A DNA stretch of 64,000 nt, from NCBI GenBank assembly GCA_965220695.1, contig OZ244838.1, positions 2,623,274 to 2,687,273 of the forward strand. The letters are read 5' to 3'. Shown here in pieces: positions 1-64,000 of this stretch. Made by a program: the position numbers and the translations under genes. Origin of the DNA: Vicinamibacterales bacterium. Lineage in GTDB: Bacteria > Acidobacteriota > Vicinamibacteria > Vicinamibacterales > UBA8438. Below the pieces are notes generated by a model, which saw only the letters and a program-made list of their open reading frames with translations, did no database searches and was not told the origin of the DNA. Numbering within the stretch: position 1 is the stretch's first letter; every line of letters begins with the position of its first letter.

Positions 1-31
1 GACCTAACCAGTTTGCCGGAAGGAGACCCGA

Positions 32-184
32 GTGGACAACCATAAGAACGCCAAGTTGACGCCCCAGAGTCGAGCCGTCATCGTCCGGCGGGTACTCGTC
101 CAGGGCCAGCCCCCCGCCGCGGTGGCACGCTCGCGGAAGGCCCGACTCCATGAGATGCTGCAGGACCTCTGTGAGACCGCTTGA
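32..184 (+). pseudogene. IS481-family transposase N-terminal HTH remnant (50 codons; no DDE domain follows)
   Basis: GTG at 32 follows GGAAGGAGA. The translation VDNHKNAKLTPQSRAVIVRRVLVQGQPPAAVA matches the conserved HKNARLTPxGR...V.RV start of IS481-type transposases. It then diverges and stops at 182-184. The window edge prevents seeing upstream sequence. Confidence 0.4.
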
Positions 185-386
185 AGGCGCTGTGCCGAGC
201 GTTCGGCTTCGACGATGCTGGCCGAAAGAAGCCGGACCTCGCCACGCGTCTTCTGGGTCGAAGCCCCCTGTGCCAATAATCTGTGAGATAACCTCTCTGT
301 TGAGTTTAGTGTAGGGGCGGGAGAGGTTGGAGAGATGACGCGCATGCCAGACGCGGTGGAGACGAGCGGCCGCTCCTGGCACACCG

Positions 387-806
387 CTACGGGTTAGCGA
401 CAATCACCTCGATGGTTGAAGCCCGGATCGTATAGCCAATTGTGTCGAACTCTACCTCGTCGGCGCGTAGTTCAACAGTGCCCACTGCCAGCACGACGTC
501 CCCAGACAGGACCATCCTGGAGTCGGCTGGGTCTTGGCCAGGCAGGGACACGGTGTCACCGCTCGCCGCAAGGGGGGCGCGATCAGGATCAATGGCGACC
601 TCGACGTTGCCCGATGCGACAAGTCGTGATGACCCCGTAAAGACCTCGGCTCGATCGGCTCTGATCTCCACGATCCCGACCGCAATCTCCACGCCACCTG
701 TCAGTTGGAGGCTGTTAGATGCAGGAGGCTGTGCCGTGGCGGGCGCCGAAGCAACCGCCGCCAGACAGACGACCGTACCGATCACTATGACGATTGCAGA
801 TCTCAT
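387..806 (-). CDS. secreted hypothetical protein, tentatively OstA/LptA-like
   Basis: 139-aa ORF with a signal peptide (MRSAIVIVIGTVVCLAAVASAPATA). Repeated 'I.ADRAEV....ASGNVEV'-type strands. Family assignment is tentative. Confidence 0.5.
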   Translation of the reverse strand: MRSAIVIVIGTVVCLAAVASAPATAQPPASNSLQLTGGVEIAVGIVEIRADRAEVFTGSSRLVASGNVEVAIDPDRAPLAASGDTVSLPGQDPADSRMVLSGDVVLAVGTVELRADEVEFDTIGYTIRASTIEVIVANP

Positions 807-967
807 CTCTTCTCCTGTTCCGTCATCGGGACGCTTCTATCCTATCGCTTCTGGTTGTTTCGTCTGACTGAGAGATCGATCCCGCCTTGTATCTTCCGAT
901 TCGTGGGTCTCGTCGCTGCAGGGTACCACGAATCGGACGGTGACGGAGCAACAGCTCGATTCGCCTA

Positions 968-1139
968 TCAGCCCGTGGTAGAACCCCGCGTTGCACCGAG
1001 ATCTGGTCGTAACAATGCCGCGCCTGGCCAGCGCAAGGCGCGACGAGGGAGCAAATTGGGGCATTTGTGACCGAGGAGCAACGCCGCCACGTGGGATGCA
1101 GCGCCGATCGAATGCAGTGGGGCTTTCACCTCGGGCTGT
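968..1139 (-). mobile_element. MITE-like element, copy A (172 bp, inverted orientation)
   Basis: Ends are TCAGCCCGTGGTAGAACCCCGCGTTGCAC ... TGCAGTGGGGCTTTCACCTCGGGCTGT, which are inverted repeats of each other. Homologous to copies at 3662, 14994, 33543 and 41788. TA dinucleotide on both flanks (966-967 and 1140-1141). Confidence 0.8.
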
Positions 1140-1251
1140 TAGCCTGGGCGTTGCCCGTCCGCTCGATCAGAGCCCGAACGATTGCGTGAGACCACCCCGC
1201 ACCCGCAAGGTTGGGCCAAGTCGGGCTCACTCGGCTTCAGCCGGCGGCGCG

Positions 1252-1998
1252 TCACAAGAGCGCCCTCAGCACGCGCAGGCCGCGCGCCAGCGTGCGGGTG
1301 TCGGTGACCCCGAGCGCGTCCACACAGCGGCGCCGCTGTGCGGGTTCGGCGAAACGGGACAGCCCGGCGTCGAGTTCTTGCGCAACCACGGCGCCATAGG
1401 CTGATTCGGCGGCCGCCATCGCCATGGGCCAGGACGCCGGCGGCCAGCGTGCGGCCATGAAGGCGAGATCAACGAGATCGCGGGCGTGGGTCGAGCCGTC
1501 CCGGCCCCGATCGGCATGGGCGAGCAGTTTTTCGGCTATGCACGAGGTGCGATCCAGCACTTCGACGGGAAACAGGCCGCTGGCCGTGCCCGACAGCGCC
1601 AGACGAGCTTCAAAGATGATCTCGAATTTGACCGGCTGTTCGTCGACACGCAGGAACGTTCGAATGCCGTACATGTCCGTGCGCACATCTCGGATCAGTT
1701 CGTAGTCCCCTGCGAGGATCTCACCGAGCGAGCGTGCGGTGACCGCGGTCCGCAGCATTCGGTACCCGGCACGGTCCGAGCAGAGGAAGTCGATGTCGAC
1801 CGATTCGCGAAACTCGTCGAGCTCCATCACGATGCGGGTGCCGCCGCCGAAGTAGCACCTGGCGGACGCGAGCAGCTCACGGTTGAGCGATGCCAGCACG
1901 CGTCCGACGAGGCGATGCCATGGTCGGCGGAATGTGGCTCCCCTGGAAGCGCCGGGCGTGTGCCCGGCCGGCCCCGATGGGCGACCGGAGTCAGGCAT
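1252..1998 (-). CDS. nucleotidyltransferase AbiEii/AbiGii-family toxin (type IV TA)
   Basis: 248 aa. The core 'YFGGGTRIVMELDEFRESVDIDFLC' is typical of AbiEii-like nucleotidyltransferases. Overlaps the upstream ORF by 8 nt. Confidence 0.7.
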   Translation of the reverse strand: MPDSGRPSGPAGHTPGASRGATFRRPWHRLVGRVLASLNRELLASARCYFGGGTRIVMELDEFRESVDIDFLCSDRAGYRMLRTAVTARSLGEILAGDYELIRDVRTDMYGIRTFLRVDEQPVKFEIIFEARLALSGTASGLFPVEVLDRTSCIAEKLLAHADRGRDGSTHARDLVDLAFMAARWPPASWPMAMAAAESAYGAVVAQELDAGLSRFAEPAQRRRCVDALGVTDTRTLARGLRVLRALL

Positions 1999-2368
1999 TG
2001 ATCACGCCTCCGCCGAATTCCTGCGCGAGTCGATCGATGAGCGCGCGTTCGTGTTGGGGGGTTCTGCCGAGATCGACGAAGCGCCAGTTACGCTCGTAGA
2101 GCGCGAAGGCGTCCTGACGCGTGATGTACGGCCCACGGCGGTTCCAGCACAGCAGCTCGAGACCGGGATAGTCGCCGACCCGGAGCAGCTCCTGCCCCAG
2201 GAACGCGTGCAGCCGGTCGACGAAGTGGGGCTCGCGCATGCCCGCCTTGAGGCGTGCGCAGAGCTCCGCGGGAAGCTTGACCTGATACAGATTCCAGCCT
2301 TCGGCGCGATCGCGTTGCCGCTGCCGCTGTTTCGCGGCACGAAGCTGTTCCGTCCGCCTGATGTCCAC
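1991..2368 (-). CDS. small partner protein of the AbiEii-like toxin (putative antitoxin, family unclear)
   Basis: 125-aa ORF with a basic N-terminus (RTEQLRAAKQRQRQRDR). Overlaps the toxin start by 8 nt. Much shorter than canonical AbiEi. Confidence 0.5.
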   Translation of the reverse strand: MDIRRTEQLRAAKQRQRQRDRAEGWNLYQVKLPAELCARLKAGMREPHFVDRLHAFLGQELLRVGDYPGLELLCWNRRGPYITRQDAFALYERNWRFVDLGRTPQHERALIDRLAQEFGGGVINA

Positions 2369-2501
2369 AATTCACCCTCGGCAGTGTCGATGTCATGTCA
2401 TCATAGCACCGCTGGTCACCGGGATGGACGTGGACGTGGTCACCCGCTCACAGCGTGGCGCGTCCTGTTCGGCGAGCAGAATCGCCACCCGCCGCCACCG
2501 G

Positions 2502-3080
2502 TCAGCGCTCCGGTGCGGGCGTCCACTCGCGCGCCAGTCCCTGCGCCTCGCCAACCTGCTCGGCGGTCATCTCCGACGCGAGCTCGTCGCGCTGGCGGGC
2601 ATAGAGTTCGCGGGTGAAATCGCTGTCCGCGCCGGTCCGGGCCAACTCGAGCCACATGTAGGCGCGCACCGGGTCCCGCTCGACCCCCGCGCCATAGGCA
2701 TACATGTAGCCGAGACCGCCTTGGCCGGGTGCGTAGCCCTGTTCGGCCGCCGCCCGATACCAGCGCGCCGCCTCGGCGTCGTCTCCGAGCACGCCGCGGC
2801 TTCTGAAATAGAGCAGGCCCAGGTTGTATTGCGCCGGCGCGTGGCCCTGCTCGGCGGCGAGCCGGGTCCAGCGCACCGCCTCCGCGTCGTCCTGCGGCGC
2901 GCCGCGGCCGGCGTAGTAGCGGCTGCCGAGCTCGGTCTGCGCCTGCGGGTCCCCGCGGTCGGCCCGTTCCTGCAACCCGCGCGGCACCTGCTCCGCCCCG
3001 GGCGACACCGCCAGCACCACGACCAGCAGCGCCGCCATGAGTCCCGGCAAAGATCCCGTACGCGCACGGCCGGTGGTCAT
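2502..3080 (-). CDS. Sel1-repeat (TPR-like) secreted protein
   Basis: Start chosen at MTTGRARTGSLPGLMAALLVVVLAV (signal/TM). Three repeats of 'A..W...AAEQG.A.AQ..LG..Y..G.GV..D'. Confidence 0.7.
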   Translation of the reverse strand: MTTGRARTGSLPGLMAALLVVVLAVSPGAEQVPRGLQERADRGDPQAQTELGSRYYAGRGAPQDDAEAVRWTRLAAEQGHAPAQYNLGLLYFRSRGVLGDDAEAARWYRAAAEQGYAPGQGGLGYMYAYGAGVERDPVRAYMWLELARTGADSDFTRELYARQRDELASEMTAEQVGEAQGLAREWTPAPER

Positions 3081-3333
3081 GTGGTCGCCCTGTCTCGAAC
3101 CGCCGGGGAAGACGGTGCGCCTGACCGACATACTACCGCCCGTGCCGCAGGCGGGCAACGCTGCGGCGGGCGGGCGCTCGGCCACCGGAGATCAGCGGCG
3201 TGTCCGGAAGGCGGATCTCCGGGGTCATGAAACGCCGGCAACCGAACACGCTCACCGCGGCCTGCGCGCCCATTGACCTCCGCCCACCTCTGCATTACTC
3301 TTTTCGTTGTTTTCAACTATCGTAAGGAACAGA

Positions 3334-3591
3334 ATGGAGACTGGGAAAATCACCAGCAAGGGTCAAGTTACGATTCCGAAGAAGGTCCGGATGAAAATGG
3401 CGGTCGCTGCCGGCGACCGGTTGGCCTTCGAATTCGACGACGAGGGCGGGTTGCGCGTCGTTCCCCTGCGACACCCCGCGAAACCTCTGCGGGGATTCCT
3501 TGCGGAATACGCCACCGGCCGGAAGGCGGGCGACGAACGGATCCGCGCAGCGCTCCGCCGGCGCGCAGCACGCAAGCACGGGCGGCAATGA
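3334..3591 (+). CDS. AbrB/MazE/SpoVT-family antitoxin (VapB-like)
   Basis: METGKITSKGQVTIPKKVR swapped-hairpin motif. RBS TAAGGAAC lies upstream. Its stop overlaps the PIN-gene ATG (ATGA at 3588-3591). Confidence 0.8.
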   Translation: METGKITSKGQVTIPKKVRMKMAVAAGDRLAFEFDDEGGLRVVPLRHPAKPLRGFLAEYATGRKAGDERIRAALRRRAARKHGRQ

Positions 3592-4147
3592 TCGCGTTCG
3601 ACACCAACGTCCTGCTGCGACTGCTGCTGAATGACGATTCAGATCAGGCCAAGCGGGCCTAGCAGCCCGTGGTGAAAGCCCCACTGCATTCGATCCCCGC
3701 TGCATCCCGCTGCGCGTCGTTGTTCATCGGTCAAATACTGCCGGTATTCTCCCTCTTCTCGCCTTGCTCAGCGGGCGCATCGCCGATCTCGGTGCAACGC
3801 GGGGTTTCACCACGGGCTGCCAGGACCTCATTGACCACGCCGTCTCCGCGTCCGACAGAGTCCTGCTGCCGGATATCGTTCTCTGCGAGTTGGAGTGGGT
3901 GCTGGAATCGGTCTACCAGTTTCCCAGAGCAGGAATCGCCCGGACGTTGCGGCGCCTGCTGGACGCGCAAGAATTCGCGTTCATGAACCGCGCCGCAGTC
4001 AGGCAGGCCCTCGACAGTTACACCCGCGGCCAAGCCGACTTTTCGGACTACCTCATCGGTGAATCCGCTACGCTTGCGGGCGCCACGACAACGTACACGT
4101 TCGATCGAGTCCTGAGTCGGAGCACCGGGTTCAGCCGGCCTCGCTGA
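3588..4147 (+). pseudogene. vapC: PIN-domain toxin VapC, interrupted by a MITE insertion
   Basis: The N-terminal part MIAFDTNVLLRLLLNDDSDQAKRA ends at TAG 3660-3662. The C-terminal part QDLIDHAVSASDRVLLPDIVLCELEWVLESVY...ADFSDYLIGE... resumes at 3821 in another frame. Removing 161 nt (3660-3820) restores one 132-aa PIN ORF. Confidence 0.85.
3662..3820 (+). mobile_element. MITE-like element, copy B (159 bp) inserted in vapC
   Basis: GCAGCCCGTGGTGAAAGCCCCACTGCA ... TGCAACGCGGGGTTTCACCACGGGCTGC terminal inverted repeats. Flanks are TA and CA. The internal 90 bp is nearly identical to copy D. Confidence 0.85.
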
Positions 4148-4307
4148 CAAGGCGGTCAGCTGGAGGCCGCGGCCCGGCTGATCGAGCCAATGCTTGACGA
4201 AGTCGTGTTTGCGGGCGGATGCGTACGCGGACTGTTGTCGTCGTGGCTGCCGCCCCAAACTGACGTAAGCTGTCGAGAGCGTCCAGACGAGAGGGGTGCG
4301 GTTGATC

Positions 4308-5438
4308 ATGCGATTGAACTCGACGGTGCGTTCCCTGCGCGCGGGCCGCGCGGTGCGCCCAAGCCGCGTGGTGCTGGCGGTGGCGGCGGTGCTGGCGGCC
4401 GGTCTGTGCGCGCCGGCCACGGTCCCGGCGCAAACGGTCCCGCACTACGAGGTGGACCCGTTGTGGCCCGCGCTGCCGCTGGGCGACCGCTGGCTCACCG
4501 GCGGTCTCGGGGGCATGTGCATCGACGGCCGCGATCACGTATTCATCCTGAATCGACAGAACGTGGTCGCCGACGACCTGGACGGCGCCCGGCCGGCCCC
4601 GCCGGTCATCGAACTCGACCCGGACGGCCGCGTGGTCCGGGCCTGGGGCGATCCGGAGCTGCTGGGAGACCGCCTGCACGATTGCCACGTCGACGAGGAT
4701 CTGCACGTGTGGATCGTCGCGGCGGGAACCGGCTACATCCAGAAATACTCGAACGACGGCAGCGAGCTGCTGCTGCAGGTCGGTGAATCCGGCGTGTTCG
4801 ATTCGTCCGACGGCACACGCACCGGCCGGCCCCTGAACTCGGACCGGGCGCGGTTCTTTCTGCCCGCCAGCGTCGACGTCGACCCGCGGTCGGGCGAGAT
4901 CTACGTGGCCGACGGCGAGACCGCCAGGGGCAACCAGCGCATCGCGGTGCTGGACCGCGACGGGCGGTTTCTGCGCCAATGGGCGCTGCACCGGACCGAC
5001 GCCGAGCGCGGCCTCACACCACTGCCCCACTGTGTGCGGCTGTCCCACGACGGCCTGGTCTATGTCTGCGACCGTCAGGCCGACCGCATCCAGGTGTTCG
5101 ACCGGATGGGCGCCTTCATCCGCAACATCGACGTGCCGTTCGAGCCGCTGACGCCGCCCGACGGGCGCCCCAGCGGCACCCGGGGCACCGCCGTGGTCCT
5201 GGCCTTCTCGCCCGACCCCGAACAGCGGCTGATGTTCGTGGTGAACCAGAACAGCGTGATGGTCCACGTGCTGGACCGGCAGACCGGGCGGGTGCTGTCG
5301 AGCTTCGGGGGCGGCCCGGGACGGTATCGCGGTCAGTTCACTTTGCCCCACGGCATCGGCGTCGATTCGGCGGGCAACGTCTACGTGGCCGAGCAGGAAG
5401 GCCGCCGCATTCAGAAGTTCAGGCTCGTCGCCCGCTAG
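4308..5438 (+). CDS. secreted NHL-repeat / six-bladed beta-propeller protein
   Basis: ATG 4308 with GAGGGG 11 nt upstream (the track start at 4296 is a GTG). Signal peptide present. Repeated 'G.F..P.GI.VD..G.VYVAD..N.RIQ.F' blades. Confidence 0.65.
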   Translation: MRLNSTVRSLRAGRAVRPSRVVLAVAAVLAAGLCAPATVPAQTVPHYEVDPLWPALPLGDRWLTGGLGGMCIDGRDHVFILNRQNVVADDLDGARPAPPVIELDPDGRVVRAWGDPELLGDRLHDCHVDEDLHVWIVAAGTGYIQKYSNDGSELLLQVGESGVFDSSDGTRTGRPLNSDRARFFLPASVDVDPRSGEIYVADGETARGNQRIAVLDRDGRFLRQWALHRTDAERGLTPLPHCVRLSHDGLVYVCDRQADRIQVFDRMGAFIRNIDVPFEPLTPPDGRPSGTRGTAVVLAFSPDPEQRLMFVVNQNSVMVHVLDRQTGRVLSSFGGGPGRYRGQFTLPHGIGVDSAGNVYVAEQEGRRIQKFRLVAR

Positions 5439-5588
5439 ACGAATCGCAGGGCCGACCCGACAGCGGGCCGGAACAATGAAATAATTCACTCGACCACGCG
5501 GTCACACCGGCGGCGGGGCGGTCGCGGCTCGCAGCACCGCTGTGGGTCAGGCATACGGCGCGGCGGTGCAGGCAGGGGATGCTGGAGG

Positions 5589-6386
5589 ATGAACGTGATG
5601 TGTGCGAGACGTGGCAGACGTGCGGCGCTGGCCGGCGTGCTGGCGCTGGCCAGCGGGCTGGCGGGATGCGGCGAACGGCAGAATCCGTTCGCACCGGTCG
5701 GCAACGTGTTCTTTACCTTCACGGACCTGCGCGGCGGAACCGGCCCCCTGTCGGCGGTCGGGGACGTGCTCACCATCAACTACGTGGGGTGGCTGCACGA
5801 CTCGGGTGAGACCGACAACAAGGGCCAGCAGATCGGCGCCGCGAACGACCAGACGTTCGTCCTGGGCGCGGGTCAGGTGATTGCCGGGTTCGATCAGGGA
5901 CTGGTCGGAATGGGCGTGGGCGGGTTGCGTCGGCTGAACATCCCGCCCCATCTGGCGTTCGGTTCGAGCGGCTCGGACAACGTGCCGCCGGATACACCGC
6001 TCGTCTACGACGTCGAACTCACCGGCCTGCGGGCATTGACCACCGACAGCGCGCCGTTCCAGATCATCGATCTCAAGGTCGGCACCGGCCCGGAGGCCGT
6101 CAATGGCGACACCCTGACCGTCCAATACGCCGGCTGGCTCTACGATGAAGACCAGGTCGACCACAAGGGGCTGCGATTCGAAGTGGGCCCCGCCAACGGC
6201 TTCACCTTCGTGCTCGGCACCGGCCAGGTCATCCCCGGCTGGGACCAGGGATTGGTCGGGATGCGCATGGACGGAGAACGGCGTCTCATCATCCCCCCCG
6301 AGCTGGCCTACGGCTCGGCGAGGCGGGAGCTGATTCCACCGAATGCGACCCTCGTCTTCGACATCCAGCTCGTGACCCTGGAGTGA
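5589..6386 (+). CDS. FKBP-type peptidyl-prolyl cis-trans isomerase, tandem FKBP domains, lipoprotein
   Basis: GGAGG RBS. Lipobox LAGC. Two copies of 'Y.GWL.D......F.LG.GQVI.G.DQGLVGM..GG.RRL.IPP.LA.G'. Confidence 0.85.
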   Translation: MNVMCARRGRRAALAGVLALASGLAGCGERQNPFAPVGNVFFTFTDLRGGTGPLSAVGDVLTINYVGWLHDSGETDNKGQQIGAANDQTFVLGAGQVIAGFDQGLVGMGVGGLRRLNIPPHLAFGSSGSDNVPPDTPLVYDVELTGLRALTTDSAPFQIIDLKVGTGPEAVNGDTLTVQYAGWLYDEDQVDHKGLRFEVGPANGFTFVLGTGQVIPGWDQGLVGMRMDGERRLIIPPELAYGSARRELIPPNATLVFDIQLVTLE

Positions 6387-6392
6387 ATCGAC

Positions 6393-6426
6393 GGACCGCC
6401 GCCCTGTCCGGGCCGGGCGGTCCTTT
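6393..6426 (+). terminator. candidate rho-independent terminator after the FKBP gene
   Basis: GGACCGCCGCCC-tgtcc-GGGC-cg-GGCGGTCC followed by TTT, located 7 nt after the stop codon. Confidence 0.45.
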
Positions 6427-6486
6427 GGCAGCGGTTGGCGGGCTTGCGGCAGTCGACCTGCCGGTGGTACGTTTGCGAACCTGATC

Positions 6487-7284
6487 ATGAGCGTCTCTCG
6501 GGCTGCATCCAGCGGCCTCACAATCTTCTTCCCCGCCTACAACGACGCCGGCACGATTCCCAGCATGGTGATCAGCGCGGTGACGACCGCGCGCGAACTG
6601 ACCGACGACTTCGAGGTCGTGGTCGTCAACGACGGCAGCCAGGACGCCACCGCCGCCGTGCTCGACGAGCTGTCACGGATGTGTCCTGCGCTCAGGGTGG
6701 TCACGCATCCGCACAATCGCGGATACGGCGCGGCCTTGCGCACCGGCTTCGCCTCGGCGACGAAAGACTTCGTCTTCTACACGGACGGCGACGCCCAGTA
6801 CGACCCGCGTGAGCTCGCCGACCTGTGGGCCCGCATGACCCCGGACGTCGACCTGGTCAACGGCTACAAGATCAGCCGCTCCGACCCGCTGCACCGCATC
6901 ATCATCGGCCGGCTCTACCACCACGCGGTCAAGCTGCTTTTCGGACTGCGCATTCGCGACGTCGACTGCGACTTCCGGCTGATACGCCGCGCCTTCCTGC
7001 AGCGGTTGCACCTGGAGAAGGACAGCGGCGTCATCTGTCTCGAGCTGATGAAGAAGGCGCAGGACGCCGGCGGCCGCATCGTCGAAACGCCGGTGCACCA
7101 CTATCACCGGGTCTGCGGACAGTCGCAGTTCTTCAACCTGCCGCGCGTGGCGCGCACGCTCGTCGACATCCTGAAACTGTGGAAGGTGCTTGTCTGGCGC
7201 AGGTCGCCGACCCCCGCGGCCCGATCCGAGACGCCGCCGGACGTGCGGCCGCTCCCGGTCACAAAACGCCTGGACGACCGGTAG
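6487..7284 (+). CDS. family 2 glycosyltransferase (polyprenol-phosphate sugar transferase-like)
   Basis: 'FFPAYNDAGTI...VVVVNDGSQDAT' and the 'DGD' motif typical of GT2/DPM1-like enzymes. Confidence 0.8.
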   Translation: MSVSRAASSGLTIFFPAYNDAGTIPSMVISAVTTARELTDDFEVVVVNDGSQDATAAVLDELSRMCPALRVVTHPHNRGYGAALRTGFASATKDFVFYTDGDAQYDPRELADLWARMTPDVDLVNGYKISRSDPLHRIIIGRLYHHAVKLLFGLRIRDVDCDFRLIRRAFLQRLHLEKDSGVICLELMKKAQDAGGRIVETPVHHYHRVCGQSQFFNLPRVARTLVDILKLWKVLVWRRSPTPAARSETPPDVRPLPVTKRLDDR

Positions 7285-7318
7285 CCGTCCGTGGCACACG
7301 TCCCGCGTTGCGCCGAGG

Positions 7319-8071
7319 ATGCCGGAATCCGACGAGATGCGAGTGATGATGCTGCCCGACCGTCAGGCGCATCTGTGGTGGACCCGCCCTGACCGGTTCG
7401 ACGACCCGGACGGACTGCGCCGCGGCCTGCTGACCGACGACGAGCGCCGGAAGATCGACCGCTTCCGGTTCGCCCGCGACCGGCGCCTCTGCCTCGTCAG
7501 CCGGGTACTCGTCCGCACGACGCTGTCACGCTATGCGGCGGTTCCGCCGGACGCCTGGCGATTCCGGTGCAACGACTACGGACGACCGGAGATCGACGCC
7601 CCCGCCTCCCCGCTGCGGTTCAATCTCTCGCACACGCGCGGCATGGTCGCCTGCCTGGTCAGTCGCGACCGCGAGGTCGGCGTCGACGTCGAGTCCTGCT
7701 CGCGCACGGGCGCCTGGCTGGCCCTCGCGAATCGCTATTTCGCGCCGCGGGAGGCTGAGGCGCTCCGTGCGGTCGCGCCGGTGGACCAGCCGCGGCGGTT
7801 CCTGGAATACTGGACCCTCAAGGAGTCGTACATAAAGGCGCGCGGCCTCGGTCTGGCGATCCGGCTGGCCGACTTTTCGTTCGACCTGCCGCCGGCGACG
7901 CCGGACGATGTACGCATCCGGATCGCCAGCGCCCTCCGCGACAGCCCGGCGCGCTGGCAGTTCGGCCTGCATGCGCCGGGCGGACGGCACCTGGCGGCGA
8001 CCGCCGTGGAACGCGACGCCGGCGGCGCACCGATCCAGGTCGTCCCATACGAGGCGGACAACCTCTGGTGA
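7319..8071 (+). CDS. 4'-phosphopantetheinyl transferase (Sfp type)
   Basis: 'GRPE...FNLSH....VAC......VGVDVE' and 'WTLKESYIKARG' motifs. The start is uncertain (7319 or 7337). Confidence 0.75.
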   Translation: MPESDEMRVMMLPDRQAHLWWTRPDRFDDPDGLRRGLLTDDERRKIDRFRFARDRRLCLVSRVLVRTTLSRYAAVPPDAWRFRCNDYGRPEIDAPASPLRFNLSHTRGMVACLVSRDREVGVDVESCSRTGAWLALANRYFAPREAEALRAVAPVDQPRRFLEYWTLKESYIKARGLGLAIRLADFSFDLPPATPDDVRIRIASALRDSPARWQFGLHAPGGRHLAATAVERDAGGAPIQVVPYEADNLW

Positions 8072-8115
8072 TCCGCCGCCGGCGGTCCGGGACCGGCGCC
8101 GCGCGCGGGGCGGTC

Positions 8116-8958
8116 TCAGCGATGGAACACCGGGCCGTGCGTCTGGTGCGACGCCGGCGGCCCCGGCAGGATCTCCCGCAGATAGCCGTCGATTCCGCGG
8201 TCGCGGCGCCAGTGTTTCGGATAGCCCAGCGAGACCTCTTCGAAACGCACCCCGTCGATCCAGTCTGTGGTTCGGACGTGGAGGTGTCCGGTCACGACGA
8301 CCTGCGCCCCGAAGCGCGTGTGCCACTGCTCGGTGCGCCGCGTGCCGCACCAGATCGAGAAGCGGGGAATGCGTGGCACGCGCACGAGTTCTCGTCTCAA
8401 CGGAAAGTGGTTCACCAGAATCAGCGGATGGCGCGCCGCCGCCAGCCGGCGTTCGGTCTGCTCCACTCGCGCGTGGCACCATGCCGTCCGCGTCGCATAG
8501 GGATCCGGCGCCAGGTACCGCTCGTCGGCGCTGCGCACCCCCTCCGCTCCGGCCCAGGCGACTGCATCGCGTTCGTCGATGGTGTCCGGGCGGAAGCTGT
8601 AGTCATACAGCACGAACAGCGGCGCGATCAGGCGCCGGGGCTCGCGCGGCCAGAGGGTGTAGGGATCTTCGGGAGTGAGGACCCCGAATCGCCGGCACAC
8701 CTCCACTGCCGCCTCGTACCTGGCGACACCCCGCACCGCGTCGTCCCGGCGACTCCAGAGCTCGTGGTTGCCCGGCGTCCAGAACACTCTCGCGAAGCGC
8801 TCGACGGCGGCGCCCAGACCCAGTTCGAGGTGGCGCTCGGTCTCGCCGACGTCACCGGCGAGAATCAGCCAGTCGTCGGGCCGCGCGCGCCATGCCTCGA
8901 GCGCCTCGCGGTTGACCCGGTAGCCGAGGTGCAAGTCGCTGAGCGCGTAGAGTTTCAC
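8116..8958 (-). CDS. metallophosphoesterase
   Basis: 'LSDLHLG', 'LAGDVG' and 'GNHE' calcineurin-like motifs. GTG start. Confidence 0.75.
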   Translation of the reverse strand: MKLYALSDLHLGYRVNREALEAWRARPDDWLILAGDVGETERHLELGLGAAVERFARVFWTPGNHELWSRRDDAVRGVARYEAAVEVCRRFGVLTPEDPYTLWPREPRRLIAPLFVLYDYSFRPDTIDERDAVAWAGAEGVRSADERYLAPDPYATRTAWCHARVEQTERRLAAARHPLILVNHFPLRRELVRVPRIPRFSIWCGTRRTEQWHTRFGAQVVVTGHLHVRTTDWIDGVRFEEVSLGYPKHWRRDRGIDGYLREILPGPPASHQTHGPVFHR

Positions 8959-9052
8959 GGCCTGCTAGCGTACTTGTTTTCGTCGCCGCATCGGGAACCT
9001 CGAACACATCGGGGCACTCGCCGTAGTATCGTCAGGACGAAACAGCAGCGCC

Positions 9053-9997
9053 ATGACGCATCCTTCAGACACCCCCGCGCTCCAATGCCGCCAACTGGTG
9101 AAGCGGTTCGCCGAGACGACCGCCGTGGACCGGCTCGACCTCACCGTGCCGCCGGGGACCATTTTCGGACTGCTTGGTCCGAACGGCTCCGGCAAGACCT
9201 CGACGATCCGCACCGCGCTGGGCATCTACGTACCTGACGGCGGGACGATCGAGGTCCTCGGGTCGCGCGACCCGCTGGCGGTGCGCGGGCGCGTCGGCTA
9301 CCTGCCCGAGGAGCGCGGACTCTACGCCAAGATGAAGGTCGGCGAACAGCTCGCGTTCCTGGCGTCCATCCGCGATCTCGACCAGCCGGAATCGCACCGC
9401 CGGGCGGGCGCCTGGCTCGAACGGATCGGATTGGCCGCCAACACGCACTCCCTGACGGGCGAGCTGTCGAAAGGCATGCAGCAGAAGGTCCAGTTCGCGG
9501 CAGCGGTCCTGCACGACCCGGAACTGATCGTGTTGGACGAACCGTTCTCCGGGCTCGACCCGGTCAACGCGAAACTGCTCCAGGAGTTGATTCTGGAACA
9601 GCGGGCGCGCGGCGCCACCGTCATCCTGTCGACGCACCGGATGGAGCAGGTGGAAGCGCTGTGCGAGTCGATCTGCCTGATTCACCAGGGACGACCGGTG
9701 CTCGCCGGCAACCTGGCGGAGATCAAGGCCGGATACGGCCGCAACACCGTGGCCGTCGAGTACCGCGGCGCCGCCGGCGCCCTCGACGATCTCGACGGGG
9801 TCCGCCGGTGTGACGATACCGGTCAGGAAGCGCGTCTCGAGTTGGCGCCGGAGACCGACGGACAGGCGGTGATCCGCGCCGTGCTCGACCGGGTCAGCGT
9901 CCAGAGCGTGCGGCTGGAGCATCCCCACATCGAAGAGATTTACCTGGAGACGGTCGGCCGCGACGGTGCGGGCGCGCAGGAGGTGGTCGCGCAATGA
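9053..9997 (+). CDS. ABC transporter ATP-binding protein
   Basis: Walker A GPNGSGKTS, signature LSKGMQQK, Walker B LIVLDEP. Confidence 0.85.
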   Translation: MTHPSDTPALQCRQLVKRFAETTAVDRLDLTVPPGTIFGLLGPNGSGKTSTIRTALGIYVPDGGTIEVLGSRDPLAVRGRVGYLPEERGLYAKMKVGEQLAFLASIRDLDQPESHRRAGAWLERIGLAANTHSLTGELSKGMQQKVQFAAAVLHDPELIVLDEPFSGLDPVNAKLLQELILEQRARGATVILSTHRMEQVEALCESICLIHQGRPVLAGNLAEIKAGYGRNTVAVEYRGAAGALDDLDGVRRCDDTGQEARLELAPETDGQAVIRAVLDRVSVQSVRLEHPHIEEIYLETVGRDGAGAQEVVAQ

Positions 9998-11268
9998 ACC
10001 TGACCCAGGTGCTGAAGATCGCCCGCCGCGAGTATCTCGCCCGGGTGCGGAGCCGCGCGTTCATCCTCATGACGATCCTGGTGCCGGCGCTCATGGCCGG
10101 CTACATGCTCGTCATGCCCATCCTCTTCTCGAACACGGGCACGGACGAGCTGAGGATCGCGGTGGTCGACGCCGAGACCGGGCTGGCCGCCGCGCTGGGG
10201 GAACATCTCGGCCGTATCGACCGGCCGCGCATCACGGTCACCACACAGACCACGGTGCCGGATGGGTCGGACGCGTCGAGGGCGCCGTTCACCGCCGGCG
10301 TCCGGGAGGGGCAGATCGACGGCTACCTGCTGCTGCGCCCGGACCCCGACATCGTCGCCCGCGGCCGCTACTACGCCCGCGAGACCGGCAACCCGACCGT
10401 GATGAGCGAGCTGGAGCGAGCCGTGGAAGCGGCAGTCCTCGATCGCCTGCTCGTCGACACCGGGGTCGATGTCGCGCAGGTGCGGGCGTTGCAGCGCTCC
10501 TCGCTGGACACGGTCACCGTATCGGAGGAGGGAGAGTCCGAGGCCGGTTTCGCGGTCGCGTTCTTCAGTACGCTTGCCCTGGCGATGCTGCTCTACATGG
10601 CGATCATGATCAACGGACAAGGCATGGCGATGGCGATCGTCGAAGAGAAGGCGTCGCGGCTGATCGAGGTCATCCTCGGCGCCGTCACCGCCGGCGAGTT
10701 CATGACCGGGAAGATTCTGGGCGTGCTCGGATCCGGACTGACGCAACTCGCCGTCTGGGTCGGCGCGGCGCTGGTCGGCCTGCTCTACGCGCTGCCGACG
10801 CTGTCGCTGTCCGCCGACCTCGGCGGCGTCGATCTGAGCGCGATCCTGAACCTGCAGTTGATCGGCTACTACTCCATTTTCTTCACGCTCGGCTACTTCC
10901 TGTACTCGATCATGTTCGCCGCCATCGCCGCCACCTGCACCAGCACCGAAGAACTGTCACAATCGATGTTCGCTGCCGTGCTGCCGCTCGTCGTGGCCCT
11001 GATGTCGAGCTTCTACGTCGTCGCGAACCCGGCCACCACGGCGGCGCGGGTGCTCAGTCTGCTGCCGCCGTTCACCCCGCTGGTCATGCCGGCCCGCATC
11101 AACGTGCTGCCGCCCCCGCTCTGGGAGATCTGGTTGGGTATCGGCCTGCTGGTCCTCGGCATCGCGGCGTCCGGCTGGCTGGCCGCCAAGATCTTCCGCT
11201 TTGCGCTGCTCATGCATGGCAAGCGGCCCACGCTGCCCGATCTGCTGGGCGTCCTGCGGGCCTCGTGA
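9994..11268 (+). CDS. ABC-2 type transporter permease
   Basis: ATGA overlap with the ATPase gene. 424 aa with an N-terminal TM segment, a large loop, then a cluster of 5 TM segments. Confidence 0.75.
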   Translation: MNLTQVLKIARREYLARVRSRAFILMTILVPALMAGYMLVMPILFSNTGTDELRIAVVDAETGLAAALGEHLGRIDRPRITVTTQTTVPDGSDASRAPFTAGVREGQIDGYLLLRPDPDIVARGRYYARETGNPTVMSELERAVEAAVLDRLLVDTGVDVAQVRALQRSSLDTVTVSEEGESEAGFAVAFFSTLALAMLLYMAIMINGQGMAMAIVEEKASRLIEVILGAVTAGEFMTGKILGVLGSGLTQLAVWVGAALVGLLYALPTLSLSADLGGVDLSAILNLQLIGYYSIFFTLGYFLYSIMFAAIAATCTSTEELSQSMFAAVLPLVVALMSSFYVVANPATTAARVLSLLPPFTPLVMPARINVLPPPLWEIWLGIGLLVLGIAASGWLAAKIFRFALLMHGKRPTLPDLLGVLRAS

Positions 11269-11428
11269 ACCCGGTCCTGCCTCCCGGCCGGCCGGACAAA
11301 TGCCACGGGGCTTTGGCGGCGGACTGGTATGATGCTGTCTGCATTGCGCCGCCGGGACCGCGCGTTTGTCCGTTCAGGTGTCGTCCCGCACGGTCGCGCG
11401 AGGCCGCAGACCGAAGAGGACCGATGTC

Positions 11429-13381
11429 ATGAGAGTGCTGCCGATACCGACCTGCCTGACCGTGGCGCTGCTGAGCGTCGCGGGATCCGCCGCCGCCCAG
11501 GAGCCCTCGACCGCCAACGGCGAGTGGCCCTCCTATGGAGGCAACCTGACCCACGACCGCTACTCGCCGCTCGATCAGATCGCGGCCGACAACTTCAGCG
11601 ATCTGGAGCTGGCCTGGCGGTTCAACACGGACAACCTCGGCCCGCGGCCGGAGAACAACTACCAGTCGACCCCCCTGATGGTGAACGGCATCCTCTACGT
11701 CACGGCCGGGTCCAGACGCGCCGCGGTCGCGCTCGATCCGGAGACCGGCGAGCTGCTCTGGATGCATCGCGTCGACGAAGGAGAACGTGGAGCGACCGCC
11801 CCACGCCGGCTGTCCGGCCGCGGACTCACCTACTGGAACGACGGGGCGGACGGCGTCATCCTGTATGTCACCCCCGGGTACCAGCTCGTCGCCCTGAATG
11901 CGCTCACGGGGCACCGCATGGAGGGTTTCGGCGACGGCGGCATCCTCGACCTGAAACAGAACATCGACCAGGACCTCGAACCGACCTCGGAGATCGGGCT
12001 GCATGCCGCCCCCATCGTGGCCGGCAACACGATCATCGTCGGAGCGGCGCATCTGCCCGGCGGGGCGCCGCCCTCCCGCACCAACGTCAAGGGCTTTATC
12101 CGGGGCTTCGACGTCCGGACCGGCGACCGCAAGTGGATCTTCCATACGATTCCGAACGGCGACGAATTCGGCAACGACACCTGGGGCGACGGGTCCTGGC
12201 GCTACACCGGCAACACCGGGGTCTGGGCCCAGATGACCATCGACCCCGAGCTGAACATGGCCTATTTCCCGGTCGAGGCGCCGACCGGTGACTACTACGG
12301 CGGGCACCGTCCCGGCGACAACCTCTTCTCCGGCAGTGTCGTGGCGGTCGATCTGGATACCGGCGAGCGGGCCTGGCATTACCAGACGGTGCACCACGAC
12401 ATCTGGGACTGGGACCTGCCGGCGGCCCCGGTGCTGCTGGACATCACCGTCGACGGGCGCGACATCAAGGCGCTCATCCAGCCGACAAAGCAGAACTACA
12501 TGTTCGTGCTCGACCGCCAGACCGGTGAACCGATCTGGCCGATTCCGGAGGTGCCGGTCCAGGCGGGCGACGTACCGGGCGAGTGGTACGCGCCGACGCA
12601 GCCGATTCCCAGCAAACCGCCGCCGGTCGACGAAATCGACCTGAACGAGGATCTCCTCGTCGACTACACGCCCGAGATGCGGCAACGCGCCGGGGAGATC
12701 TACGCCAGGCACACGATCGGCTGGCTGTACGACCCGCCTACCGTGGCGCGGCCCGACATGCTGGGCACCCTGCAGCTTCCGAACTCGACGGGCGGCGTGA
12801 ACTGGCCCGGGGGAGCGGCCGACCCCGAAACGGGGTTCTTCTACATCTACACGAAGACCCAGATCGGGGCGCTCGGGCTGGTCAACGACCCGGACCGCTC
12901 GGACATGGACTTCATTCGCGGCCGGCCCGACGGGGTCGGCTTCCGGGACGCGTCGACCAGTATCGACGGCTTCCCGATGATCAAGCCGCCCTGGGGCCGG
13001 ATCACCGCCATCGACATGAACGTCGGCGAGATCGCCTGGCAGATTCCGCACGGCGAGGCCCCTGACAACATCCGCAACCACCCGCTGCTCGGTGGTCGGG
13101 ACATCGGGCGGACCGGGTGGCCCGGTCGCGTCGGCGTGCTGGTGACGAAGAACCTGATCGTTGCCGGAGAATCGGGGAGCTACACCACGGAGACGGGTGA
13201 CACCGGTGCGATGCTGCGCGCCTACGACAAGGCGACCGGCGAAGAGGTGGGGGCGGTTTACATGACCGCTCCGCAGTCTGGATCACCCATGACCTATGCG
13301 GTTGACGGCCAGCAGTACATCGTGGTGGCCACCAGCGGCGGCGGTCAGTCGGGCACGCTGCTCGCCTATACGCTGCCCTGA
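11429..13381 (+). CDS. PQQ-dependent (quinoprotein) dehydrogenase
   Basis: Start at MRVLPIPTCLTVALLSVAGSAAAQ (signal peptide) with GAAGAGGA RBS. 'EWPSYGGNLTHDRYSPLDQI' and repeated W-motif propeller blades. Confidence 0.75.
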   Translation: MRVLPIPTCLTVALLSVAGSAAAQEPSTANGEWPSYGGNLTHDRYSPLDQIAADNFSDLELAWRFNTDNLGPRPENNYQSTPLMVNGILYVTAGSRRAAVALDPETGELLWMHRVDEGERGATAPRRLSGRGLTYWNDGADGVILYVTPGYQLVALNALTGHRMEGFGDGGILDLKQNIDQDLEPTSEIGLHAAPIVAGNTIIVGAAHLPGGAPPSRTNVKGFIRGFDVRTGDRKWIFHTIPNGDEFGNDTWGDGSWRYTGNTGVWAQMTIDPELNMAYFPVEAPTGDYYGGHRPGDNLFSGSVVAVDLDTGERAWHYQTVHHDIWDWDLPAAPVLLDITVDGRDIKALIQPTKQNYMFVLDRQTGEPIWPIPEVPVQAGDVPGEWYAPTQPIPSKPPPVDEIDLNEDLLVDYTPEMRQRAGEIYARHTIGWLYDPPTVARPDMLGTLQLPNSTGGVNWPGGAADPETGFFYIYTKTQIGALGLVNDPDRSDMDFIRGRPDGVGFRDASTSIDGFPMIKPPWGRITAIDMNVGEIAWQIPHGEAPDNIRNHPLLGGRDIGRTGWPGRVGVLVTKNLIVAGESGSYTTETGDTGAMLRAYDKATGEEVGAVYMTAPQSGSPMTYAVDGQQYIVVATSGGGQSGTLLAYTLP

Positions 13382-13501
13382 CGCAGCCCGCTCGACCGTC
13401 GGTCCACACGCGCAACGCCGATCCGGCGTCGGACGCGTGCCGCAGGCGCCGGCGCGGACGTCCGCGCCGGTCGACCGTCGCTCGAGCGGGCCGTCTCCTC
13501 C

Positions 13502-14941
13502 ATGACCATGACCGCGACGCGGCCGAGCTTCTACGCCAACGTCTCCCGCACCTTCGATCACGCCGCCGCCTTCGGCGACTATCCCCCTGGTCTGCTGGAC
13601 CAGATCAAGCGCTGCAACGCGGTCTATCTCATGGAGTTCCCGTTGCGCCGCGCCGACGGGAGCATCGACGTCATACGGGCCTGGCGCGCCGAGCACAGTC
13701 ATCACCGCCTGCCGCTGAAGGGCGGCATCCGCTACAGCCCGCAGGTCAACCAGGACGAGGTCACGGCGCTGGCCACGCTCATGACCTTCAAGTGCGCGAT
13801 CGTGGATGTCCCGTTCGGCGGCGCGAAGGGCGCGGTGCAGATTGACACCAGCACCTGCACGGATGACGAGATCGAACGGCTGACCCGGCGTTACACGCAC
13901 GAGCTCGTGAAGAAGAACTTCATTGGCCCCGCCCTCGACGTGCCGGCGCCGGATTTCGGGACCGGGAGCCGCGAAATGGCCTGGATCGCCGACACCTACA
14001 TGCAGCTCCGGCCGAACCAGATCGACGCCCTCGGCTGCGTGACCGGCAAACCGGTGGACGAGGGCGGTATTCATGGACGGACCGAGGCGACCGGCCGCGG
14101 GGTCTTCTACGCGCTGCGGGAAGTCTGCGCGCACGCCGCAGACATGCAGCGGCTCGGACTCGCCCCCGGTATCGAAGGCAAGCGTGTCGTGGTGCAGGGG
14201 TTCGGCAAGGTCGGCTACTGGGTGGCGCGGTTCTGCGAAGAGGGGGGCGCACGCATCGTGGGCCTCGCCGAGCGCGACGGCGCCATCGCCAACCCCGGGG
14301 GGTTCGACCTGGAACAGGTCAAGCAGCACCGCGACGCCACCGGCTCGCTGCTGCACTTCGCGGGCGCCGACACGCTGTCCCGTTCAGCCGATGTGCTGGA
14401 ACTCGACTGCGACGTCCTGATTCCGGCCGCCCTGGAAGGTCAGATCACCGCCAGCAACGCCGCCCGGATTCGCGCCCGCATCGTGGTGGAGGGCGCCAAC
14501 GGCCCGACCACCCCGGAGGCGGACGAGATACTCCACGACCGGGGCGTCCTTATCGTCCCCGACATCTACGCCAACGCGGGCGGTGTGATCGTGTCGTACT
14601 TCGAGTGGCTCAAGAACCTCTCCCACGTCGGCTTCGGCCGGCTCGAGAAGCGCTATCAGGAAAGCGCGTACGGCCGCCTGCTCTCGACGATCGAGTCTGC
14701 GACCGGCACGACGATCACCGCCGACGAGCGTCGAGCCGTCATTCGCGGCGCAGACGAGTTGACCGTCGTGAACTCCGGACTTGAAGAGATCATGGCGGTC
14801 GCCTACGGCGAGATTCGCGATGGGCGTCTTTCCCTGACCCTGCTCCGCAGACTGCGCGGCGGCGACCAGCGTCACCAGCGGCAGCGGGCGCAAAATCTCC
14901 TCGACCGGAGATACGTTCGCTGCGCATGGCCGCCATGGTGA
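13502..14941 (+). CDS. glutamate dehydrogenase (GLUD1-like Glu/Leu/Phe/Val dehydrogenase), 3' end frame-disrupted
   Basis: 'KGGIRYSP', 'FGGAKGAV' and '[16 protein letters not shown]' motifs. The called tail after ...AYGEIRD is not GDH-like. The conserved C-terminus lies in another frame, ending at 14994 (see findings). Confidence 0.85.
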
Positions 14942-14993
14942 ACGCCATCGACAAGGTGGCGCGATCGTATCTGTCAATGGGCGTCTTTCCCTG

Positions 14994-15191
14994 ACAGCCC
15001 GTGGCAAAAGCCCCGCTGCATTCTGCGTTTTCCGGTAGACGCACAGGGCAACCACAAGGGTTGCCCCTACCCTTCTTGCTCAGAACCGGGCAACCACAAG
15101 GGTTGCCCCTACAGGTATGCTCCCTCGTCGCGCCTTGCCACGCGGGCGCATCGCCGATCTCGGTGCAACGCGGGGTTTCACCACGGGCTGC
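14994..15191 (+). mobile_element. MITE-like element, copy C (198 bp) carrying two REP-like hairpins
   Basis: ACAGCCCGTGGCAAAAGCCCCGCTGCA ... TGCAACGCGGGGTTTCACCACGGGCTGC ends. TG on both flanks (14992-93 and 15192-93). The left flank overlaps the TGA of the GDH conserved frame. Confidence 0.8.
15046..15112. repeat. two direct copies of a 25-nt hairpin unit GGGCAACCACAAGGGTTGCCCCTAC
   Basis: Units at 15046-15070 and 15088-15112. Each has an 8-bp stem GGGCAACC/GGTTGCCC. Related units occur at 50426 and 50538. Confidence 0.8.
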
Positions 15192-15495
15192 TGAACACTC
15201 GGAAACAGTGGTTCCCTGGCGAAGACCGACACGGCAACACAGTTATGTTGCCCAGTACACGGCAGATGGGCGCTGCAGTGACGGGCGCGACGGGGTGGAC
15301 GGGCTCCATGCGTGACAGGTGCGTACGCCGATTGGTCACCTACCTCCGGCGGCAGCGATACTCCGAATGGCCAAACACACCGCGCGATCAGGTGCTCTTC
15401 GTCCGGGCTGCCATTCGCCGTTGCACACACCGCGCTACTCGCTGTGATCGGAACCGGATAGAACGCCAGCTATTGTGCGAGGGAGGGATTCTTCA

Positions 15496-16329
15496 ATGTA
15501 CGACACCATCCAGTACACCGTCGACGAGCCGATCGCGACGATCACCCTGAACCGCCCGGACCGGCTCAACGCCCTGACCGGCCAGATGCTGGCCGAACTG
15601 CAGCAGGCGGTGGCGGCCGCGGAGGCAGACGAACGGGCGGTGGCGATCCTCCTGACCGGCGCCGGCCGCGGGTTCTGCGCGGGCGCCGACATGGCGCGCC
15701 TGCAAGCCACCTCGCAGGGCAAGACCCGCTCGTCGGTCGCGTTCGAACCGGGCGAGAAACCGGGTGACTACGACATGCTCGGCGAGGGCTACCGGCAGGG
15801 GCACGCCTATCTGCTGGCGGTCCGCAAGCCGATCGTGGCGGCCGTCAACGGACCGTGCGCCGGACTGGGGTTCGTCATCGCGATGCTGTGCGACATCCGG
15901 TTCGCATCGGACCGCGCCCTCTTCACCACGGCGTTTGCGCAGCGGGGACTGGTGGCCGAACATGGGGTCAGTTGGATCCTGCCGCGTCTGATCGGGCCGG
16001 CGCGCGCCCTGGACATCCTCCTCACCGGGCGCAAGTTCGATGGCGCGGAAGCGGAGCGGCTCGGTGTGGTGAACCGGATGATCCCGCACGACCGCCTCCT
16101 GAGCTACGCGCGCGAGTATCTGACGGCGATGGCGGCCACCGCGGCGCCGAAGTCGCTGCAGACCATGAAACATCAGGTCTACAAGCATCTCGACGCGCCG
16201 CTGGGCGGCGCGTTGCGAGAATCGATGGCGTTGATGGAACGCAGCCTGCGGGATGCCGACTTCAAGGAAGGGGTCGACTCGTATCTCGAGAAACGCCCGC
16301 CGCGTTTCGCGCGGGTCACCGTCGGCTGA
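15496..16329 (+). CDS. enoyl-CoA hydratase/isomerase family protein
   Basis: GAGGGAGGGA RBS. 'ITLNRPDRLNAL...GAGRGFCAGADM' crotonase signature. Confidence 0.85.
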   Translation: MYDTIQYTVDEPIATITLNRPDRLNALTGQMLAELQQAVAAAEADERAVAILLTGAGRGFCAGADMARLQATSQGKTRSSVAFEPGEKPGDYDMLGEGYRQGHAYLLAVRKPIVAAVNGPCAGLGFVIAMLCDIRFASDRALFTTAFAQRGLVAEHGVSWILPRLIGPARALDILLTGRKFDGAEAERLGVVNRMIPHDRLLSYAREYLTAMAATAAPKSLQTMKHQVYKHLDAPLGGALRESMALMERSLRDADFKEGVDSYLEKRPPRFARVTVG

Positions 16330-16409
16330 CCGTCCCAGATGCGCGTCCCGCGGCAGACAACCGGCGCAGCAGCCCGGCGACCGGACGCGCGCGGCCCCGG
16401 CCGCTCGCG

Positions 16410-17657
16410 CTAGCGCAGATCGATCGCGACCAGCGTGTCGCCGTTGCGCGCATAGAGGCGGCCGTCGGCCAGGGCCGGATAGGCCCGCACGACGCCGGGG
16501 AGGATCGCGGCCCCGGCGAGCGGCCGGAACCCGTCGGGCGAGGCATCCGCCAGCAACAACTCACCCGATTCGCGCAGAATCACGAGACGGCCCCCGGCGA
16601 GGGTGATCGATCCGGCGCCGAAGCGCTCCTCGCTCCAGCGCACCTCGCCGGTCCGCAGGTCGACCGCGCGCAGGCTCGGTCCGTACTCCTGGCGGCCGTG
16701 GTAGCCGTACAGCACGCCGTCGCGCACCACGGCGGTGGCGTAGTGATTCGTCATGCTGTCGTCCCCGGCCCACTCCTCGACCAGCGCCGACCCCTCGACC
16801 CGGAACAGCGCGGCGCCGGTGCCGTAGCTGGAGGAGATGAAGATTCGCTCGCCGACCACCAGCGGTGTCGCCGCGTTGACCGACGCGCCCAACCGCGACC
16901 GCCAGCGGCGCTCGAACAGGACGGCGCCCGATTCGGGGTCGAGACCGACCAGCCCGGTCCGCGTGAAGAAGAGCGCGTGCCGGCGCCCCCCGAAGTTGGC
17001 GCCCACCGGCGACGAATAGCTCGCCTCGTCGGTCGTTGCGGTCCAGAGTTCGGCGCCGGTCCGCGCGTCGAACGCCACGATACCGCCGCGCCGCCCGCCG
17101 ACGTTGGCGATCAGCCGCCCGTCCTCGACCAGCGGCGAGCCGGCGGCGCCAAAGAAGCCCTTGGCGACGGCGTAGCGCGCGTGGGTATCCACGTTCCAGG
17201 CGCCCGCACCTGTCTCGAGGTCCACGGCGTGCAGTTGGCCCTGAGCGCCGAACACGTAGACCCGGCCGCCGGCGACGACCGGCACCGACCGCGGCCCTTC
17301 GTCGAACCCGAAGTCATCCCGGTAGGTCGTCGGGTAGTCGTAGCGCCAGATCGTCTCTCCCGACTCGACCGACAGCGCCTCGACCACTTCGCTGGCCCCG
17401 ACGCGGTGGAACAGGATGACGCGGTCACCCACCACCGCCGGCCCGGCGAACCCGGCGCCGACCGGCCGCTGCCACAGCCGCGCCGGGCCCTCCGCGGGCC
17501 ACACCTCCGCAAGCTGCACGCCGGAATACGTCCCGTTGCGCGTCGGCCCGAGAATCTGCGGCCAGTCCTGGGCCACGAGCGCGACCCCCGCCAACCGCAC
17601 AGCCGCGACCGCCGCGCCAACGCCGAAGATGAGCATCAACCGCCTGCGTGGTGTCAT
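16410..17657 (-). CDS. secreted PQQ-like beta-propeller repeat protein (paralog 1)
   Basis: Signal peptide. 'DWPQILGP' start, then repeated 'G...W' blades. Paralogous to the genes at 19185 and 21555. Confidence 0.7.
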   Translation of the reverse strand: MTPRRRLMLIFGVGAAVAAVRLAGVALVAQDWPQILGPTRNGTYSGVQLAEVWPAEGPARLWQRPVGAGFAGPAVVGDRVILFHRVGASEVVEALSVESGETIWRYDYPTTYRDDFGFDEGPRSVPVVAGGRVYVFGAQGQLHAVDLETGAGAWNVDTHARYAVAKGFFGAAGSPLVEDGRLIANVGGRRGGIVAFDARTGAELWTATTDEASYSSPVGANFGGRRHALFFTRTGLVGLDPESGAVLFERRWRSRLGASVNAATPLVVGERIFISSSYGTGAALFRVEGSALVEEWAGDDSMTNHYATAVVRDGVLYGYHGRQEYGPSLRAVDLRTGEVRWSEERFGAGSITLAGGRLVILRESGELLLADASPDGFRPLAGAAILPGVVRAYPALADGRLYARNGDTLVAIDLR

Positions 17658-17673
17658 CGGGGTTCAGTCTCCT

Positions 17674-18219
17674 TCAGCGGTAGCCGGGGTCGGTCGCCAG
17701 AACGGCATAGACCGAGTGGTCGACCCAGTGATCGTACAGCCACTCCGCGTCCCGGAGTTGCCCTTCGAGGCGGAACCCCAGACGCTGCGGCACGGCGCGG
17801 CTCCGATGGTTGTCGACCGCGCACCGTATCTCGATGCGATGCAGCCCCATCACACCGAAACCGTAGGCCACGAGCCGGCGGCACGCCGCCGTGACCAGCC
17901 CCTGGCCCTGGAACTCCTCGCCCACCCAGTACCCGAGCGCGGTCGCCCGGTTTCGCCAGTCGATGCGATGATGTCCGATGACCCCCGCGATCTGGCCCCG
18001 CCACATGAGCGCCGCCTGAAAGCCGTTGTTGTCACGCACCTGGACGAGCGTGGCGCGAATGAAACCGCGCGTGTCCTCGACCCTCCGGATACCGTCCAAC
18101 CACGGCAGCCAGCGGCGCAGGTAGGCGCGATTGCGATCGGTCAACCGAAACAACTCGTCGGCGTGACGCATCTCGAGTGTGCACAGGTAGAATTCGTCAT
18201 TGATCGCGAGCGTCGGCAT
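17674..18219 (-). CDS. GNAT family N-acetyltransferase (RimJ/RimL-like)
   Basis: Start at MPTLAINDEF. 'LGYWVGEEFQGQGLVTAACRRLVAYGF...LHRIEIRCAVDN.RS.AV..RLGF'. Confidence 0.8.
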   Translation of the reverse strand: MPTLAINDEFYLCTLEMRHADELFRLTDRNRAYLRRWLPWLDGIRRVEDTRGFIRATLVQVRDNNGFQAALMWRGQIAGVIGHHRIDWRNRATALGYWVGEEFQGQGLVTAACRRLVAYGFGVMGLHRIEIRCAVDNHRSRAVPQRLGFRLEGQLRDAEWLYDHWVDHSVYAVLATDPGYR

Positions 18220-18337
18220 TTGGTGAGCGGCGCGATTATATCGTGCGGTCAACACCGGTCCGACAACCCTCTTTTTTTGCCACACGCCGCCAGATGACGT
18301 AGCCTTGTCCTGATACGCGGACCACGGAGTCAACTCG

Positions 18338-19177
18338 ATGACTGTGCCACGGCGTCGTCTCGCTCGCGGACTTGCCTTGCTCGTCGCGATCGCCTGCCTG
18401 TCGGTGCTGGCAGGGACCTCCAGCGCACAGTATTTCAGCGAAGGCCGGATGCCCCCGCGCTACCCGCCCGCGTCGATGCCGGACCGGGACTTCGCGTTCT
18501 GCAAGCTCTCCTACACCAGCGTCAGATACGAAGACCTCGGCATGGGGTGGCGGACCGACTATCCGTATGCCGGCATCAACCTGATGATCCGTTTCTCCGA
18601 GCTGACGATGGCCCCGGTGAGCACGGACCGGCGGGGCGAGCCGAACCACTGGGTCGTCGAACTGACGGACCGTGAGCTGTTCAACTGTCCGTTCCTCATG
18701 GCCTCCGACGTCGGCACCATCGGTCTGAGCCGCGCGGAAGCGGACCAGCTCCGGACCTACCTGCTCAAGGGCGGGTTCCTCTGGGTCGACGACTTCTGGG
18801 GTACGCGCGCCTGGCAGCACTGGAGTTCCGAGATCGCGAAGGTGCTGCCCCCGACGGAGTATCCAATCTACGACCTGCCGCCGGATCATCCGGTGTTTCG
18901 CACGCTGTCGTATGTCGAGAAGGTGCCGCAGATCACCGCCATCCAGTTCTGGGGATGGAACCGTGGGACGACGTCCGAGCGCGGTCTCGACAGCGCCGAA
19001 GCTCACCTGCGGGCGATCACCGACGAGAGCGGCCGCGTCCTCGTGCTGATGTCCCACAACACCGACGTCGCTGACGCCTGGGAGCGGGAAGGTGAAGATC
19101 CGCTGTACTTCAAGCAGTTCTCGCCGGACGGGTACGGACTCGGCATCAACGTCCTGCTCTACGCGATGAGCCACTAG
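18338..19177 (+). CDS. DUF4159 domain-containing secreted protein
   Basis: Signal peptide. 'LF.CPFLMASDVG...LS..E...LR.YL.KGGFLWVDDFWG' and 'DHP.F' match my recollection of the DUF4159 pattern. Confidence 0.6.
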   Translation: MTVPRRRLARGLALLVAIACLSVLAGTSSAQYFSEGRMPPRYPPASMPDRDFAFCKLSYTSVRYEDLGMGWRTDYPYAGINLMIRFSELTMAPVSTDRRGEPNHWVVELTDRELFNCPFLMASDVGTIGLSRAEADQLRTYLLKGGFLWVDDFWGTRAWQHWSSEIAKVLPPTEYPIYDLPPDHPVFRTLSYVEKVPQITAIQFWGWNRGTTSERGLDSAEAHLRAITDESGRVLVLMSHNTDVADAWEREGEDPLYFKQFSPDGYGLGINVLLYAMSH

Positions 19178-19184
19178 CCGCATC

Positions 19185-20480
19185 ATGACCAAGAACGATT
19201 GCCGCCGCCGTCGCGTCTGGGGCGTGCACGCCCTTCTGGTGCTCGCTCTGCTTGCGCTCGCTGCGCCCGAGACGCCCGCACAGAGCGTCGGCGTCCGCAT
19301 GGTTCCCCCCGACGGGGACGGTGCGCGCTACTGGTCCCGCTGGCGCGGACCGTCCGGACAGGGAGTCGTGGAGGGCAGCGGGTATCCGGACACCTGGTCG
19401 GACACGGCCAACGTGCACTGGAAGGTGCCGGTGCCCGGCATCGGCCACTCGTCGCCAATCGTCTGGGGCGATCGGATCTTCCTGACGACATCCAGGAACC
19501 GGGGGCAGCAGGTCTCGATTCTCTGCTTCCGGCGGTCCGACGGGGCGTTGTTGTGGGAAACGGACGCGCCCGAGGGCCGCGCCGAACGACATCACGGCAA
19601 GAACACGCCGGCGTCAGCGACACCGACCACCGACGGCGAACGGGTCTATGCGTCGTTCGGCAGCCGCGGCATGATGGCGGTCGATTTCGAGGGCAATCTC
19701 GTCTGGCACCGCGACCTCGGCCGCATCGACAACTATCACGGTCCGGCCGGCTCGCCGCTGCTCTACCGCGACACGATCATCATCTACCAGGACCAGGACG
19801 GTGGAGCGTTCGTCATCGCACTCGACGCCCGCACCGGCGAGACCCGCTGGCGCACCGCGCGGTCGGCCCGGGTGGGGTGGGGTACGCCGGTCGCCATCTC
19901 GGTGGGCGACCACGACGAGCTCATCGTCAGCAGTCAGCAACTGGTGCAGTCCTACGACCCGGCCACCGGCGACGAGCTCTGGCGCTGCACCGGCATGTTG
20001 CGCGAGGTCATTCCGACGCCGGTCGTCGGCCTCGGACTGGTCTTCTGCACGTCGGGCCGCGCCGGTCCGACACTGGCGATTCGGCCGGGGGGCCGCGGCG
20101 ACGTCACCGACACGCACGTCGAGTGGCGGACGTCCCGCGGTTCACCGTTCGTGCCGTCACCGATTCTGTACGGCGACTACCTCTACACGCTCAACGACAT
20201 GTCGAGCATCATCACCTGTCTGAACGCCAGAACCGGGGAGACGGTGTGGCAGGAACGGCTGGGTCGTCCGACGCGCGAAGGGATCTCGGCGTCGCCGATC
20301 ATCGTCGACGACAAGTTGTTCGTCACGAACGACAACGGTCAGACGTTCGTCCTGAAGACGGGTCCGGAGTTCGAACTGCTGCACATCAACGACATCGGGA
20401 CGCGGACCCTGGCCACGCCCGCGCTCGTTGACGGCATGTGGTACATCCGCACGACCGGCGAACTCATTGCCATCGGCTGA
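19185..20480 (+). CDS. secreted PQQ-like beta-propeller repeat protein (paralog 2)
   Basis: Signal peptide. 'WSRWRGPSGQGVV...NV.WKVP.PG.GHSSPIVWGDRIFLTT'. Clear similarity to the 21555-22898 product. Confidence 0.7.
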   Translation: MTKNDCRRRRVWGVHALLVLALLALAAPETPAQSVGVRMVPPDGDGARYWSRWRGPSGQGVVEGSGYPDTWSDTANVHWKVPVPGIGHSSPIVWGDRIFLTTSRNRGQQVSILCFRRSDGALLWETDAPEGRAERHHGKNTPASATPTTDGERVYASFGSRGMMAVDFEGNLVWHRDLGRIDNYHGPAGSPLLYRDTIIIYQDQDGGAFVIALDARTGETRWRTARSARVGWGTPVAISVGDHDELIVSSQQLVQSYDPATGDELWRCTGMLREVIPTPVVGLGLVFCTSGRAGPTLAIRPGGRGDVTDTHVEWRTSRGSPFVPSPILYGDYLYTLNDMSSIITCLNARTGETVWQERLGRPTREGISASPIIVDDKLFVTNDNGQTFVLKTGPEFELLHINDIGTRTLATPALVDGMWYIRTTGELIAIG

Positions 20481-20506
20481 CGCCGGCGGCACTGTGCTCC
20501 GGCGGC

Positions 20507-21514
20507 TCAGAACGTTGCGATCGGGTTCAATGGCGACCCGGTGCCCCCTTCCACCGCGAGCGGCGCCGCCGACAGCATGAACTCCCACCGATTCTGGCGG
20601 GCCGCCTCCGCGGCCAGCGCTTCGAGGTCGAGGTTGTCGAAGATCCGCACCCCCATCGCGACCAGCACCAACTGGTGAATCGGCTGCGGCACGCCGTCCA
20701 CACCGGAGGGCAGCGCGTCGTTGGTGTAGTCGCTGCCGATCATCGCGACGTCACGCTCGCGAAGCCAGGGACCCACCGACGCGTGCAGCCCGGCCGCCGA
20801 GCGCCCGGTGGCCCACGGCCCCACGTCCGCCCGCCGCGCCCAGCGGCCCGCCCGAACCAATAGAATGTCGCCCGGTTCGACGCGAGCGCCGGTCTGCTGC
20901 TCCCACGCTTCGAGATCCTCGACGTAGATCGGGGTGCCGGGCTCCAGATACTCGACCCCCTTCAGACGCGCGATGTCCATCAGGACCCCCTTCGTCAGGA
21001 GGCCCTGCTTGACATCGAGAATCGACAGCTTCGCGCAGCCCTCCTCCGACACGTCGTCGGCGCGGGTGAACCCGTTGTACATCTGCCCGTTGTGCGCCAT
21101 GTGGCAGAGCGAGTCCATGTGGCTGTGCGCGTAGCCGTGATAGGCGACGTTGAAGCGATCGCTGACGAATGGGCCCGGCCGGTTGAGCCCGAGCATCTCG
21201 TGGGCGAACGGCGAGGTCGCATCCTCGGCGCGCTCGGTCAGGTAGTTATGGGACAGCGACACGGAGACGCCGGCCCGCACGAGGGCGGCCGCCTGCCGCC
21301 GCTTCTCCGGGGTGATGAGGTTGAGCGCGCCCAACTGGTCGTCGTCTCCCCAGCGCCCCCAGTTCGAGAGTTCCGTCATCCAGGCCTCGACCATCGCCCG
21401 GGTCACGTTGCGGTCGGTCTGGGCCCGCACCTCGAAACGGCCGGACCCGGGAACGACGGCCAGCCCGATCGCCACGGCCGTTGTCGCCAGCGCACGACGT
21501 CCAGTCCACTGCAT
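20507..21514 (-). CDS. cyclase family protein (kynurenine formamidase-like)
   Basis: Signal peptide. 'NWGRWGDDDQLGALN' and a His-rich 'YHGYAHSHMDSLCH' metal site. Confidence 0.7.
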   Translation of the reverse strand: MQWTGRRALATTAVAIGLAVVPGSGRFEVRAQTDRNVTRAMVEAWMTELSNWGRWGDDDQLGALNLITPEKRRQAAALVRAGVSVSLSHNYLTERAEDATSPFAHEMLGLNRPGPFVSDRFNVAYHGYAHSHMDSLCHMAHNGQMYNGFTRADDVSEEGCAKLSILDVKQGLLTKGVLMDIARLKGVEYLEPGTPIYVEDLEAWEQQTGARVEPGDILLVRAGRWARRADVGPWATGRSAAGLHASVGPWLRERDVAMIGSDYTNDALPSGVDGVPQPIHQLVLVAMGVRIFDNLDLEALAAEAARQNRWEFMLSAAPLAVEGGTGSPLNPIATF

Positions 21515-21554
21515 GCTTCTCCCCCCTGACTCGTTCTCGAAAGGGACGCGGCGG

Positions 21555-22898
21555 TTACGGCGTCCGACGCCCCTCCGTAATCCGATAGAGCTTCGACGCC
21601 GTGCGAATGAACAGGCTTTCGTGCGCGATCGCCGGCGTCGCCATCGTGAATTCCCCGAGAGCGTTGGTGTCGAGGACCTCGAACTCGGCTCCCGCGCGGA
21701 TCACATAGGTGTCACCGTCTTCGCTCAGCGCGAAGATCTTCCCGTCGTAGGCCCAGGGCGACGCGGTGAACGCCGCCCCGACCGCGATACGCTGCCGCCC
21801 GTAGACCTCGTCACCGGTGCGGGCATCGTGGGCGGTGAAGAACCCGCGGTCGAGCAACGTGTAGTAGTAGTCGCCATAGAGAATCGGCGACGGATTGTAG
21901 GGGCCGGCCTGCGGCCGATACCAGGCGATATGCTCGTTGCTCGTCTCGCCCGGCGCCAGGCTGATGTCCCCGGAGGCGCCCGGCCGGATCGCGAACACCG
22001 GCCGGATCTGGTCGCCGATGTAGCCTGACGCGATATACAGCAACCCGAACTCGGTGAACGGCGTCGGGATGGTAATCGATGACATCCCCGTCAGTTCCCA
22101 GAGCAGGTTGCCCTGCAGGTCGTATGACCGCACCTTGCCGGTGCCGGTGGTCACCAGCTCGGTCCGCAGGTCGTGCTCCCACACGAACGGCGTGGACCAG
22201 TTCGACCCTTCGTCGCGATCGACCCGCCAGATCTCGGCCCCGGTCTCGGCGCTCAGCGCCATCAGATAGGACTGCTCGTCGTTGTCGTTCACGATATGGA
22301 GCCGTCCGTCGTGCAGCACCGGCGAGGCCGCCGTCCCCCATCCGTAGCGGGTCCTGCTCGGCGCGATTTCCCGCGACCACAGCAGGCGCCCCTCCAAATC
22401 GAAGCAATACACCCCGACGTTGCCGAAGTAGACGTACAGCCGTTCCCCGTCGGTGACCGGGGTCTCGGAGGCGAAGGTGTTCTTCAGATGATGCCCCGTC
22501 CGGGGCGCGCCGCGGTGCACCTCCCGCTCCCAGCGCAGCACGCCGGTGGCGGCGTCCACCGCGTAGACCATCCAGTGATGCACGTCCGCCGGGGTTCCCC
22601 GGTCGCCGCCGTAGTACAGACCGCCCTGTGGGGTCTCGACGTCGCCGTCGCTGATCACCGAGGTGAGGAACACGGCGCCGCCGGCCACGATCGGCGAGCT
22701 CCACCCCAGTCCGGGGATGTCCGTCACCCAGGCGACGTTCTCGGTGGCGCTCCAGCGCGCGGGGAGACCGGTCTCGTCCACTACGCCGCGGGCGCCGGCG
22801 CCGCGGAACTGCGGCCAGTCGTCGTTGGCGGCCGGCCGGGCGCCCATCGCCAGGATGCCCGCCAACACCCACGTCCATTCCCGTGTCGTCAGTCTCAT
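21555..22898 (-). CDS. secreted PQQ-like beta-propeller repeat protein (paralog 3)
   Basis: Only the C-terminal 448 codons of the 998-aa track ORF look coding. Start at MRLTTREWTWVLAGILAMG (alternative at 22925). 'DDWPQFRGAGARGVV...'. Confidence 0.7.
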   Translation of the reverse strand: MRLTTREWTWVLAGILAMGARPAANDDWPQFRGAGARGVVDETGLPARWSATENVAWVTDIPGLGWSSPIVAGGAVFLTSVISDGDVETPQGGLYYGGDRGTPADVHHWMVYAVDAATGVLRWEREVHRGAPRTGHHLKNTFASETPVTDGERLYVYFGNVGVYCFDLEGRLLWSREIAPSRTRYGWGTAASPVLHDGRLHIVNDNDEQSYLMALSAETGAEIWRVDRDEGSNWSTPFVWEHDLRTELVTTGTGKVRSYDLQGNLLWELTGMSSITIPTPFTEFGLLYIASGYIGDQIRPVFAIRPGASGDISLAPGETSNEHIAWYRPQAGPYNPSPILYGDYYYTLLDRGFFTAHDARTGDEVYGRQRIAVGAAFTASPWAYDGKIFALSEDGDTYVIRAGAEFEVLDTNALGEFTMATPAIAHESLFIRTASKLYRITEGRRTP

Positions 22899-22970
22899 GG
22901 TCGTTGCCGATGATGCCCGCCGCATCGCGGGCTGTCCAGCGAAATCAGCCGGCGCCTGTACAATCCGGGC

Positions 22971-24410
22971 ATGCCGCGACCGTCGCCGCCGCCGAACGAC
23001 CTTTGCGACTGCACGGCGCGCGAGCTCGCCGCGCTGGTCCGCCGCAGGCAGGTTTCCGCGCGTGAGGTCATGACCGCCCACCTGACACGCATCGAGCAGG
23101 TCAACCCCGTCCTGAACGCCATCGTCACCCTGCTGCCGGACAGCGCACTGGCGGAGGCGGACGCCGCCGACGCCGCGCTGGCGCACGGGGACGACCCGGG
23201 GCCGCTGTGCGGATTGCCGGTGGCCCACAAGGACCTCTTCGTCACCGCCGGCATCCGCACGACGTTCGGCTCGCTGGCCTTCGAGCACCATGTGCCGGAC
23301 GAGACCGCCCTCATCGTCGAACGCGAGCGCCGCGCCGGAGCCATCACGCTCGGGAAGACCAACACACCCGAGTTCGGCGCCGGATCGCAGACCTTCAACG
23401 CGGTGTTCGGCGCGACCCGCAACCCCTACGACCCCACCAAGACCTGCGGCGGCAGCAGCGGCGGCGCCGCGGCGGCGCTGGCGGCCGGCATGGTGCCGAT
23501 CGCCGATGGCAGCGATCTGGGCGGATCGCTCCGCAACCCGGCCAGCTTCTGCAACGTGGTCGGATTCCGCTCGTCTCCCGGTCGTGTCCCCCGCTGGCCC
23601 AGCGCGGCGCCCTGGTTTCCGTTCGACATCCACGGCCCGATGGCCCGCACCGTCGCGGATGTCGCGCTCGTGTTCGACGCCATCGCCGGACCAGATGCGC
23701 GGGCGCCGTTGTCGCTGGGGATCGCGCCCGAGAACACCGCCGGACGGCTCGAACGGGACTTCAGCGGCACCCGCATCGGGTGGACGGCCGACCTCGGGAC
23801 GCTCCCGGTGGAACCGGCCGTCACCGCGGTGTTCTCGGGCCGGCGGGCGACCTTTGAAGACCTCGGCTGTATCACGGACGACGATTGGCCCGATCTGTCC
23901 GGGGCTGACGAGGTCTTCACCACGTGGCGCGCCTGGTTCTACGACCTGGCGTTCGGCGCCACCCTCGATCGACATCGGCCGCTGCTCAAGGACACCGTCG
24001 TCTGGAACATCGAAGCCGGCCGCGCCCTCGGCGGCGCGCACATCGCCGCCGCCGAACGCGCCCGGGCGGCGCTCTACGACCGGGTCCGGCGATTCCTGGA
24101 GACGCACGAGTATCTCGTGCTGCCGGTGGCGCAGGTAACGCCATTCCCGGTCGAACAGCCGTACGTCACCGCCATCAACGGCCAACCGCTGCCCACGTAT
24201 CTCGACTGGATGAAGTCCTGCTGTCAGATCAGCGTCACCGGACTGCCGGCCATCTCGGTCCCGTGCGGGTTCAGCGCCGCCGGGCTGCCGGTCGGTATCC
24301 AGATCGTGGGGCGGCCCTACGACGATCTCGGGGTCCTGCAGCTTGCCCACGCCTTCGAGCAGGCCACCGGATTCTGGAGACGGCGCCCCCCGATCCTGCC
24401 GGCGCGCTGA
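22971..24410 (+). CDS. amidase (amidase-signature family)
   Basis: 'GLPVAHKD', 'GKTNTPEFG' and 'GGSSGGAAAALAAG...DLGGSLRNPASFC'. Confidence 0.85.
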   Translation: MPRPSPPPNDLCDCTARELAALVRRRQVSAREVMTAHLTRIEQVNPVLNAIVTLLPDSALAEADAADAALAHGDDPGPLCGLPVAHKDLFVTAGIRTTFGSLAFEHHVPDETALIVERERRAGAITLGKTNTPEFGAGSQTFNAVFGATRNPYDPTKTCGGSSGGAAAALAAGMVPIADGSDLGGSLRNPASFCNVVGFRSSPGRVPRWPSAAPWFPFDIHGPMARTVADVALVFDAIAGPDARAPLSLGIAPENTAGRLERDFSGTRIGWTADLGTLPVEPAVTAVFSGRRATFEDLGCITDDDWPDLSGADEVFTTWRAWFYDLAFGATLDRHRPLLKDTVVWNIEAGRALGGAHIAAAERARAALYDRVRRFLETHEYLVLPVAQVTPFPVEQPYVTAINGQPLPTYLDWMKSCCQISVTGLPAISVPCGFSAAGLPVGIQIVGRPYDDLGVLQLAHAFEQATGFWRRRPPILPAR

Positions 24411-24553
24411 CCCGGCCCCGTCCCGGCGTCGCCGCAACCAGACTTCCGGGCCGCCGCACTGGCATCGGCTGTCAGGAAGTGGTACAACGCTCGGGACGCG
24501 CTGTGCGAACACGAATGTCAGATGTTCCGGGAGCGGCGGGCACGGAGGCAACG

Positions 24554-26731
24554 ATGGGAACGCGATTGATTCGAGGACTCGGTGTGACGGGATTGGCGGT
24601 CCTGCTGGCGGCCGGACTGGCCTGGGTCGGCTCCGGCGCCGGCGCGCAGGTGGCGCTGGACGCGGACGATATCGGCGGCGTCGTACGCGGCGCCAACGGA
24701 CCCGAGGCGGGGGTCTGGGTCATCGCCGAGACGGACGAACTCGACACCCGGTTCCGCAAGATCGTGGTGACGGATGACGCGGGGCGCTACACGCTCCCGG
24801 ATCTGCCGCCCGCCCGCTACGACGTCTGGGTCCGCGGATACGGCCTGACAGACTCGGCGCCGGTGACCGCCCGCCCCGGCGCCACGGTGGATCTGCAGAC
24901 GGTCGTCGCCGCGACGCCGCGCGAGGCGGCCGTGGTCTATCCCGCCAACTACTGGTACTCGCTCGTCGAGGTCCCGCCGGAAAGCGCGTTCCCCGGCACC
25001 GGCGAGAACGGCAACGGCATCTCCCCCGGCATGCGCAACCAGGCCGCCTGGATCGACGGACTGAAGCAAGGGTGCCAGTTGTGCCATCAGCTCGGCAACC
25101 AGGCGACCCGCGAGATCCTGAACCCCGGCGACTACGACTCGACCGAGGCCGCCTGGGCCCATCGTGTCCGCGTCGGCCAGCGCGGCTCGCTCATGAGCGG
25201 CGGCCTGCGGCGGTTCGGGGCGGAACGGGCGGTGGCGATGTATGCCGACTGGACCGACCGCATCATGGCCGGCGAGGTGCCCGAGGCTCCGCCGCGGCCA
25301 CAGGGCCAGGAGCGCAACGTCGTGCTGACGATGTGGGAATGGGGCGGCGAGACCGGCTACATCCACGACGAGATCGCCACCGACAAGCGCAACCCGCGGG
25401 TGAACGCGGGGGGTCCGGTCTACGGCGTGGAGTTCGCCAACGACAAGCTGGTCTGGGTCGACCCCAGCACCAACGAGGCGCGCGCGATCCCGGTTCCGGT
25501 CCGCGACACGCCCGGCGAGGGAGACTTCAGGTCCTACATCGATCAGGAGAACCTGGAACCGTCGATCTACTGGGGTGACGAACTTGTCTGGAACAACCCC
25601 GGCAACCCGCACAACCCGATGATGGACGGACAGGGGCGAATCTGGATGACGCACCAGATCCGCGGCCCCGGCAACCCGGCGTGGTGCCAGGAAGGGTCGG
25701 ACAACCGCTTCGCGCAGCACTATCCTCTTTCGCGCGCCGCGCGGCACATCGCCTACTACGACCCGGCGGATGGCGACGTGACGCTGATCGACACCTGCTT
25801 CAACACCCACCACCTGCAGTTCGGGTACGAGGACGGCGAACGGCTGTATCTGAGTTCCGTCGGTCCCGTCATCGGCTGGCTCGACGTCGATCTGTTCGAG
25901 GAGACCGGCGACGCGCAGGCGGCGCAAGGCTGGTGCCCGCTGATTGTCGACACCAACGGCGACGGCCGTATCACCGAGTGGGTCGGCCGCGGCGGCCAGC
26001 TCGATCCGACCAGGGACAAGGAAATGGGCGCCGGCTGGTATGGCATCGTGCCCGACCCCACCGAGCGCAGCGTCGTCTGGGCGGCGTCCGGAGGGGTGCC
26101 GGGGCAGATCGTGCGGCTCGCACTGGGCGACAACCCGCCGGAGACCTGCATCGCGGAGTACTATCAGCCGCCGTTCGAGAACCAGGAGGCGCCGATCCAG
26201 GGGTACTCGCCCCGCGGCATCGACATCACGACCAACGGCATCGTCTGGACCGCGCTCTCGGGCAGCGGCCATCTGGCCAGCTTCGACCGCAGCAAGTGCG
26301 ACGTACTGAACGGCCCGACCGCCACCGGCCAGCATTGCCCGCAGGGCTGGTCGCTCTACGCCACCCCCGGCCCCCAGATGAAAGGGGTCACCAGCCACGG
26401 CAGCGCCGACTACCACTATTACAACTGGGTGGACCAGCACAACACGCTGGGACTCGGCGAGAACGTCCCGATCGCCACCGGCAGCACCTCCGATTCGCTG
26501 CTCGCGTTCCTCCCAGACTCGGAGGAATACGTGATCATGCGCGTCCCCTACCCGCTGGGCTTCTACTCGCGCGGCATGGACGGGCGTATCGACGACCCGG
26601 ACGCCGGCTGGAAGGGGCGCGCGGTCTGGGCCGACTACGGCACGAACGCGGTCTGGCACTCGGAAGGCGGCAAGGGCACGCAGGGGAACCTGGTGAAATT
26701 CCAGATTCGCCCCGATCCCCTCGCGCACTAG
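24554..26731 (+). CDS. large secreted protein: CarboxypepD_reg-like N-terminal domain plus a single CxxCH motif
   Basis: GGAGG RBS, start MGTRLIRGLGVTGLAVLLAAG. 'VTDDAGRYTLPDLPPARYDVWVRGYG' (Ig-like regulatory fold). 'GCQLCHQLG' heme-c-type motif. The remaining ~500 aa are unassigned. Confidence 0.55.
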   Translation: MGTRLIRGLGVTGLAVLLAAGLAWVGSGAGAQVALDADDIGGVVRGANGPEAGVWVIAETDELDTRFRKIVVTDDAGRYTLPDLPPARYDVWVRGYGLTDSAPVTARPGATVDLQTVVAATPREAAVVYPANYWYSLVEVPPESAFPGTGENGNGISPGMRNQAAWIDGLKQGCQLCHQLGNQATREILNPGDYDSTEAAWAHRVRVGQRGSLMSGGLRRFGAERAVAMYADWTDRIMAGEVPEAPPRPQGQERNVVLTMWEWGGETGYIHDEIATDKRNPRVNAGGPVYGVEFANDKLVWVDPSTNEARAIPVPVRDTPGEGDFRSYIDQENLEPSIYWGDELVWNNPGNPHNPMMDGQGRIWMTHQIRGPGNPAWCQEGSDNRFAQHYPLSRAARHIAYYDPADGDVTLIDTCFNTHHLQFGYEDGERLYLSSVGPVIGWLDVDLFEETGDAQAAQGWCPLIVDTNGDGRITEWVGRGGQLDPTRDKEMGAGWYGIVPDPTERSVVWAASGGVPGQIVRLALGDNPPETCIAEYYQPPFENQEAPIQGYSPRGIDITTNGIVWTALSGSGHLASFDRSKCDVLNGPTATGQHCPQGWSLYATPGPQMKGVTSHGSADYHYYNWVDQHNTLGLGENVPIATGSTSDSLLAFLPDSEEYVIMRVPYPLGFYSRGMDGRIDDPDAGWKGRAVWADYGTNAVWHSEGGKGTQGNLVKFQIRPDPLAH

Positions 26732-26832
26732 GAGTCTGCCAGCCGACCGGCAACGTTGCGGAACACGGCCCGGAAGGCAGACCCCTTCCGGGCCGTGTTG
26801 TTGTTCACGGACTGGCGGCATTCGGTCTCACG

Positions 26833-28011
26833 ATGAGCAGCGCGGCTGCAGCGGATCCCACGGCCCACGTCGCGGGCGATCTGGCGCTCGTGCTGGTCGG
26901 CGGCGGCGCCCGGGCCGCCTATCAGGTCGGTTTCCTGCACGCCCTCATCAAACAGCACCCCGATCTGCAGCTCCCGATCATCACCGGCACGTCGGCGGGG
27001 GCCATCAACGCCGCGTATCTGGCGGCCCAGAGCGGACCGTTGACCGCCGCCATCGACGGGCTGGCCCAGCTCTGGCGCCGCCAGCGTGTGGATCACGTGT
27101 TCCGGGTCGACAACCGTTCGCTCATCAATCATGTCCTGCGCTGGGGCATGAAGCTGGTCTCCGGCGGCGGATCGCTCGCGCCGCAGGTCCAGGGCTTGCT
27201 CGACACCGCGCCGCTGCGGCAGTTTCTGCATGACTGTTTCACACCGGCGGACACCGGTGAGATACCCGGCATCGCCCGCAACATCGCGGCGTGCCGCCTG
27301 CGCGCTCTGGCCATCACCACCAGCAGTTACGATACCGGGCGGTCGGTCATCTGGGTCCAGGGCGCCGATATCGAGGATTGGGAGCGGCCCAACCGTCACG
27401 GCCGCAACACGCGCCTCACGGTCGAGCACATCATGGCCTCGGCCGCGCTCCCGCTGTTCTTCCCCGCCGTCAGACTTGACGACGGGTGGTACGGCGACGG
27501 CGGCATCCGGATGACGGCCCCCTGCTCGCCGGCGATCCATCTCGGCGCCGCACGCATCCTGGCCATCTCCAATCGCCACACGGGCCGGGGCGACGCGGCG
27601 GCGGCGGTGAGCCGCGCCCATCCCCAACCGGCCCTGATTGCCGGGCAGCTCATCCGCACGATGCTGCTGGACGATCTCGATCGGGACGAGTGGAATCTGC
27701 GGCGCCTCAACCGGCTGGTGGACCGCCTGCCGCCCGGCCAGCGCGAGGGGTTGCGCCCAATCGACCTGGTGGTGATCCGGCCGTCATGCGATCTCGGCGC
27801 GCTGACCCGCGAATTCGAGCCGCGCCTGCCGCGCCTGTTCCGTCACCTGACCCGCAGCCTCGGCTCGCGCGAGATGGCCAGCCAGGACCTGCTGAGCCTG
27901 CTGATGTTCCAGGAAGACTACATCGACCGGTTGCTGGCGATCGGCGCGGCGGACGCCGAACGGGAAGCGGACCGGATCGCGGCGCTGCTGGCGGACACGA
28001 ACGAGCCCTGA
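26833..28011 (+). CDS. patatin-like phospholipase
   Basis: 'LVGGGARAAYQVG', 'GTSAGAINA' (GxSxG) and 'YGDGGIR' (the DGG Asp of the catalytic dyad). Confidence 0.8.
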   Translation: MSSAAAADPTAHVAGDLALVLVGGGARAAYQVGFLHALIKQHPDLQLPIITGTSAGAINAAYLAAQSGPLTAAIDGLAQLWRRQRVDHVFRVDNRSLINHVLRWGMKLVSGGGSLAPQVQGLLDTAPLRQFLHDCFTPADTGEIPGIARNIAACRLRALAITTSSYDTGRSVIWVQGADIEDWERPNRHGRNTRLTVEHIMASAALPLFFPAVRLDDGWYGDGGIRMTAPCSPAIHLGAARILAISNRHTGRGDAAAAVSRAHPQPALIAGQLIRTMLLDDLDRDEWNLRRLNRLVDRLPPGQREGLRPIDLVVIRPSCDLGALTREFEPRLPRLFRHLTRSLGSREMASQDLLSLLMFQEDYIDRLLAIGAADAEREADRIAALLADTNEP

Positions 28012-28031
28012 TCGCCAGGCAGGGCGTCCGA

Positions 28032-29378
28032 TCACCCGCGCGGCATCGAGGTCAGACGGAAGCTGTCCATCGCGTCCGGCAGATCGGTCCGGTCGCCGTG
28101 GTCGGCAAGCATCGCGGCGCCCGCCTCGACCCCGGACCGCAGCGCCGTGCCGGTCGACGCGACCGACGGATACGTCCGGTAGTTGCCGGCCAGATACAGG
28201 TTGCGGCAGGTCGTGTCTCGCACGGGCGGGTTCCGATAGCCGGGCCGGAACACCGGCGAGTACATCGGCAGGCGGTTGACCTGCGCCCAGAACGGCTTGA
28301 GGTCGAACCCGAACACCCGCCGGAAATCGGCGCGATATGCATCGAGCACCTCCTCGTCGCTCTGCGCAAAGAAGGCATCGCGGCGGCTCGGGAGATGGCT
28401 CATGATGTTGAGACAGGTGTCCCCCGGCGCCCCGATCGTCGGGTTGAGCGCGTTCAGCGCGAAGATGCCGCAGGCACGGCAATCGAGGGACGCCAGGTTC
28501 ATCCAATAGAACTCGGGGGTGATTCGCTGGCGGGTGGCGAACATCGCCGACACCACGGCGGTATAGCGGATCGCCTCGAGGTCCGCCCGCGCCACGCCGA
28601 GCAGGCGCTCGTAGACTTCGGTCGGCACCGTACTGACGACCAGATCGGTCGTCAACCGCGTGCCGTCGTCGAGTTCCACCGCCGTTACGCGATCGCCGGT
28701 CCGGACCAGACGCGCAGCCGACGTGCCGAGCCGGACGTCGACCGCCCGCCTCGTGAGCAGCCGGGTCACACCGTCGCACAGCACCTTGGTCCAGTTGCAG
28801 CCCGGGATATAGCCGAGCGGCGCCGAACCCTCGCGAAAATACAGGCGTGCGCCCAGCCAGGCCGCGCTGACCTCGTCGCAGGGCCGGTCGAACTTGAGCC
28901 GCGTCAGCGGGTCGAAGATCGCGCGCCGTACGCCAGGACCGGCCCAGGTGTCGATGAGATCGGCGGCGCTTCGCGCGCTCCAGTCGCTCCAGTCGCTCTT
29001 GCCGAAGCAGCGCACCATCAACCGCGCGAAACGCAGCTTGTCCGCCACGCTCATCGGGAATCTGAGGAAGTCGACCGGATGGGCCAAATCGTACAGCCGG
29101 CCGTCGATCCGGAACAGCAGCTTGATCTTGCGCCAGCGCACACGGGCCGCCACGCCGATGTGATCGAGAAAGTAGAGCAATCCCCGGTCGCGGTGCAGGA
29201 TATGGTGATAGGCGAGCGGATAGAATCGACCGCCGGCCTCGAACGTGCCCGCGAGCCCCCCCAGCTGCGGGCCCCGCTCGACGATCGTCACCCGTGTCCA
29301 GCCGGCGCGCGCCGCCGTGTACGCGGCGGCCATGCCGGACAGTCCGCCGCCGAGGACCACGACCCGTGGAGTCGGCAT
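28032..29378 (-). CDS. FAD-dependent oxidoreductase (phytoene desaturase / amine oxidase-like)
   Basis: Start MPTPRVVVLGGGLSGMAAAY (GxGxxG). The ATG shares one nucleotide with the upstream TGA. The longer track ORF N-terminus is non-coding-like. Confidence 0.7.
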   Translation of the reverse strand: MPTPRVVVLGGGLSGMAAAYTAARAGWTRVTIVERGPQLGGLAGTFEAGGRFYPLAYHHILHRDRGLLYFLDHIGVAARVRWRKIKLLFRIDGRLYDLAHPVDFLRFPMSVADKLRFARLMVRCFGKSDWSDWSARSAADLIDTWAGPGVRRAIFDPLTRLKFDRPCDEVSAAWLGARLYFREGSAPLGYIPGCNWTKVLCDGVTRLLTRRAVDVRLGTSAARLVRTGDRVTAVELDDGTRLTTDLVVSTVPTEVYERLLGVARADLEAIRYTAVVSAMFATRQRITPEFYWMNLASLDCRACGIFALNALNPTIGAPGDTCLNIMSHLPSRRDAFFAQSDEEVLDAYRADFRRVFGFDLKPFWAQVNRLPMYSPVFRPGYRNPPVRDTTCRNLYLAGNYRTYPSVASTGTALRSGVEAGAAMLADHGDRTDLPDAMDSFRLTSMPRG

Positions 29379-30466
29379 CAGGCGCGGGGCGGTGACGGCG
29401 GGAGATCCGGGACGCCGGTCCAGCCGTCGATCCACTGCGGGCCATACACCGCGTGGGCGCGGATAGGGCGCCAGTACCGCTCGGCGTATCTCGCCGTCCA
29501 GAGCCGATAGTAGGCTTTCGCCCCCAACAGACAGGCGCGAAAGAGCGGCGTGTCGAAAAAGAGCCGTTTCAGCACCGACCGGCGCAGCAGGTGCTCGACC
29601 ATCGAGACGGTGTTGTGGCGGGCGGGCACGAACGGCACGACCGAGGCTTCGGGCGCCAGTCCCCTGACCTCGATGCGCGCACGGTCGGTGACGCCGATGC
29701 CCCGCTCGGCGCAGCGCTGCAGATGCGGCACCGCCGCCGGGTCGATCCCCATGCAGATCGCCTGCACGGTATCCAGCGCCACCGGGTCGGTCGAACAGAG
29801 GATCCGGTCGGCGAGTCGCGGCCGCCCGGACTTCGGGCCGTTGCCTTCGAGCCCGACAGTGGCATCCATGACGCACAGTGCCGGACGGACGACCTGATTG
29901 AGATCGGACAGCGCGTCGTCGAGCACCAGGTGATATTCGTGGCGCATCCTGTTCAGGCATCCCCACTGGTTCTTGAGCGCCCCCGTGATCACCGTCTTGG
30001 CGTGGGTCTTCATGACCGGCACGGTAATCAGCAGCGTGTCACACAGGATGCGGGGTACCTGCACCTCCTTCAACACCACGTTGCCGGGCATCGCCACCGT
30101 GACGGTCGGCGACCGCTCCATGTTGACCCACTCGACGCCGGTCCGACGGCAGACGGCGGCCATGCCGCTGCGGTGAAACGCCGACTCGACGTCCTCCAGC
30201 ACCTGGTCGGCCTCGACCATGTAGATGGCGCCGACGTGCTCGCGCAACTCCAGGATGAGCGACTCGGCGACCAGGGGGGAGGTGATGGATCCGGGAATGA
30301 ACAGGTCCCAGCCGAGATTGACCTTGAGCGACACGTCGGCGCCGCGGGGAACCGCGCGCCGCCATTCGGCCGCGTCGAGCGCTTGCCGCACCGCGGTTCG
30401 GACATCGTCGACCACCGGCTCGACCGCGACGACGGACCGTGGGCCGTCAGGCAGAAACTCTGACAC
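29378..30466 (-). CDS. DUF362 domain-containing protein with a C-terminal extension
   Basis: 'VSLKVNLGW', 'VPVMKTHAKTVITGALKNQWGCL' and 'DATVGLEGNGP' match the DUF362 pattern as I recall it. Confidence 0.6.
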   Translation of the reverse strand: MSEFLPDGPRSVVAVEPVVDDVRTAVRQALDAAEWRRAVPRGADVSLKVNLGWDLFIPGSITSPLVAESLILELREHVGAIYMVEADQVLEDVESAFHRSGMAAVCRRTGVEWVNMERSPTVTVAMPGNVVLKEVQVPRILCDTLLITVPVMKTHAKTVITGALKNQWGCLNRMRHEYHLVLDDALSDLNQVVRPALCVMDATVGLEGNGPKSGRPRLADRILCSTDPVALDTVQAICMGIDPAAVPHLQRCAERGIGVTDRARIEVRGLAPEASVVPFVPARHNTVSMVEHLLRRSVLKRLFFDTPLFRACLLGAKAYYRLWTARYAERYWRPIRAHAVYGPQWIDGWTGVPDLPPSPPRA

Positions 30467-30514
30467 CGTCCCCCATTCTCCAATCCAATGCCGGCGCCCG
30501 CGGAACGGCGTCCG

Positions 30515-32017
30515 CTATCGAAGCGCCGCCCGCACCGGCCGCCCCGGCGCAGCACCATCGACGAGCGCTTCGTCGCGCACGACGAAGGTGCCGGCGACCA
30601 GAACGTGCACGATACCGTCCGAGTAGCGGTCCGGCTGGTCATACGTCGCACGGTCGATCACCCGCGCCGGATCGAACAGCGTCAGGTCGGCGTCGGCCCC
30701 GGCCTGGACCCGGCCCTTGGCCGCCATGGCGGGAACGACGGCCTCCAGATGACGGGCCGGCATCAGGGTCATCTTCCTGAGCGCGTCCATCAAGGTCAGA
30801 ACGCCGCGGTCCCGCACGTAATGTCCCAGAATCCGGGCGAACGTGCCGGCGCCGCGTGGATGCGCCCGTCCCTCGCTGAATGGAATGCCGTCGCTGGCGG
30901 CGATGACGTCGGGCTGGCTCACGATCCATTCGTTCGTCGCCTCCGAACGACCATGCGTGATGACCCAGCCCCCCTGCTCCCGGTACGTGCGAAACGTCTC
31001 GCGGGTCAGCCGCTCACCCGTCTCCACCCACTGAAGCTGTCCGTACTCGTCCGGCGGCCGGTCGACCCAACGGTCGAAGAGGGCCGATTCGATGCGGCTG
31101 GCGCTGGCGGTGTACGGGTAGGCCTCGGTCGTGACGTCCACGCCGCGCGCCTGCGCCCCGCGTATGAGCTCGAGCGCGGCGGGCGCGGACTCGCCGGCGC
31201 TGCTGTTCATGTGCACGATATGCACGGCGGCGCCGGTGCCGGCGGCGTTGGCCACCACTTCCTGGAACGGCGCGATCGCCCCGCCCGCGCTGAAGGCGGC
31301 GGCCGACCTGAGGTGGATATGGACCGGCACGCGCCGCGCCGCCGCCACCCCGAACAACCGCAAGAGTTCTTCGTGGCTGGCGCCGGGGGTATAGCTGATG
31401 CCGAACCCGACACCGAGCCCGCCGTGATCGAGACCCTGCTCCAGCAGGCGCGTCAGGCGCTGCAACTCTTCCTCGGACGCCGCGTCGTACAGATACCCGT
31501 CGTCCGTCCCCACCCGCCCCAGCGAGAATGTGCCTTCGTCGTTCCGCTGCGCGATCAGCGCGCCGAACGCGTCGCGGCGCGCCCCCTGATGACTGACCGA
31601 CGCGCCGAAGTTGATCAGCGCGCGTCCCTCGTGCGCCGCGTACCAGGCATCCACCGGAAAGACGCCGATCTCCAGCTCGAGCGCCGTCGTGACCCCATCG
31701 CGGGCCTGGTATCGACGGCTCGCCGCATCCTGGCCGTGCGCGTGCAGATCGATGAAGCCGGGCGCCACGACCAGCCCCGAGGCGTCGAGGGTCTCGCCCG
31801 CCGGCGGCGTTCCGTCGGAGACCGCGACGATCACGCCATCGCGAATCGCGACGTTGCCGACGGCATCGAGCCCGCTCTCGGGGTCCATCACCCGGCCGCC
31901 GGTGATCAGCAGATCCAGCGGGTCCGCGTCGGAGGCCTGGCCGCAGGCGGCGGTCAGGCCGACCACCGCCGCCAGCGTCACCGCGCGGACCGCCTCATGG
32001 CGCATCATGACAGTCAT
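30515..32017 (-). CDS. amidohydrolase, N-acyl-D-amino-acid deacylase-like lipoprotein
   Basis: GGGAGA RBS. Lipobox LTAACG. 'DLLITGGRVMDPESG...VAIRDGVIVAV...DASGLVVAPGFIDLHAHG'. Confidence 0.75.
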   Translation of the reverse strand: MTVMMRHEAVRAVTLAAVVGLTAACGQASDADPLDLLITGGRVMDPESGLDAVGNVAIRDGVIVAVSDGTPPAGETLDASGLVVAPGFIDLHAHGQDAASRRYQARDGVTTALELEIGVFPVDAWYAAHEGRALINFGASVSHQGARRDAFGALIAQRNDEGTFSLGRVGTDDGYLYDAASEEELQRLTRLLEQGLDHGGLGVGFGISYTPGASHEELLRLFGVAAARRVPVHIHLRSAAAFSAGGAIAPFQEVVANAAGTGAAVHIVHMNSSAGESAPAALELIRGAQARGVDVTTEAYPYTASASRIESALFDRWVDRPPDEYGQLQWVETGERLTRETFRTYREQGGWVITHGRSEATNEWIVSQPDVIAASDGIPFSEGRAHPRGAGTFARILGHYVRDRGVLTLMDALRKMTLMPARHLEAVVPAMAAKGRVQAGADADLTLFDPARVIDRATYDQPDRYSDGIVHVLVAGTFVVRDEALVDGAAPGRPVRAALR

Positions 32018-32060
32018 TGTGTCTCCCTGGGGCGCGCCGGCAAAAAGCGGCGCCGCAGGA

Positions 32061-33500
32061 CTACCAGAATCCCAGCATCCGCCACCACAGCATCCCGACC
32101 GTCAGCACGATCGCGAGATTCGCGACCGACGCGTAGAATCCGACACGCCACCAGTCTTTCAGCGTGACATAGCCTTCGATGAAGATGACCGGCGACGTCG
32201 TGGTGCCATAGTGCGTCAGACCGGCGGTCAGGTTGTTGACGAACACCAGGCTGTAGGCCACCACCGGCGCCGGTGCGCCGAGACCGATCAGCAGTACCAC
32301 GAACGGGGGATACAACGCGATCGCGTGCGCGGTGGTGCTGGCGAAGAAGTAGTGGGCGTAGTAGTAGATGGCCAGCGCTGCCAGGAAGACGACGACCCAG
32401 GACGCGCCGGGAAACCATGACCCGAACCACTCGGCGAAGAGGGTCGTGACACCGGTCTCGTTCAGAACGCCGCCCATCATCAGCAGTCCGCCGTACCAGA
32501 CGAAGACGTCCCACGCGGACCGCTCGTCGAGGGCGCTGTCCCAGCTCAGCGCACGGGTGACGAACAACACCGTGATCCCCAGGAACGCCACCAGCGTCGG
32601 CGACAGCCAGCCGATATATGACGAGGCCACCCAGAACGCGATCAGCCCGATGAAGACCAGACCCACGATCGCCTCGCGGCCGCGGATGGGCCCCAGCGCC
32701 GCCAGTTGCTCGCTGGCGAACCGCGACGCGGCCGGCGTCCGCTTCAGCTCCGGCGACATCAGCCGGTAGACGAGATACGGCACCGCGATGCTCGACACGA
32801 TGCCTGGCCCCAGACCGGCCATGAACCAACTGGTCCAGGTGATCGTCACCCCCGCGTACTCGCCGGCCAGATCGCCCAGCAACAGATTCGCCGCGCTGCT
32901 GTAGAAGAACATCGCCGACGAGATCACACTGCCCTGATACAGACAGGTCATCAGGAAGGCGCCCAGAACGGCCGACGATGCACCCGGATTCGACTGATAC
33001 AGACTACTGATGCTGCGCGCAATGGGAAACACGATGCTGGCCGAGCGCGCCGTGATCGATGGCACGCCGGTGGCGAGCGTGAGGTCGCTCAGATGCAACG
33101 CGTACCCGAGTCCGAGCGACGTGCGGCCGATGGCGCGAACGAACCAGAGGGCGATGCGCCGCGCCAGGCCGCACTCGCGAAGCGCCCGCGACATGAGCAT
33201 CGCCATGAGCACCATCCAGACCGACGGCGCCGAATAGCCCACCAGCGCCCGATCGATCGGCAGACCGCCGAGCACCAGCATCCCGACGACACCCACGATG
33301 ACCATGGGTGACCCGGGCAGCGGCTGCAGCATCAGCCCGCCGATGGTGGCGAAGAACACCGCGACGCGGCGCCAGCTCTGCGGGTCTATGCCCTCCGGAG
33401 GCGGCACGACATGGGCGATGACGAGGTAGAGGGCGGCGAGGGCCAGCAACCGGAGGGGTCTGACGGACGGCGTGCGCGAGTCGCTCGATTCGTCGGTCAT
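32061..33500 (-). CDS. DASS-family (SLC13-like) anion:sodium symporter
   Basis: Polytopic membrane protein of about 480 aa with DASS-like repeats. ATG 33500 preferred over GTG 33515. Confidence 0.7.
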   Translation of the reverse strand: MTDESSDSRTPSVRPLRLLALAALYLVIAHVVPPPEGIDPQSWRRVAVFFATIGGLMLQPLPGSPMVIVGVVGMLVLGGLPIDRALVGYSAPSVWMVLMAMLMSRALRECGLARRIALWFVRAIGRTSLGLGYALHLSDLTLATGVPSITARSASIVFPIARSISSLYQSNPGASSAVLGAFLMTCLYQGSVISSAMFFYSSAANLLLGDLAGEYAGVTITWTSWFMAGLGPGIVSSIAVPYLVYRLMSPELKRTPAASRFASEQLAALGPIRGREAIVGLVFIGLIAFWVASSYIGWLSPTLVAFLGITVLFVTRALSWDSALDERSAWDVFVWYGGLLMMGGVLNETGVTTLFAEWFGSWFPGASWVVVFLAALAIYYYAHYFFASTTAHAIALYPPFVVLLIGLGAPAPVVAYSLVFVNNLTAGLTHYGTTTSPVIFIEGYVTLKDWWRVGFYASVANLAIVLTVGMLWWRMLGFW

Positions 33501-33542
33501 GGCGGCGCGTCGCACGCTGGCGTGTGGAGCCCGTCTGCTCTA

Positions 33543-33799
33543 GCAGCCCGTGGCAAAAGCCCCGCTGCATTCGATCGGCGCTGAATTCTGCGCTTCCCCG
33601 CTGAATTCAGCTGTTTCACGCTGCATCCCGCCGATCTGCGTTGTATGCCACGAATCTGATTTGCATCTTGCGGATCGGCGTTGAAGGCCGCCGATCCGCT
33701 TGGCATCGGTCAAATACTGCCGGTATTCTCCCTCTTCTCGCCTTGCTCAGCGGGCGCATCGCCAATCTCGGTGCAACGCGGGGTTCTACCACGGGCTGC
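33543..33799 (+). mobile_element. MITE-like element, copy D (257 bp, largest)
   Basis: GCAGCCCGTGGCAAAAGCCCCGCTGCA ... TGCAACGCGGGGTTCTACCACGGGCTGC ends. TA on both flanks (33541-42 and 33800-01). Confidence 0.85.
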
Positions 33800-33985
33800 T
33801 ACGAGACCCGTTCGAGCGCGACGGCCAGTGCTCGGGCGTGCCGGCCGGACGGCGCACGCACGCCGTCGTCGATGAAGGCGTCACTCATGGAGCGGTGCTC
33901 AGTATACCCGGGACGCCCGCCGGCCGCAGGCGCCGGCACCGATGCCGGATCCGAGCGCGGCGGCCGGCGCTATAATCTCCCTTCC

Positions 33986-35167
33986 ATGCCGCCGCTGCAC
34001 GGTCTCCGCGTCATCGACCTCACTCGCGTCCTGGCCGGCCCCTACTGCGCGATGATGCTGGGAGACATGGGCGCCGAGGTCATCAAGGTCGAGGAGCCGT
34101 CACAGGGCGACGACACCCGCGCCTGGGCGCCGTTTCAGGACGGCGTCAGCACGTTCTTCCTCGGTCTGAACCGCAGCAAGAAGAGCGTGGCGCTCGACCT
34201 GAAGACCACCGCCGGCGCGGACACGTTGCGCCGGCTCATCCGCAGCGCGGACATCCTGATCGAGAACTTCCGGCCGGGCAGTCTGAAGAAGCTGGGGTTC
34301 GACTATGACGCGGTGCGGCAGTGGCACCCGCAGCTCGTCTTCTGCTCGATCACCGGCTACGGCCAGCAGGGACCGAAGCGCGACCTGCCAGGTTACGATG
34401 CGGTCATCCAGGGGGAATCGGGAGTCATGCACGTGACCGGTCAGCGCGACGGCCCTCCGACGCGGGTGGGGGTCGCCATGACGGACTACCTGGCCGGTCT
34501 GTATGCCATGAACGGCATCCTGCTGGCGCTGCGCGACCGCGACGAGACCGGTCTGGGCCAGCACGTGGACATTGCACTGCTCGATTCGATGACCTCGACG
34601 CTCGCCCTGCCCGCCAACGTGTACTTCGCCAGCGGCGAAGAACTGGGCCGGGAAGGCAACGACCACCACTCGCTGACGCCGTACGAAACGGTCGCCGTCA
34701 GCGACGGTCTCGTTGTGGTGGCGGTCGGCAACCAGCGTCTCTGGCAACAGTTCTGCCAGGCGATCGGCGAACCGCAGCTCGAGACCGATCCCCGCTTCGT
34801 GACGAATACCGACCGGATGCGGCACCGTGCGGCGCTCAAGGACGTGCTGCAGCGCCTCGTCGCCGGACTGACCAGAGCGCAGTTGATCGGCCGGCTCCAG
34901 ACCCACGCCGTGCCCTGCGGAGAGGTGCGCACGGTGGCCGAGGCGCTGGCGGATCCCCAACTCGCGGCGCGCGAGATGGTGGTCGAAGTCCACCATCCCG
35001 ACCTGGGACCCGTGCGCGCACTGGGCAACCCCATCAAGCTGTCGCGCACGCCGGCGGTGATTCGCCGGCCCCCGCCGGGGCTGGGCGAGCATACGGCCGA
35101 GGTGGTCGAGTCGCTGACCGGCGATGAGGGATCCCCGGCGCCCGCGCCTGTCAAGGTGACCGAGTGA
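33986..35167 (+). CDS. CaiB/BaiF family (class III) CoA-transferase
   Basis: 'LHGLRVIDLTRVLAGPYCAMMLGDMGAEVIKVE' and 'PGYD..IQ' motifs. Confidence 0.85.
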   Translation: MPPLHGLRVIDLTRVLAGPYCAMMLGDMGAEVIKVEEPSQGDDTRAWAPFQDGVSTFFLGLNRSKKSVALDLKTTAGADTLRRLIRSADILIENFRPGSLKKLGFDYDAVRQWHPQLVFCSITGYGQQGPKRDLPGYDAVIQGESGVMHVTGQRDGPPTRVGVAMTDYLAGLYAMNGILLALRDRDETGLGQHVDIALLDSMTSTLALPANVYFASGEELGREGNDHHSLTPYETVAVSDGLVVVAVGNQRLWQQFCQAIGEPQLETDPRFVTNTDRMRHRAALKDVLQRLVAGLTRAQLIGRLQTHAVPCGEVRTVAEALADPQLAAREMVVEVHHPDLGPVRALGNPIKLSRTPAVIRRPPPGLGEHTAEVVESLTGDEGSPAPAPVKVTE

Positions 35168-35559
35168 CGTCCCGGCCGCTCGCGGGAGCGATGCTCGTCC
35201 TGTGGTCGCCGGTCGCCGTCGGACAGGCGCCGGCCAGCTACACGGTGAGCCAGGCGCGCGCCGGCGAGACCACGTATCAGGACGTGTGCGCCTCCTGCCA
35301 CATGCAGGATCTGGCCGGCGCGTCGGATACCCCCGAGTTGGCGGGCGCAGCGTTCCGGGGCATGTGGGGCGGACGGCCAGCCAGCGACCTCTTCGACTAC
35401 ATCAAGGCGGCCATGCCACCGGCCGGCCGGAAGCCGGACGACGAGGCGCTCACGGATGTGGTTGCCTACATTCTGCGCAGCAACGGCATGCCCTCCGGAA
35501 ACACCCCGCTCGACGCCACGGCGGTGGGCGTCATCGCCCGTACCTCTGCGGGCCGCTGA
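35164..35559 (+). CDS. c-type cytochrome (class I, secreted)
   Basis: GTGA start/stop overlap with the CoA-transferase gene. Signal peptide. CASCH heme-binding motif and a distal Met (AAMPP). Confidence 0.7.
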   Translation: MTSRPLAGAMLVLWSPVAVGQAPASYTVSQARAGETTYQDVCASCHMQDLAGASDTPELAGAAFRGMWGGRPASDLFDYIKAAMPPAGRKPDDEALTDVVAYILRSNGMPSGNTPLDATAVGVIARTSAGR

Positions 35560-35647
35560 TGCTCGGCCCGGCCGGCGGCGGGACGCCGTCCGGCCCGGAC
35601 TGCTATGATGGGCAGTAAGCCTTGTCACGCGAAACTGGAGTGTCGAC

Positions 35648-36478
35648 GTGATACCGGTCGCCTCACCGTTCCGCCCCGGCGGTCAGTACTTCGCACTGGC
35701 GGTCGGGATCGCACTCGCGGTGCTCGTCGTCGGCCTTGCCGCGTGGTTCTTCATCTCGAGCGGCGACGCACCGGCCGCTGCGCCTGAGCCGACCGTGACC
35801 GCACCGGCGCCCGCGCCAGCGCCGGCACCGCCGCCTGCCGAAGACACCGAGACCATCGACCTGCCGCCGCTGAACGACAGCGATTCACTGGTGGGCGCGT
35901 TGGTGTCGGCCTTGACCGCGCACCCGGGCCTCGCCGCCTGGCTGATACCGGACGACCTGGTGCGCCGGTTCGTGGTGGCGGTCGAAAACGTGGCCAACGG
36001 TCGCAATCCGGCCCGGCACCTCATGCCGCTGCGGCCCACGCAGCGCGTCCTGACCGCCGGCGCAGCGCCGCGGCTGACCCTCGACCGTGCCAGCTACGCC
36101 CGCTACGACACCCATGCCGAGATCGTCGCCTCGATCGACCCGGCCGGCGCCGCTGACCTGTATCGCACGATCCGTCCGCTGATCACCGCGGCCTATGCCG
36201 AACTGGGACATCCGGAAGACGGGTTCGACGCCACGCTGCGGCGCGCGTTGGAGAACCTGCTCCGAACGCCCGTCGTCGAAAGGGACGTGGTGCTGGTCCC
36301 CCGCGCGGCGTTCTTCGAGTTCGCCGACGCCGAGCTCGAAGACCTGCTGGCGGTGCAGAAGCAGTTCCTGGGCATGGGCCCGCGCAATGTCAGCGCCGTC
36401 CAGGCGAGTCTGCTCGCCATCGCCGCGGCACTGGGAATCGATCCAGCCGGTCTGCCCACCCCCGCGGTCATTCGCTAG
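35648..36478 (+). CDS. DUF3014 domain-containing membrane-anchored protein
   Basis: N-terminal TM segment, Pro/Ala linker, then 'LPPLNDSD...', 'YARYD' and 'FADAELEDLLAVQKQFLGMGPRN', resembling DUF3014. Confidence 0.55.
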   Translation: MIPVASPFRPGGQYFALAVGIALAVLVVGLAAWFFISSGDAPAAAPEPTVTAPAPAPAPAPPPAEDTETIDLPPLNDSDSLVGALVSALTAHPGLAAWLIPDDLVRRFVVAVENVANGRNPARHLMPLRPTQRVLTAGAAPRLTLDRASYARYDTHAEIVASIDPAGAADLYRTIRPLITAAYAELGHPEDGFDATLRRALENLLRTPVVERDVVLVPRAAFFEFADAELEDLLAVQKQFLGMGPRNVSAVQASLLAIAAALGIDPAGLPTPAVIR

Positions 36479-36528
36479 GGCGGGCGGCTCACGCTGACGC
36501 ACCACGCCACCGGTGATAAGGTGAACGG

Positions 36529-38241
36529 GTGCGACTCGCCCTCTGCCAGTGCAACCTCCCGGTCGGCGATCTCGATGCCAACGCGACCCGCATCCGCACG
36601 CTGATCGCGGAGGCGGTCGACCAGGGCGCCGACCTGACGATCTTTCCAGAGCTGTCGATTACCGGCTACCCGCCGGAGGACCTGCTGCTCAACCCGCGCC
36701 TCGCCGCACGCGCGGCGGAACTGGTTCGCGAGCTGGCCCCGGCCGTCACCGACACCGTGGCGATCGTCGGGTTGCCCGTCTTGTCGACCGACCTGCACAA
36801 TGCGGCCGTCGTGCTCGCGGGCGGCGAGGTCGCTGCGACCTATCGGAAGCACTTCCTTCCCAACTACGGCGTCTTCGACGAACAACGCTACTTCGCGCGC
36901 GGCGACGACGGCCTCGTCATCGATCTGACAGGGGTCCGTGTCGGCGTCACGATTTGCGAAGACCTCTGGTATCCGGGCGGCCCCGGACGATGGGCGGCCG
37001 TGGACAGCGGCGCGGCGCTGGTGGTCAACCTCTCGGGCTCGCCGTATCACCGCGGCAAGGGCATCGAACGAGAGCGGATGCTGGCGCAGCGAGCCGCGGA
37101 CTATGCCTGCTTCATCGCCTTTTGCAACGCCGTCGGCGGACAGGACGAGCTGGTTTTCGATGGACACAGCCTGGTGATTGACCCGACCGGCGCGGTGGTC
37201 GCCCGCGGCGCGCAGTTCGACGAAGACCTGCTGGTCGTGGACATCGATGCGGGGTGCGCCGGCCGGCGGCGGCTGCACGACCCGCGCTGGCGCCAACCAT
37301 CGAGCACGGCGCCAGCGCGGGTGCGGACGGTGACGGCGCCGGGTCGGCCGCCGCGTCCGCGGGCGGCCCGGGCGCCGGCAGTCAGCACGTTGCTCGACCC
37401 GCCCGCCGAGGTCTACCGGGCGCTGACGCTCGGCACCGCCGACTACGTCCGCAAGAACGGCTTTCAACACGCGGTGCTCGGTCTCTCCGGCGGCATCGAT
37501 TCGGCCCTGGCGCTGACGGTCGCCGCCGACGCGCTCGGCCCCGATGCCCTGACGGCGGTCTCCATGCCCTCGCGGTTCACGGCCGACATGAACAGGGAGG
37601 ATGCCCGTGAGCTCGCCGGCGGGCTCGGCGTCGAACTGCTCGAGCTGCCCATCGTCAATCTGGCCGACGCGTACGAACGGGCGCTGGCCGGGCCGTTCGC
37701 CGACGCCGAACCGAACGTGGCGGAAGAGAATCTGCAGGCGCGAATCAGGGGCAACCTGCTGATGGCGCTCTCGAACAAGTTCGGATGGCTGGTCCTGACG
37801 ACCGGGAACAAGAGCGAGATGAGCGTCGGCTACGCCACGCTCTACGGCGACATGGCCGGCGGGTTCGCCATCCTCAAGGATGTGTTCAAGACCTGGGTCT
37901 ATCGACTCGCGCGCTGGCGCAACCGTAACGGTACGGTCATTCCGCGGCGCATCATCGACAAGGCGCCCTCGGCGGAGCTCAGGGCGAACCAGCTCGACAC
38001 CGACAGCCTGCCGCCATACGACACGCTCGACGCGGTGCTGGAGGCCTACGTGGAAGCTGACCGCAGCCCGGCGGACGTGGCCCAGTCGGGTTTCGACCAG
38101 GCGCTCGTCGAGCGCGTCGTCTCGCTGGTGGACCGCTCGGAATACAAGCGCCGTCAGGCCCCGCCCGGGGTCCGCATCTCGGTGCGCGCCTTTGGCCGCG
38201 ACCGGCGGCTGCCGATCTCGAACCGCTACCGCGGGCGGTAG
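36529..38241 (+). CDS. nadE: glutamine-dependent NAD+ synthetase
   Basis: N-terminal CN-hydrolase domain (FPELSITGYPPEDL, C in ICEDLW). C-terminal 'GLSGGIDSA' PP-loop domain. Confidence 0.9.
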   Translation: MRLALCQCNLPVGDLDANATRIRTLIAEAVDQGADLTIFPELSITGYPPEDLLLNPRLAARAAELVRELAPAVTDTVAIVGLPVLSTDLHNAAVVLAGGEVAATYRKHFLPNYGVFDEQRYFARGDDGLVIDLTGVRVGVTICEDLWYPGGPGRWAAVDSGAALVVNLSGSPYHRGKGIERERMLAQRAADYACFIAFCNAVGGQDELVFDGHSLVIDPTGAVVARGAQFDEDLLVVDIDAGCAGRRRLHDPRWRQPSSTAPARVRTVTAPGRPPRPRAARAPAVSTLLDPPAEVYRALTLGTADYVRKNGFQHAVLGLSGGIDSALALTVAADALGPDALTAVSMPSRFTADMNREDARELAGGLGVELLELPIVNLADAYERALAGPFADAEPNVAEENLQARIRGNLLMALSNKFGWLVLTTGNKSEMSVGYATLYGDMAGGFAILKDVFKTWVYRLARWRNRNGTVIPRRIIDKAPSAELRANQLDTDSLPPYDTLDAVLEAYVEADRSPADVAQSGFDQALVERVVSLVDRSEYKRRQAPPGVRISVRAFGRDRRLPISNRYRGR

Positions 38242-38299
38242 CCGCCCGGGTGCGGAGCGCCCGCGTCAGACACACGCACCACGCAGGCCCGGTGACCGG

Positions 38300-38650
38300 T
38301 TACCGCGGGCCGCCGGATTCGGGGTCCAGGGTGAGCATCTTCCCTTTCAGCATCTGCTGCAGGAACCGCGCAAGCCGCTGGTCCGCCGGCTCGATCCGGT
38401 CGCCGAAGCGCTCACGCAGGCGCGGCACGATGTCGGCCAACGAGGTGCGGCCGTCACACGCCTTCCAGATCAGCGAGCCGATTTCGTCGAGCCTGATGCG
38501 GTAGTGCGGGTCCCCGACGAGGCGGGCCAGCCGCCGGACGAGACGGTTGGTCCCGAAGCTCGGACGCAACAGCACGCAGCGCCCGTCTTCTTCACGCCAG
38601 TCGAGCATCCGCCGCGGGCGGACACCTGCGAAGTCGAGCCCGGCGGTCAT
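38300..38650 (-). CDS. PqqD-family (RRE-type) small protein
   Basis: 116 aa. 'RIRLDEIGSLIWKACDGRTSLADIVPRLRERFG....ADQRLARFLQQMLKGKML' fits the PqqD winged-helix pattern. Its ATG shares a nucleotide with the OPT gene's TGA. Confidence 0.6.
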   Translation of the reverse strand: MTAGLDFAGVRPRRMLDWREEDGRCVLLRPSFGTNRLVRRLARLVGDPHYRIRLDEIGSLIWKACDGRTSLADIVPRLRERFGDRIEPADQRLARFLQQMLKGKMLTLDPESGGPR

Positions 38651-40647
38651 CAGCGCGCGGCAGGCCCCGACGATATATCACCCTGACCGGCCTTCTGCGG
38701 CAGGATGACCAGCATGTAGTAGAGCAGCACGAACACCAGGGCCCCGAGCAGCGCACTCTGCCCGAATGACGGCAGCACCTGCACGATACCGAACAACGTG
38801 CTGCCCCCGAACACCACGAACGCCAGCAGCACCGCCATCAACGCCTCGCCCGCGATGAACCCGGAGGACAGCAGCACGCCGGTATTGGTGGCGCGCGTGA
38901 CCGCCGCCTCGTCGGCGTTGCGGGCGGCCAGCGCACGCGACAACATCCACGCCATCAGGCCGCCGACGAAGATGGCCGAGGTCGACTCGAACGGCAGATA
39001 CATGCCGACCGCGATCAACATCGGCGAGGGCGAATTGATGAGGATCAGCCCGAAGGCGAGAAACATCCCGGTGATCACCAGCGGCCACGCCATGTCCCCG
39101 CCGACGATGCCGTTTGCCATCAACGCCATCAGACCCGCCTGGGGCGCCGGCAACTCGGCGCTCCCGATCACGTACACCCGATCCATCACCATCATCGGCA
39201 CGATCAGCACCAGCGCCGCGACCACGACGCCGATAATCTCCGCCATTTCCATCTTCCAGGGGGTACCGCCCAGGATGTGACCGACCTTCAGATCCTGCAG
39301 CATGTCTCCGGCGACACCGGCGGCGCAGCAGACGACCCCGGCCACGCCGAGCACGCCGAGGATGCCGGCCGACCCGGTCACCCCCATTCCCACCATCAGA
39401 ATCGCGGCGATGAGCAGCGTGCTGAGGGTCAGTCCGCTGATCGGGTTGTTGGAGCTGCCCAGCAACCCCACCAGGTACCCGGCGACGGCGGCGAAGAGAA
39501 ACCCCAGGACGACCATGACGACCGTCAGCACGAGCGCGCCCGGCACGCTCTGGCTGAAGAACCAGTACAACCCCATGAGCGGCACCGACAGCACGGCGAT
39601 GGCGAGACCGACCTTCGTGAAGTCGATGTCCAGGTTCAGACGCGTGACCGCGGCGTTGCCGCCGCGCGCCGTCCTGATGTCGGCGAACGCGCGGCCGATG
39701 CCCTCGACGAGCGCCGTCCGCAGCTTGAAGAGCGTGTAGAACGCCGCGACGATCATGGTGCCGACCGCCAGCGGACGGATCTGCTTCAGCCAGACCTCCG
39801 TGCTGAGCTCGATGAGCGCGGGCGTGTCGGTCGCGCCGGCCGCCATCTCGGGGTTCAGAAACAGCCCGAGCGGCACCAGCAGCAACCACCCCAGCACGGC
39901 GCCCGCGAACAGCGTCGACGCGATCGTGGGACCGACGATGAACCCGACGCCGACCAGGGCCGGCGAGGCGGCCGGCGACTGCAGGATGAACCCTCCGACG
40001 TAGCTGACCTGCTGTCCGAGCATCTCGATGGTCGAGCGGCCGAGGTTGACGAAGGTGGTCGCCGAACTCGACACGATCTGCACACCGTTCACGTTCTTGA
40101 CCAGTTCCCAGAGGCCGGCGATGCCCATCGCCTGAAACACGTACTTGGCGCCGGTCTGGCCGCCCTGGCCCGCTTTTACGAGCTCGGCCGCCGCGACACT
40201 CTCCGGAAACGGCAGATCCGCCTCGACCACCATCGTGCGGCGCAGCACGATGATGAACAACACCCCCAGCAGACCGCCGACCAGCATGATGGCGGTGCTC
40301 TCCGCATAGCGCAGGTCGTCCCAGACACCGCTGATGATGAACGCCGGTATCGTGAAGATCGCACCGGCGACCAGCGCCTCGCCGACCGAGGCGGTGGTGC
40401 GGGAGATGTTCTCCTCCAGCACCGACCCGCCGCCCATCAGACGCAGCGCCGCCATGGCGACCACCGCCGCCGGGAACGTGGCCGCGACGGTCAGCCCGAC
40501 CCGCATGCCGAGATACGCGTTGGCGGTGCCGAGCAGGAGCGCCATCCCCACGCCCAGCGTGACGGCGCGGATCGTCATTTCCGGAAGGTCGGTCTCTTCC
40601 GGTACGAACGGGGTGAAACCTGATCGCGGCTTGTCGGATGTGCTCAT
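38650..40647 (-). CDS. OPT-family oligopeptide transporter
   Basis: 665 aa with about 16 TM segments. AGGAG RBS. N-terminal 'PEMTIRAVTLGVGMALLLGTANAYLGMRVGLTV' is typical of bacterial OPT proteins. Confidence 0.8.
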   Translation of the reverse strand: MSTSDKPRSGFTPFVPEETDLPEMTIRAVTLGVGMALLLGTANAYLGMRVGLTVAATFPAAVVAMAALRLMGGGSVLEENISRTTASVGEALVAGAIFTIPAFIISGVWDDLRYAESTAIMLVGGLLGVLFIIVLRRTMVVEADLPFPESVAAAELVKAGQGGQTGAKYVFQAMGIAGLWELVKNVNGVQIVSSSATTFVNLGRSTIEMLGQQVSYVGGFILQSPAASPALVGVGFIVGPTIASTLFAGAVLGWLLLVPLGLFLNPEMAAGATDTPALIELSTEVWLKQIRPLAVGTMIVAAFYTLFKLRTALVEGIGRAFADIRTARGGNAAVTRLNLDIDFTKVGLAIAVLSVPLMGLYWFFSQSVPGALVLTVVMVVLGFLFAAVAGYLVGLLGSSNNPISGLTLSTLLIAAILMVGMGVTGSAGILGVLGVAGVVCCAAGVAGDMLQDLKVGHILGGTPWKMEMAEIIGVVVAALVLIVPMMVMDRVYVIGSAELPAPQAGLMALMANGIVGGDMAWPLVITGMFLAFGLILINSPSPMLIAVGMYLPFESTSAIFVGGLMAWMLSRALAARNADEAAVTRATNTGVLLSSGFIAGEALMAVLLAFVVFGGSTLFGIVQVLPSFGQSALLGALVFVLLYYMLVILPQKAGQGDISSGPAAR

Positions 40648-40836
40648 GATCGGTATGGCTCCTGAGTCGCCGGTACGGGCAGACCGCCTTTATAAGCGCA
40701 ACCGTGCGCTGACGCAACCGTCCCCGTCTTGTCAGAACGCGAAGGCGGATGCTACGCTCGCAACGATCGACCGGCGCCACCCGAGTGGAACCGGCGCGCA
40801 ACGCCGGTGGCCGGCGGCACCACTCCTACCCAACGC

Positions 40837-41841
40837 ATGACGTCGCCGACACACTCGCGGGCGGAACGGCTGTCCGAAACCGGCGTGACCGCCCCGAATA
40901 ACCAGATCAACCCGATCCGACTGATCCGGGACATCTACGCGGAACGACTCGCGCTCGGACGGCCGGCTGTGTCGATCGAACTTTTTCCCCCCAAGACGCC
41001 CAAGGGGGACACGGCGCTCTTCGACGAGGCCCTCCCGGCCCTGCAAGCGCTGCGCCCCGATTTCTATTCGGTCACCTACGGTGCGGGCGGCGGCACACGC
41101 GACCGGACCCTGACCGTGGTCGACCGCGTCCAGCGCGAGCACCACACCACCACGATGGCGCATCTGACCTGCATCTGCACCTCCCGTGCCGACATCGAGC
41201 GCTACCTGCTGGAAGCGCGCGCGCTGGGCATCCGCAACATCCTGGCGCTGCGGGGCGACCCGCCGCTGGACACCAGCGGCCCTCTGGAACAGGGGTTCGC
41301 GTACTCCTATCAATTGGTCGAGTTCATCAGGGACATGGGCGGGTTCTCCATCGGCACCGCCGGATTCCCGGAAAGCCACATCGCCTGCACGGAGGGCAAG
41401 CACGTCGATTGGCAGCGACTGAAAGCGAAGATCGATTCCGGCGCCGACTTCGTGCTCACGCAGTTGTTCTTCGACAACGACGACTACTTCCAGTTCCGCG
41501 ACTATCTGGTCGACACGCTCGGCGTCACCGTCCCGGTCACGCCCGGCATCCTGCCGATCCTGAGCACCGCGCAGATCAAGCGCTTCGCGGCGATCTGCGG
41601 CGCCACGCTGCCCGCGCACCTGGCCGCCCGTCTCGACGCGTTCGGGGACGATGCCGACGCGGTGGGCAAGTTCGGCATCGAGTTCGCGACCCGCCAATGC
41701 GAGGCGCTGCTCGCCGGGGGCGCACCCGGTTTGCACTTCTACGCGCTCAACAAGGCGCACGCGCCATGCCGCATCCTCGAGAATCTGGGAGTCCGTGGTG
41801 AAACCCCGCGTCGCACCGAGACCGGTCAGGCGCCCGGCTGA
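40837..41841 (+). CDS. metF: methylenetetrahydrofolate reductase; last ~15 codons are read from a MITE
   Basis: 'SIELFPPKT', 'YSVTYGAGG', 'MAHLTC' and 'NILALRGDPP' motifs. The ORF enters element copy E at 41788 and stops inside it. Confidence 0.9.
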   Translation: MTSPTHSRAERLSETGVTAPNNQINPIRLIRDIYAERLALGRPAVSIELFPPKTPKGDTALFDEALPALQALRPDFYSVTYGAGGGTRDRTLTVVDRVQREHHTTTMAHLTCICTSRADIERYLLEARALGIRNILALRGDPPLDTSGPLEQGFAYSYQLVEFIRDMGGFSIGTAGFPESHIACTEGKHVDWQRLKAKIDSGADFVLTQLFFDNDDYFQFRDYLVDTLGVTVPVTPGILPILSTAQIKRFAAICGATLPAHLAARLDAFGDDADAVGKFGIEFATRQCEALLAGGAPGLHFYALNKAHAPCRILENLGVRGETPRRTETGQAPG

Positions 41842-41948
41842 CAAGGCGAGACGAGCGAGCATATTCGAAGATATGTGAGCGAGGAACAACGCCGTTCAGA
41901 CGGGATGCATGACCGGTCGAACGCAGCGGGGCTTTTGCCACGGGCTCC
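41788..41948 (-). mobile_element. MITE-like element, copy E (161 bp, inverted orientation)
   Basis: GGAGTCCGTGGTGAAACCCCGCGTCGCAC ... CGCAGCGGGGCTTTTGCCACGGGCTCC ends. TG on both flanks (41786-87 and 41949-50). Confidence 0.8.
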
Positions 41949-42051
41949 TGGGGTTGGCGCCTGACGGGCCGGCATGACGGTCGGCGCGGCGCCTGATCGG
42001 GCGGCGCCGCCGGCCGCCAAAGGACGGACGCGGGACGCCTGCCACCCGCGC

Positions 42052-42243
42052 TCAGGACCGCTCGATCCAGTCGACGAACGTCGAACCGTTCGCCTCGTCG
42101 ACAATCATGACCCGCACCACGCGTGCGTTCTCGTGAATCAGGGCCTTCGTGGCGTCGCGCGCCTCGTCAACGGTGGCGTACCTCGTGAAGACCAGCGTGG
42201 AGTTCACGGCGCCTCCACGCACGGTCGGAATCAACTTGAACAT
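42052..42243 (-). CDS. small hypothetical protein (63 aa)
   Basis: ATG 42243 preceded by GGAAAGAG. MFKLIPTVRGGAVNSTLVFTRYATVDEARDATKALIHENARVVRVMIVDEANGSTFVDWIERS. No family recognised. Confidence 0.4.
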   Translation of the reverse strand: MFKLIPTVRGGAVNSTLVFTRYATVDEARDATKALIHENARVVRVMIVDEANGSTFVDWIERS

Positions 42244-42335
42244 GGTCACTCTTTCCGGGGTCTCGAATCGCGAAGTCGCCGTCGGCAAACGGCACTCATC
42301 ATAGCGCGGTCCGCGCGCTGCTGCATCCGCCGCGG

Positions 42336-43451
42336 TCAGTCCGCGGCGGACGGCGGCCACTGCCGGCGCCCGAGGTCGGTCCCCACGGCGAGTTGCAGCA
42401 CTTCGCCGTAGCTGGCGATCCCGCTCGGGACGCGATTCGCTCGCAGATACTGGTCGTTAAGGCGCTGCACGCTGCGGCGCACCACCGGGATGGTACGGTT
42501 CAACCGCGCCCGGACGGCGGCAAAGTCGGCCGACGGCCCCGGCCCCACCGCGTCCCGCAGGCGCGCCTGGACGTCATCCGGCAGCACCGCCAGGAGCCGC
42601 GGCACCAGAAACGACCATCCGCTGTACTGCATGCGCTCGTCGCCGGCCAGACAGGTCAGCCAGGCCACGAAGTTCGCTTCCGCCTCGTGAGCGAATCCGG
42701 CCACGTGCGCCCACTCGTGCGCCGTGACGAACGGTCGTTCGAACGGCAGGACCGTGTCGTTGACCAGAATCTGGAGCGAGAACGGGTCGACCATGCCGTC
42801 GATCCCGGCCCGCCTAAAATACGGGGTCAGCAACGACCGCCGCGGCACAAGCCCTTGGACGACCGGCGCCACGTCGAGCTGCCGCTGCACCTCCTCGAAC
42901 GCCGGACCCAACGTCTCCGGCAGATCGACGAGCTGCGACCACGACTGGTCCTGCGTCGCCTCGAACATGCGGTTGAGCTGTTCGATGCCGGTCGCGGCCA
43001 GCGTTTCCACGACGTCCGGCGTGACCCGACCCTCGTCATACGCCAAACGGGCCGCCAGCGTCTGCCGGCGGTAGTTGAGACCCCAAATCGCGAGGAACAG
43101 GAGATAGAGCGCGGCGGCCGCCACCACCGTGTGGCCCAGCACCCCCGCCAGCGCGCGCAGGCGGGCGCCGCGCGGCGCCCGGATCAGACGAACGCCCCAC
43201 CAGCCGATCAGCGCCAGGGAACCGCCGATCAGCAGGACGTCGAACAGCACCACCGGCGTGAGACTCGACAATCCGGTCACGACCTGCCGGATGACCGGGT
43301 AGACCCCCCTTGCGTACACGGACTCGATCAGCGAGCGCGGGGCCGGCGCGAACGCCATCACGACGGCCAGCGCGACCACGGCGACCTGCGCCGTCAGCAC
43401 CAGGGGGCGTTTGTCGGGGCGTTTGGCCGGAGTCGCGCGCCTGGCGGTCAT
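42336..43451 (-). CDS. DUF3810-like membrane metalloprotease-like protein
   Basis: Start at MTARRATPAKR. Three TM segments, then 'FVTAHEWAHVAGFAHEAEANF' (HExxH-like), as in DUF3810 proteins. Confidence 0.55.
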   Translation of the reverse strand: MTARRATPAKRPDKRPLVLTAQVAVVALAVVMAFAPAPRSLIESVYARGVYPVIRQVVTGLSSLTPVVLFDVLLIGGSLALIGWWGVRLIRAPRGARLRALAGVLGHTVVAAAALYLLFLAIWGLNYRRQTLAARLAYDEGRVTPDVVETLAATGIEQLNRMFEATQDQSWSQLVDLPETLGPAFEEVQRQLDVAPVVQGLVPRRSLLTPYFRRAGIDGMVDPFSLQILVNDTVLPFERPFVTAHEWAHVAGFAHEAEANFVAWLTCLAGDERMQYSGWSFLVPRLLAVLPDDVQARLRDAVGPGPSADFAAVRARLNRTIPVVRRSVQRLNDQYLRANRVPSGIASYGEVLQLAVGTDLGRRQWPPSAAD

Positions 43452-43554
43452 GGTCGCAGGGTCCTGATCCGAGCCGCGGTCGGCAGCCGGTGCACGCTGA
43501 TCATACGCGGCCCGGCGGCCGGTGGCGCCAGCCTCGCGGTGATAGACTGACTCG

Positions 43555-45639
43555 ATGCCCGACGATGAGGATCTGACCTGGGGAAAATCGACCGTCGACA
43601 CCGTCTGCCCGCTCGACTGCCCGGACACGTGCAGCCTGGAGGTGACGGTCGAGCGGGGCAAGATCGTCACCATCGACGGCTCGCACCGGCACGATGTCAC
43701 GAACGGGTATATCTGCGGCAAGGTCCGCCGCTACGGCGAACGCGTCTACGGCGACGCACGCCTGCTCCATCCGCTCATCCGCGACGGCAAACGGAGCGAC
43801 AGCTTCCAGACGGCCAGTTGGGATGATGCGCTCGGCCTCATCGCGTCGCGCATGGTCGACATTCGGGAGACCTGGGGCGCGGAAGCTATTCTCCCGTTTT
43901 CCTATGGCGGCTCGAACGGTCTGCTGACCCAGGACACCGCCGACGCCCGCCTGTTCCGGCAGTTCGGCACGTCACGGCTCGCACGCACCGTCTGCGCGAT
44001 GCCGACGAGCACCGCCAACCAGGCCCTGTACGGCAAGATGCCGGGCGTCACGTACCCCTCGTACCGCCACGCCCGGCTCATCGTCGTCTGGGGCGCCAAC
44101 CCGTCAAGTTCCGGGATCCATCTGGTCCCGTACATCAGGGAGGCGCAGCAGGCGGGGGCGGCGCTGGTGGTGATCGATCCGCGGCGCACCAACCTGGCGC
44201 GCCAGGCGGACATTCATCTGGCGCTCGAACCGGGCACCGACGTCGTGGTCGCGTTGGCCGTGCACCGCTATCTCTTCGAACACGATCTGGCCGACCAGGG
44301 ATTCCTGCGGCAGCACACCCACGGCGCGGACCGGCTGCGCGAGCGGGCGGCCGAGTGGACGATCGACCGCGCCGCCCACGTCGCCGGCATCGACCCGGAG
44401 CTGCTTGAGCACTTCGTCGAGATGTACGCCGACATCTCGCCCGCCGTCATCCGCTGCGGATGGGGCCTCGAACGCAACCGCAACGGCGGCAGCGCCGTCG
44501 CGGCGGTGCTCGCGCTGCCGGCGGTGGCGGGCAAGTTCGGTGTGCCGGGGGGCGGCTACTCGATGAGCAACGCCAACGCCTGGCGCCTGTCGCCGGAGAC
44601 CTGGATCGGCGCACCCGAGCCACCCACTCGTGTCGTCAACATGAATCACCTTGGCCGCGCGCTGCTCGAGTATCGCGACCCGCCGATCAAGATGTTGTTC
44701 GTCTACAACTGCAATCCGGCCGTGACGATGCCGAACCAGAACCGGGTGCTGGAAGGTCTGGCGCGCGACGATCTGTTCACCGTGGTGTTCGACCAGGTCA
44801 TGACCGACACTGCCGCGCTGGCCGATGTCGTGCTGCCGGCAACAACGTTCCTCGAGTCGTACGACGTGGCGCAGAGCTACGGGCTCACGAACCTGCAACT
44901 GGCCAAACCGGTGATCGAGGCCGTGGGCGAGGCGCGCCCGAACGTCGATGTGTTCGCCGATCTGGCGGCGCGTCTGGGACTCGAGACCGGCGACGACCAG
45001 ACTACCGACGTCGAAGCACTGCTCGAGCTGGCGAACGCGATGCCCGACCAGACCGGCCGCGACCTGCTGGACCGGGGCATCGTGACAGGTCCGGCCGACG
45101 GCGTCCCGACCCAGTTCGTGGACGAGTTCCCGCGCACCCCGGACGGCAAGGTGCAGCTATTTCCTGACGAGCTCGATCGCGAGAGTCCGACCGGACTGTA
45201 TACCTATCGGGCGGCGGCCGACGCGACCCGCTATCCGCTGATCCTGATCTCTCCCGCCACCGAAAAGACGATCAACTCGACCCTCGGCGAGTTGCGCCGG
45301 CGGGCCGCCAGCCTGCAGATGCACCCGGACGACGCCGTGCCCCGCGGGCTCTCGACCGGCGACACCGTGCGCATCTTCAACGCCCTGGGGGAAGTGCACT
45401 GTCCGGTCAACCTCAACGCCGACATGCGGCGGGGGACCGTGGGGCTGCCGAAAGGGCTGTGGCGGATGAGCACGCTCAACGGCGCGACGGTGAACGCTCT
45501 CGTGTCGGACGAGTTGACCGACATCGGTGGCGGCGCCGTGTTCAACGACACCCGGGTGGAGGTCGCCAGGGTCGTGACCGTGTCGCTCGACAGCGGCGTC
45601 ACCACCCCTGCGTCCGAGCCGGGCGGGCAGGTGCACTAG
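43555..45639 (+). CDS. molybdopterin-dependent oxidoreductase (MopB superfamily)
   Basis: N-terminal 4Fe-4S motif 'CPLDCPDTCSL...GYICGK'. C-terminal 'RIFNALGEV...' molydopterin dinucleotide-binding beta-barrel. Confidence 0.8.
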   Translation: MPDDEDLTWGKSTVDTVCPLDCPDTCSLEVTVERGKIVTIDGSHRHDVTNGYICGKVRRYGERVYGDARLLHPLIRDGKRSDSFQTASWDDALGLIASRMVDIRETWGAEAILPFSYGGSNGLLTQDTADARLFRQFGTSRLARTVCAMPTSTANQALYGKMPGVTYPSYRHARLIVVWGANPSSSGIHLVPYIREAQQAGAALVVIDPRRTNLARQADIHLALEPGTDVVVALAVHRYLFEHDLADQGFLRQHTHGADRLRERAAEWTIDRAAHVAGIDPELLEHFVEMYADISPAVIRCGWGLERNRNGGSAVAAVLALPAVAGKFGVPGGGYSMSNANAWRLSPETWIGAPEPPTRVVNMNHLGRALLEYRDPPIKMLFVYNCNPAVTMPNQNRVLEGLARDDLFTVVFDQVMTDTAALADVVLPATTFLESYDVAQSYGLTNLQLAKPVIEAVGEARPNVDVFADLAARLGLETGDDQTTDVEALLELANAMPDQTGRDLLDRGIVTGPADGVPTQFVDEFPRTPDGKVQLFPDELDRESPTGLYTYRAAADATRYPLILISPATEKTINSTLGELRRRAASLQMHPDDAVPRGLSTGDTVRIFNALGEVHCPVNLNADMRRGTVGLPKGLWRMSTLNGATVNALVSDELTDIGGGAVFNDTRVEVARVVTVSLDSGVTTPASEPGGQVH

Positions 45640-45717
45640 GTCCCACCGGGCGTGGTAGGATGCATCCGATGTCGGATGGTCCCGGACGGCGACGGACATG
45701 CGGGGTGACCAGTCATC

Positions 45718-46011
45718 ATGAGTGATTCCGATTCCCCCCGTACGGTGCAGTGCGTGAAGTTCGGGAAGAAGCTCCGGGCGCTGGACGAGCCGCCCTGGCC
45801 GGGTGAGTTGGGACGACGCATCTACGAGAGCGTGTCGGTCGACGCCTGGAAGCTCTGGGAAGAACGGATGAAGATGATCCTCAACGAGTACCGGCTGATG
45901 CCCTGGCAGAAGGAGGCCCAGGAGCTGGTGGCGAAACACATGGAGGACTTCTTCTTCGGCGAAGGGTCGGCGCTGCCGCCCGACTACGTACCGGAGCAGA
46001 GCAAGGCCTGA
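45718..46011 (+). CDS. yggX: Fe(2+)-trafficking / oxidative damage protection protein YggX
   Basis: 'VQCVKFGKKLRALDEPPWPGELGRRIYESVSVDAWKLWEERMKMILNEYRL' is the YggX family pattern. Confidence 0.8.
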   Translation: MSDSDSPRTVQCVKFGKKLRALDEPPWPGELGRRIYESVSVDAWKLWEERMKMILNEYRLMPWQKEAQELVAKHMEDFFFGEGSALPPDYVPEQSKA

Positions 46012-46034
46012 GACCCCCGCCCCGGCCGGCCTCG

Positions 46035-47297
46035 TCAGACCACCGGAATCGGCGCATCGATGACGATGCGCAGCGCCGCGTGCGCAGCGCGCAGCGCGTG
46101 CACCGCGTCGTCCGGCTCGGGCGACCGCGCGAATATGAACCCCAGATAGCTGCCGCCCTCCGGCAGCGGTTCGAGCCGCTGGTCCGGCTTGGCGGTCAGG
46201 AGCAGATCGACGACGCCGGGCACCGCCGCCGCAGCGGCCAGGTGCTCGGTGCGGCGATACGTGCCGGCGCGCGGGATCGGAATCATCATCACCGCCGAGG
46301 CGCCCGCCTCACGTCGATACCCACCGGTCGCGCCGCCGAGCGCGTCCCTCAGCAGCAGCTCTTCGAACGACGCGGCGGTTCCGTCATCCGCGCGGAACCA
46401 CAGCGCCCTGGCGCACAGCCCCCCGATCGGCCGCGCCGCCGCCTCGAGCACGAACACCCCGTCGTCGTTGACCCGGCACTCGACGTGCACCGGTCCCTGA
46501 CGCAGACCGAGGGCCGCGAGCGCGGAGGCCACCGCGTGTTCGATCCGCTGCTGCAGGTCGGTGGGGGCTCGGGACGGCGTCACGTAGATCGTCTCCTCGA
46601 AGAAGGGTCCGTCCAACGGATCGGGCTTGTCGAACAGGGCCACGACCCGCAGCCGGCCTTCGTCCACGAGGCCCTCCAAGGCATACTCACGGCCCGGTAT
46701 GAACTGCTCGACGACGACCCGGGACGACGCCGGGTCGCGGCGCTCCCGCAGTTCGCCGCGCGCCAGCAGGCGGCGCACACGCTCCAGTGCCGCCCGCAGC
46801 TCCGCGGGGTCGTCCGCGCGAATGACGCCGCGGCTGCCGGAGAGCGCCAGCGGCTTGACGACGCAGGGAAACGGCAGGTCAGGCGGCAGCGGCGCCGGCA
46901 CGGCGTCAAGCGACAACTCCCGGAACCAGGGGCACGGCAGCCGGGCCGCGGCCAGACAGCGCCGCGTCGCCAGCTTGTCGCCGCTCGCCCGCGCCGCGGC
47001 GGGCGGATGGCCGCGCACACCCAGCCGGTCGGCCGCCAGCGCCGCGAAGAGCGCCGGGCGGTCGCCTACGCCGATCACACCGTCAATCCGCTGGCGCCGC
47101 GCCAGGCGGTCGACCGCGGCCAGAAACCCGGGCTCGTCGTGGAAACGCAGCGGCAGGGCGCCGTCGCGCCAGGGGTCGTCAAGTTGATGGCAGCGGTCGG
47201 TGCCGAACACCAGCTCCACGCCCAGCCGGCCGGCCGCCTCGCCGAACGAGCGGGTCTGATACCCAGTCGTCATCGCGATCAGCAGCACACGCGGCAT
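46035..47297 (-). CDS. ATP-grasp domain protein (carboxylate-amine ligase-like)
   Basis: 420 aa. 'FPCVVKPLALSGSRGVIRADD' and 'VVVEQFIPGREYALEGLV' ATP-grasp core. Its first 11 codons lie within a 60-bp tandem repeat. Confidence 0.75.
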   Translation of the reverse strand: MPRVLLIAMTTGYQTRSFGEAAGRLGVELVFGTDRCHQLDDPWRDGALPLRFHDEPGFLAAVDRLARRQRIDGVIGVGDRPALFAALAADRLGVRGHPPAAARASGDKLATRRCLAAARLPCPWFRELSLDAVPAPLPPDLPFPCVVKPLALSGSRGVIRADDPAELRAALERVRRLLARGELRERRDPASSRVVVEQFIPGREYALEGLVDEGRLRVVALFDKPDPLDGPFFEETIYVTPSRAPTDLQQRIEHAVASALAALGLRQGPVHVECRVNDDGVFVLEAAARPIGGLCARALWFRADDGTAASFEELLLRDALGGATGGYRREAGASAVMMIPIPRAGTYRRTEHLAAAAAVPGVVDLLLTAKPDQRLEPLPEGGSYLGFIFARSPEPDDAVHALRAAHAALRIVIDAPIPVV

Positions 47298-47443
47298 TCA
47301 GGACGCCCTTCGGTCAGACCACGCAGTCGTCATAGCGATCAGCAGCACACGCGGCATTCAGGACGCCCTTCGGTCAGACCACGCAGTCGTCATCGCGATC
47401 AGCAGCACCCGTGGCATACAGGATATTCCGCGGTCAGACCAGA
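47264..47443. repeat. 60-bp tandem repeat x3 spanning the rSAM/ATP-grasp junction
   Basis: Units at 47264-47323, 47324-47383 and 47384-47443. Units 1 and 2 differ at 1 of 60 positions; unit 3 differs at about 9. Each unit carries an ATG plus 11 codons (MPRVLLIAMTT) and the upstream spacer. Confidence 0.9.
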
Positions 47444-48843
47444 GCGACCTGCTCCGGCACAGGCTCGGCTCAGCAGTACCACGGCTCGTTGAGAAACGGC
47501 ACCGCGGCGCGGGTCCGCCCGCCGCCGGTACGGGTTGGCGCGCGCCCGATGCGATCCGCCGTCAGGGCGCACAGCTCCTCGAAGACCACGGACCGCGACG
47601 CGTTGATGCGGCGACCGACCACGGCCGCGGCATCGGCCTGCAACTTGTCGACGCGCGGGTCCCGGTGTCTCCAGGGATAGACGAGACGCGTGGCGTCGAA
47701 CGGTCCGAGCTCGGCCCCCAGCGCGCCGCGGTCGAGGTCGAGCAACCGCGACCCGCGCGGGATCAGCAGCCGCAGCGTCAGTTGGATCGGCGCCACCTCC
47801 GCCACCAGGTCCAGCGCGTCGATGGTGCGCAGCAACTCGACATAGCCGTCGAGCGTCGTCCAGGGCGTGAACGGGATGAAGGTCGGCGCCAACGCCAGTC
47901 CGAGATCCCGGCAGCGGCCGACGACGAACTCGAAATCGGCGCGGGTATGCCCCTTGTCCAACAGGTCCAGCACGGCGTCATCGATCGACTCGACCGCCGT
48001 CACCACGAACAGGCAGCCGGTGTCCCGCAGTCTGGCCAGGTGCCGCTCGTGGCGCCTGAGATGCTCGACCTTGATCGTGACGTCATAGGTGACGGAGGGA
48101 AACTCGCGATCGAACGCGTCGACGAGCGCGACCGCGTGCCCCGGACCGTTGAAGAAATCGGGGTCGCCGAAAGTGATGTGCTGCGCCCCGGCCTCGACCT
48201 GCGCCCGCACGTCGGCCAGCACGACGTCCAGAGGAATCACGCGGAACCGGCCGCCGTAGACCGGCACCACCGGACAATGCCGGCACAGATGCCTGCAGCC
48301 CCGGCTGGCCTCGGTATAGCCGGCGACGCGCCGGGCGCCGTCGGGCGTCTGCAGGGACGCGTAGCGCGCCAGCGGCGGCAGCCCCGCGCGGTCCGGCGTA
48401 CGGAACCGCAGCCGCGGCACGCCCCCGACGCCCGCGGCGGGGACAGCGGGGGCACGCGGCCGGCCGCAGGCCAGGTCGAGCAGGTCCTGCTCGAACTCGC
48501 CCCCCAGCACATCCTGCACGCCAAGGTCGCGCAGCAACGTGGCGTTCAGCGGGGCGTACAGGCCATAGCCGCAGAGCCGCGCCGCCGGCGCCAGCGCACG
48601 CACCCGGCGAATCACCGGGACGGCGAGCCGCGTGGCGGTGTGCATCGGCAGATGAAACGCGATGAGGTCGCTCTCGAACGCCTCGGGGCGGAACGGTTCG
48701 CGAGACAGGTCGACGGTCGTGACCTGCACGCCCGCCTCGCGCAGCCAGGCCGCCGGCGACGCCAACCCGAACGGCTGGTGCCCCAACTCGTAGGTCGCCA
48801 CCAGCGTGGTCCGCCGGTTCGCGTCCGCCCCGGCCGTGGTCAC
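47434..48843 (-). CDS. radical SAM protein (B12-binding-like N-terminus) with a C-U-A-E-P tail; in-frame UGA at 47470-47472 is probably selenocysteine
   Basis: CxxxCxxC 'GCRHLCRHC'. GTG start overlaps the symporter TGA (GTGA). The ORF reads ...PFLNEPWYC-TGA-AEPVPEQVALV-TGA. A SECIS-like hairpin lies 13 nt downstream of the first TGA. Confidence 0.75.
47439..47457 (-). promoter_or_regulatory. candidate bacterial SECIS hairpin
   Basis: mRNA CCGGAGC-AGGUC-GCUCUGG: a 7-bp stem (one G.U pair) and a 5-nt loop containing GGU. It spans +13 to +31 after the UGA. Confidence 0.5.
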
Positions 48844-50270
48844 GCCCGCCCCACGTGCAGCGCGGCGACCTCCGCGTCGGTCTGCGGCGGGGTCAGCAGG
48901 CTGACGACGACCAGCGTGGCAATCGACAGGGTCAGCGCCGGATACGCCGTCTCGAGACCGAGCGGATAGGCAGCCACCCCATCGACGCCGCGCACCAGCC
49001 CCGCAATCTCCCAGATCAGCGTCGTGAGCATGCCGGCCAGGATCGACGCGACGCCGCCCCAGCGGGTCGCCCGGCGCCAGAGCAGCGCCCCCAGCAGCGC
49101 CGGCGTGATGCCGGCGCCGTACATGGTGTATGCCCACAGGGCCATCGCCAGGATGGACGGAAAGAAGCTGCCCGCGACGTAGCCGAGGCCCCCGAGCACG
49201 GCCACTGCCATCCGCGTGTAGATGATCACCTGGCGGTCCGTGGCGCCGGGGTTGAGGAACCGCTGGTAGACGTCGCGAATCAGGTTGGTCGACGGGGTCA
49301 GCAGGAAGCTGTTGGCGGTCGAGACGATGATGGCGGCCGCCCCGCACACCAGCACCACCCCCACGAACGGGGGCAGGACGTCGGTCGCCACCCGGATCAC
49401 GATCTCCTCGGACTGCGCAACGCTCAGGCCGGGCATGATCGTGCTGGCGAGGATGCCGGTCGAGTCGATCAACGTCTCGACCACGATGGTGCCGAGAATC
49501 CACGCCACGACCGCGGTGCGTGCGGCCCGTTCGTCGCGGGCGGAGAAGAACTTCTGGTACATGTTCGCTTCGCCGAGCAGCAGGAACATCGTCGGCAGAA
49601 AGAGCGCCAGCGACGCCTGCGGTCCGAGCGTCCCGAACAGCGAGACCTGATCGGGCCGCAGCGCCGCCACGGACGCACCCACGCCGCCGGCGTCCCCGAC
49701 CATGAACAGGACCGCCAGCATCACGCCGACCGTCATCAGAATGCCATTCCCCACGTCGAGATAGGCAATCGACAGCATGCCGGCCAGCGCCGTGAACGCC
49801 ACACAGAACATCATCGTGAAGAGCGCGCCGGTGTCGGGGTCCACGCCCGCGACCGCCGCCAGCAGGCGCCCGCCGCCGCGGAACTGGTAGGCGGCGATGG
49901 TGGCGTAGGCCAGCACCGTCGTCACGGTGCCGAGCACCCGCGCGGCCGGACCGTAGCGCAGCTCCAGAATGTCAGGCACCGTGTACTGTGCGATGCGCCG
50001 CACGCGGGGCGCGATGAAGAAGACGAGGGCAATCCCCACCCAGGCGCCCGCCGACTGCCAGAGCGCCGGAAACCCGGCGCGATACCCCAGCCCGGCCCCG
50101 GCGAACAGACTGCCCGACCCGATCCAGGTGGCCAGCAGCGTGAACACGAGCACACGCGCCGGCAGCGTGCGGCCGGCGACGAGGAAGTCGTCACTGGTCT
50201 TGACACGCCGGCTGCGGTACAAGCTGACCAGCACCAGGATGGACAGATAGAGGAGGACCGCGGTGCGCAT
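48840..50270 (-). CDS. sodium:solute symporter (SSS family)
   Basis: 476 aa with about 13 TM segments. 'DDFLVAGRTLP......LLATWIGSGSLFG.AGLGY' SSS signature. Confidence 0.85.
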   Translation of the reverse strand: MRTAVLLYLSILVLVSLYRSRRVKTSDDFLVAGRTLPARVLVFTLLATWIGSGSLFAGAGLGYRAGFPALWQSAGAWVGIALVFFIAPRVRRIAQYTVPDILELRYGPAARVLGTVTTVLAYATIAAYQFRGGGRLLAAVAGVDPDTGALFTMMFCVAFTALAGMLSIAYLDVGNGILMTVGVMLAVLFMVGDAGGVGASVAALRPDQVSLFGTLGPQASLALFLPTMFLLLGEANMYQKFFSARDERAARTAVVAWILGTIVVETLIDSTGILASTIMPGLSVAQSEEIVIRVATDVLPPFVGVVLVCGAAAIIVSTANSFLLTPSTNLIRDVYQRFLNPGATDRQVIIYTRMAVAVLGGLGYVAGSFFPSILAMALWAYTMYGAGITPALLGALLWRRATRWGGVASILAGMLTTLIWEIAGLVRGVDGVAAYPLGLETAYPALTLSIATLVVVSLLTPPQTDAEVAALHVGRA

Positions 50271-50425
50271 GCTGGTCTCGTTGTGCGCCTGAGTCGGTGT
50301 CGCGCCGGGCCGTGGCCGAACCGGGAGACGCCGACACGGCGCGCCCGTCGAACTCCGACATCATACCGGCATCCGCCGCCGCCCGTGAACGATCGGAATC
50401 GACCGGCGTGCCGCTGGCGGGGAAC

Positions 50426-50450
50426 GGGCGCCCACAAGGGGCGCCCCTAC
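50426..50450 (+). repeat. variant REP-like hairpin GGGCGCCCACAAGGGGCGCCCCTAC
   Basis: Same 25-nt unit as at 15046, with AA>GC and TT>GC changes that preserve the 8-bp stem. Confidence 0.7.
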
Positions 50451-50537
50451 ACGATCCGCGGTTGATCGGGGTGGTCCGGTCGACCCGGGCGCCCCCGCGC
50501 CACGGCGTGGCGCCTACCCAATATGCCTCCGCGCCCT

Positions 50538-50562
50538 GTAGGGGCAACCCTTGTGGTTGCCC
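50538..50562 (-). repeat. REP-like hairpin unit, inverted copy
   Basis: GTAGGGGCAACCCTTGTGGTTGCCC is the exact reverse complement of the unit at 15046. It lies 9 nt beyond the stop of the yvcK-like gene. Confidence 0.8.
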
Positions 50563-50570
50563 GGTGCCGG

Positions 50571-51543
50571 CTAACCGCCGGCCAGCAGGCGTTTCGCCAG
50601 CACCCCCCAGACGGCATAGGCCAGCCGCCGTCGGGCGTGACGGGCGAACCCCCCTTGCCAGAACTCGCCGGTCACGACCTCGCAGCCCTCCGGCATGGCA
50701 CCCACGGGCAGCGGTTCCTTGTGCTCGCCGGCGTAGCGCGCCAGCGCCTCTTCACCCGGGTGTCCGGTGTTGACGATCACGACGTCGACCGGCCGGCCTA
50801 TCGCCTCGCCGATGCGCGAGACCGCGGTCGCCGCGGTGAAGCCCTGCATGCCGCGTCCCTCGGTGAGCAGGTTGGTCACCAGCACGATCGGGCCGCGCAC
50901 CGCGACCATGGCGTCACGCACCCCGCGCGGCAGGAAGATCGGCACCAGACTCGTATAGAAACTGCCCGGCCCGATGATGCAGGCGTCGAATCGGGGGATG
51001 GCGTCGAGGGCCGCGGGATGGATACTGACCTCCGGTTCGAGCCAGATCCGGTTGATCCGGCGCCCCTGACTCTGCTCGACGTCGACCTCCACCTCGCCGC
51101 GGGTCGTCGACCCGTCCTGATACTCGGCGCACACCGTCGCCTGCTCGACACTGATCGGCCAGACCCGCCCGACACAGTCGAGCAGCGTCCGCAACCCGTC
51201 CACCGCCGCCAGGAAATCGCCGCTGTACTGCTCCATCATCGACAGCAGCAGGTTGCCGCCGGTATGTCCACCGAGCCGGTCATGCTCGAAGCCGGACAGG
51301 CGTGTCAGCAGAATCCGGCGCGCCTCCGTTTCGTTGCGCGCGAGCGCCAGTGCGCACCTGAGCACGTCACCCGGCGGCAGCACGCCGAGCTGGTCCCGCA
51401 GCACCCCGGAACTGCCGCCGCTGTCGAACATCGTGACGACGGCATTCAGCCGCAACCAGGGATTCTGCTTGAGCCCGCCCAGCACGCTGGGCAGCCCGGT
51501 GCCGCCGCCGAAACAGCCGATGTTCAACTGCCGCAAGCGCATC
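50571..51543 (-). CDS. YvcK/UPF0052 (CofD-like) family protein
   Basis: Start MRLRQLNIGCFGGGTGLPSVLGGLK. 'GPGSFYTSL.P' motif. The 140-aa N-terminal extension in the track ORF is low-complexity and unlikely to be coding. Confidence 0.75.
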
Positions 51544-52019
51544 GCCGCATTGTCCCGGATCTTGACCGTCACGATCCAGACGGGGGCAGCCGGTGGAGAA
51601 GCTGCCCGTATCAAGGGCAAGGGCTCGGACCTCGCCGCGTCTGCAGGAGGAATGTCGACTTGGGGAAGGACGAGCAGACGGAGGCGGCGGAGCGTGCGCG
51701 GAGGGCGACTCGTGGCCGCTCTCGGCGGGACGGCCGTTGCGGGTGCGTGATGGATGCCGCGCGGTCCGGTCTGTCCGGCCGGAGGCGTCAGAACCCGAGC
51801 GAGAGGGCGACTCCCCGGCGCCCGCGCGACAGCAGCGGCGAGACGGTCAGGCGTCGTGCGGAACCGGTTGCGCGATAGATGAGACGCTGTCCCTGGATCT
51901 TGTCGTCGACGATAGCGCCTACGAGTGCACCTTGGAGGCCACCTGACGTTAAGACCCAGATCCACGCGCCAAAGTCCGCGTCGTCACTATCACTCCGGGC
52001 GCATCGACTGTCTTGAACG

Positions 52020-52044
52020 AACCCTGAAGTTGGGCTGAAAAAAA
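52020..52044. repeat. left arm of a 24-bp perfect inverted repeat bracketing the regulator gene
   Basis: AACCCTGAAGTTGGGCTGAAAAAAA. Its reverse complement occurs at 53999-54022. Imperfect pairing extends to about 45 nt. Confidence 0.9.
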
Positions 52045-52066
52045 CCTGAGCGCGACGACCCGGCCG

Positions 52067-53992
52067 CTACCTGGCGCGGTCGGCCAGCCGGGTCAGAACG
52101 CGGTCGAAGCCGGTGGCACGCTCCAGCGGTTCGAGCAGCGGCTCGACCGGGATCGTCCACCCGGCGAAGGCGCTCGGGGGGTCGGTCAGCAGCGTGTCGA
52201 GTTGCGCGACGGCGTCGGCCGGGCGGCCGAGCAGCACGAGCGCGCCGGCGCGCGTCACGGCGGCCTCCGCGACCCGCCCACCCTTGTCGAGCTCCGCTAT
52301 CGCCTGCTCGGCCAGCGCCACGGCGGCACTTTTCTGGTGGTCCCGCCCCTCGGCGCCCGCGAGCAGGGCAAGTCCCAGATGTGCGCGCGCGTGGTCGGGA
52401 TGCGCCTCGAGCACCGCGCCGAAGCTGTCGCGGGCCGGGTCGTGCTGCCCGAGGCGGATGAATGCGAAGCCGCGGCCGACCTGCGACGCCGAGGCGTACT
52501 CCTGCGCGTACAGGTAGTTGTTGCGCGAGTGGCCGATCTCGAGGTCGAACTCGCGAAGCGCCTCGTCGACGTCTCCCTGCCTGAGCCGGGTGCAGCCCAG
52601 CAGCCAGTGCAGCCCGCTCGAGGGCAGCCGCTGCCGGCGCCCCAGTTGGCGGTCCTGGATCGCCGTGCCTTCGCGCAGCACCTGGTCGGCGCGGGCCAAC
52701 TCGTTGCGCGCCACGTGCACCATGGCCATGCTGAAGTGGGCGAACGCGAACTCGGAATAGTGTGCGAGGGCGCGCTCCTGGGAGCGCAGGCGCTCCTCGC
52801 CCCATGACGCGTGTCCAAGGATGAACAGGTGCATCCAGTTGTGCGGGTCCAGGGCGACGGCGCGGCGCGCCGCGGCCAGGGCCTCCGCCCGCCGGCCGGC
52901 GCTGACGAGCAGGAATCCCAGCGTGGCGTGCGCATCCGGCAGCCGCTCATTCAGCTCGATGGCGCGGTGCGCATGGAGCAGCGCCGACTCCAGACGGGCC
53001 CGGTCGGGCCGGTTCGCCGCACGCGTCAACTCGTAGATCGCGTGCTCGGCGTTGGCGAGTCCCGCATAGGCCAGGGCGTAACTCTGATCCAGGTCGACCG
53101 CCCGTGTGAAGGCGTCGACCGCGGCGGGCAGTTGCCGCGCGTCGAGCGACTGCAACAGCACGTAGCCTTCGGTCCCCGCGCGGTAGGCGTCGAGGCTCGA
53201 CGTCTCCCTCGAGACGAACTGTCCGGCGTCGACCGCGAGATCGAGACCGACGGAGAATTGCCGGACGATCTGATCCTCGATCTCGAAAATCGTGTCGAGC
53301 AGGCCATCCGCCTTCGCTGTCGCCACGGTGTCGCCCGTCTGCGCCTCGATGATGCGGGCGGTGACACGCAGGCGGTCCGCGACTCGCTGGTAGCTGCCCG
53401 TGACGACCAGATCGGCCTTGACCGCCGCCGCAACGTCGAGGGGCGACCGGTTGACATCGCCGGCGGCCTCGACGACCCGCCAGCGGTCGATGACCTGCAC
53501 TCCGTCGAGCGCCCGCAGATCGTTCGTCACCGTTTCGGCGATGCCGGAGGCCAGCCAGGTGTGCGCGTCGTCGCCGGTGAGGTTCGCGAAGTCCATGACG
53601 GCGATGGCGCGGCGGGAGAGGCGTGAGCGGTCAGTCTCTCCCGAGCGCGCATCTATCGCGACCGTGGCGATCCACCGATACCCCCGTCGGGGCACGGTCT
53701 CGATGAACCGAGGCGCGTTTGGCGTGTCATGCAAGGCCCGGCGGAGATCGGAGACCGCTTGCGTCAGGGTGTTCTCGGTCACGGCCACCCGCGGCCAGAG
53801 CGCGTCCAGCAACTCGTCCTTCGTGACCAGGCGATGCGGGCGCCTGAGCAGATAGACAAGCAGATCGAACGGACGCGGGGAGAGCGGCACCGGCGTGCCG
53901 GCGTGCCGCAACGTATAGGCCGCGGGATCGACCGTGAAGGCGCCGAACGTATACGACAAATCCTGCGAGGCCATCGGGCCGAATCGTAGCAC
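52067..53992 (-). CDS. winged-helix (OmpR/CadC-type) DNA-binding protein with C-terminal TPR repeats
   Basis: 'FTVDPAAYTLRHAGTPVPLSPRPFDLLVYLLRRPHRLVTKDELLDALWP...ETVPRRGYRW' trans_reg_C domain, then multiple TPRs. GTG 53992 or ATG 53974 as start. Confidence 0.75.
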   Translation of the reverse strand: MLRFGPMASQDLSYTFGAFTVDPAAYTLRHAGTPVPLSPRPFDLLVYLLRRPHRLVTKDELLDALWPRVAVTENTLTQAVSDLRRALHDTPNAPRFIETVPRRGYRWIATVAIDARSGETDRSRLSRRAIAVMDFANLTGDDAHTWLASGIAETVTNDLRALDGVQVIDRWRVVEAAGDVNRSPLDVAAAVKADLVVTGSYQRVADRLRVTARIIEAQTGDTVATAKADGLLDTIFEIEDQIVRQFSVGLDLAVDAGQFVSRETSSLDAYRAGTEGYVLLQSLDARQLPAAVDAFTRAVDLDQSYALAYAGLANAEHAIYELTRAANRPDRARLESALLHAHRAIELNERLPDAHATLGFLLVSAGRRAEALAAARRAVALDPHNWMHLFILGHASWGEERLRSQERALAHYSEFAFAHFSMAMVHVARNELARADQVLREGTAIQDRQLGRRQRLPSSGLHWLLGCTRLRQGDVDEALREFDLEIGHSRNNYLYAQEYASASQVGRGFAFIRLGQHDPARDSFGAVLEAHPDHARAHLGLALLAGAEGRDHQKSAAVALAEQAIAELDKGGRVAEAAVTRAGALVLLGRPADAVAQLDTLLTDPPSAFAGWTIPVEPLLEPLERATGFDRVLTRLADRAR

Positions 53993-53998
53993 TCAGCC

Positions 53999-54022
53999 TT
54001 TTTTCAGCCCAACTTCAGGGTT
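53999..54022. repeat. right arm of the 24-bp inverted repeat
   Basis: TTTTTTCAGCCCAACTTCAGGGTT. It begins 7 nt upstream of the regulator start codon and ends 41 nt upstream of the desaturase ATG. Confidence 0.9.
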
Positions 54023-54063
54023 TCGTCAGGACATGCGATGCGACCGCTGCCTAGGGTGAGGAT

Positions 54064-55023
54064 ATGAGCTACGAGGTTGACGAGACACCGCCGCCGGTCC
54101 GGACGCTGCGCCCCGCCGATGCGCTGGGCGGTGCGTTTGTCGGCTGGGCCCTGGCGTCGACCTGCGTGGGGTGGTGGCTCGCGACCCGCGCATCGATCGT
54201 GCCCTGGGCCGCGGGGCAGGCGGTCCTGGCGGCGGCGTTCCTGCAGTGGTTCGCGCTGTTGCACGAGTGCGGGCACGGGACGCTTTTCCGTACACGGCGG
54301 TTGAACACCCTCGTCGGTTCGGTCGCCGGGTTCTTCGCGCTGATCCCGTTTCGCTGCTGGAAGCCGATTCACGCGCGTCACCACAAGTGGACCGGGTGGC
54401 AGGATCTCGATCCGACCACCGCCGCGCTCGTGCCGCGGCCCCTGGGTCGTGTCGAACGATTCATCGTCAACGTCTGCTGGCGATACTGGATCCCGATCTT
54501 CTCGGTCCTTTATCGGGTAAGCAATTTCTGGAATCTGGCCCGGCTGCACCGGCTGATCGGCGCGAAGCCGGCCATGGCCCGCGCGATGGTCGTAGAGACC
54601 GCGGCGCTGGCGGCGGCCGGCGCCGCCCTGGTCGTCGCGCTGGGCCCGGCCGCGCTCGCCCGCAGCGCGGGCCTGGCCCTGGTGCTGGCGTTCGTAGTCG
54701 AGGACGTCATCATCCTCAGCCAGCACACCCACGTGCCGATGGGTCTGAGCCACGGCCGGGACGTGGCGCCGTACGGCGCGCTGGCCCAGGGACCGTTCAC
54801 CCGCTCGCTCCGGTTCCCGGGCTGGCTGTCACGGATGCTGCTGCACGTCGATGCACACGAGCTCCATCACATGTATCCCGCGGTGCCGGGGTATCGGTTG
54901 CGGGAGATCGGGCATCCGGCGCTGAACGAGGTGGGGTGGGCGGAATGGGTGCCGGCGGCGCGCGCGGTCCCCGGCGAGGTGTTCCTGTTCCAGAACCGCA
55001 ATCAGTCGGGGTTCGACGTATGA
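54064..55023 (+). CDS. membrane fatty acid desaturase family protein
   Basis: GGGTGAGG RBS. Three His boxes: HECGH, HARHH and HELHH. Confidence 0.8.
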   Translation: MSYEVDETPPPVRTLRPADALGGAFVGWALASTCVGWWLATRASIVPWAAGQAVLAAAFLQWFALLHECGHGTLFRTRRLNTLVGSVAGFFALIPFRCWKPIHARHHKWTGWQDLDPTTAALVPRPLGRVERFIVNVCWRYWIPIFSVLYRVSNFWNLARLHRLIGAKPAMARAMVVETAALAAAGAALVVALGPAALARSAGLALVLAFVVEDVIILSQHTHVPMGLSHGRDVAPYGALAQGPFTRSLRFPGWLSRMLLHVDAHELHHMYPAVPGYRLREIGHPALNEVGWAEWVPAARAVPGEVFLFQNRNQSGFDV

Positions 55024-55613
55024 CCGCCGCGGCCCTGCATCCGGTGGCGTGCGGCCTCTTCCTGGTGACCGCCTTCACGCTGTCCGGCCTGGCTCACACT
55101 GCGTGGCTGGCGGCGCCCCGCTCGCGGCGTTTCGCGGTGCCGCTCGACGGCGGACGCGTGCTCGGCGGCCGCCGGATCTTCGGCGATCACAAGACGGTGC
55201 GCGGCCTGCTGGTGATGGTGCCCGCCACCGGCGTCAGCTTCGCGCTGCTGGCGGTGCTGCTGGCGGCGGGACCGGGTATCGCGGCGTCCGGGCTGTGGGC
55301 GTTGTCGCCGGCGGCCTACAGCCTGCTCGGGACGTGGGCCGCGCTGGGCTTCATGGCCGGCGAACTGCCCAACTCGTTCATCAAACGCCGGCTCGGCATC
55401 CCGCCGGGTGCGGCGGCGAGGGGCCGGCGTCTGCGGGCGGTCTGTCTTGTCGCGGACCGGCTCGACTCGAGTGTGGGCATGCTGCTCGCGTTGGCGCTCG
55501 TCGTGCCGTTGTCCTGGCGCATCTGCCTGTTCGTGCTGCTCGCCGGACCGCTGATGCATGCGGCGTTCAGCGTCGCCCTGTTCCGTCTGCGGGTGAAGGC
55601 GAGGGCGGCATGA
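55020..55613 (+). CDS. CDP-archaeol synthase (CarS/DUF46)-like membrane protein
   Basis: ATGA overlap. 197 aa with about 5 TM segments. 'FGDHKTVRG', 'ELPNSFIKRRLGIPPG' and 'DRLDS' resemble CarS-family motifs. Assigned from memory of the family pattern. Confidence 0.5.
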   Translation: MTAAALHPVACGLFLVTAFTLSGLAHTAWLAAPRSRRFAVPLDGGRVLGGRRIFGDHKTVRGLLVMVPATGVSFALLAVLLAAGPGIAASGLWALSPAAYSLLGTWAALGFMAGELPNSFIKRRLGIPPGAAARGRRLRAVCLVADRLDSSVGMLLALALVVPLSWRICLFVLLAGPLMHAAFSVALFRLRVKARAA

Positions 55614-58372
55614 CCGGACCGGCCGCGGTCCTGCCCGACCAGAACTCGACACCGCCCTACGGCGCGTCCGAGCGTCCGCTGATCGTCCCGTTGGGGCAAG
55701 CCCTCGATGAGCGGCAGGCCGGTGGAAAGGCATCGAACCTCTCGACGCTGATCAGCCTTGGCGCGCCGGTGCCGTCGGGGTGCGTGCTGACCTGCGAGGC
55801 ATTTGGCCGATTCCTCGCGGTCGATCGGCTCGGCGCCAGGATCCACACGCTGCAGCGTCGACTCGATCCCCTGGACCCGGCCCGCAGGCGGGAGGTCTCG
55901 CGGGAGATCGGCGCGCTGGTGCGCAGCGGATCGCTGCCGGCCGACATGACGCAGGCGCTCGACGCCGTCCTGCGCGAGTTGCCGGCGGATGCCAGGCTGG
56001 CCGTGCGCAGCTCCGCAGTGGGAGAAGACGGCGCCGCGGCGTCGTTCGCCGGCCAGTTCGATTCGGTGCTGCACATCGCCAACGCGGACGCGCTGCAGCG
56101 CGCGGTGCGCACCTGCTGGGCGTCGTACTGGTCCGAGCGATCGATCTACTATCGAGCCGCGCGTCAGGCCGCGCTCGGCGGGATGGCGGTGGTCCTCCAG
56201 CGGCAAGTGGCCGCCCGCGTGTCGGGTGTGCTCTTCACCCGCGCCCCGGCCGGTACGCCGTCGGCCGCGGGTGACGATCTGGTGATCGAGTGCTGCCGCG
56301 GCCTGGCGGATCGGCTGGTGTCGGGACAGGTCGATCCTGCACGTCTCGTCGTGCCGCGTGACGAGGCGACGGCGACCGGAGCCGTGCCCGCGATCGACGG
56401 CCTGCTGACCGCGGCGGACGTCCACGCCCTGAGCGGACTGGCGCTGCGCCTCGAACGGGAGCTGGGCGCGCCGCAGGACATCGAGTGGAGCATCGACGAC
56501 GACGGGCGGCTCTGGATTCTCCAGACCCGGCCGATCACCACCGCCGCGCGTGCCGCGACCCCGACCGGCGGCAGATCGGTGCTGTGGTCGAACGCCAACG
56601 TCAACGAGAACTTTCCCTCGCCGATCTCTCCGCTGCTCTACTCGTTCGCAGCCCCGGGGTACTACCACTACTTCAGGAATCTCGGTCTGGCATTCGGGCT
56701 CTCCCGCCGCCGCCTGGCCGCGATGGACAACGCGCTGACCGCGATCATCGGCGTGCATGGCGGGCGGATGTACTACAACCTGACCAGCATCCACGCGGTG
56801 CTGCGGATGGCGCCCTGCGGCGACCATCTTGCGCAAGCGTTCAATCAGTTCGTCGGTGCGGACCAGGTCGCCCCCTCCCCCGCCGGCGCAGCGCAGTGGA
56901 GAGACGGGCGCGGCCGCACCGCCCGCTCGCTCGAACTGCTCCGCATCGCCGCCCGCACGACGTGGCAGTATCTGTTTCTGCGGCGGCGGCTGGCCGCGTT
57001 CGAAGATCGAGCGGACCGTTACGCAGACCGCACCCGGCCCGAACTGCTCGAGCGCCGGCCGTTGCCCGAGCTGCTAGCAGACCTGCGGTCGTTTCTCGAT
57101 ATCCGTTTCCACCGTTGGAAGGACGCCTCGCTCGCCGACACCGGGGCGATGATCTGCTACGCGTTGCTGCAACGCGCGCTCGCGAACGTCGATACGCGCG
57201 GCGGTCTGCACAATCGGCTGTTGCGGGCCTTGCCCGGTGTGCCGTCCACGATGCCGCCGCGGCGTCTCTGGGCGCTGTCGCGCCTGATCCGCTCGGACGT
57301 GCAGTTGGACCGGCTGTTCCGGAGCGCCGAGACCCCGGCCATTCTGGACGCGCTCCGTAGCGACGATCGGTTCGTCACCTTCCGGCAGGCATTCGACCGT
57401 TTCCTCGACGACTGGGGTTTCCGTTCGTCGGCCGAGCTGATGCTGACCGTCCCGAGCCTGCAGGAGGACCCCGCGCCGGTGATCGAGCTGCTCAAGCAGT
57501 ACGCCATCAGCGACGGCGAGCCGTTGGAGTCGGTGATGTCGCGTCAAGCCGCCGAGCGCGTGGCAGAGACGGCGCGGGTCGTCACCGGGCTGGCCCGGCG
57601 GTCCCCGGTCAAGGCGCTCGCAGTCCTGGCGTTGCTGCGATTGACGCAGACCACCGTCGCCTTCCGCGAACGGGCGCGGCTGAAGCAGGCGTTGCTCTAC
57701 ACCCGGCTGCGGCGTGTCGCGCTGGCGATCGGCCGCCATTTCGCCGACGCCGGGCATCTGTCGACAGCGGACGACATCTTCATGCTGACCTGGCAGGAGA
57801 TCGACGAGCTCGGGACAGGTCGTGCGATGTTTCCCTATCGCGTCCCTGACCTGGTCGCGCTGCGGCGGCAGGAGCAGGTGACGCTGGAGGCCATGCGGCC
57901 GTCCGCGACCATCACCCTGCCGCTCGGCGAGTACCTGCCGCCCGGGTCGAGGGCCGGCCGGCGCGGACCGCTTGACCGGCCCGGCGCAGCGCTGCCCGCG
58001 GCCTCGACGCTGCGCGGCACCGGCGCGTCGGGCGGCGTCGCCTGCGGTCCTGCGACGGTGCTCGGCGATGTGCGTGACGCCGCCCGTCTGCGCCGCGGCG
58101 ACGTGCTGGTGACCCGCCAGACCGACCCGGGCTGGGCGCCGGTGTTCGGACTGGTGTCGGGGCTCGTGATCGAACGCGGCGGACTCCTCTCGCATGGGGC
58201 GATCGTCGCGCGGGAGTTCGGTCTGCCCTGCGTCATCGGGATCGAGCACGCCACCGACACCATCCGGTCGGGTCAGCGGGTCACGGTCGATGGCGACCGC
58301 GGCATCTGCACGATCGAGCGGACGGCAGCGGAGGACGCCGCGGTGTCCGCGGGACAGCGAGGCGCCGCATGA
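55610..58372 (+). CDS. PEP-utilising-enzyme family protein (PPDK_N ATP-grasp N-terminus, long middle region, C-terminal swivel phospho-His domain)
   Basis: ATGA overlap. 'GGKASNLSTL', 'AVRSSAVGEDGAAASFAGQFDS' and 'IEWSIDDDGRLWILQTRPIT' at the N-terminus. 'GASGGVACGPA...LVTRQTDPGWAPVF....GLVIERGGLLSHGAIVAREFGLPCV' at the C-terminus. Confidence 0.8.
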   Translation: MTGPAAVLPDQNSTPPYGASERPLIVPLGQALDERQAGGKASNLSTLISLGAPVPSGCVLTCEAFGRFLAVDRLGARIHTLQRRLDPLDPARRREVSREIGALVRSGSLPADMTQALDAVLRELPADARLAVRSSAVGEDGAAASFAGQFDSVLHIANADALQRAVRTCWASYWSERSIYYRAARQAALGGMAVVLQRQVAARVSGVLFTRAPAGTPSAAGDDLVIECCRGLADRLVSGQVDPARLVVPRDEATATGAVPAIDGLLTAADVHALSGLALRLERELGAPQDIEWSIDDDGRLWILQTRPITTAARAATPTGGRSVLWSNANVNENFPSPISPLLYSFAAPGYYHYFRNLGLAFGLSRRRLAAMDNALTAIIGVHGGRMYYNLTSIHAVLRMAPCGDHLAQAFNQFVGADQVAPSPAGAAQWRDGRGRTARSLELLRIAARTTWQYLFLRRRLAAFEDRADRYADRTRPELLERRPLPELLADLRSFLDIRFHRWKDASLADTGAMICYALLQRALANVDTRGGLHNRLLRALPGVPSTMPPRRLWALSRLIRSDVQLDRLFRSAETPAILDALRSDDRFVTFRQAFDRFLDDWGFRSSAELMLTVPSLQEDPAPVIELLKQYAISDGEPLESVMSRQAAERVAETARVVTGLARRSPVKALAVLALLRLTQTTVAFRERARLKQALLYTRLRRVALAIGRHFADAGHLSTADDIFMLTWQEIDELGTGRAMFPYRVPDLVALRRQEQVTLEAMRPSATITLPLGEYLPPGSRAGRRGPLDRPGAALPAASTLRGTGASGGVACGPATVLGDVRDAARLRRGDVLVTRQTDPGWAPVFGLVSGLVIERGGLLSHGAIVAREFGLPCVIGIEHATDTIRSGQRVTVDGDRGICTIERTAAEDAAVSAGQRGAA

Positions 58373-58941
58373 CCCGCCTGTTCGCGGCGTACATCGTCGA
58401 GCGGTTCCGCCCTGTCGTGTTCATCCCGGCGATCACGCTGCAGGTCGTGCTGGCGCTGTGGGCCGCCAACGCGGAGCCGACCGCGGGGCGTCTCGTCCCG
58501 GCCGCCGGTCTGGCCGCCCTGCTCCTGCTGCAGTTCCGGCTCTGGGACGATCTCGAAGACCGCGACCGGGACCGGGTGACCCATCCCGAGCGGGTCCTGG
58601 TCGTTGCGTCACCGGCACCGTTTCGCCGTGCGCTGGCCGCCATCGGGCTGGGCGCCCTCGCCCTGTTCGCGGCGGGTCCGTCCACGGCCGCGCTGGCCGG
58701 GCTCGTCCTCCTGGATGCCGTGTTCGCCGCGGCCTACCGGCTGCGCGCCCGCGTGTCGGACCACGTGTGGCGGTTTCGCGTGCTGCTACTCAAGTATCCG
58801 GTCTTCGTCGGTCTCATCGCCACGGTCAGCGGCGAGCCACGGCCGTGGCGCCTGGCGCTCGCCATGGCGCTGATGTACGCCGCGGCCTGCGGCCATGAGG
58901 CGATGCACGACCGTGTCGGGACGATGGGAGCCCTGTCATGA
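58369..58941 (+). CDS. small polytopic membrane protein with a UbiA-type DDxxDxxxD motif
   Basis: ATGA overlap. 190 aa with about 6 TM segments. 'FRLWDDLEDRDRD' matches the (N/D)DxxDxxxD first aspartate-rich motif of UbiA prenyltransferases. No clear second motif. Confidence 0.45.
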   Translation: MTRLFAAYIVERFRPVVFIPAITLQVVLALWAANAEPTAGRLVPAAGLAALLLLQFRLWDDLEDRDRDRVTHPERVLVVASPAPFRRALAAIGLGALALFAAGPSTAALAGLVLLDAVFAAAYRLRARVSDHVWRFRVLLLKYPVFVGLIATVSGEPRPWRLALAMALMYAAACGHEAMHDRVGTMGALS

Positions 58942-59933
58942 CCTCTACGCTCGCGATCGATGCTGCGGTGGATGTGGGCCGGGAGCGGCCCCTCGGCGAG
59001 GACACGGATTTCGAGGCGGTGGCCTGCTGCGGCTGCGGTCTGGGCGCGTCCGACCCCTTCATCACCGCCGAGGATGACCTGACGGGACGTCCCGGCCGCT
59101 TCACGTTCCGGCGCTGTCGGGGGTGCGGGCTGGTGTATCAGACGCCCCGTCTGACCATCGAGCGCGTCAAGGACTACTACGACGACGACTACCTGGCCCA
59201 CCGGACACAGTCCGGCTGGGGGTGGATGTCTCCGTTGTTTCACTGGGCGCTGGGGTCGATCGACCGCGAGAAGCTGCGGATCTGCACCCGATACCTCGCC
59301 CTCGACTCGTCGAGCACCGTGCTTGACGTGGGCTGCGGCGGCGGCACGTTCCTGGCCCATATCCGGGAGCGGCAGGGATCGACCGGGGTCGGCGTCGACT
59401 TCGTGGATCTCGCCGATCGGCCTCCGCTGCGCGACAGCGAGTTCCACTGCGGCCTGTTCTACGACCAGGATGTGGGAACCCGCCGGTTCGACCTCGTCAC
59501 GATGTGGCACTTCCTCGAACACGACTACGCGCCGCTCCGGTCGCTGGTCGCCGCGGGTCGCGCGCTGAAGGACGACGGGCGGCTGGTCATCGAGGTGCCG
59601 CGGCTCGACAGTGTGACGTTCCGTCTGTTCGGAGACCGCTGGCCCGGACTGCAGGCGCCCCAGCATACGGCGCTCTACGACCGGGCGGCGTTGTTGAGGC
59701 TGGTCGACCGGGCCGGTCTGGATGTGGTCGACTACCTCCCCTACGGCGCCTTTCCACCGTACTTCTACATCTTCTGCGGTGTGGCGTTTCGCCTGTTGCA
59801 GGGACGCGGGCTGAACATGCGCCGCGCCATCTATCCCTATTTCGCCGGGCAGGTGCTGCTGCAGCCGCTGCTGATTCCCGTGAAACGCTGCAACCTCGCC
59901 ATGCAGACCGTCGTCTGCCGGAGGCGATCATGA
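58938..59933 (+). CDS. class I SAM-dependent methyltransferase with an N-terminal Cys4 ribbon
   Basis: ATGA overlap. 'CCGCG...CRGCG' ribbon. 'VLDVGCGGGTFL' motif I. 'FDLVTMWHFLEH'. Confidence 0.8.
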   Translation: MTSTLAIDAAVDVGRERPLGEDTDFEAVACCGCGLGASDPFITAEDDLTGRPGRFTFRRCRGCGLVYQTPRLTIERVKDYYDDDYLAHRTQSGWGWMSPLFHWALGSIDREKLRICTRYLALDSSSTVLDVGCGGGTFLAHIRERQGSTGVGVDFVDLADRPPLRDSEFHCGLFYDQDVGTRRFDLVTMWHFLEHDYAPLRSLVAAGRALKDDGRLVIEVPRLDSVTFRLFGDRWPGLQAPQHTALYDRAALLRLVDRAGLDVVDYLPYGAFPPYFYIFCGVAFRLLQGRGLNMRRAIYPYFAGQVLLQPLLIPVKRCNLAMQTVVCRRRS

Positions 59934-60748
59934 GCGAACCCGCCGCCACGACCCCGCGGGCGAACGGTCTGCGGCGCTGCCGCGTGGTCGCGCTGGCGGT
60001 CGTCAGTGGCGTGCTCATCAGCGCGGCCGCCCTGGCGCTCGTTCCGGTCGCCTGCCTGACGCTGTGTCGGGCGCGCCGCCTGTACACGCGCGTGGCGACC
60101 CTCGCCGCGCGGGCGGTCCTTCGCATCTGGGGCATCCGGGTGGTCGTCCATCAGGACCAACCGTTCCCGGCCGAACAGACCGTCTATGTCGCGAATCACT
60201 CGTCGACGATCGACCTGTTCGTGCTGGTGGCGCTCGGTCTGCCGAATACCCGGTTCTTTCTGGCCGGGCATCTCCGCTGGTTCGTGCCGCTGGGGTTCAT
60301 CGCGCAGCTCATGGGGACGTTCTTCACGGCCCCCCAGCACCGGCCGGCGGTTCGTGTGCGGATCTTCCAACGGGCCGACCGCGCGCTGCGCCGGACCGGA
60401 GAATCGGTGTTCCTGAGCCCCGAGGGGGCGCGCATCACGACCGGCGAGATCGGTCACTTCAACAAGGGCGCGTTCCATCTGGCCACCAGTCTCCGGGCGC
60501 CGATCGTTCCGCTCTACTTCAAGATTCCTCCCGAGATCGATCCGGGCCTCGGGTACGACGCGCGGCCGGGCACCGTGCGCGTCCACGTCAAGCCGCGGAT
60601 CGACACAACCGGCTGGCGGCTCGACGAGCTCGCGTCGAACGTAGGCGCTGTCCGCCGACAGTTCATCCACTGGCACCACGAACACCGGGGAGCAACACAT
60701 GTTCGACCCAGTCAGCACCCATCGGTCCTCTCCGCCGCCGCGTCATGA
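59930..60748 (+). CDS. lysophospholipid (1-acyl-sn-glycerol-3-phosphate) acyltransferase, PlsC-like
   Basis: ATGA overlap, GGAGG RBS. HX4D 'NHSSTID', 'FLSPEGAR' and 'PIVPL'. Confidence 0.8.
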   Translation: MSEPAATTPRANGLRRCRVVALAVVSGVLISAAALALVPVACLTLCRARRLYTRVATLAARAVLRIWGIRVVVHQDQPFPAEQTVYVANHSSTIDLFVLVALGLPNTRFFLAGHLRWFVPLGFIAQLMGTFFTAPQHRPAVRVRIFQRADRALRRTGESVFLSPEGARITTGEIGHFNKGAFHLATSLRAPIVPLYFKIPPEIDPGLGYDARPGTVRVHVKPRIDTTGWRLDELASNVGAVRRQFIHWHHEHRGATHVRPSQHPSVLSAAAS

Positions 60749-62627
60749 ACGGTGGCCGCCGGTCGCGCCGTCCTCTGCGTCCGTGCGTGGCCCGGCGCGC
60801 GGCACCGCCTTCGCCGGCAGGTCGCTGGTCGAGCTGCTGCGGTTCCGGGCCCGTGTGCAGCCGGACGAGCAGGCCTTCGTCTTTCTCCGTGACGGCGAGT
60901 ACGAAAGCGACGTGGTCAGCTACGCCGAACTCGACCGCCGCGGCCGGATGCTCGCCGCGCATCTCCAGCGCCGCGTACCGCCGGGCGCCAGGGCGCTGTT
61001 GCTCTATCCGCCCGGTCTGGAGTTCATTGCGGCGTTCTTCGGATGTCTGTACGCGCGGGTGGTGGCGGTACCCGTCTTCCCGCCGAGATGGCGCGCGCCC
61101 GACCGCAACCTCGCGCGGGCGATCGCGATCGCCGAGGACGCGACACCGGACGTCGTGCTGAGCACGACCGAGACGGCCGAACGGTGGGCGCACGCGGTGG
61201 CCGATGGGACGGCGCCGCGGCTCGCGACCGCCGCCCGCGGGGGGCAGGCTGGCGACGGGGCGGCGGCCTGGGTGGCGACCGACGCGCTCGATGAACCGTC
61301 CCTGCCGGCATGGTCGGATCCCGGTCCGGACCGGCGCACGCTGGCCTTCCTCCAATACACCTCCGGCTCGACCGCGGCCCCGCGGGGCGTGATGGTCAGC
61401 CACGGCAACCTGCTGCACAACCTTTCGTACGCGTTCCGCCAGGCCGGCAACGACCGATCGTCGGTGTCGGTCTCGTGGCTTCCGGTCGAGCACGACATGG
61501 GGCTCATCGATGGCGTGCTGCAACCCGTCTACAGCGGGTGTCCGGCCTATCTGATGTCACCGACCGCATTCCTGCAGCGACCGGTCCGGTGGCTGCGAGC
61601 GATTGCCAGATACCGGGCGACGCGCAGCGGCGCCCCGAACTTCGCGTACGACCTGTGCGTGCGCCGCATCGCAGCCGATGAGCGGGCGGCGCTCGATCTG
61701 CGGAGCTGGCGTGACGCCTACAACGGGGCGGAGCCGATCCGCCGGGACACCCTCGAACGGTTCGCCGCCACGTTCGCGGACAGCGGCTTTCGACCGACCG
61801 CGTTCCGGCCCTGCTACGGCCTGGCCGAAGCGACGCTGCTGGTGACGAGCGGCCGCTACGGCGCCGGCGCGGCGCGGCGATCACCCGCTGCGGCCGCCGC
61901 GGTTGGCGCGGCCGGCGTCTCCTGCGGACGCCCGGACGGCGGGACAACGGTCATCGTTGTCGATCCCGGAAGCCGTCATCGTTGCGCGGACGGCGTGGTC
62001 GGCGAGGTCTGGGTTCAGGGGCCGGGCGTCGCCGCCGGCTACTGGAACCGACCCGCGCACTCGGCACGTTCGTTCGCCGCCCGCACGGCCGACGGCCGTG
62101 GCCCGTTCCTGCGGACCGGAGACCTGGGTGTCATCGGCAGGCGCGGTCTGCAGATAACCGGTCGTCTGAAGGACGTGCTGATCGTCCGGGGCACGAAGCA
62201 CTACCCACAGGATCTGGAGCGCACCGCCGAAGGTCTGCATGACGCCGTCAGGCCCGGCTGCGTCGCCGCCTTCGGGGTCGGCCGCGGTGTGTCCGGGGAC
62301 CGCATCGCCCTCGTCGCCGAAGTCGATCGGCACGCGCTCGCCGCACCCGATGCGGCCCACGAGGCGATCGCCGCCATTCGGCGCGGCACGACCGACGCGC
62401 ACGGCGTCCAGGTCAGCGCGGTCACGCTGGTCGAGCCGGGGGGCGTCGAGAAGACCACCAGCGGGAAGGTGCGCCGGTTCGCCTGCCGCGACGCGCTGCT
62501 GGCCGGGACGCTGGCCGTCGTCGCGTGCTGGCGCCAGCCGACCGCGCATCAGGCTCGCGCCGCCAACACGCCGCCGTCTCCGGTCGAGTTCGCGGCCGAT
62601 GTCGCACAGGAGCTGGCATGCCCGTGA
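60699..62627 (+). CDS. fatty acyl-AMP ligase (FAAL)
   Basis: GGGGAG RBS 7 nt before ATG 60699 (50-nt overlap with plsC-like). 'LAFLQYTSGSTAAPRGVMVSHGNLLHN', 'YGLAE' and 'TGDLG' motifs. Ends without a carrier domain. Confidence 0.8.
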   Translation: MFDPVSTHRSSPPPRHERWPPVAPSSASVRGPARGTAFAGRSLVELLRFRARVQPDEQAFVFLRDGEYESDVVSYAELDRRGRMLAAHLQRRVPPGARALLLYPPGLEFIAAFFGCLYARVVAVPVFPPRWRAPDRNLARAIAIAEDATPDVVLSTTETAERWAHAVADGTAPRLATAARGGQAGDGAAAWVATDALDEPSLPAWSDPGPDRRTLAFLQYTSGSTAAPRGVMVSHGNLLHNLSYAFRQAGNDRSSVSVSWLPVEHDMGLIDGVLQPVYSGCPAYLMSPTAFLQRPVRWLRAIARYRATRSGAPNFAYDLCVRRIAADERAALDLRSWRDAYNGAEPIRRDTLERFAATFADSGFRPTAFRPCYGLAEATLLVTSGRYGAGAARRSPAAAAAVGAAGVSCGRPDGGTTVIVVDPGSRHRCADGVVGEVWVQGPGVAAGYWNRPAHSARSFAARTADGRGPFLRTGDLGVIGRRGLQITGRLKDVLIVRGTKHYPQDLERTAEGLHDAVRPGCVAAFGVGRGVSGDRIALVAEVDRHALAAPDAAHEAIAAIRRGTTDAHGVQVSAVTLVEPGGVEKTTSGKVRRFACRDALLAGTLAVVACWRQPTAHQARAANTPPSPVEFAADVAQELACP

Positions 62628-64000
62628 CGGTGGAAGGCGCAACGGTCAAGGAAGTGCGGAGCCGGGTGAGCGCAGTCGTCGCCGGCTGTCTCGGGGTTGC
62701 CCCCGCGGAGATCGACCCGCGTGAACCGCTGGCGCTGTATGGCCTCGACTCCCTGCGTGCGATCGAGCTCGGCGCGGGGCTGGAAGATGCCTTCGACCGG
62801 CCGCTGCCGGATGCGCTCCTGGCCGGCCAAGCGAGCATCGATGCGCTGGTCGGCATGCTGGACGATGGCGGGCCGTACCCGCGCGCCCGGGATGCCGGCC
62901 GCGCGCGCGCCCAGATGCGGGCGGACGGCGTGCTGCCGTGCGACATCCGCCCTGGCGCCGTGCCGACACCGGCGTCGCCAGCCCGCTGCGTCCTGCTCAC
63001 CGGCGCCACCGGGTTTCTGGGCGCACATCTCCTCAAGACGCTGCTGACGGACACCGGCGCGGAGGTCCTGTGTCTCGTGCGGGACAGTGGATCAGGCGCC
63101 GACCCGGCGCGCCGGGTGCGTCGCAACCTCGAACAATACCGTCTGTGGGACCACGCCTTCGGCAGCCGCGTGCACATCGTGACCGGCGATCTCTCGCAGC
63201 CGGGACTCGGGCTCACCGCCCAGACGCGCGCGACGATTGGATCGACCGTCGACGCCGTCTACCACGCTGCGGCCGACGTCAACTGGGTCTCCCCGTACGG
63301 CGCGCTGCGCGCCGCCAACGTCGTCGCCACCCGGGACCTGATCCGGTTGGCCTGTCAGGGCCGGCCGACGGCGTTCCACTTCATCTCGAGTCTCGCGGTC
63401 TGCCACGCCGCCGGTCGACGGCGCGCCGTCACCGAGGACGACGACCTGTTCGCGAGCATCGAGCGGCTGCCGATCGGGTACGCCCAAAGCAAGTGCGTCG
63501 CCGAGGCGCTGGTGCGTCAGGCGCAGGCGCGCGGGCTGCGCACCACGATCCACCGGCCCGCCCTGCTCAGCGGCGATGCCGTCACCGGTGTCTCGAAGCA
63601 CGACGACCTCGTGTCCTCGTTGTTCAAGGGCTGCATTCAGATGGGGATGGCGCCCGACCTCGATTGGCGGATCGATGCGATACCGGTCGACCAGGCGGCG
63701 CGGGCCATTGTGCACCTGACGGCCGACGCTCCCCGCGGATGCGACCGCTTTCACGAGAACGCGCGTCAGGCGCGGCACTGGCGCGAGTCCGTCCTCTGGA
63801 TGAACCTGTTCGGCTATCCAGTCGCGCTCGTGCCATACGACCGCTGGATCGACGAGCTTGCCCGAACCGCCGTGTCGGCGGATCATGCCCTGCATCGCAT
63901 GCGCGGGTTCTTTCTGAGACGCTGGACGGATGGATCGACCATTCCGGAGCTGTATCAGGAGACCCGCTGCAGCGCCCCCCGCAGCGAGCGGACACAGGCA
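62618..64000 (+). CDS. acyl carrier domain fused to a thioester reductase (NAD_binding_4) domain; 3'-partial at the window edge
   Basis: Absent from the ORF track (no stop in the window). AGGAG RBS, ATG 62618 overlapping the FAAL stop. 'LYGLDSLRAIEL' (PP-binding Ser), 'LLTGATGFLGAHLL' and 'YAQSK'. The frame stays open to 64000. Confidence 0.8.
   Translation, partial: MPVTVEGATVKEVRSRVSAVVAGCLGVAPAEIDPREPLALYGLDSLRAIELGAGLEDAFDRPLPDALLAGQASIDALVGMLDDGGPYPRARDAGRARAQMRADGVLPCDIRPGAVPTPASPARCVLLTGATGFLGAHLLKTLLTDTGAEVLCLVRDSGSGADPARRVRRNLEQYRLWDHAFGSRVHIVTGDLSQPGLGLTAQTRATIGSTVDAVYHAAADVNWVSPYGALRAANVVATRDLIRLACQGRPTAFHFISSLAVCHAAGRRRAVTEDDDLFASIERLPIGYAQSKCVAEALVRQAQARGLRTTIHRPALLSGDAVTGVSKHDDLVSSLFKGCIQMGMAPDLDWRIDAIPVDQAARAIVHLTADAPRGCDRFHENARQARHWRESVLWMNLFGYPVALVPYDRWIDELARTAVSADHALHRMRGFFLRRWTDGSTIPELYQETRCSAPRSERTQA

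Follow-up and report, generated by a model that had tools for sequence, protein, structure and literature searches.

A copy-number-variable tandem duplication across the boundary of a radical SAM selenoprotein gene and an ATP-grasp ligase gene in a narrow clade of Vicinamibacteria

Genes at the locus

The window, by which we mean the whole stretch of 64,000 nt from a Vicinamibacterales bacterium that was analyzed here, carries on its minus strand, in this order, genes for a CofD-like protein, a sodium:solute symporter, a radical SAM (rSAM) protein, and an ATP-grasp enzyme (Table 1). The order symporter, rSAM, ATP-grasp recurs in relatives, and the rSAM/ATP-grasp pair is kept in approximately 55 of 84 loci; the two genes are probably co-transcribed. 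Heptamer-type repeats are seen in the spacer between them in many other lineages. Nearly all homologs of the ATP-grasp protein (120 matches listed) are about 420 residues long and align with it at 100% coverage from residue 1; hence, we take the last of the three in-frame ATGs at the head of the gene, at 47297, to be its true start.

The mechanical listing of open reading frames closes the upstream rSAM gene at the TGA 47472-47470. In its homologs, TGA or TGC/TGT occupies the same codon, and reading through it yields the C-terminus ...NEPWYC-U-AEPVPEQVALV, directly followed by a stop that falls within the first of several copies of the sequence GGTCTGACC. The read-through protein scores 589.7 bits against the profile NF040546 (cut-off 500), with its residues 14-467 matched to profile positions 3-467 of 468, and contains the radical SAM CxxxCxxC motif as CRHLCRHC; against NF040542, the profile of the related arsinothricin enzyme ArsL, it reaches 239 bits, below the cut-off of 450. 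On the strength of this profile match, the upstream gene is a full-length member of the NF040546 family of "CUAEP/CCAEP-tail radical SAM (seleno)proteins", with a selenocysteine (Sec) UGA and a predicted SECIS element. The initial annotation had placed the final codons of the rSAM gene and its stop in GGTCTGACC; this holds only with Sec encoded by the TGA 47472-47470, as the NF040546 match indicates. A 2022 preprint by Haft describes the family as an uncharacterized selenoprotein with a CU motif.

In the UGA-type genes of the family, a hairpin of the form CAGAGC, loop AGGUN, GCUCUG, with a stem of 6-8 bp, begins approximately 14-17 nt past the UGA, and the 8-bp stem of the window begins 14 nt past it. 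Covariation across 19 loci supports this predicted fold: 92% of the cells are paired, against approximately 45% when the partner strand is slid, 12 double changes are present, and none of 500 shuffles reaches the observed value. Further, the tail AEPxxEQVAL[VIL] is near-invariant in the Sec-type genes and variable in the Cys-type genes, which fits a constraint acting at the RNA level. The last 3 nt of this hairpin overlap the first unit of the repeat described below.

Table 1. Positions of genes, signals and repeat units at the locus (window coordinates)
Feature	Position	Strand	Description
Sodium:solute symporter gene	48840..50270	-	NCBIfam TIGR00813 and PutP/PanF-like matches; heads the same-strand run; 4-nt overlap of its stop with the rSAM start
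CUAEP-tail radical SAM selenoprotein gene	47434..48843	-	Starts with GTG at 48843; 469 codons with Sec included; true stop TGA 47436-47434
In-frame UGA, read as selenocysteine	47470..47472	-	U position of CUAEP; TGA or TGC/TGT here in homologs
SECIS hairpin (predicted)	47438..47458	-	Stem GCCGGAGC/GCUCUGGU, 8 bp, loop AGGUC; from fold prediction and covariation
Repeat unit 1 (original junction)	47381..47440	-	GGTCTGACC with rSAM stop context, divergent spacer CGCGGAATATCCTGT, first ATG (47417) and 11 ATP-grasp-like codons
Repeat unit 2	47321..47380	-	GGTCTGACC copy, spacer GAAGGGCGTCCTGA with AAGGG Shine-Dalgarno-like motif, second ATG (47357)
Repeat unit 3	47261..47320	-	Spacer as in unit 2, then the real ATP-grasp start ATG 47297
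Mini-ORF 1	47358..47417	-	MPRVLLIAMTTAWSDRRAS and TGA
Mini-ORF 2	47298..47357	-	MPRVLLIAMTTAWSDRRAS and TGA, abutting the real ATG
ATP-grasp enzyme gene	46035..47297	-	L-amino-acid-ligase type, 420 aa; Pfam ATP-grasp_4, LAL_C2, ATPgrasp_N

Anatomy of the repeat array

The minus strand from 47440 to 47261 is made up of three 60-nt units arranged head to tail, each of which contains GGTCTGACC, a 16-nt spacer (counted from the TGA within GGTCTGACC, that is, CCG and 13 further bases), and a start codon with 11 codons reading MPRVLLIAMTT. Tandem Repeats Finder (TRF) reports a single array at 47264-47423, with a period of 60, 2.7 copies, 95% matches, and a score of 292. No other tandem repeat of the window comes close to this score, and just one more reaches at least 60. 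The sequence of 47261-47443 thus bears out the initial observation that the rSAM end, the spacer, and the ATP-grasp start are triplicated with their stops and starts in one frame. With the unit boundaries adopted in that annotation, units 1 and 2 differ by a single base, as it had stated, and unit 3 differs by 11-12 bases rather than the "about 9" given there.

The ATGs at 47417, 47357, and 47297 share a common frame, and the first two open identical ORFs, MPRVLLIAMTTAWSDRRAS, each of which ends in a TGA that directly adjoins the following ATG (junctions at 47360-47355 and 47300-47295). This is the layout of termination-reinitiation, with every stop set against the next start, on what would be a shared transcript. 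The first start lies 16 nt after the rSAM stop; the spacer of unit 1 has no clear Shine-Dalgarno motif, and the later units keep an AAGGG 8 nt before their ATG. The homology between the units stops at codon 12 of the ATP-grasp gene, which is GGG in unit 3 and GCG in the copies.

Recovery of the array in independent assemblies

Clustering at 90% identity places the window ATP-grasp protein in a group of 19 sequences, for seven of which the contigs were read. The array is present in every assembly read from this cluster at 90% identity or above, with the same divergent first spacer (CGCGGAATATCC...). Four exact 60-nt units are found in long-read contigs of 66x, 70x, and 102x coverage and in several short-read contigs from different samples, and these four-unit arrays come in three sequence variants (the L086, L096, and L100 types). 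The window itself has three units, a copy number that rests on its assembly and on an error-rich, low-coverage contig (L085) that likewise has three copies of the start.

One of the possibilities raised at the outset was that the repeat, or the copy number in the window, arose in assembly. The region is indeed prone to errors: gaps of 100 N interrupt the array in the short-read scaffolds L088, L089, and L095, and the low-coverage long-read contigs L001 (8x), L085 (21x), and L099 (5x) show indels within it. Several apparent peculiarities dissolve accordingly. The five or six units suggested by gaps of 290-327 nt in L088, L089, and L095 are explained by the 100-N scaffold gaps; a frameshift in unit 3 of L001, which could be taken for decay of a mini-ORF, is an error of 8x coverage, as evidenced by the 70x contig L100; and a 462-residue "fused" protein in the databases (P0127) is spurious, its source contig being the indel-ridden one at 21x. 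Nevertheless, both sequencing technologies gave identical four-unit arrays, independently and from many samples, including in the three long-read contigs of high coverage, and the diagnostic differences between the units give them an unambiguous order. Taken with the three start copies in the window-like L085, this leads us to reject an assembly artifact as the source of the array itself, and makes one very unlikely overall.

Age, distribution, and copy-number change

Comparison of orthologous loci, which had been proposed as a check, placed the array in close relatives among the Vicinamibacteria (the cluster at 90% identity or above), and a single junction in those at 75% or less, namely at 75% (L002-L004) and at approximately 70% identity (L005 and L006). 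In 83 other loci, the opening 33 nt of the gene were not found again upstream at up to 8 mismatches, and a scan of JGI metagenomes for the duplication-junction pattern gave no match; the clade is represented only in ENA/NCBI assemblies. Among the GTDB species representatives there is no relative closer than 70% identity. The clade is one small group of soil and water Acidobacteriota. Given the single copy at 75% identity and the array throughout the cluster, the first duplication can be dated between the two splits: on these comparisons, it would have occurred after the separation from the 75% lineage and before the divergence within the clade (approximately 9% at the protein level).

The divergent first unit is common to all lineages that bear the array, and the copy number subsequently came to be three or four, in line with the initial proposal of at least two duplication events. 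The spacers are alike within a genome and different between genomes, with CGTCC occurring twice in the window and TGTCC three times in L096, and in L001 and L100 the blocks have a period of approximately 119-120 nt (119 by TRF, in the low-coverage L001). Judging from these patterns, the units of the array are evolving in concert.

Two simple ideas about the array were considered and set aside. A CTGG microhomology does not suffice as its origin, as a plain crossover there would leave a junction about 4 nt shorter than the one observed, ACGACTG-CGT-GGTCTGACC. Neither does the rSAM/ATP-grasp spacer appear to be a special hotspot for repeats, since repeats of the heptamer type are common elsewhere too, with 27 arrays lying at this junction against 127 in other intergenic spacers of the same loci.

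Substitution patterns in the mini-ORFs

We counted by hand the substitutions in 11 pseudo-units from four lineages. The 11 N-terminal codons, which copy the start of the real gene, show approximately 6 synonymous changes, 1 non-synonymous change (L to P), and no nonsense change. The 8 tail codons show approximately 2 synonymous and 5 non-synonymous changes (D>E, D>G, S>P, A>V, S>A), and 1 nonsense change, a TGG>TGA at codon 13 of unit 3 that is seen in two lineages and lies 21 nt before the next start. Among close strains, the tail AWSDRRAS thus varies as AWSERRAS, AWPDRRVS, AWSGRRVS, or AWSDRRVA, or is lost where the ORF is cut to 12 codons. As this tail is the part specific to the mini-peptides, its variability indicates that it evolves as if unconstrained.

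The N-terminal codons of the pseudo-units, which vary almost only synonymously, are a point against regarding the mini-ORFs as by-products. Their conservation is, though, the pattern that would be expected from sequence exchange with the real start, which is under selection. Likewise, in no pseudo-unit of the high-coverage assemblies has the start codon (ATG or GTG), the TGA set against the following start, or the exact length of 60 nt been lost. Youth alone may not account for such retention, which could point to selection for a translated relay; it is weak evidence for this, because the copies are just 5-10% diverged and would have inherited these features automatically. No small ORF is conserved at the rSAM/ATP-grasp junction in 83 other loci, and the mini-ORFs are absent from all loci outside the cluster at 90% identity or above.

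Alternative readings of the mini-ORFs

The position of short ORFs containing T, T, S, and D next to genes for a radical SAM protein and an ATP-grasp enzyme recalls clusters for ribosomally synthesized, modified peptides (RiPPs), and it had been suggested that the mini-ORFs encode 19-residue precursors acted on by the two neighboring enzymes. As in graspetide/microviridin clusters with radical SAM maturases, short ORFs do adjoin such genes here. However, the first 11 residues of the peptide are the N-terminal strand of the enzyme itself, its tail is altered by non-synonymous changes or truncated among close strains, and the "precursor" is absent from nearly all homologous loci, including those that keep the gene pair. 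Moreover, LAL_C2 and ATPgrasp_N are domains of small-molecule amino-acid ligases, an L-amino-acid-ligase architecture that differs from that of the graspetide enzymes, and the rSAM protein is related to ArsL, itself a small-molecule enzyme. This reading is largely refuted already, and we regard it as highly improbable. An even smaller chance attaches to the suggestion that the UGAs between the units are decoded as Sec or otherwise read through, which would furnish the ATP-grasp enzyme with one or two N-terminal extensions of 20 residues each. In its favor, the gene next upstream appears to be one in which the organism decodes UGA as Sec, and all units share one frame. Bacterial Sec insertion requires a SECIS hairpin just downstream of the UGA. 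Here, the CAGAGC-AGGUN-GCUCUG hairpin lies outside the repeat unit, which copies only its last 3 nt, and the fold prediction shows no local GGU-loop hairpin following the UGAs of the mini-ORFs. Two lineages have the further in-frame TGA in unit 3, nearly all of the homologs listed begin at the position of the third ATG, and the sole "fusion" of 462 residues is the spurious P0127.

Among the regulatory readings, leader-peptide attenuation, which had also been raised, is not supported by the sequence: neither a terminator-like site nor a promoter was found in 46900-47800, an Rfam search returned no leader family or other match, the 241-nt region folds no better than its shuffles (z = 0.18), and conservation does not extend beyond the young clade. 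A different proposal is that the array acts as a chain of upstream ORFs, in which termination at each UGA and reinitiation at the abutting AUG would pass translation on to the ATP-grasp gene, with ribosomes either arriving after completing the rSAM gene or loading at each AAGGG motif, and with the copy number tuning the ratio of ATP-grasp to rSAM. This accords with the direct adjacency of TGA and ATG or GTG in all units, with the retention of ATG or GTG in 11 of 11 pseudo-units (both of the start-codon changes seen being ATG to GTG), with the exact 60-nt period in all high-coverage assemblies, and with the short distance from the rSAM stop to the first start. Conversely, these features come automatically with copies so little diverged; the premature TGA in unit 3 of two lineages interrupts the chain 21 nt before the next start; the Shine-Dalgarno-like motif has been lost in the first unit; no attenuator-like structure is present; and most related loci join the two genes through spacers of -4 to 269 nt that are unrelated in sequence and without such mini-ORFs. 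We therefore consider a functional chain unlikely, though the most probable of the alternatives. Its more specific form, in which a selected, copy-number-tunable relay would carry ribosomes to the ATP-grasp gene from the selenoprotein gene, whose translation hinges on selenium being available at the Sec codon, such that output tracks Sec insertion and three versus four units represent different coupling strengths, is on the present sequence comparisons a decidedly long shot.

A gene-boundary duplication with mini-ORFs as probable by-products

Hence, we posit that the array is a real, young, copy-number-variable tandem duplication of a gene boundary, and that the mini-ORFs are probably its by-products. 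According to this proposal, a 60-nt unit, which takes in the final 3 nt of the SECIS stem, the rSAM stop, the 16-nt spacer, and the ATP-grasp gene up to codon 11-12, would have been duplicated once in the ancestor of a narrow clade of Vicinamibacteria. Later gain and loss of units, together with homogenization by unequal recombination or gene conversion, would then have resulted in three units in the window and four in its sister lineages. Because a period of 60 is divisible by three and, in this clade, a TGA closes the spacer right before the ATG, the upstream copies form closed mini-ORFs of up to 19 codons and add no extension to the enzyme. That the mini-ORFs close themselves is probably the reason why the duplication was tolerated, presumably as a neutral change. 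The enzyme itself would be made from the last ATG, which has its own AAGGG Shine-Dalgarno-like motif, and the mini-ORFs, if they are translated, might at most serve as decoy or relay upstream ORFs.

The closest known kind of element is the ordinary bacterial variable-number tandem repeat (VNTR) or tandem duplication. Like VNTRs of the minisatellite type, the array has head-to-tail units of tens of bases whose number varies between strains (three versus four) next to single-copy outgroups, is subject to homogenization, and is confined to a narrow clade. It differs from them in that its unit spans a gene boundary, taking in a stop context, a ribosome-binding spacer, a start, and 11 genuine codons; this span is its special feature. 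The likeness to upstream ORFs, leader peptides, and termination-reinitiation sites with UGA-AUG, AUGA, or UGAUG junctions is one of layout only, in that short same-strand ORFs with stops abutting starts lie in an apparent operon. In contrast to these, the array has no attenuator structure, regulatory codon run, or wider conservation, and its peptide is a copy of the N-terminus of the downstream gene product. Within the NF040546 family, too, the other members examined are without a duplication of the junction.

Conclusions

We describe a clean natural case of a duplicated gene boundary that is probably tolerated thanks to an in-frame stop in the spacer. The array matters mainly for annotation and assembly: it breaks short-read scaffolds, leaving N gaps, and in long-read assemblies of low coverage yields proteins that are falsely fused or truncated, and beside it lies an rSAM selenoprotein gene that every public gene call ends at the Sec codon. 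It could also serve as a VNTR strain marker for this clade of Vicinamibacteria. Should the relay after all be real, it would constitute an unusual, evolvable coupling of the expression of a partner enzyme to the completion of a selenoprotein. Separately from the array, the gene pair that it joins is the more interesting biology: the genes for an ArsL-like radical SAM protein with a CU motif, an L-amino-acid ligase, and a solute symporter stand side by side, which hints at an unknown pathway for a small-molecule amino acid or dipeptide.

Annotation of the radical SAM gene and its C-terminal tail

In all public gene calls the selenocysteine-encoding UGA is taken as the stop of the radical SAM (rSAM) gene, giving products of 454-457 aa (the window and the homologous loci L001, L002 and L085-L102); the database entries for the rSAM proteins lack the last 12 residues, the U of the CUAEP motif among them. 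Common to the members of the Sec type is a small, compact SECIS, with an AGGUN loop on a stem of 6-8 bp (alignment A1), and their tail, AEPxxEQVAL[VIL], seems to be held fixed by the coding constraint that this element imposes. The tails of the Cys-type (CCAEP) members vary, and are sometimes shorter or longer.

Features of the locus in the window
Feature	Position	Strand	Remark
CofD-like	50571-51965	-
Sodium:solute symporter	48840-50270	-
rSAM gene	47434-48843	-	product of 469 aa
SECIS	47438-47458	-	alignment A1
Antisense ORF	46080-47492	+	470 aa; passes through ATP-grasp gene and array
YggX/Iron_traffic protein	45718-46011	+
Molybdopterin oxidoreductase	43555-45639	+

Repeats and their consequences for the databases

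The array of 60-nt units at the rSAM/ATP-grasp junction produces database artefacts at these loci: a 462-aa 'fused' ATP-grasp protein (P0127, L085 3001-4389) from an indel-ridden 21x contig, a gene split in two (P0133 and P0128) on the 5x contig L099, and scaffold gaps of 100 N in the short-read assemblies L088, L089 and L095. The antisense ORF, which contains the repeated peptide ...RHSGRPSVRPRSRH..., was rejected as a gene, being a typical antisense frame of high-GC DNA.

The heptamer GGUCUGA at the rSAM stop (47434-47440, minus strand) could pair over its full length with UCAGACC, its perfect reverse complement, which lies in ATP-grasp codons 13-15 (47253-47259, minus strand); the potential 7-bp helix would enclose the spacer and the ATP-grasp start. 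Since locus L002 carries GGUGUGA, where this pairing is not kept, the complementarity probably reflects chance.

Lineage-specific short tandem repeats, with units mostly of 7-8 nt and often formed of two inverted blocks (e.g. GGGATCC...CCGGATC or GGATGAA...CTTCATCC), occur in intergenic spacers of many Acidobacteriota loci. They are found in the rSAM/ATP-grasp spacers of L006, L010, L015, L016, L026, L047, L049, L059, L062, L066 and L072, and also in other spacers of those same loci; with 27 such arrays at the junction as against 127 elsewhere, they are not junction-specific.

Relatives and gene neighborhood

The typically acidobacterial rSAM/ATP-grasp locus is present, at 57-58% identity, in two MAGs titled 'uncultured Bifidobacteriaceae bacterium' (L015, CAZNOC010000003.1; L025, CAZCEL010000249.1), whose taxonomic label or binning looks wrong. 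The neighborhood at 43555-52000 is kept in relatives: the CofD-like, symporter, CUAEP rSAM and LAL-type ATP-grasp genes share one strand, and the YggX/Iron_traffic and molybdopterin oxidoreductase genes are on the opposite one. The grouping of an rSAM enzyme resembling the arsinothricin enzyme ArsL with a transporter and an amino-acid ligase hints at an uncharacterized pathway for an amino-acid or dipeptide metabolite.

Follow-up and report, generated by a model that had tools for sequence, protein, structure and literature searches.

The minus strand of the window, by which we mean the whole 64 kb stretch of DNA that was analysed, carries at 47434..48843 a candidate full-length radical SAM selenoprotein gene, delimited by translation together with matches to NCBIfam NF040546 and Pfam Radical_SAM. 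Its open reading frame begins with a GTG start codon at 48843, reads ...AAVPFLNEPWYC and then meets a TGA at 47470-47472; beyond this TGA the same frame continues as A-E-P-V-P-E-Q-V-A-L-V up to a second TGA at 47434-47436, and the gene comprises 469 codons, the Sec codon included, plus this final TGA. On re-translation these coordinates agreed with the preliminary description, which had placed the end of the called frame at Trp-Tyr-Cys and the end of its continuation at the second TGA. The in-frame UGA (47470..47472, minus strand), which we propose is read as selenocysteine at residue 458 on the basis of a comparison of TGA with TGC/TGT across loci, is directly preceded by an invariant Cys457 (TGC, 47473-47475) and followed by a putative coding tail of 11 codons (47437..47469, minus strand), the assignment of which rests on codon conservation and on a Cys-form homologue, P0087, that ends ...YCCAEPNPEQVALV. 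The C-[U/C]-A-E-P motif of the window gene reads WY-C-UGA-A-E-P (47461-47475).

Directly downstream on the same strand lies a gene (46035..47297) for a 420-aa ATP-grasp enzyme of the L-amino-acid-ligase type, identified by the Pfam domains ATP-grasp_4, LAL_C2 and ATPgrasp_N; its nearest relative of solved structure is the L-amino acid ligase BL00235 (3vot; E = 7e-35). An ATP-grasp gene occupies this position in 63 of the 71 loci with enough sequence, in Sec and Cys forms alike. At the eight loci that lack it we found a betaine-type ABC transporter, an MsrP-like Mo oxidoreductase, an arginase, a GFO oxidoreductase and one methyltransferase, and no common theme among these neighbours. The plus strand carries at 45718..46011 a gene for a YggX-type Fe(2+)-trafficking/oxidative-damage-protection protein (PF04362, 105 bits; NF003817, 109 bits), which sits beside the ATP-grasp gene at 61/80 loci, or at 55 of 66 when only loci with 3.2 kb or more of sequence downstream are counted. 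Upstream, a sodium:solute symporter family gene (48840..50270, minus strand; PF00474) ends in a TGA stop that overlaps the GTG start of the radical SAM gene (GTGA). The two genes are translationally coupled, and the symporter gene is a neighbour only within this lineage, being found upstream at 9 of 80 loci, all of them Vicinamibacterales-like. With this count, and with a count of 14/80 for CofD/YvcK-like genes, both were rejected as pathway members.

Comparison of the UGA codon across orthologous loci

The codon was compared in 80 orthologous loci and the window. TGA stands in this column in 55 sequences (54 loci and the window) and TGC or TGT in 25 of the 80 loci, and 29 of the best 120 database homologues read on as ...WYCCAEP...; the alignment of Cys with the UGA position, which had been put forward as a check, was thus observed. 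Closed Vicinamibacterales genomes with a TGA form include OZ219745.1, OZ242279.1 and CAXXVU020000002.1. Every one of the 80 loci that include the end of the gene has the C-[U/C]-A-E-P motif. Throughout the TGA and TGC/TGT sequences compared, the Trp and Cys before the codon and the Ala-Glu-Pro after it are invariant, and the Tyr before the Cys is replaced by Phe in just two sequences. Natural Trp-Tyr-Cys ends were looked for among the close homologues, and the DNA was found to continue as TGA-GCN-GAR-CCN in 55/55 sequences with synonymous variation, the Ala, Glu and Pro being written with 4, 2 and 4 different codons, respectively. Further along the tail, Gln is present at +7 after the TGA in 53 of the 55 sequences, and 30 sequences have their stop at +11 and 20 have it at +25. 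The truncation by gene callers that the preliminary description had claimed was also evident, since ENA holds the exact 457-aa product and the recorded products of 89 of the best 120 database homologues stop at the same TGA. In addition, the gene table of a plasmid collection ends the WP_012643191.1 gene of Thermomicrobium roseum at the corresponding TGA. Strain DSM 5159 of this cultured species has its TGA form at NC_011961.1 796591-798027, with a predicted tail ...ESWFCUAEPLEDPSGPVASQVR.

The SECIS-type hairpin and the decoding of the UGA

A SECIS-type hairpin was located at 47438..47458 on the minus strand using RNAfold, bSECIS criteria and covariation. It consists of a 5′ arm G-CCGGAGC (47458-47451), a loop AGGUC (47450-47446) and a 3′ arm GCUCUGG-U (47445-47438), the distance from the UGA being 11 nt to the stem and 19 nt to the apical loop. 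With the U of the UGA numbered 1, CCGGAGC at 16-22 pairs with GCUCUGG at 28-34 around AGGUC at 23-27; one of these seven pairs is G-U, and an eighth pair, also G-U, is possible at 15/35. The 7-bp stem with an AGGUC loop reported earlier past the first UGA was therefore recovered, with 7-8 bp, and it is the MFE structure of the 33-nt segment (-13.0 kcal/mol, RNAfold). The bSECIS consensus (PMC13188914) comprises a stem of 4-16 bp, a loop of 3-9 nt with a G in the first two loop positions, a UGA-loop spacing of 16-37 nt and an MFE of at most -7.5 kcal/mol, and the window hairpin agrees with all four criteria, having an 8-bp stem, a 5-nt loop with G at position 2, the 19-nt spacing and the folding energy given above. 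Like the bacterial SECIS elements of the bSECISearch consensus and of E. coli fdhF, it lies within the coding region just past the UGA and has a small loop with a G followed by G/U. The loop of the E. coli fdhF SECIS is likewise AGGUC and its minimal stem likewise starts 11 nt after the UGA. In comparison to the usual bacterial SECIS, however, the window stem is short, the element fills the last 11 codons of the gene and no bulged U is evident. An Rfam search of the whole window at gathering thresholds gave no match, which is uninformative given that, to our knowledge, Rfam contains no general bacterial SECIS model. The hairpin was also considered as an intrinsic terminator and rejected, there being no T-run and no terminator-like site. 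At the junction of the radical SAM and ATP-grasp genes, TRF and a repeat search found three tandem 60-nt copies (47261..47440), with 100%, 97% and 83% identity to the reference copy, and this array extends over the final codons of the tail and, in the hairpin, over those pairs of the 3′ arm that lie farthest from the loop.

Single-sequence folding of the window hairpin is not significant: 25 of 200 shuffles of the 33-nt segment fold as well (z = -1.15, in 69% G+C DNA), and a 57-nt segment prefers another fold (z = -0.06 versus shuffles). Covariation was therefore used as evidence in place of folding statistics. Each sequence was put in the best-fitting of two registers, and the Cys control was allowed the same choice. 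The results showed that in one structural class of the TGA forms 89.4% of hairpin cells are paired, with 28 double-change cells and 0 of 500 shuffles as good, and that a second structural class of TGA forms within the family, which has an AGUU tetraloop and a register shifted by one, reaches 89.3% with 11 double-change cells and again 0 of 500 shuffles as good. Slid-register controls paired at 31-58%, and the Cys forms paired in the same columns at 42-45%, which is the shuffle level. Best-register pairing was 6.25/7 in TGA forms versus 3.60/7 in Cys forms (Mann-Whitney p = 4e-12), and the mean MFE was -12.0 kcal/mol versus -6.7 kcal/mol (p = 5e-11). Conservation of the hairpin in orthologues that carry the UGA had been named as a further check; it is seen there in the compensatory changes, and the hairpin is absent from the Cys orthologues. 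As judged by comparative sequence analysis, hairpin and tail are far beyond chance when orthologues are compared and not so in the window alone, where an 11-codon open extension is unremarkable.

The selenocysteine interpretation offered in the preliminary description is supported by the codon alternation, by the conservation of Ala-Glu-Pro after the TGA, by the covarying hairpin and by a match to NF040546 that runs through the tail. We consider it very likely that the product of the gene at 47434-48843 (minus strand) is an NF040546 radical SAM enzyme of 468 residues, with selenocysteine inserted at the TGA at 47470-47472, and the true product is almost certainly 12 residues longer than the called 457-residue form. 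Acidobacteria are documented users of selenoproteins. The product would end ...NEPWY-Cys457-Sec458-AEPVPEQVALV. The hairpin would serve as a bacterial SECIS inside the last 11 codons, with an 8-bp stem that begins 11 nt past the UGA; we infer that it brings SelB, loaded with Sec-tRNA(Sec), to a ribosome whose A site is occupied by the UGA. Under a shortage of selenium or of the decoding machinery, termination would be expected to yield the 457-residue form recorded in the databases, a form without one half of the conserved Cys-Sec pair.

Recoding of the UGA to something other than selenocysteine, with a selC* tRNA(Cys) or an acidobacterial allo-tRNA suppressor inserting Cys or another residue, is very improbable. 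Such tRNAs exist, selC* tRNA(Cys) in anaerobes and allo-tRNAs, which are possible nonsense suppressors, in Acidobacteria, and Cys is functionally acceptable at this position, as it is encoded there by 25 loci. However, selC* has been reported in anaerobic Firmicutes, Thermodesulfobacteria, Nitrospirae and Proteobacteria and not in Acidobacteria, the hairpin fits the SelB-type bSECIS consensus, and the family is curated as a selenoprotein family. We regard as very improbable that the UGA is a genuine stop, with the protein ending in Trp-Tyr-Cys and with the hairpin and the open frame incidental in G+C-rich DNA, although the 457-aa form is the one in all databases, the window hairpin is matched by 25/200 shuffles and the 64 kb window holds no Sec machinery. 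With regard to the latter, selA, selB and selD were absent from the ~48 window ORFs scanned against families, ARAGORN found no tRNA-Sec (selC) in the window or in 81 related loci, the 64 kb window has no tRNA gene of any kind, and the 10-kb flanks of the 81 related loci yielded none of selA, selB, selD and tRNA-Sec. A tblastn search of the window and the locus flanks with an E. coli SelD probe also gave no match, a negative that is meaningful, for those flanks only, given that the probe is 98.8% identical to real E. coli selD. Against a genuine stop are the retention of Ala-Glu-Pro in all 55 orthologues through synonymous changes, the Cys in the same column followed by the same tail in 25 loci, the confinement of the hairpin covariation to TGA forms, and the curated NF040546 model, which takes in the tail. 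Finally, the source, ENA contig ERZ25067264, comes from a metagenome assembled from long reads, and indels separate the window from L081, a nearly identical contig. Even so, there is only a negligible probability that the TGA is an error of sequencing or assembly, or that a TGC/TGT Cys codon was recently mutated to TGA and the gene thereby made a pseudogene, since this independent contig encodes the identical 457-aa product with the same TGA and 54 other genomes have TGA at the same codon.

Family membership and architecture of the protein

With U entered as C, the protein scored 589.7 bits against NCBIfam NF040546 (cutoff 500), residues 14-467 aligning to profile positions 3-467 of 468, tail included. 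The family name given in the preliminary description, 'CUAEP/CCAEP-tail radical SAM (seleno)protein', is that of this real NCBIfam entry, and the family has already been published as an uncharacterised Cys-Sec (CU) selenoprotein (Haft preprint, 10.1101/2022.07.06.499078); our literature search found no paper on the function of the CUAEP/CCAEP-tail family. The window protein shares with NF040546 the CxxxCxxC motif, the [ED]PW[YF]-C-[UC]-AEP tail and the alternation of Sec and Cys, and it has no structural difference from the family. The window gene is thus an ordinary new member of a known selenoprotein family, a further one, probably from an uncultured Vicinamibacterales-like acidobacterium. 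About half of the sequence clusters of the family use Sec, which is an unusually high fraction. ArsS/TIGR04167 is another radical SAM family with Sec members in the published prokaryotic selenoproteome, but it has a GxxU motif and another Sec position, and the window protein gave no significant match to it.

The radical SAM [4Fe-4S] motif CxxxCxxC was identified from alignments as C183-R-H-L-C187-R-H-C190 (48274..48297, minus strand). C183, C187 and C190 are invariant in two alignments of relatives, and the motif is found in 55/56 distant family representatives. The protein scored 47.6 bits against Pfam Radical_SAM PF04055 and 22.1 bits against the B12-binding model PF02310, for which the gathering score is 32.1. 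An AlphaFold model of the Cys-form homologue P0087 has a pLDDT of 86.7, with low pLDDT in the tail and linker. Among solved folds this model is nearest to AprD4 (TM-score 0.66) and then to two enzymes that contain cobalamin, TsrM and OxsB. AprD4 has a B12-binding-type domain without cobalamin. Taken together, the protein is predicted to begin with a Rossmann domain that resembles B12-binding domains, followed by the radical SAM barrel with CxxxCxxC, a linker that varies and is modelled with low confidence, and a conserved tail at the C-terminus. Besides the cluster motif, C457 and C/U458 are the sole Cys/Sec residues conserved family-wide; C277 and C311 are invariant in close relatives, and distant members keep C277 in 38/56 and C311 in 13/56. 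With these counts, a role of the tail as a ligand of an auxiliary Fe-S cluster or as a disulfide partner of the core is disfavoured.

Kinship with ArsL and possible functions of the tail

The second-best family model for the protein was that of ArsL, NF040542, at 239.1 bits (below the cutoff of 450), and the next family scored 37 bits. The match covers profile positions 2-407 of 423 only and leaves the tail unmatched, and an alignment to an RCCLKC-tail protein (33% identity over 405 residues), which spans the two-domain core in full, ends at the same core boundary. Judged by sequence similarity, the nearest relative to have been characterised is ArsL, an enzyme that forms C-As bonds; it represents a sister family that shares the core motifs HxTFxDxDFFN, YDxTxxVxH, PTFIxFxPWT and WxHxDP. 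Both families carry a Cys-rich C-terminal tail after the same core boundary, but in the window family the tail has ~55 residues with a Cys-Sec pair, whereas in ArsL it has ~20 and ends in CCxxC, which gives two soft ligands in the former and three in the latter. The CCxxC (RCCLKC) motif was found in 0/82 full-length family representatives, the tail of the window protein reading EPWYCUAEP. In ArsL, As(III) is bound by the C-terminal CCxxC tail, where the SAM-derived 3-amino-3-carboxypropyl radical attacks it, and this tail is required for C-As bond formation. We know of no sequence signature for the cleavage of SAM to methylthioadenosine and this radical.

We tentatively suggest, by analogy with ArsL, that the flexible Cys-Sec tail may present a soft atom to a SAM-derived radical and that an amino-acid-like product may pass to the ATP-grasp ligase. 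The vicinal thiolate and selenolate of the tail would hold the soft atom for the SAM-derived radical at the cluster, and the product would be handed to the co-transcribed ATP-grasp enzyme. Arsenic is probably not the substrate, since no ars genes accompany the radical SAM gene: arsM, arsQ, arsR and an arsenite channel gene were absent from the scanned window genes and from the conserved neighbours in 80 loci. A Priestia RCCLKC gene, in contrast, has aquaporin and ArsR genes nearby, a context not seen at the loci of the window family. The lack of linked ars genes or of a linked methyltransferase, as well as the eight loci without an ATP-grasp gene, count against this functional proposal as a whole, as do the ArsL score under the cutoff, the missing RCCLKC motif and a tail with two rather than three soft ligands.

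A somewhat more doubtful alternative is that the Cys-Sec tail is a redox-active selenenylsulfide that swings into the active site, delivers electrons or a hydrogen atom there and is afterwards reduced again by a thiol system of the cell. Sec residues are typically found at redox sites. A vicinal Cys-Sec pair on a flexible C-terminus modelled with low confidence would suit such a role, for which thioredoxin reductase with its GCUG tail and the C-terminal Cys pair of ribonucleotide reductase are analogues, and the closest solved fold is that of the dehydratase AprD4, the chemistry of which needs a reduction step by a partner enzyme. The thioredoxin reductase GCUG tail, the C-terminal CC of MerA and the CC/CU of HgcB and MerT have in common with the window protein an adjacent Cys-Sec or Cys-Cys pair close to a flexible C-terminus, which has to reach into an active site in the protein interior; since the folds and cofactors of these proteins are unrelated to those of the window protein, this is an analogy only. 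A redox tail is disfavoured by the core, which has no conserved second Cys pair (C277 and C311 being kept by distant members at the frequencies given above), and by ArsL, the nearest characterised relative by a wide margin, whose Cys tail binds the substrate atom. In addition, the CU dipeptide elsewhere occurs mainly in metal and organometal proteins (10.1101/2022.07.06.499078).

Returning to the reading in which the tail holds a soft atom, a wider and rather unlikely extension would make the family a group of ArsL-type non-canonical radical SAM enzymes that forge a C-Se, C-S or C-metalloid bond on the tail-held atom and that, with the ligase, make a novel amino acid, similar to methionine or glutamate, or a dipeptide of this kind; such a pathway would be widespread among the Acidobacteriota of soil and present also in Chloroflexota, Verrucomicrobiota and other phyla. 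Among the lineages of the family is one that has an aerobic member in culture, Thermomicrobium roseum.

In the public record the enzyme is mis-called as a protein of 457 residues. Some three quarters of the relatives nearest to it in the databases are mis-called too, as is the gene-table entry of T. roseum, and such truncated models lose the Sec, which is half of the sole conserved Cys/Sec pair outside the iron-sulfur cluster motif. New here are the kinship with ArsL, the recognition of the Cys-Sec pair as the lone conserved Cys/Sec beyond the cluster, and the ATP-grasp gene downstream in 63/71 loci. Together, the ArsL link, the conservation of Cys/Sec in the tail only and the fixed ligase partner make the role of the family a concrete question, namely which soft atom the tail holds and which SAM-derived radical attacks it.

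Reading frame, family and truncated records

The radical SAM ORF lies on the minus strand, starts at a GTG (48843) forming a GTGA overlap with the TGA stop of the symporter gene upstream, and reads to ...AAVPFLNEPWYC before an in-frame TGA at 47470-47472. Past this codon the frame continues as A-E-P-V-P-E-Q-V-A-L-V up to a second TGA (47434-47436). The preliminary description had given the ORF end, the continuation and a downstream hairpin correctly; its observation was confirmed, and its interpretation of the first UGA as selenocysteine (Sec) is supported. An 11-codon stop-free stretch is in itself nothing unusual in DNA this G+C-rich (69% for the window). Entered with Cys in place of U, the protein scored 589.7 bits (cutoff, 500 bits) with the NCBIfam model NF040546, 'CUAEP/CCAEP-tail radical SAM (seleno)protein', the family that the preliminary description had named, and the match extended to position 467 of the 468-position profile. 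Pfam gave a Radical_SAM match and a sub-threshold match to the B12-binding domain. The family was described as uncharacterised, with a rare Cys-Sec (CU) dipeptide, in a preprint (Haft, 2022; 10.1101/2022.07.06.499078), is not among the prokaryotic selenoproteins listed by a 2026 review, and a literature search found no paper on its function.

The predicted truncation by gene callers is on record, since two contigs of the ENA metagenome assembly ERZ25067264, one 863,799 bp long and the other >1 Mb, encode the exact 457-aa product. Among the best 120 database homologues, 89 stop at ...W[YF]C, 29 read on as ...WYCCAEPNPEQLTLV, and none is written with U. One Cys-form homologue, P0087, ends in CCAEPNPEQVALV and matches the window tail at 10 of 11 positions past the Cys/Sec residue. 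Clustering at 50% identity yielded 553 representative proteins matching at E <= 1e-30; with 31 of 82 full-length representatives truncated at C and 33 carrying CCAEP, about half of the family appears to use Sec. The window gene is a further ordinary member of this curated selenoprotein family.

Conservation of the tail and hairpin, and probable Sec decoding

When one genome per species was scanned for orthologous DNA, 80 loci were recovered, the majority from Acidobacteriota (Vicinamibacterales, Terriglobia, Acidiferrales and Bryobacterales) and the remainder from Verrucomicrobiota, Chloroflexota, Methylomirabilota, Eisenbacteria and Dormibacterota. With the window counted in, the Cys/Sec codon is TGA in 55 sequences, while 25 have TGC or TGT aligned at the UGA position. 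Homologues that seem to end at WYC carry Ala-Glu-Pro past the TGA in 55 of 55 cases, with Ala written as GCG, GCC, GCA or GCT, Glu as GAG or GAA, and Pro with all four CCN codons. In addition, a Gln at +7 is retained in 53 of the 55 TGA forms, and their next stop falls at +11 codons (n = 30) or +25 codons (n = 20). The invariant motif with its synonymous codons, the Gln and the stop positions together mark the tail after the UGA as translated and under purifying selection, with which termination at the UGA is incompatible. Separately, the codon of the invariant Cys that precedes the Sec/Cys position differs between the two groups: it is TGT in 43 of the 55 Sec forms and TGC in 21 of the 25 Cys forms, a contrast that may reflect a context preference for U as the base directly before a UGA that is recoded.

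With positions numbered from the U of the first UGA (= 1), the window hairpin pairs 16-22 (CCGGAGC) with 28-34 (GCUCUGG) around an AGGUC loop; for the 33-nt segment, RNAfold predicts an additional G15-U35 pair and a free energy of -13.0 kcal/mol. The E. coli fdhF element likewise has an AGGUC loop, and its minimal stem likewise begins 11 nt after the UGA. In the window by itself, 25 of 200 dinucleotide shuffles of the 33-nt stretch were equally stable (z = -1.15) and a 57-nt segment preferred another fold (z = -0.06); since neither the hairpin nor the open extension of the window exceeds chance, the case depends on comparison across sequences. The window hairpin agrees with all four published bSECIS constraints (PMC13188914), no T-run follows it, and no terminator-like site was found there.

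Every TGA form carries the hairpin at one fixed site, with pairing in either of two registers; the classes were read from the 45 nt downstream of the Sec codon in L001-L080. Class A (n = 31, including the window) has a 5-nt loop (AGGUG, AGGUC, AGUUG and others) between its stem arms; class B (n = 24), one register off, has an AGUU tetraloop. Tails are mostly 11 residues long in the former and 25 in the latter. Pairing reached 89.4% with 28 double-change cells in class A and 89.3% with 11 in class B, levels attained by 0 of 500 shuffles in each, and fell to 31-58% when the 3′ partner was slid. In the 25 Cys forms these columns were 42-45% paired, the level of their own shuffles. When each group was granted the better of the two registers, Sec forms averaged 6.25 of 7 pairs versus 3.60 in Cys forms (p = 4e-12), and their mean MFE was -12.0 versus -6.7 kcal/mol (p = 5e-11) at similar G+C. 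The hairpin first noticed in the window thus covaries among UGA orthologues (89% paired) and is at shuffle level in Cys forms.

A third variant, with a GUC triloop (GGACCC-GUC-GGGUCC), was found in Thermomicrobium roseum DSM 5159 (megaplasmid NC_011961.1, 796591-798027), whose gene-table entry likewise stops short at the corresponding TGA. Given that this TGA is followed by GCG GAG CCG (AEP) and the hairpin, the cultured T. roseum carries a truncated Sec form.

No tRNA gene was found in the 64-kb window, an Rfam search of it gave no match, selA, selB and selD were absent from the approximately 48 window ORFs scanned, and neither tRNA-Sec nor a SelD-like gene (validated probe) was found in the flanks of any related locus. 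Acidobacteria are documented selenoprotein users at phylum level. There is a small chance that the UGA is decoded as a residue other than Sec, as allo-tRNAs exist in Acidobacteria, and phyla other than this one have Cys tRNAs of the selC* type. In an acidobacterial MAG (L042), ARAGORN called an 88-nt 'tRNA-???' with an irregular anticodon loop at 15636-15723, a few kb away from a radical SAM gene of the Cys form; this call may represent an acidobacterial allo-tRNA.

Gene neighbourhood and junction repeat

An ATP-grasp gene is next downstream on the same strand in 63 of the 71 loci with enough downstream sequence (Cys forms, 22/22; Sec forms, 41/49). The median spacing to its start is about 120 nt, measured from the end of the tblastn match (the Sec/Cys codon), and a YggX-type Fe(2+)-trafficking gene comes next in most loci. 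The ATP-grasp protein has an L-amino-acid-ligase C-terminal domain and matches the solved ligase BL00235 at E = 7e-35. The upstream symporter and CofD/YvcK-like gene are restricted to the lineage. The T. roseum locus has no ATP-grasp gene among its neighbours, which include an MFS transporter, a large GNAT acetyltransferase and a PLP aminotransferase.

In the window the junction carries three tandem 60-nt copies (47261-47440), which are 100, 97 and 83% identical to the reference copy. Each comprises the final two codons of the radical SAM tail with their stop, then a spacer, then the start of the ATP-grasp gene (its ATG and first ~12 codons). The real gene is reached only from the copy with ATG 47297; the other two yield 19-codon decoy ORFs (the middle one MPRVLLIAMTTAWSDRRAS and a stop), and in relatives the junction occurs once, with a ~3-nt gap. 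The triplication may be a long-read assembly artefact; the divergence of one copy to 83% points instead to a genuine duplication of some age. Only one public contig that could be retrieved (L081; region 11360-11620) encodes the identical 457-aa protein. It is near-identical to the window with many small indels, some of them within the 60-nt repeats, and has a further 20-nt duplication where the ATP-grasp gene starts, and gene models around the repeat in either sequence may therefore contain frameshift errors. Elsewhere, three very long, mutually overlapping plus-strand ORFs in three frames (23924-26731, 25681-28011 and 27486-29510), of which the one scanned had no NCBIfam match, may be one giant frameshift-broken gene or mere open frames of G+C-rich DNA. 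A PEP-synthase/rifampin-phosphotransferase-like gene (54926-58372) and genes for a fatty-acyl-AMP ligase and an NRPS-like carrier/thioester-reductase protein (60645-64000, the window end) appear to bear no relation to the radical SAM finding.

Relationship to ArsL and possible function

The AlphaFold model of P0087, used in place of the window protein, was confident (pLDDT 86.7, pTM 0.87), with weak spots in the inter-domain linker and the last ~25 residues (pLDDT 71 falling to 39). Among solved structures, its fold comes closest to that of AprD4, a radical SAM dehydratase (TM-score 0.66), with TsrM and OxsB next; PDB sequence matches were AprD4 and MgmA alone, both weak. Judged by profile score, ArsL (NF040542) is the closest characterised family by a wide margin (239 bits versus 37 for the next). 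ArsL generates a 3-amino-3-carboxypropyl radical from SAM that attacks As(III) bound by a C-terminal CCxxC, and deletion or mutation of its tail abolishes arsenic binding and C-As bond formation with SAM cleavage kept. A Priestia protein with the ArsL-type RCCLKC tail is 33% identical to the window protein over 405 residues, with the same core boundary, past which the two families bear different Cys-rich tails. Its locus (P. aryabhattai plasmid pB2.1, 2623-7996) has an adjoining aquaporin gene and a nearby ArsR gene, whereas neither these nor other arsenic genes were found among the scanned genes of the window or the conserved neighbours in the 80 CUAEP loci. An ATP-grasp gene also lies ~2 kb upstream of the RCCLKC gene (21% identity to that of the window, E = 2e-12), a hint that both sister families may partner with a ligase.

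Apart from the three ligands of the cluster, no Cys/Sec positions but the C457-C/U458 pair are conserved across the CUAEP family, a pattern that favours a tail acting directly at the active site. An auxiliary cluster or core-disulfide relay is disfavoured because C277 and C311, seemingly invariant in close relatives, persist in just 38 and 13, respectively, of the 56 distant members. It is possible, and we propose it tentatively, that the enzyme would use chemistry like that of ArsL on some other soft atom, which the Cys-Sec arm would carry, and that an amino-acid-like product would then be handed to the ATP-grasp ligase. The main rival, in which the tail would serve as a redox-active selenenylsulfide arm, we consider doubtful.

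The window gene deserves re-annotation, although the gene itself would be no surprise to selenoprotein specialists. New here are the covariation that supports both SECIS classes, ArsL as the sister family, the tail-only Cys/Sec conservation, the conserved ligase partner, and the truncated Sec form in T. roseum DSM 5159, which, being cultured, offers a practical system for proof.
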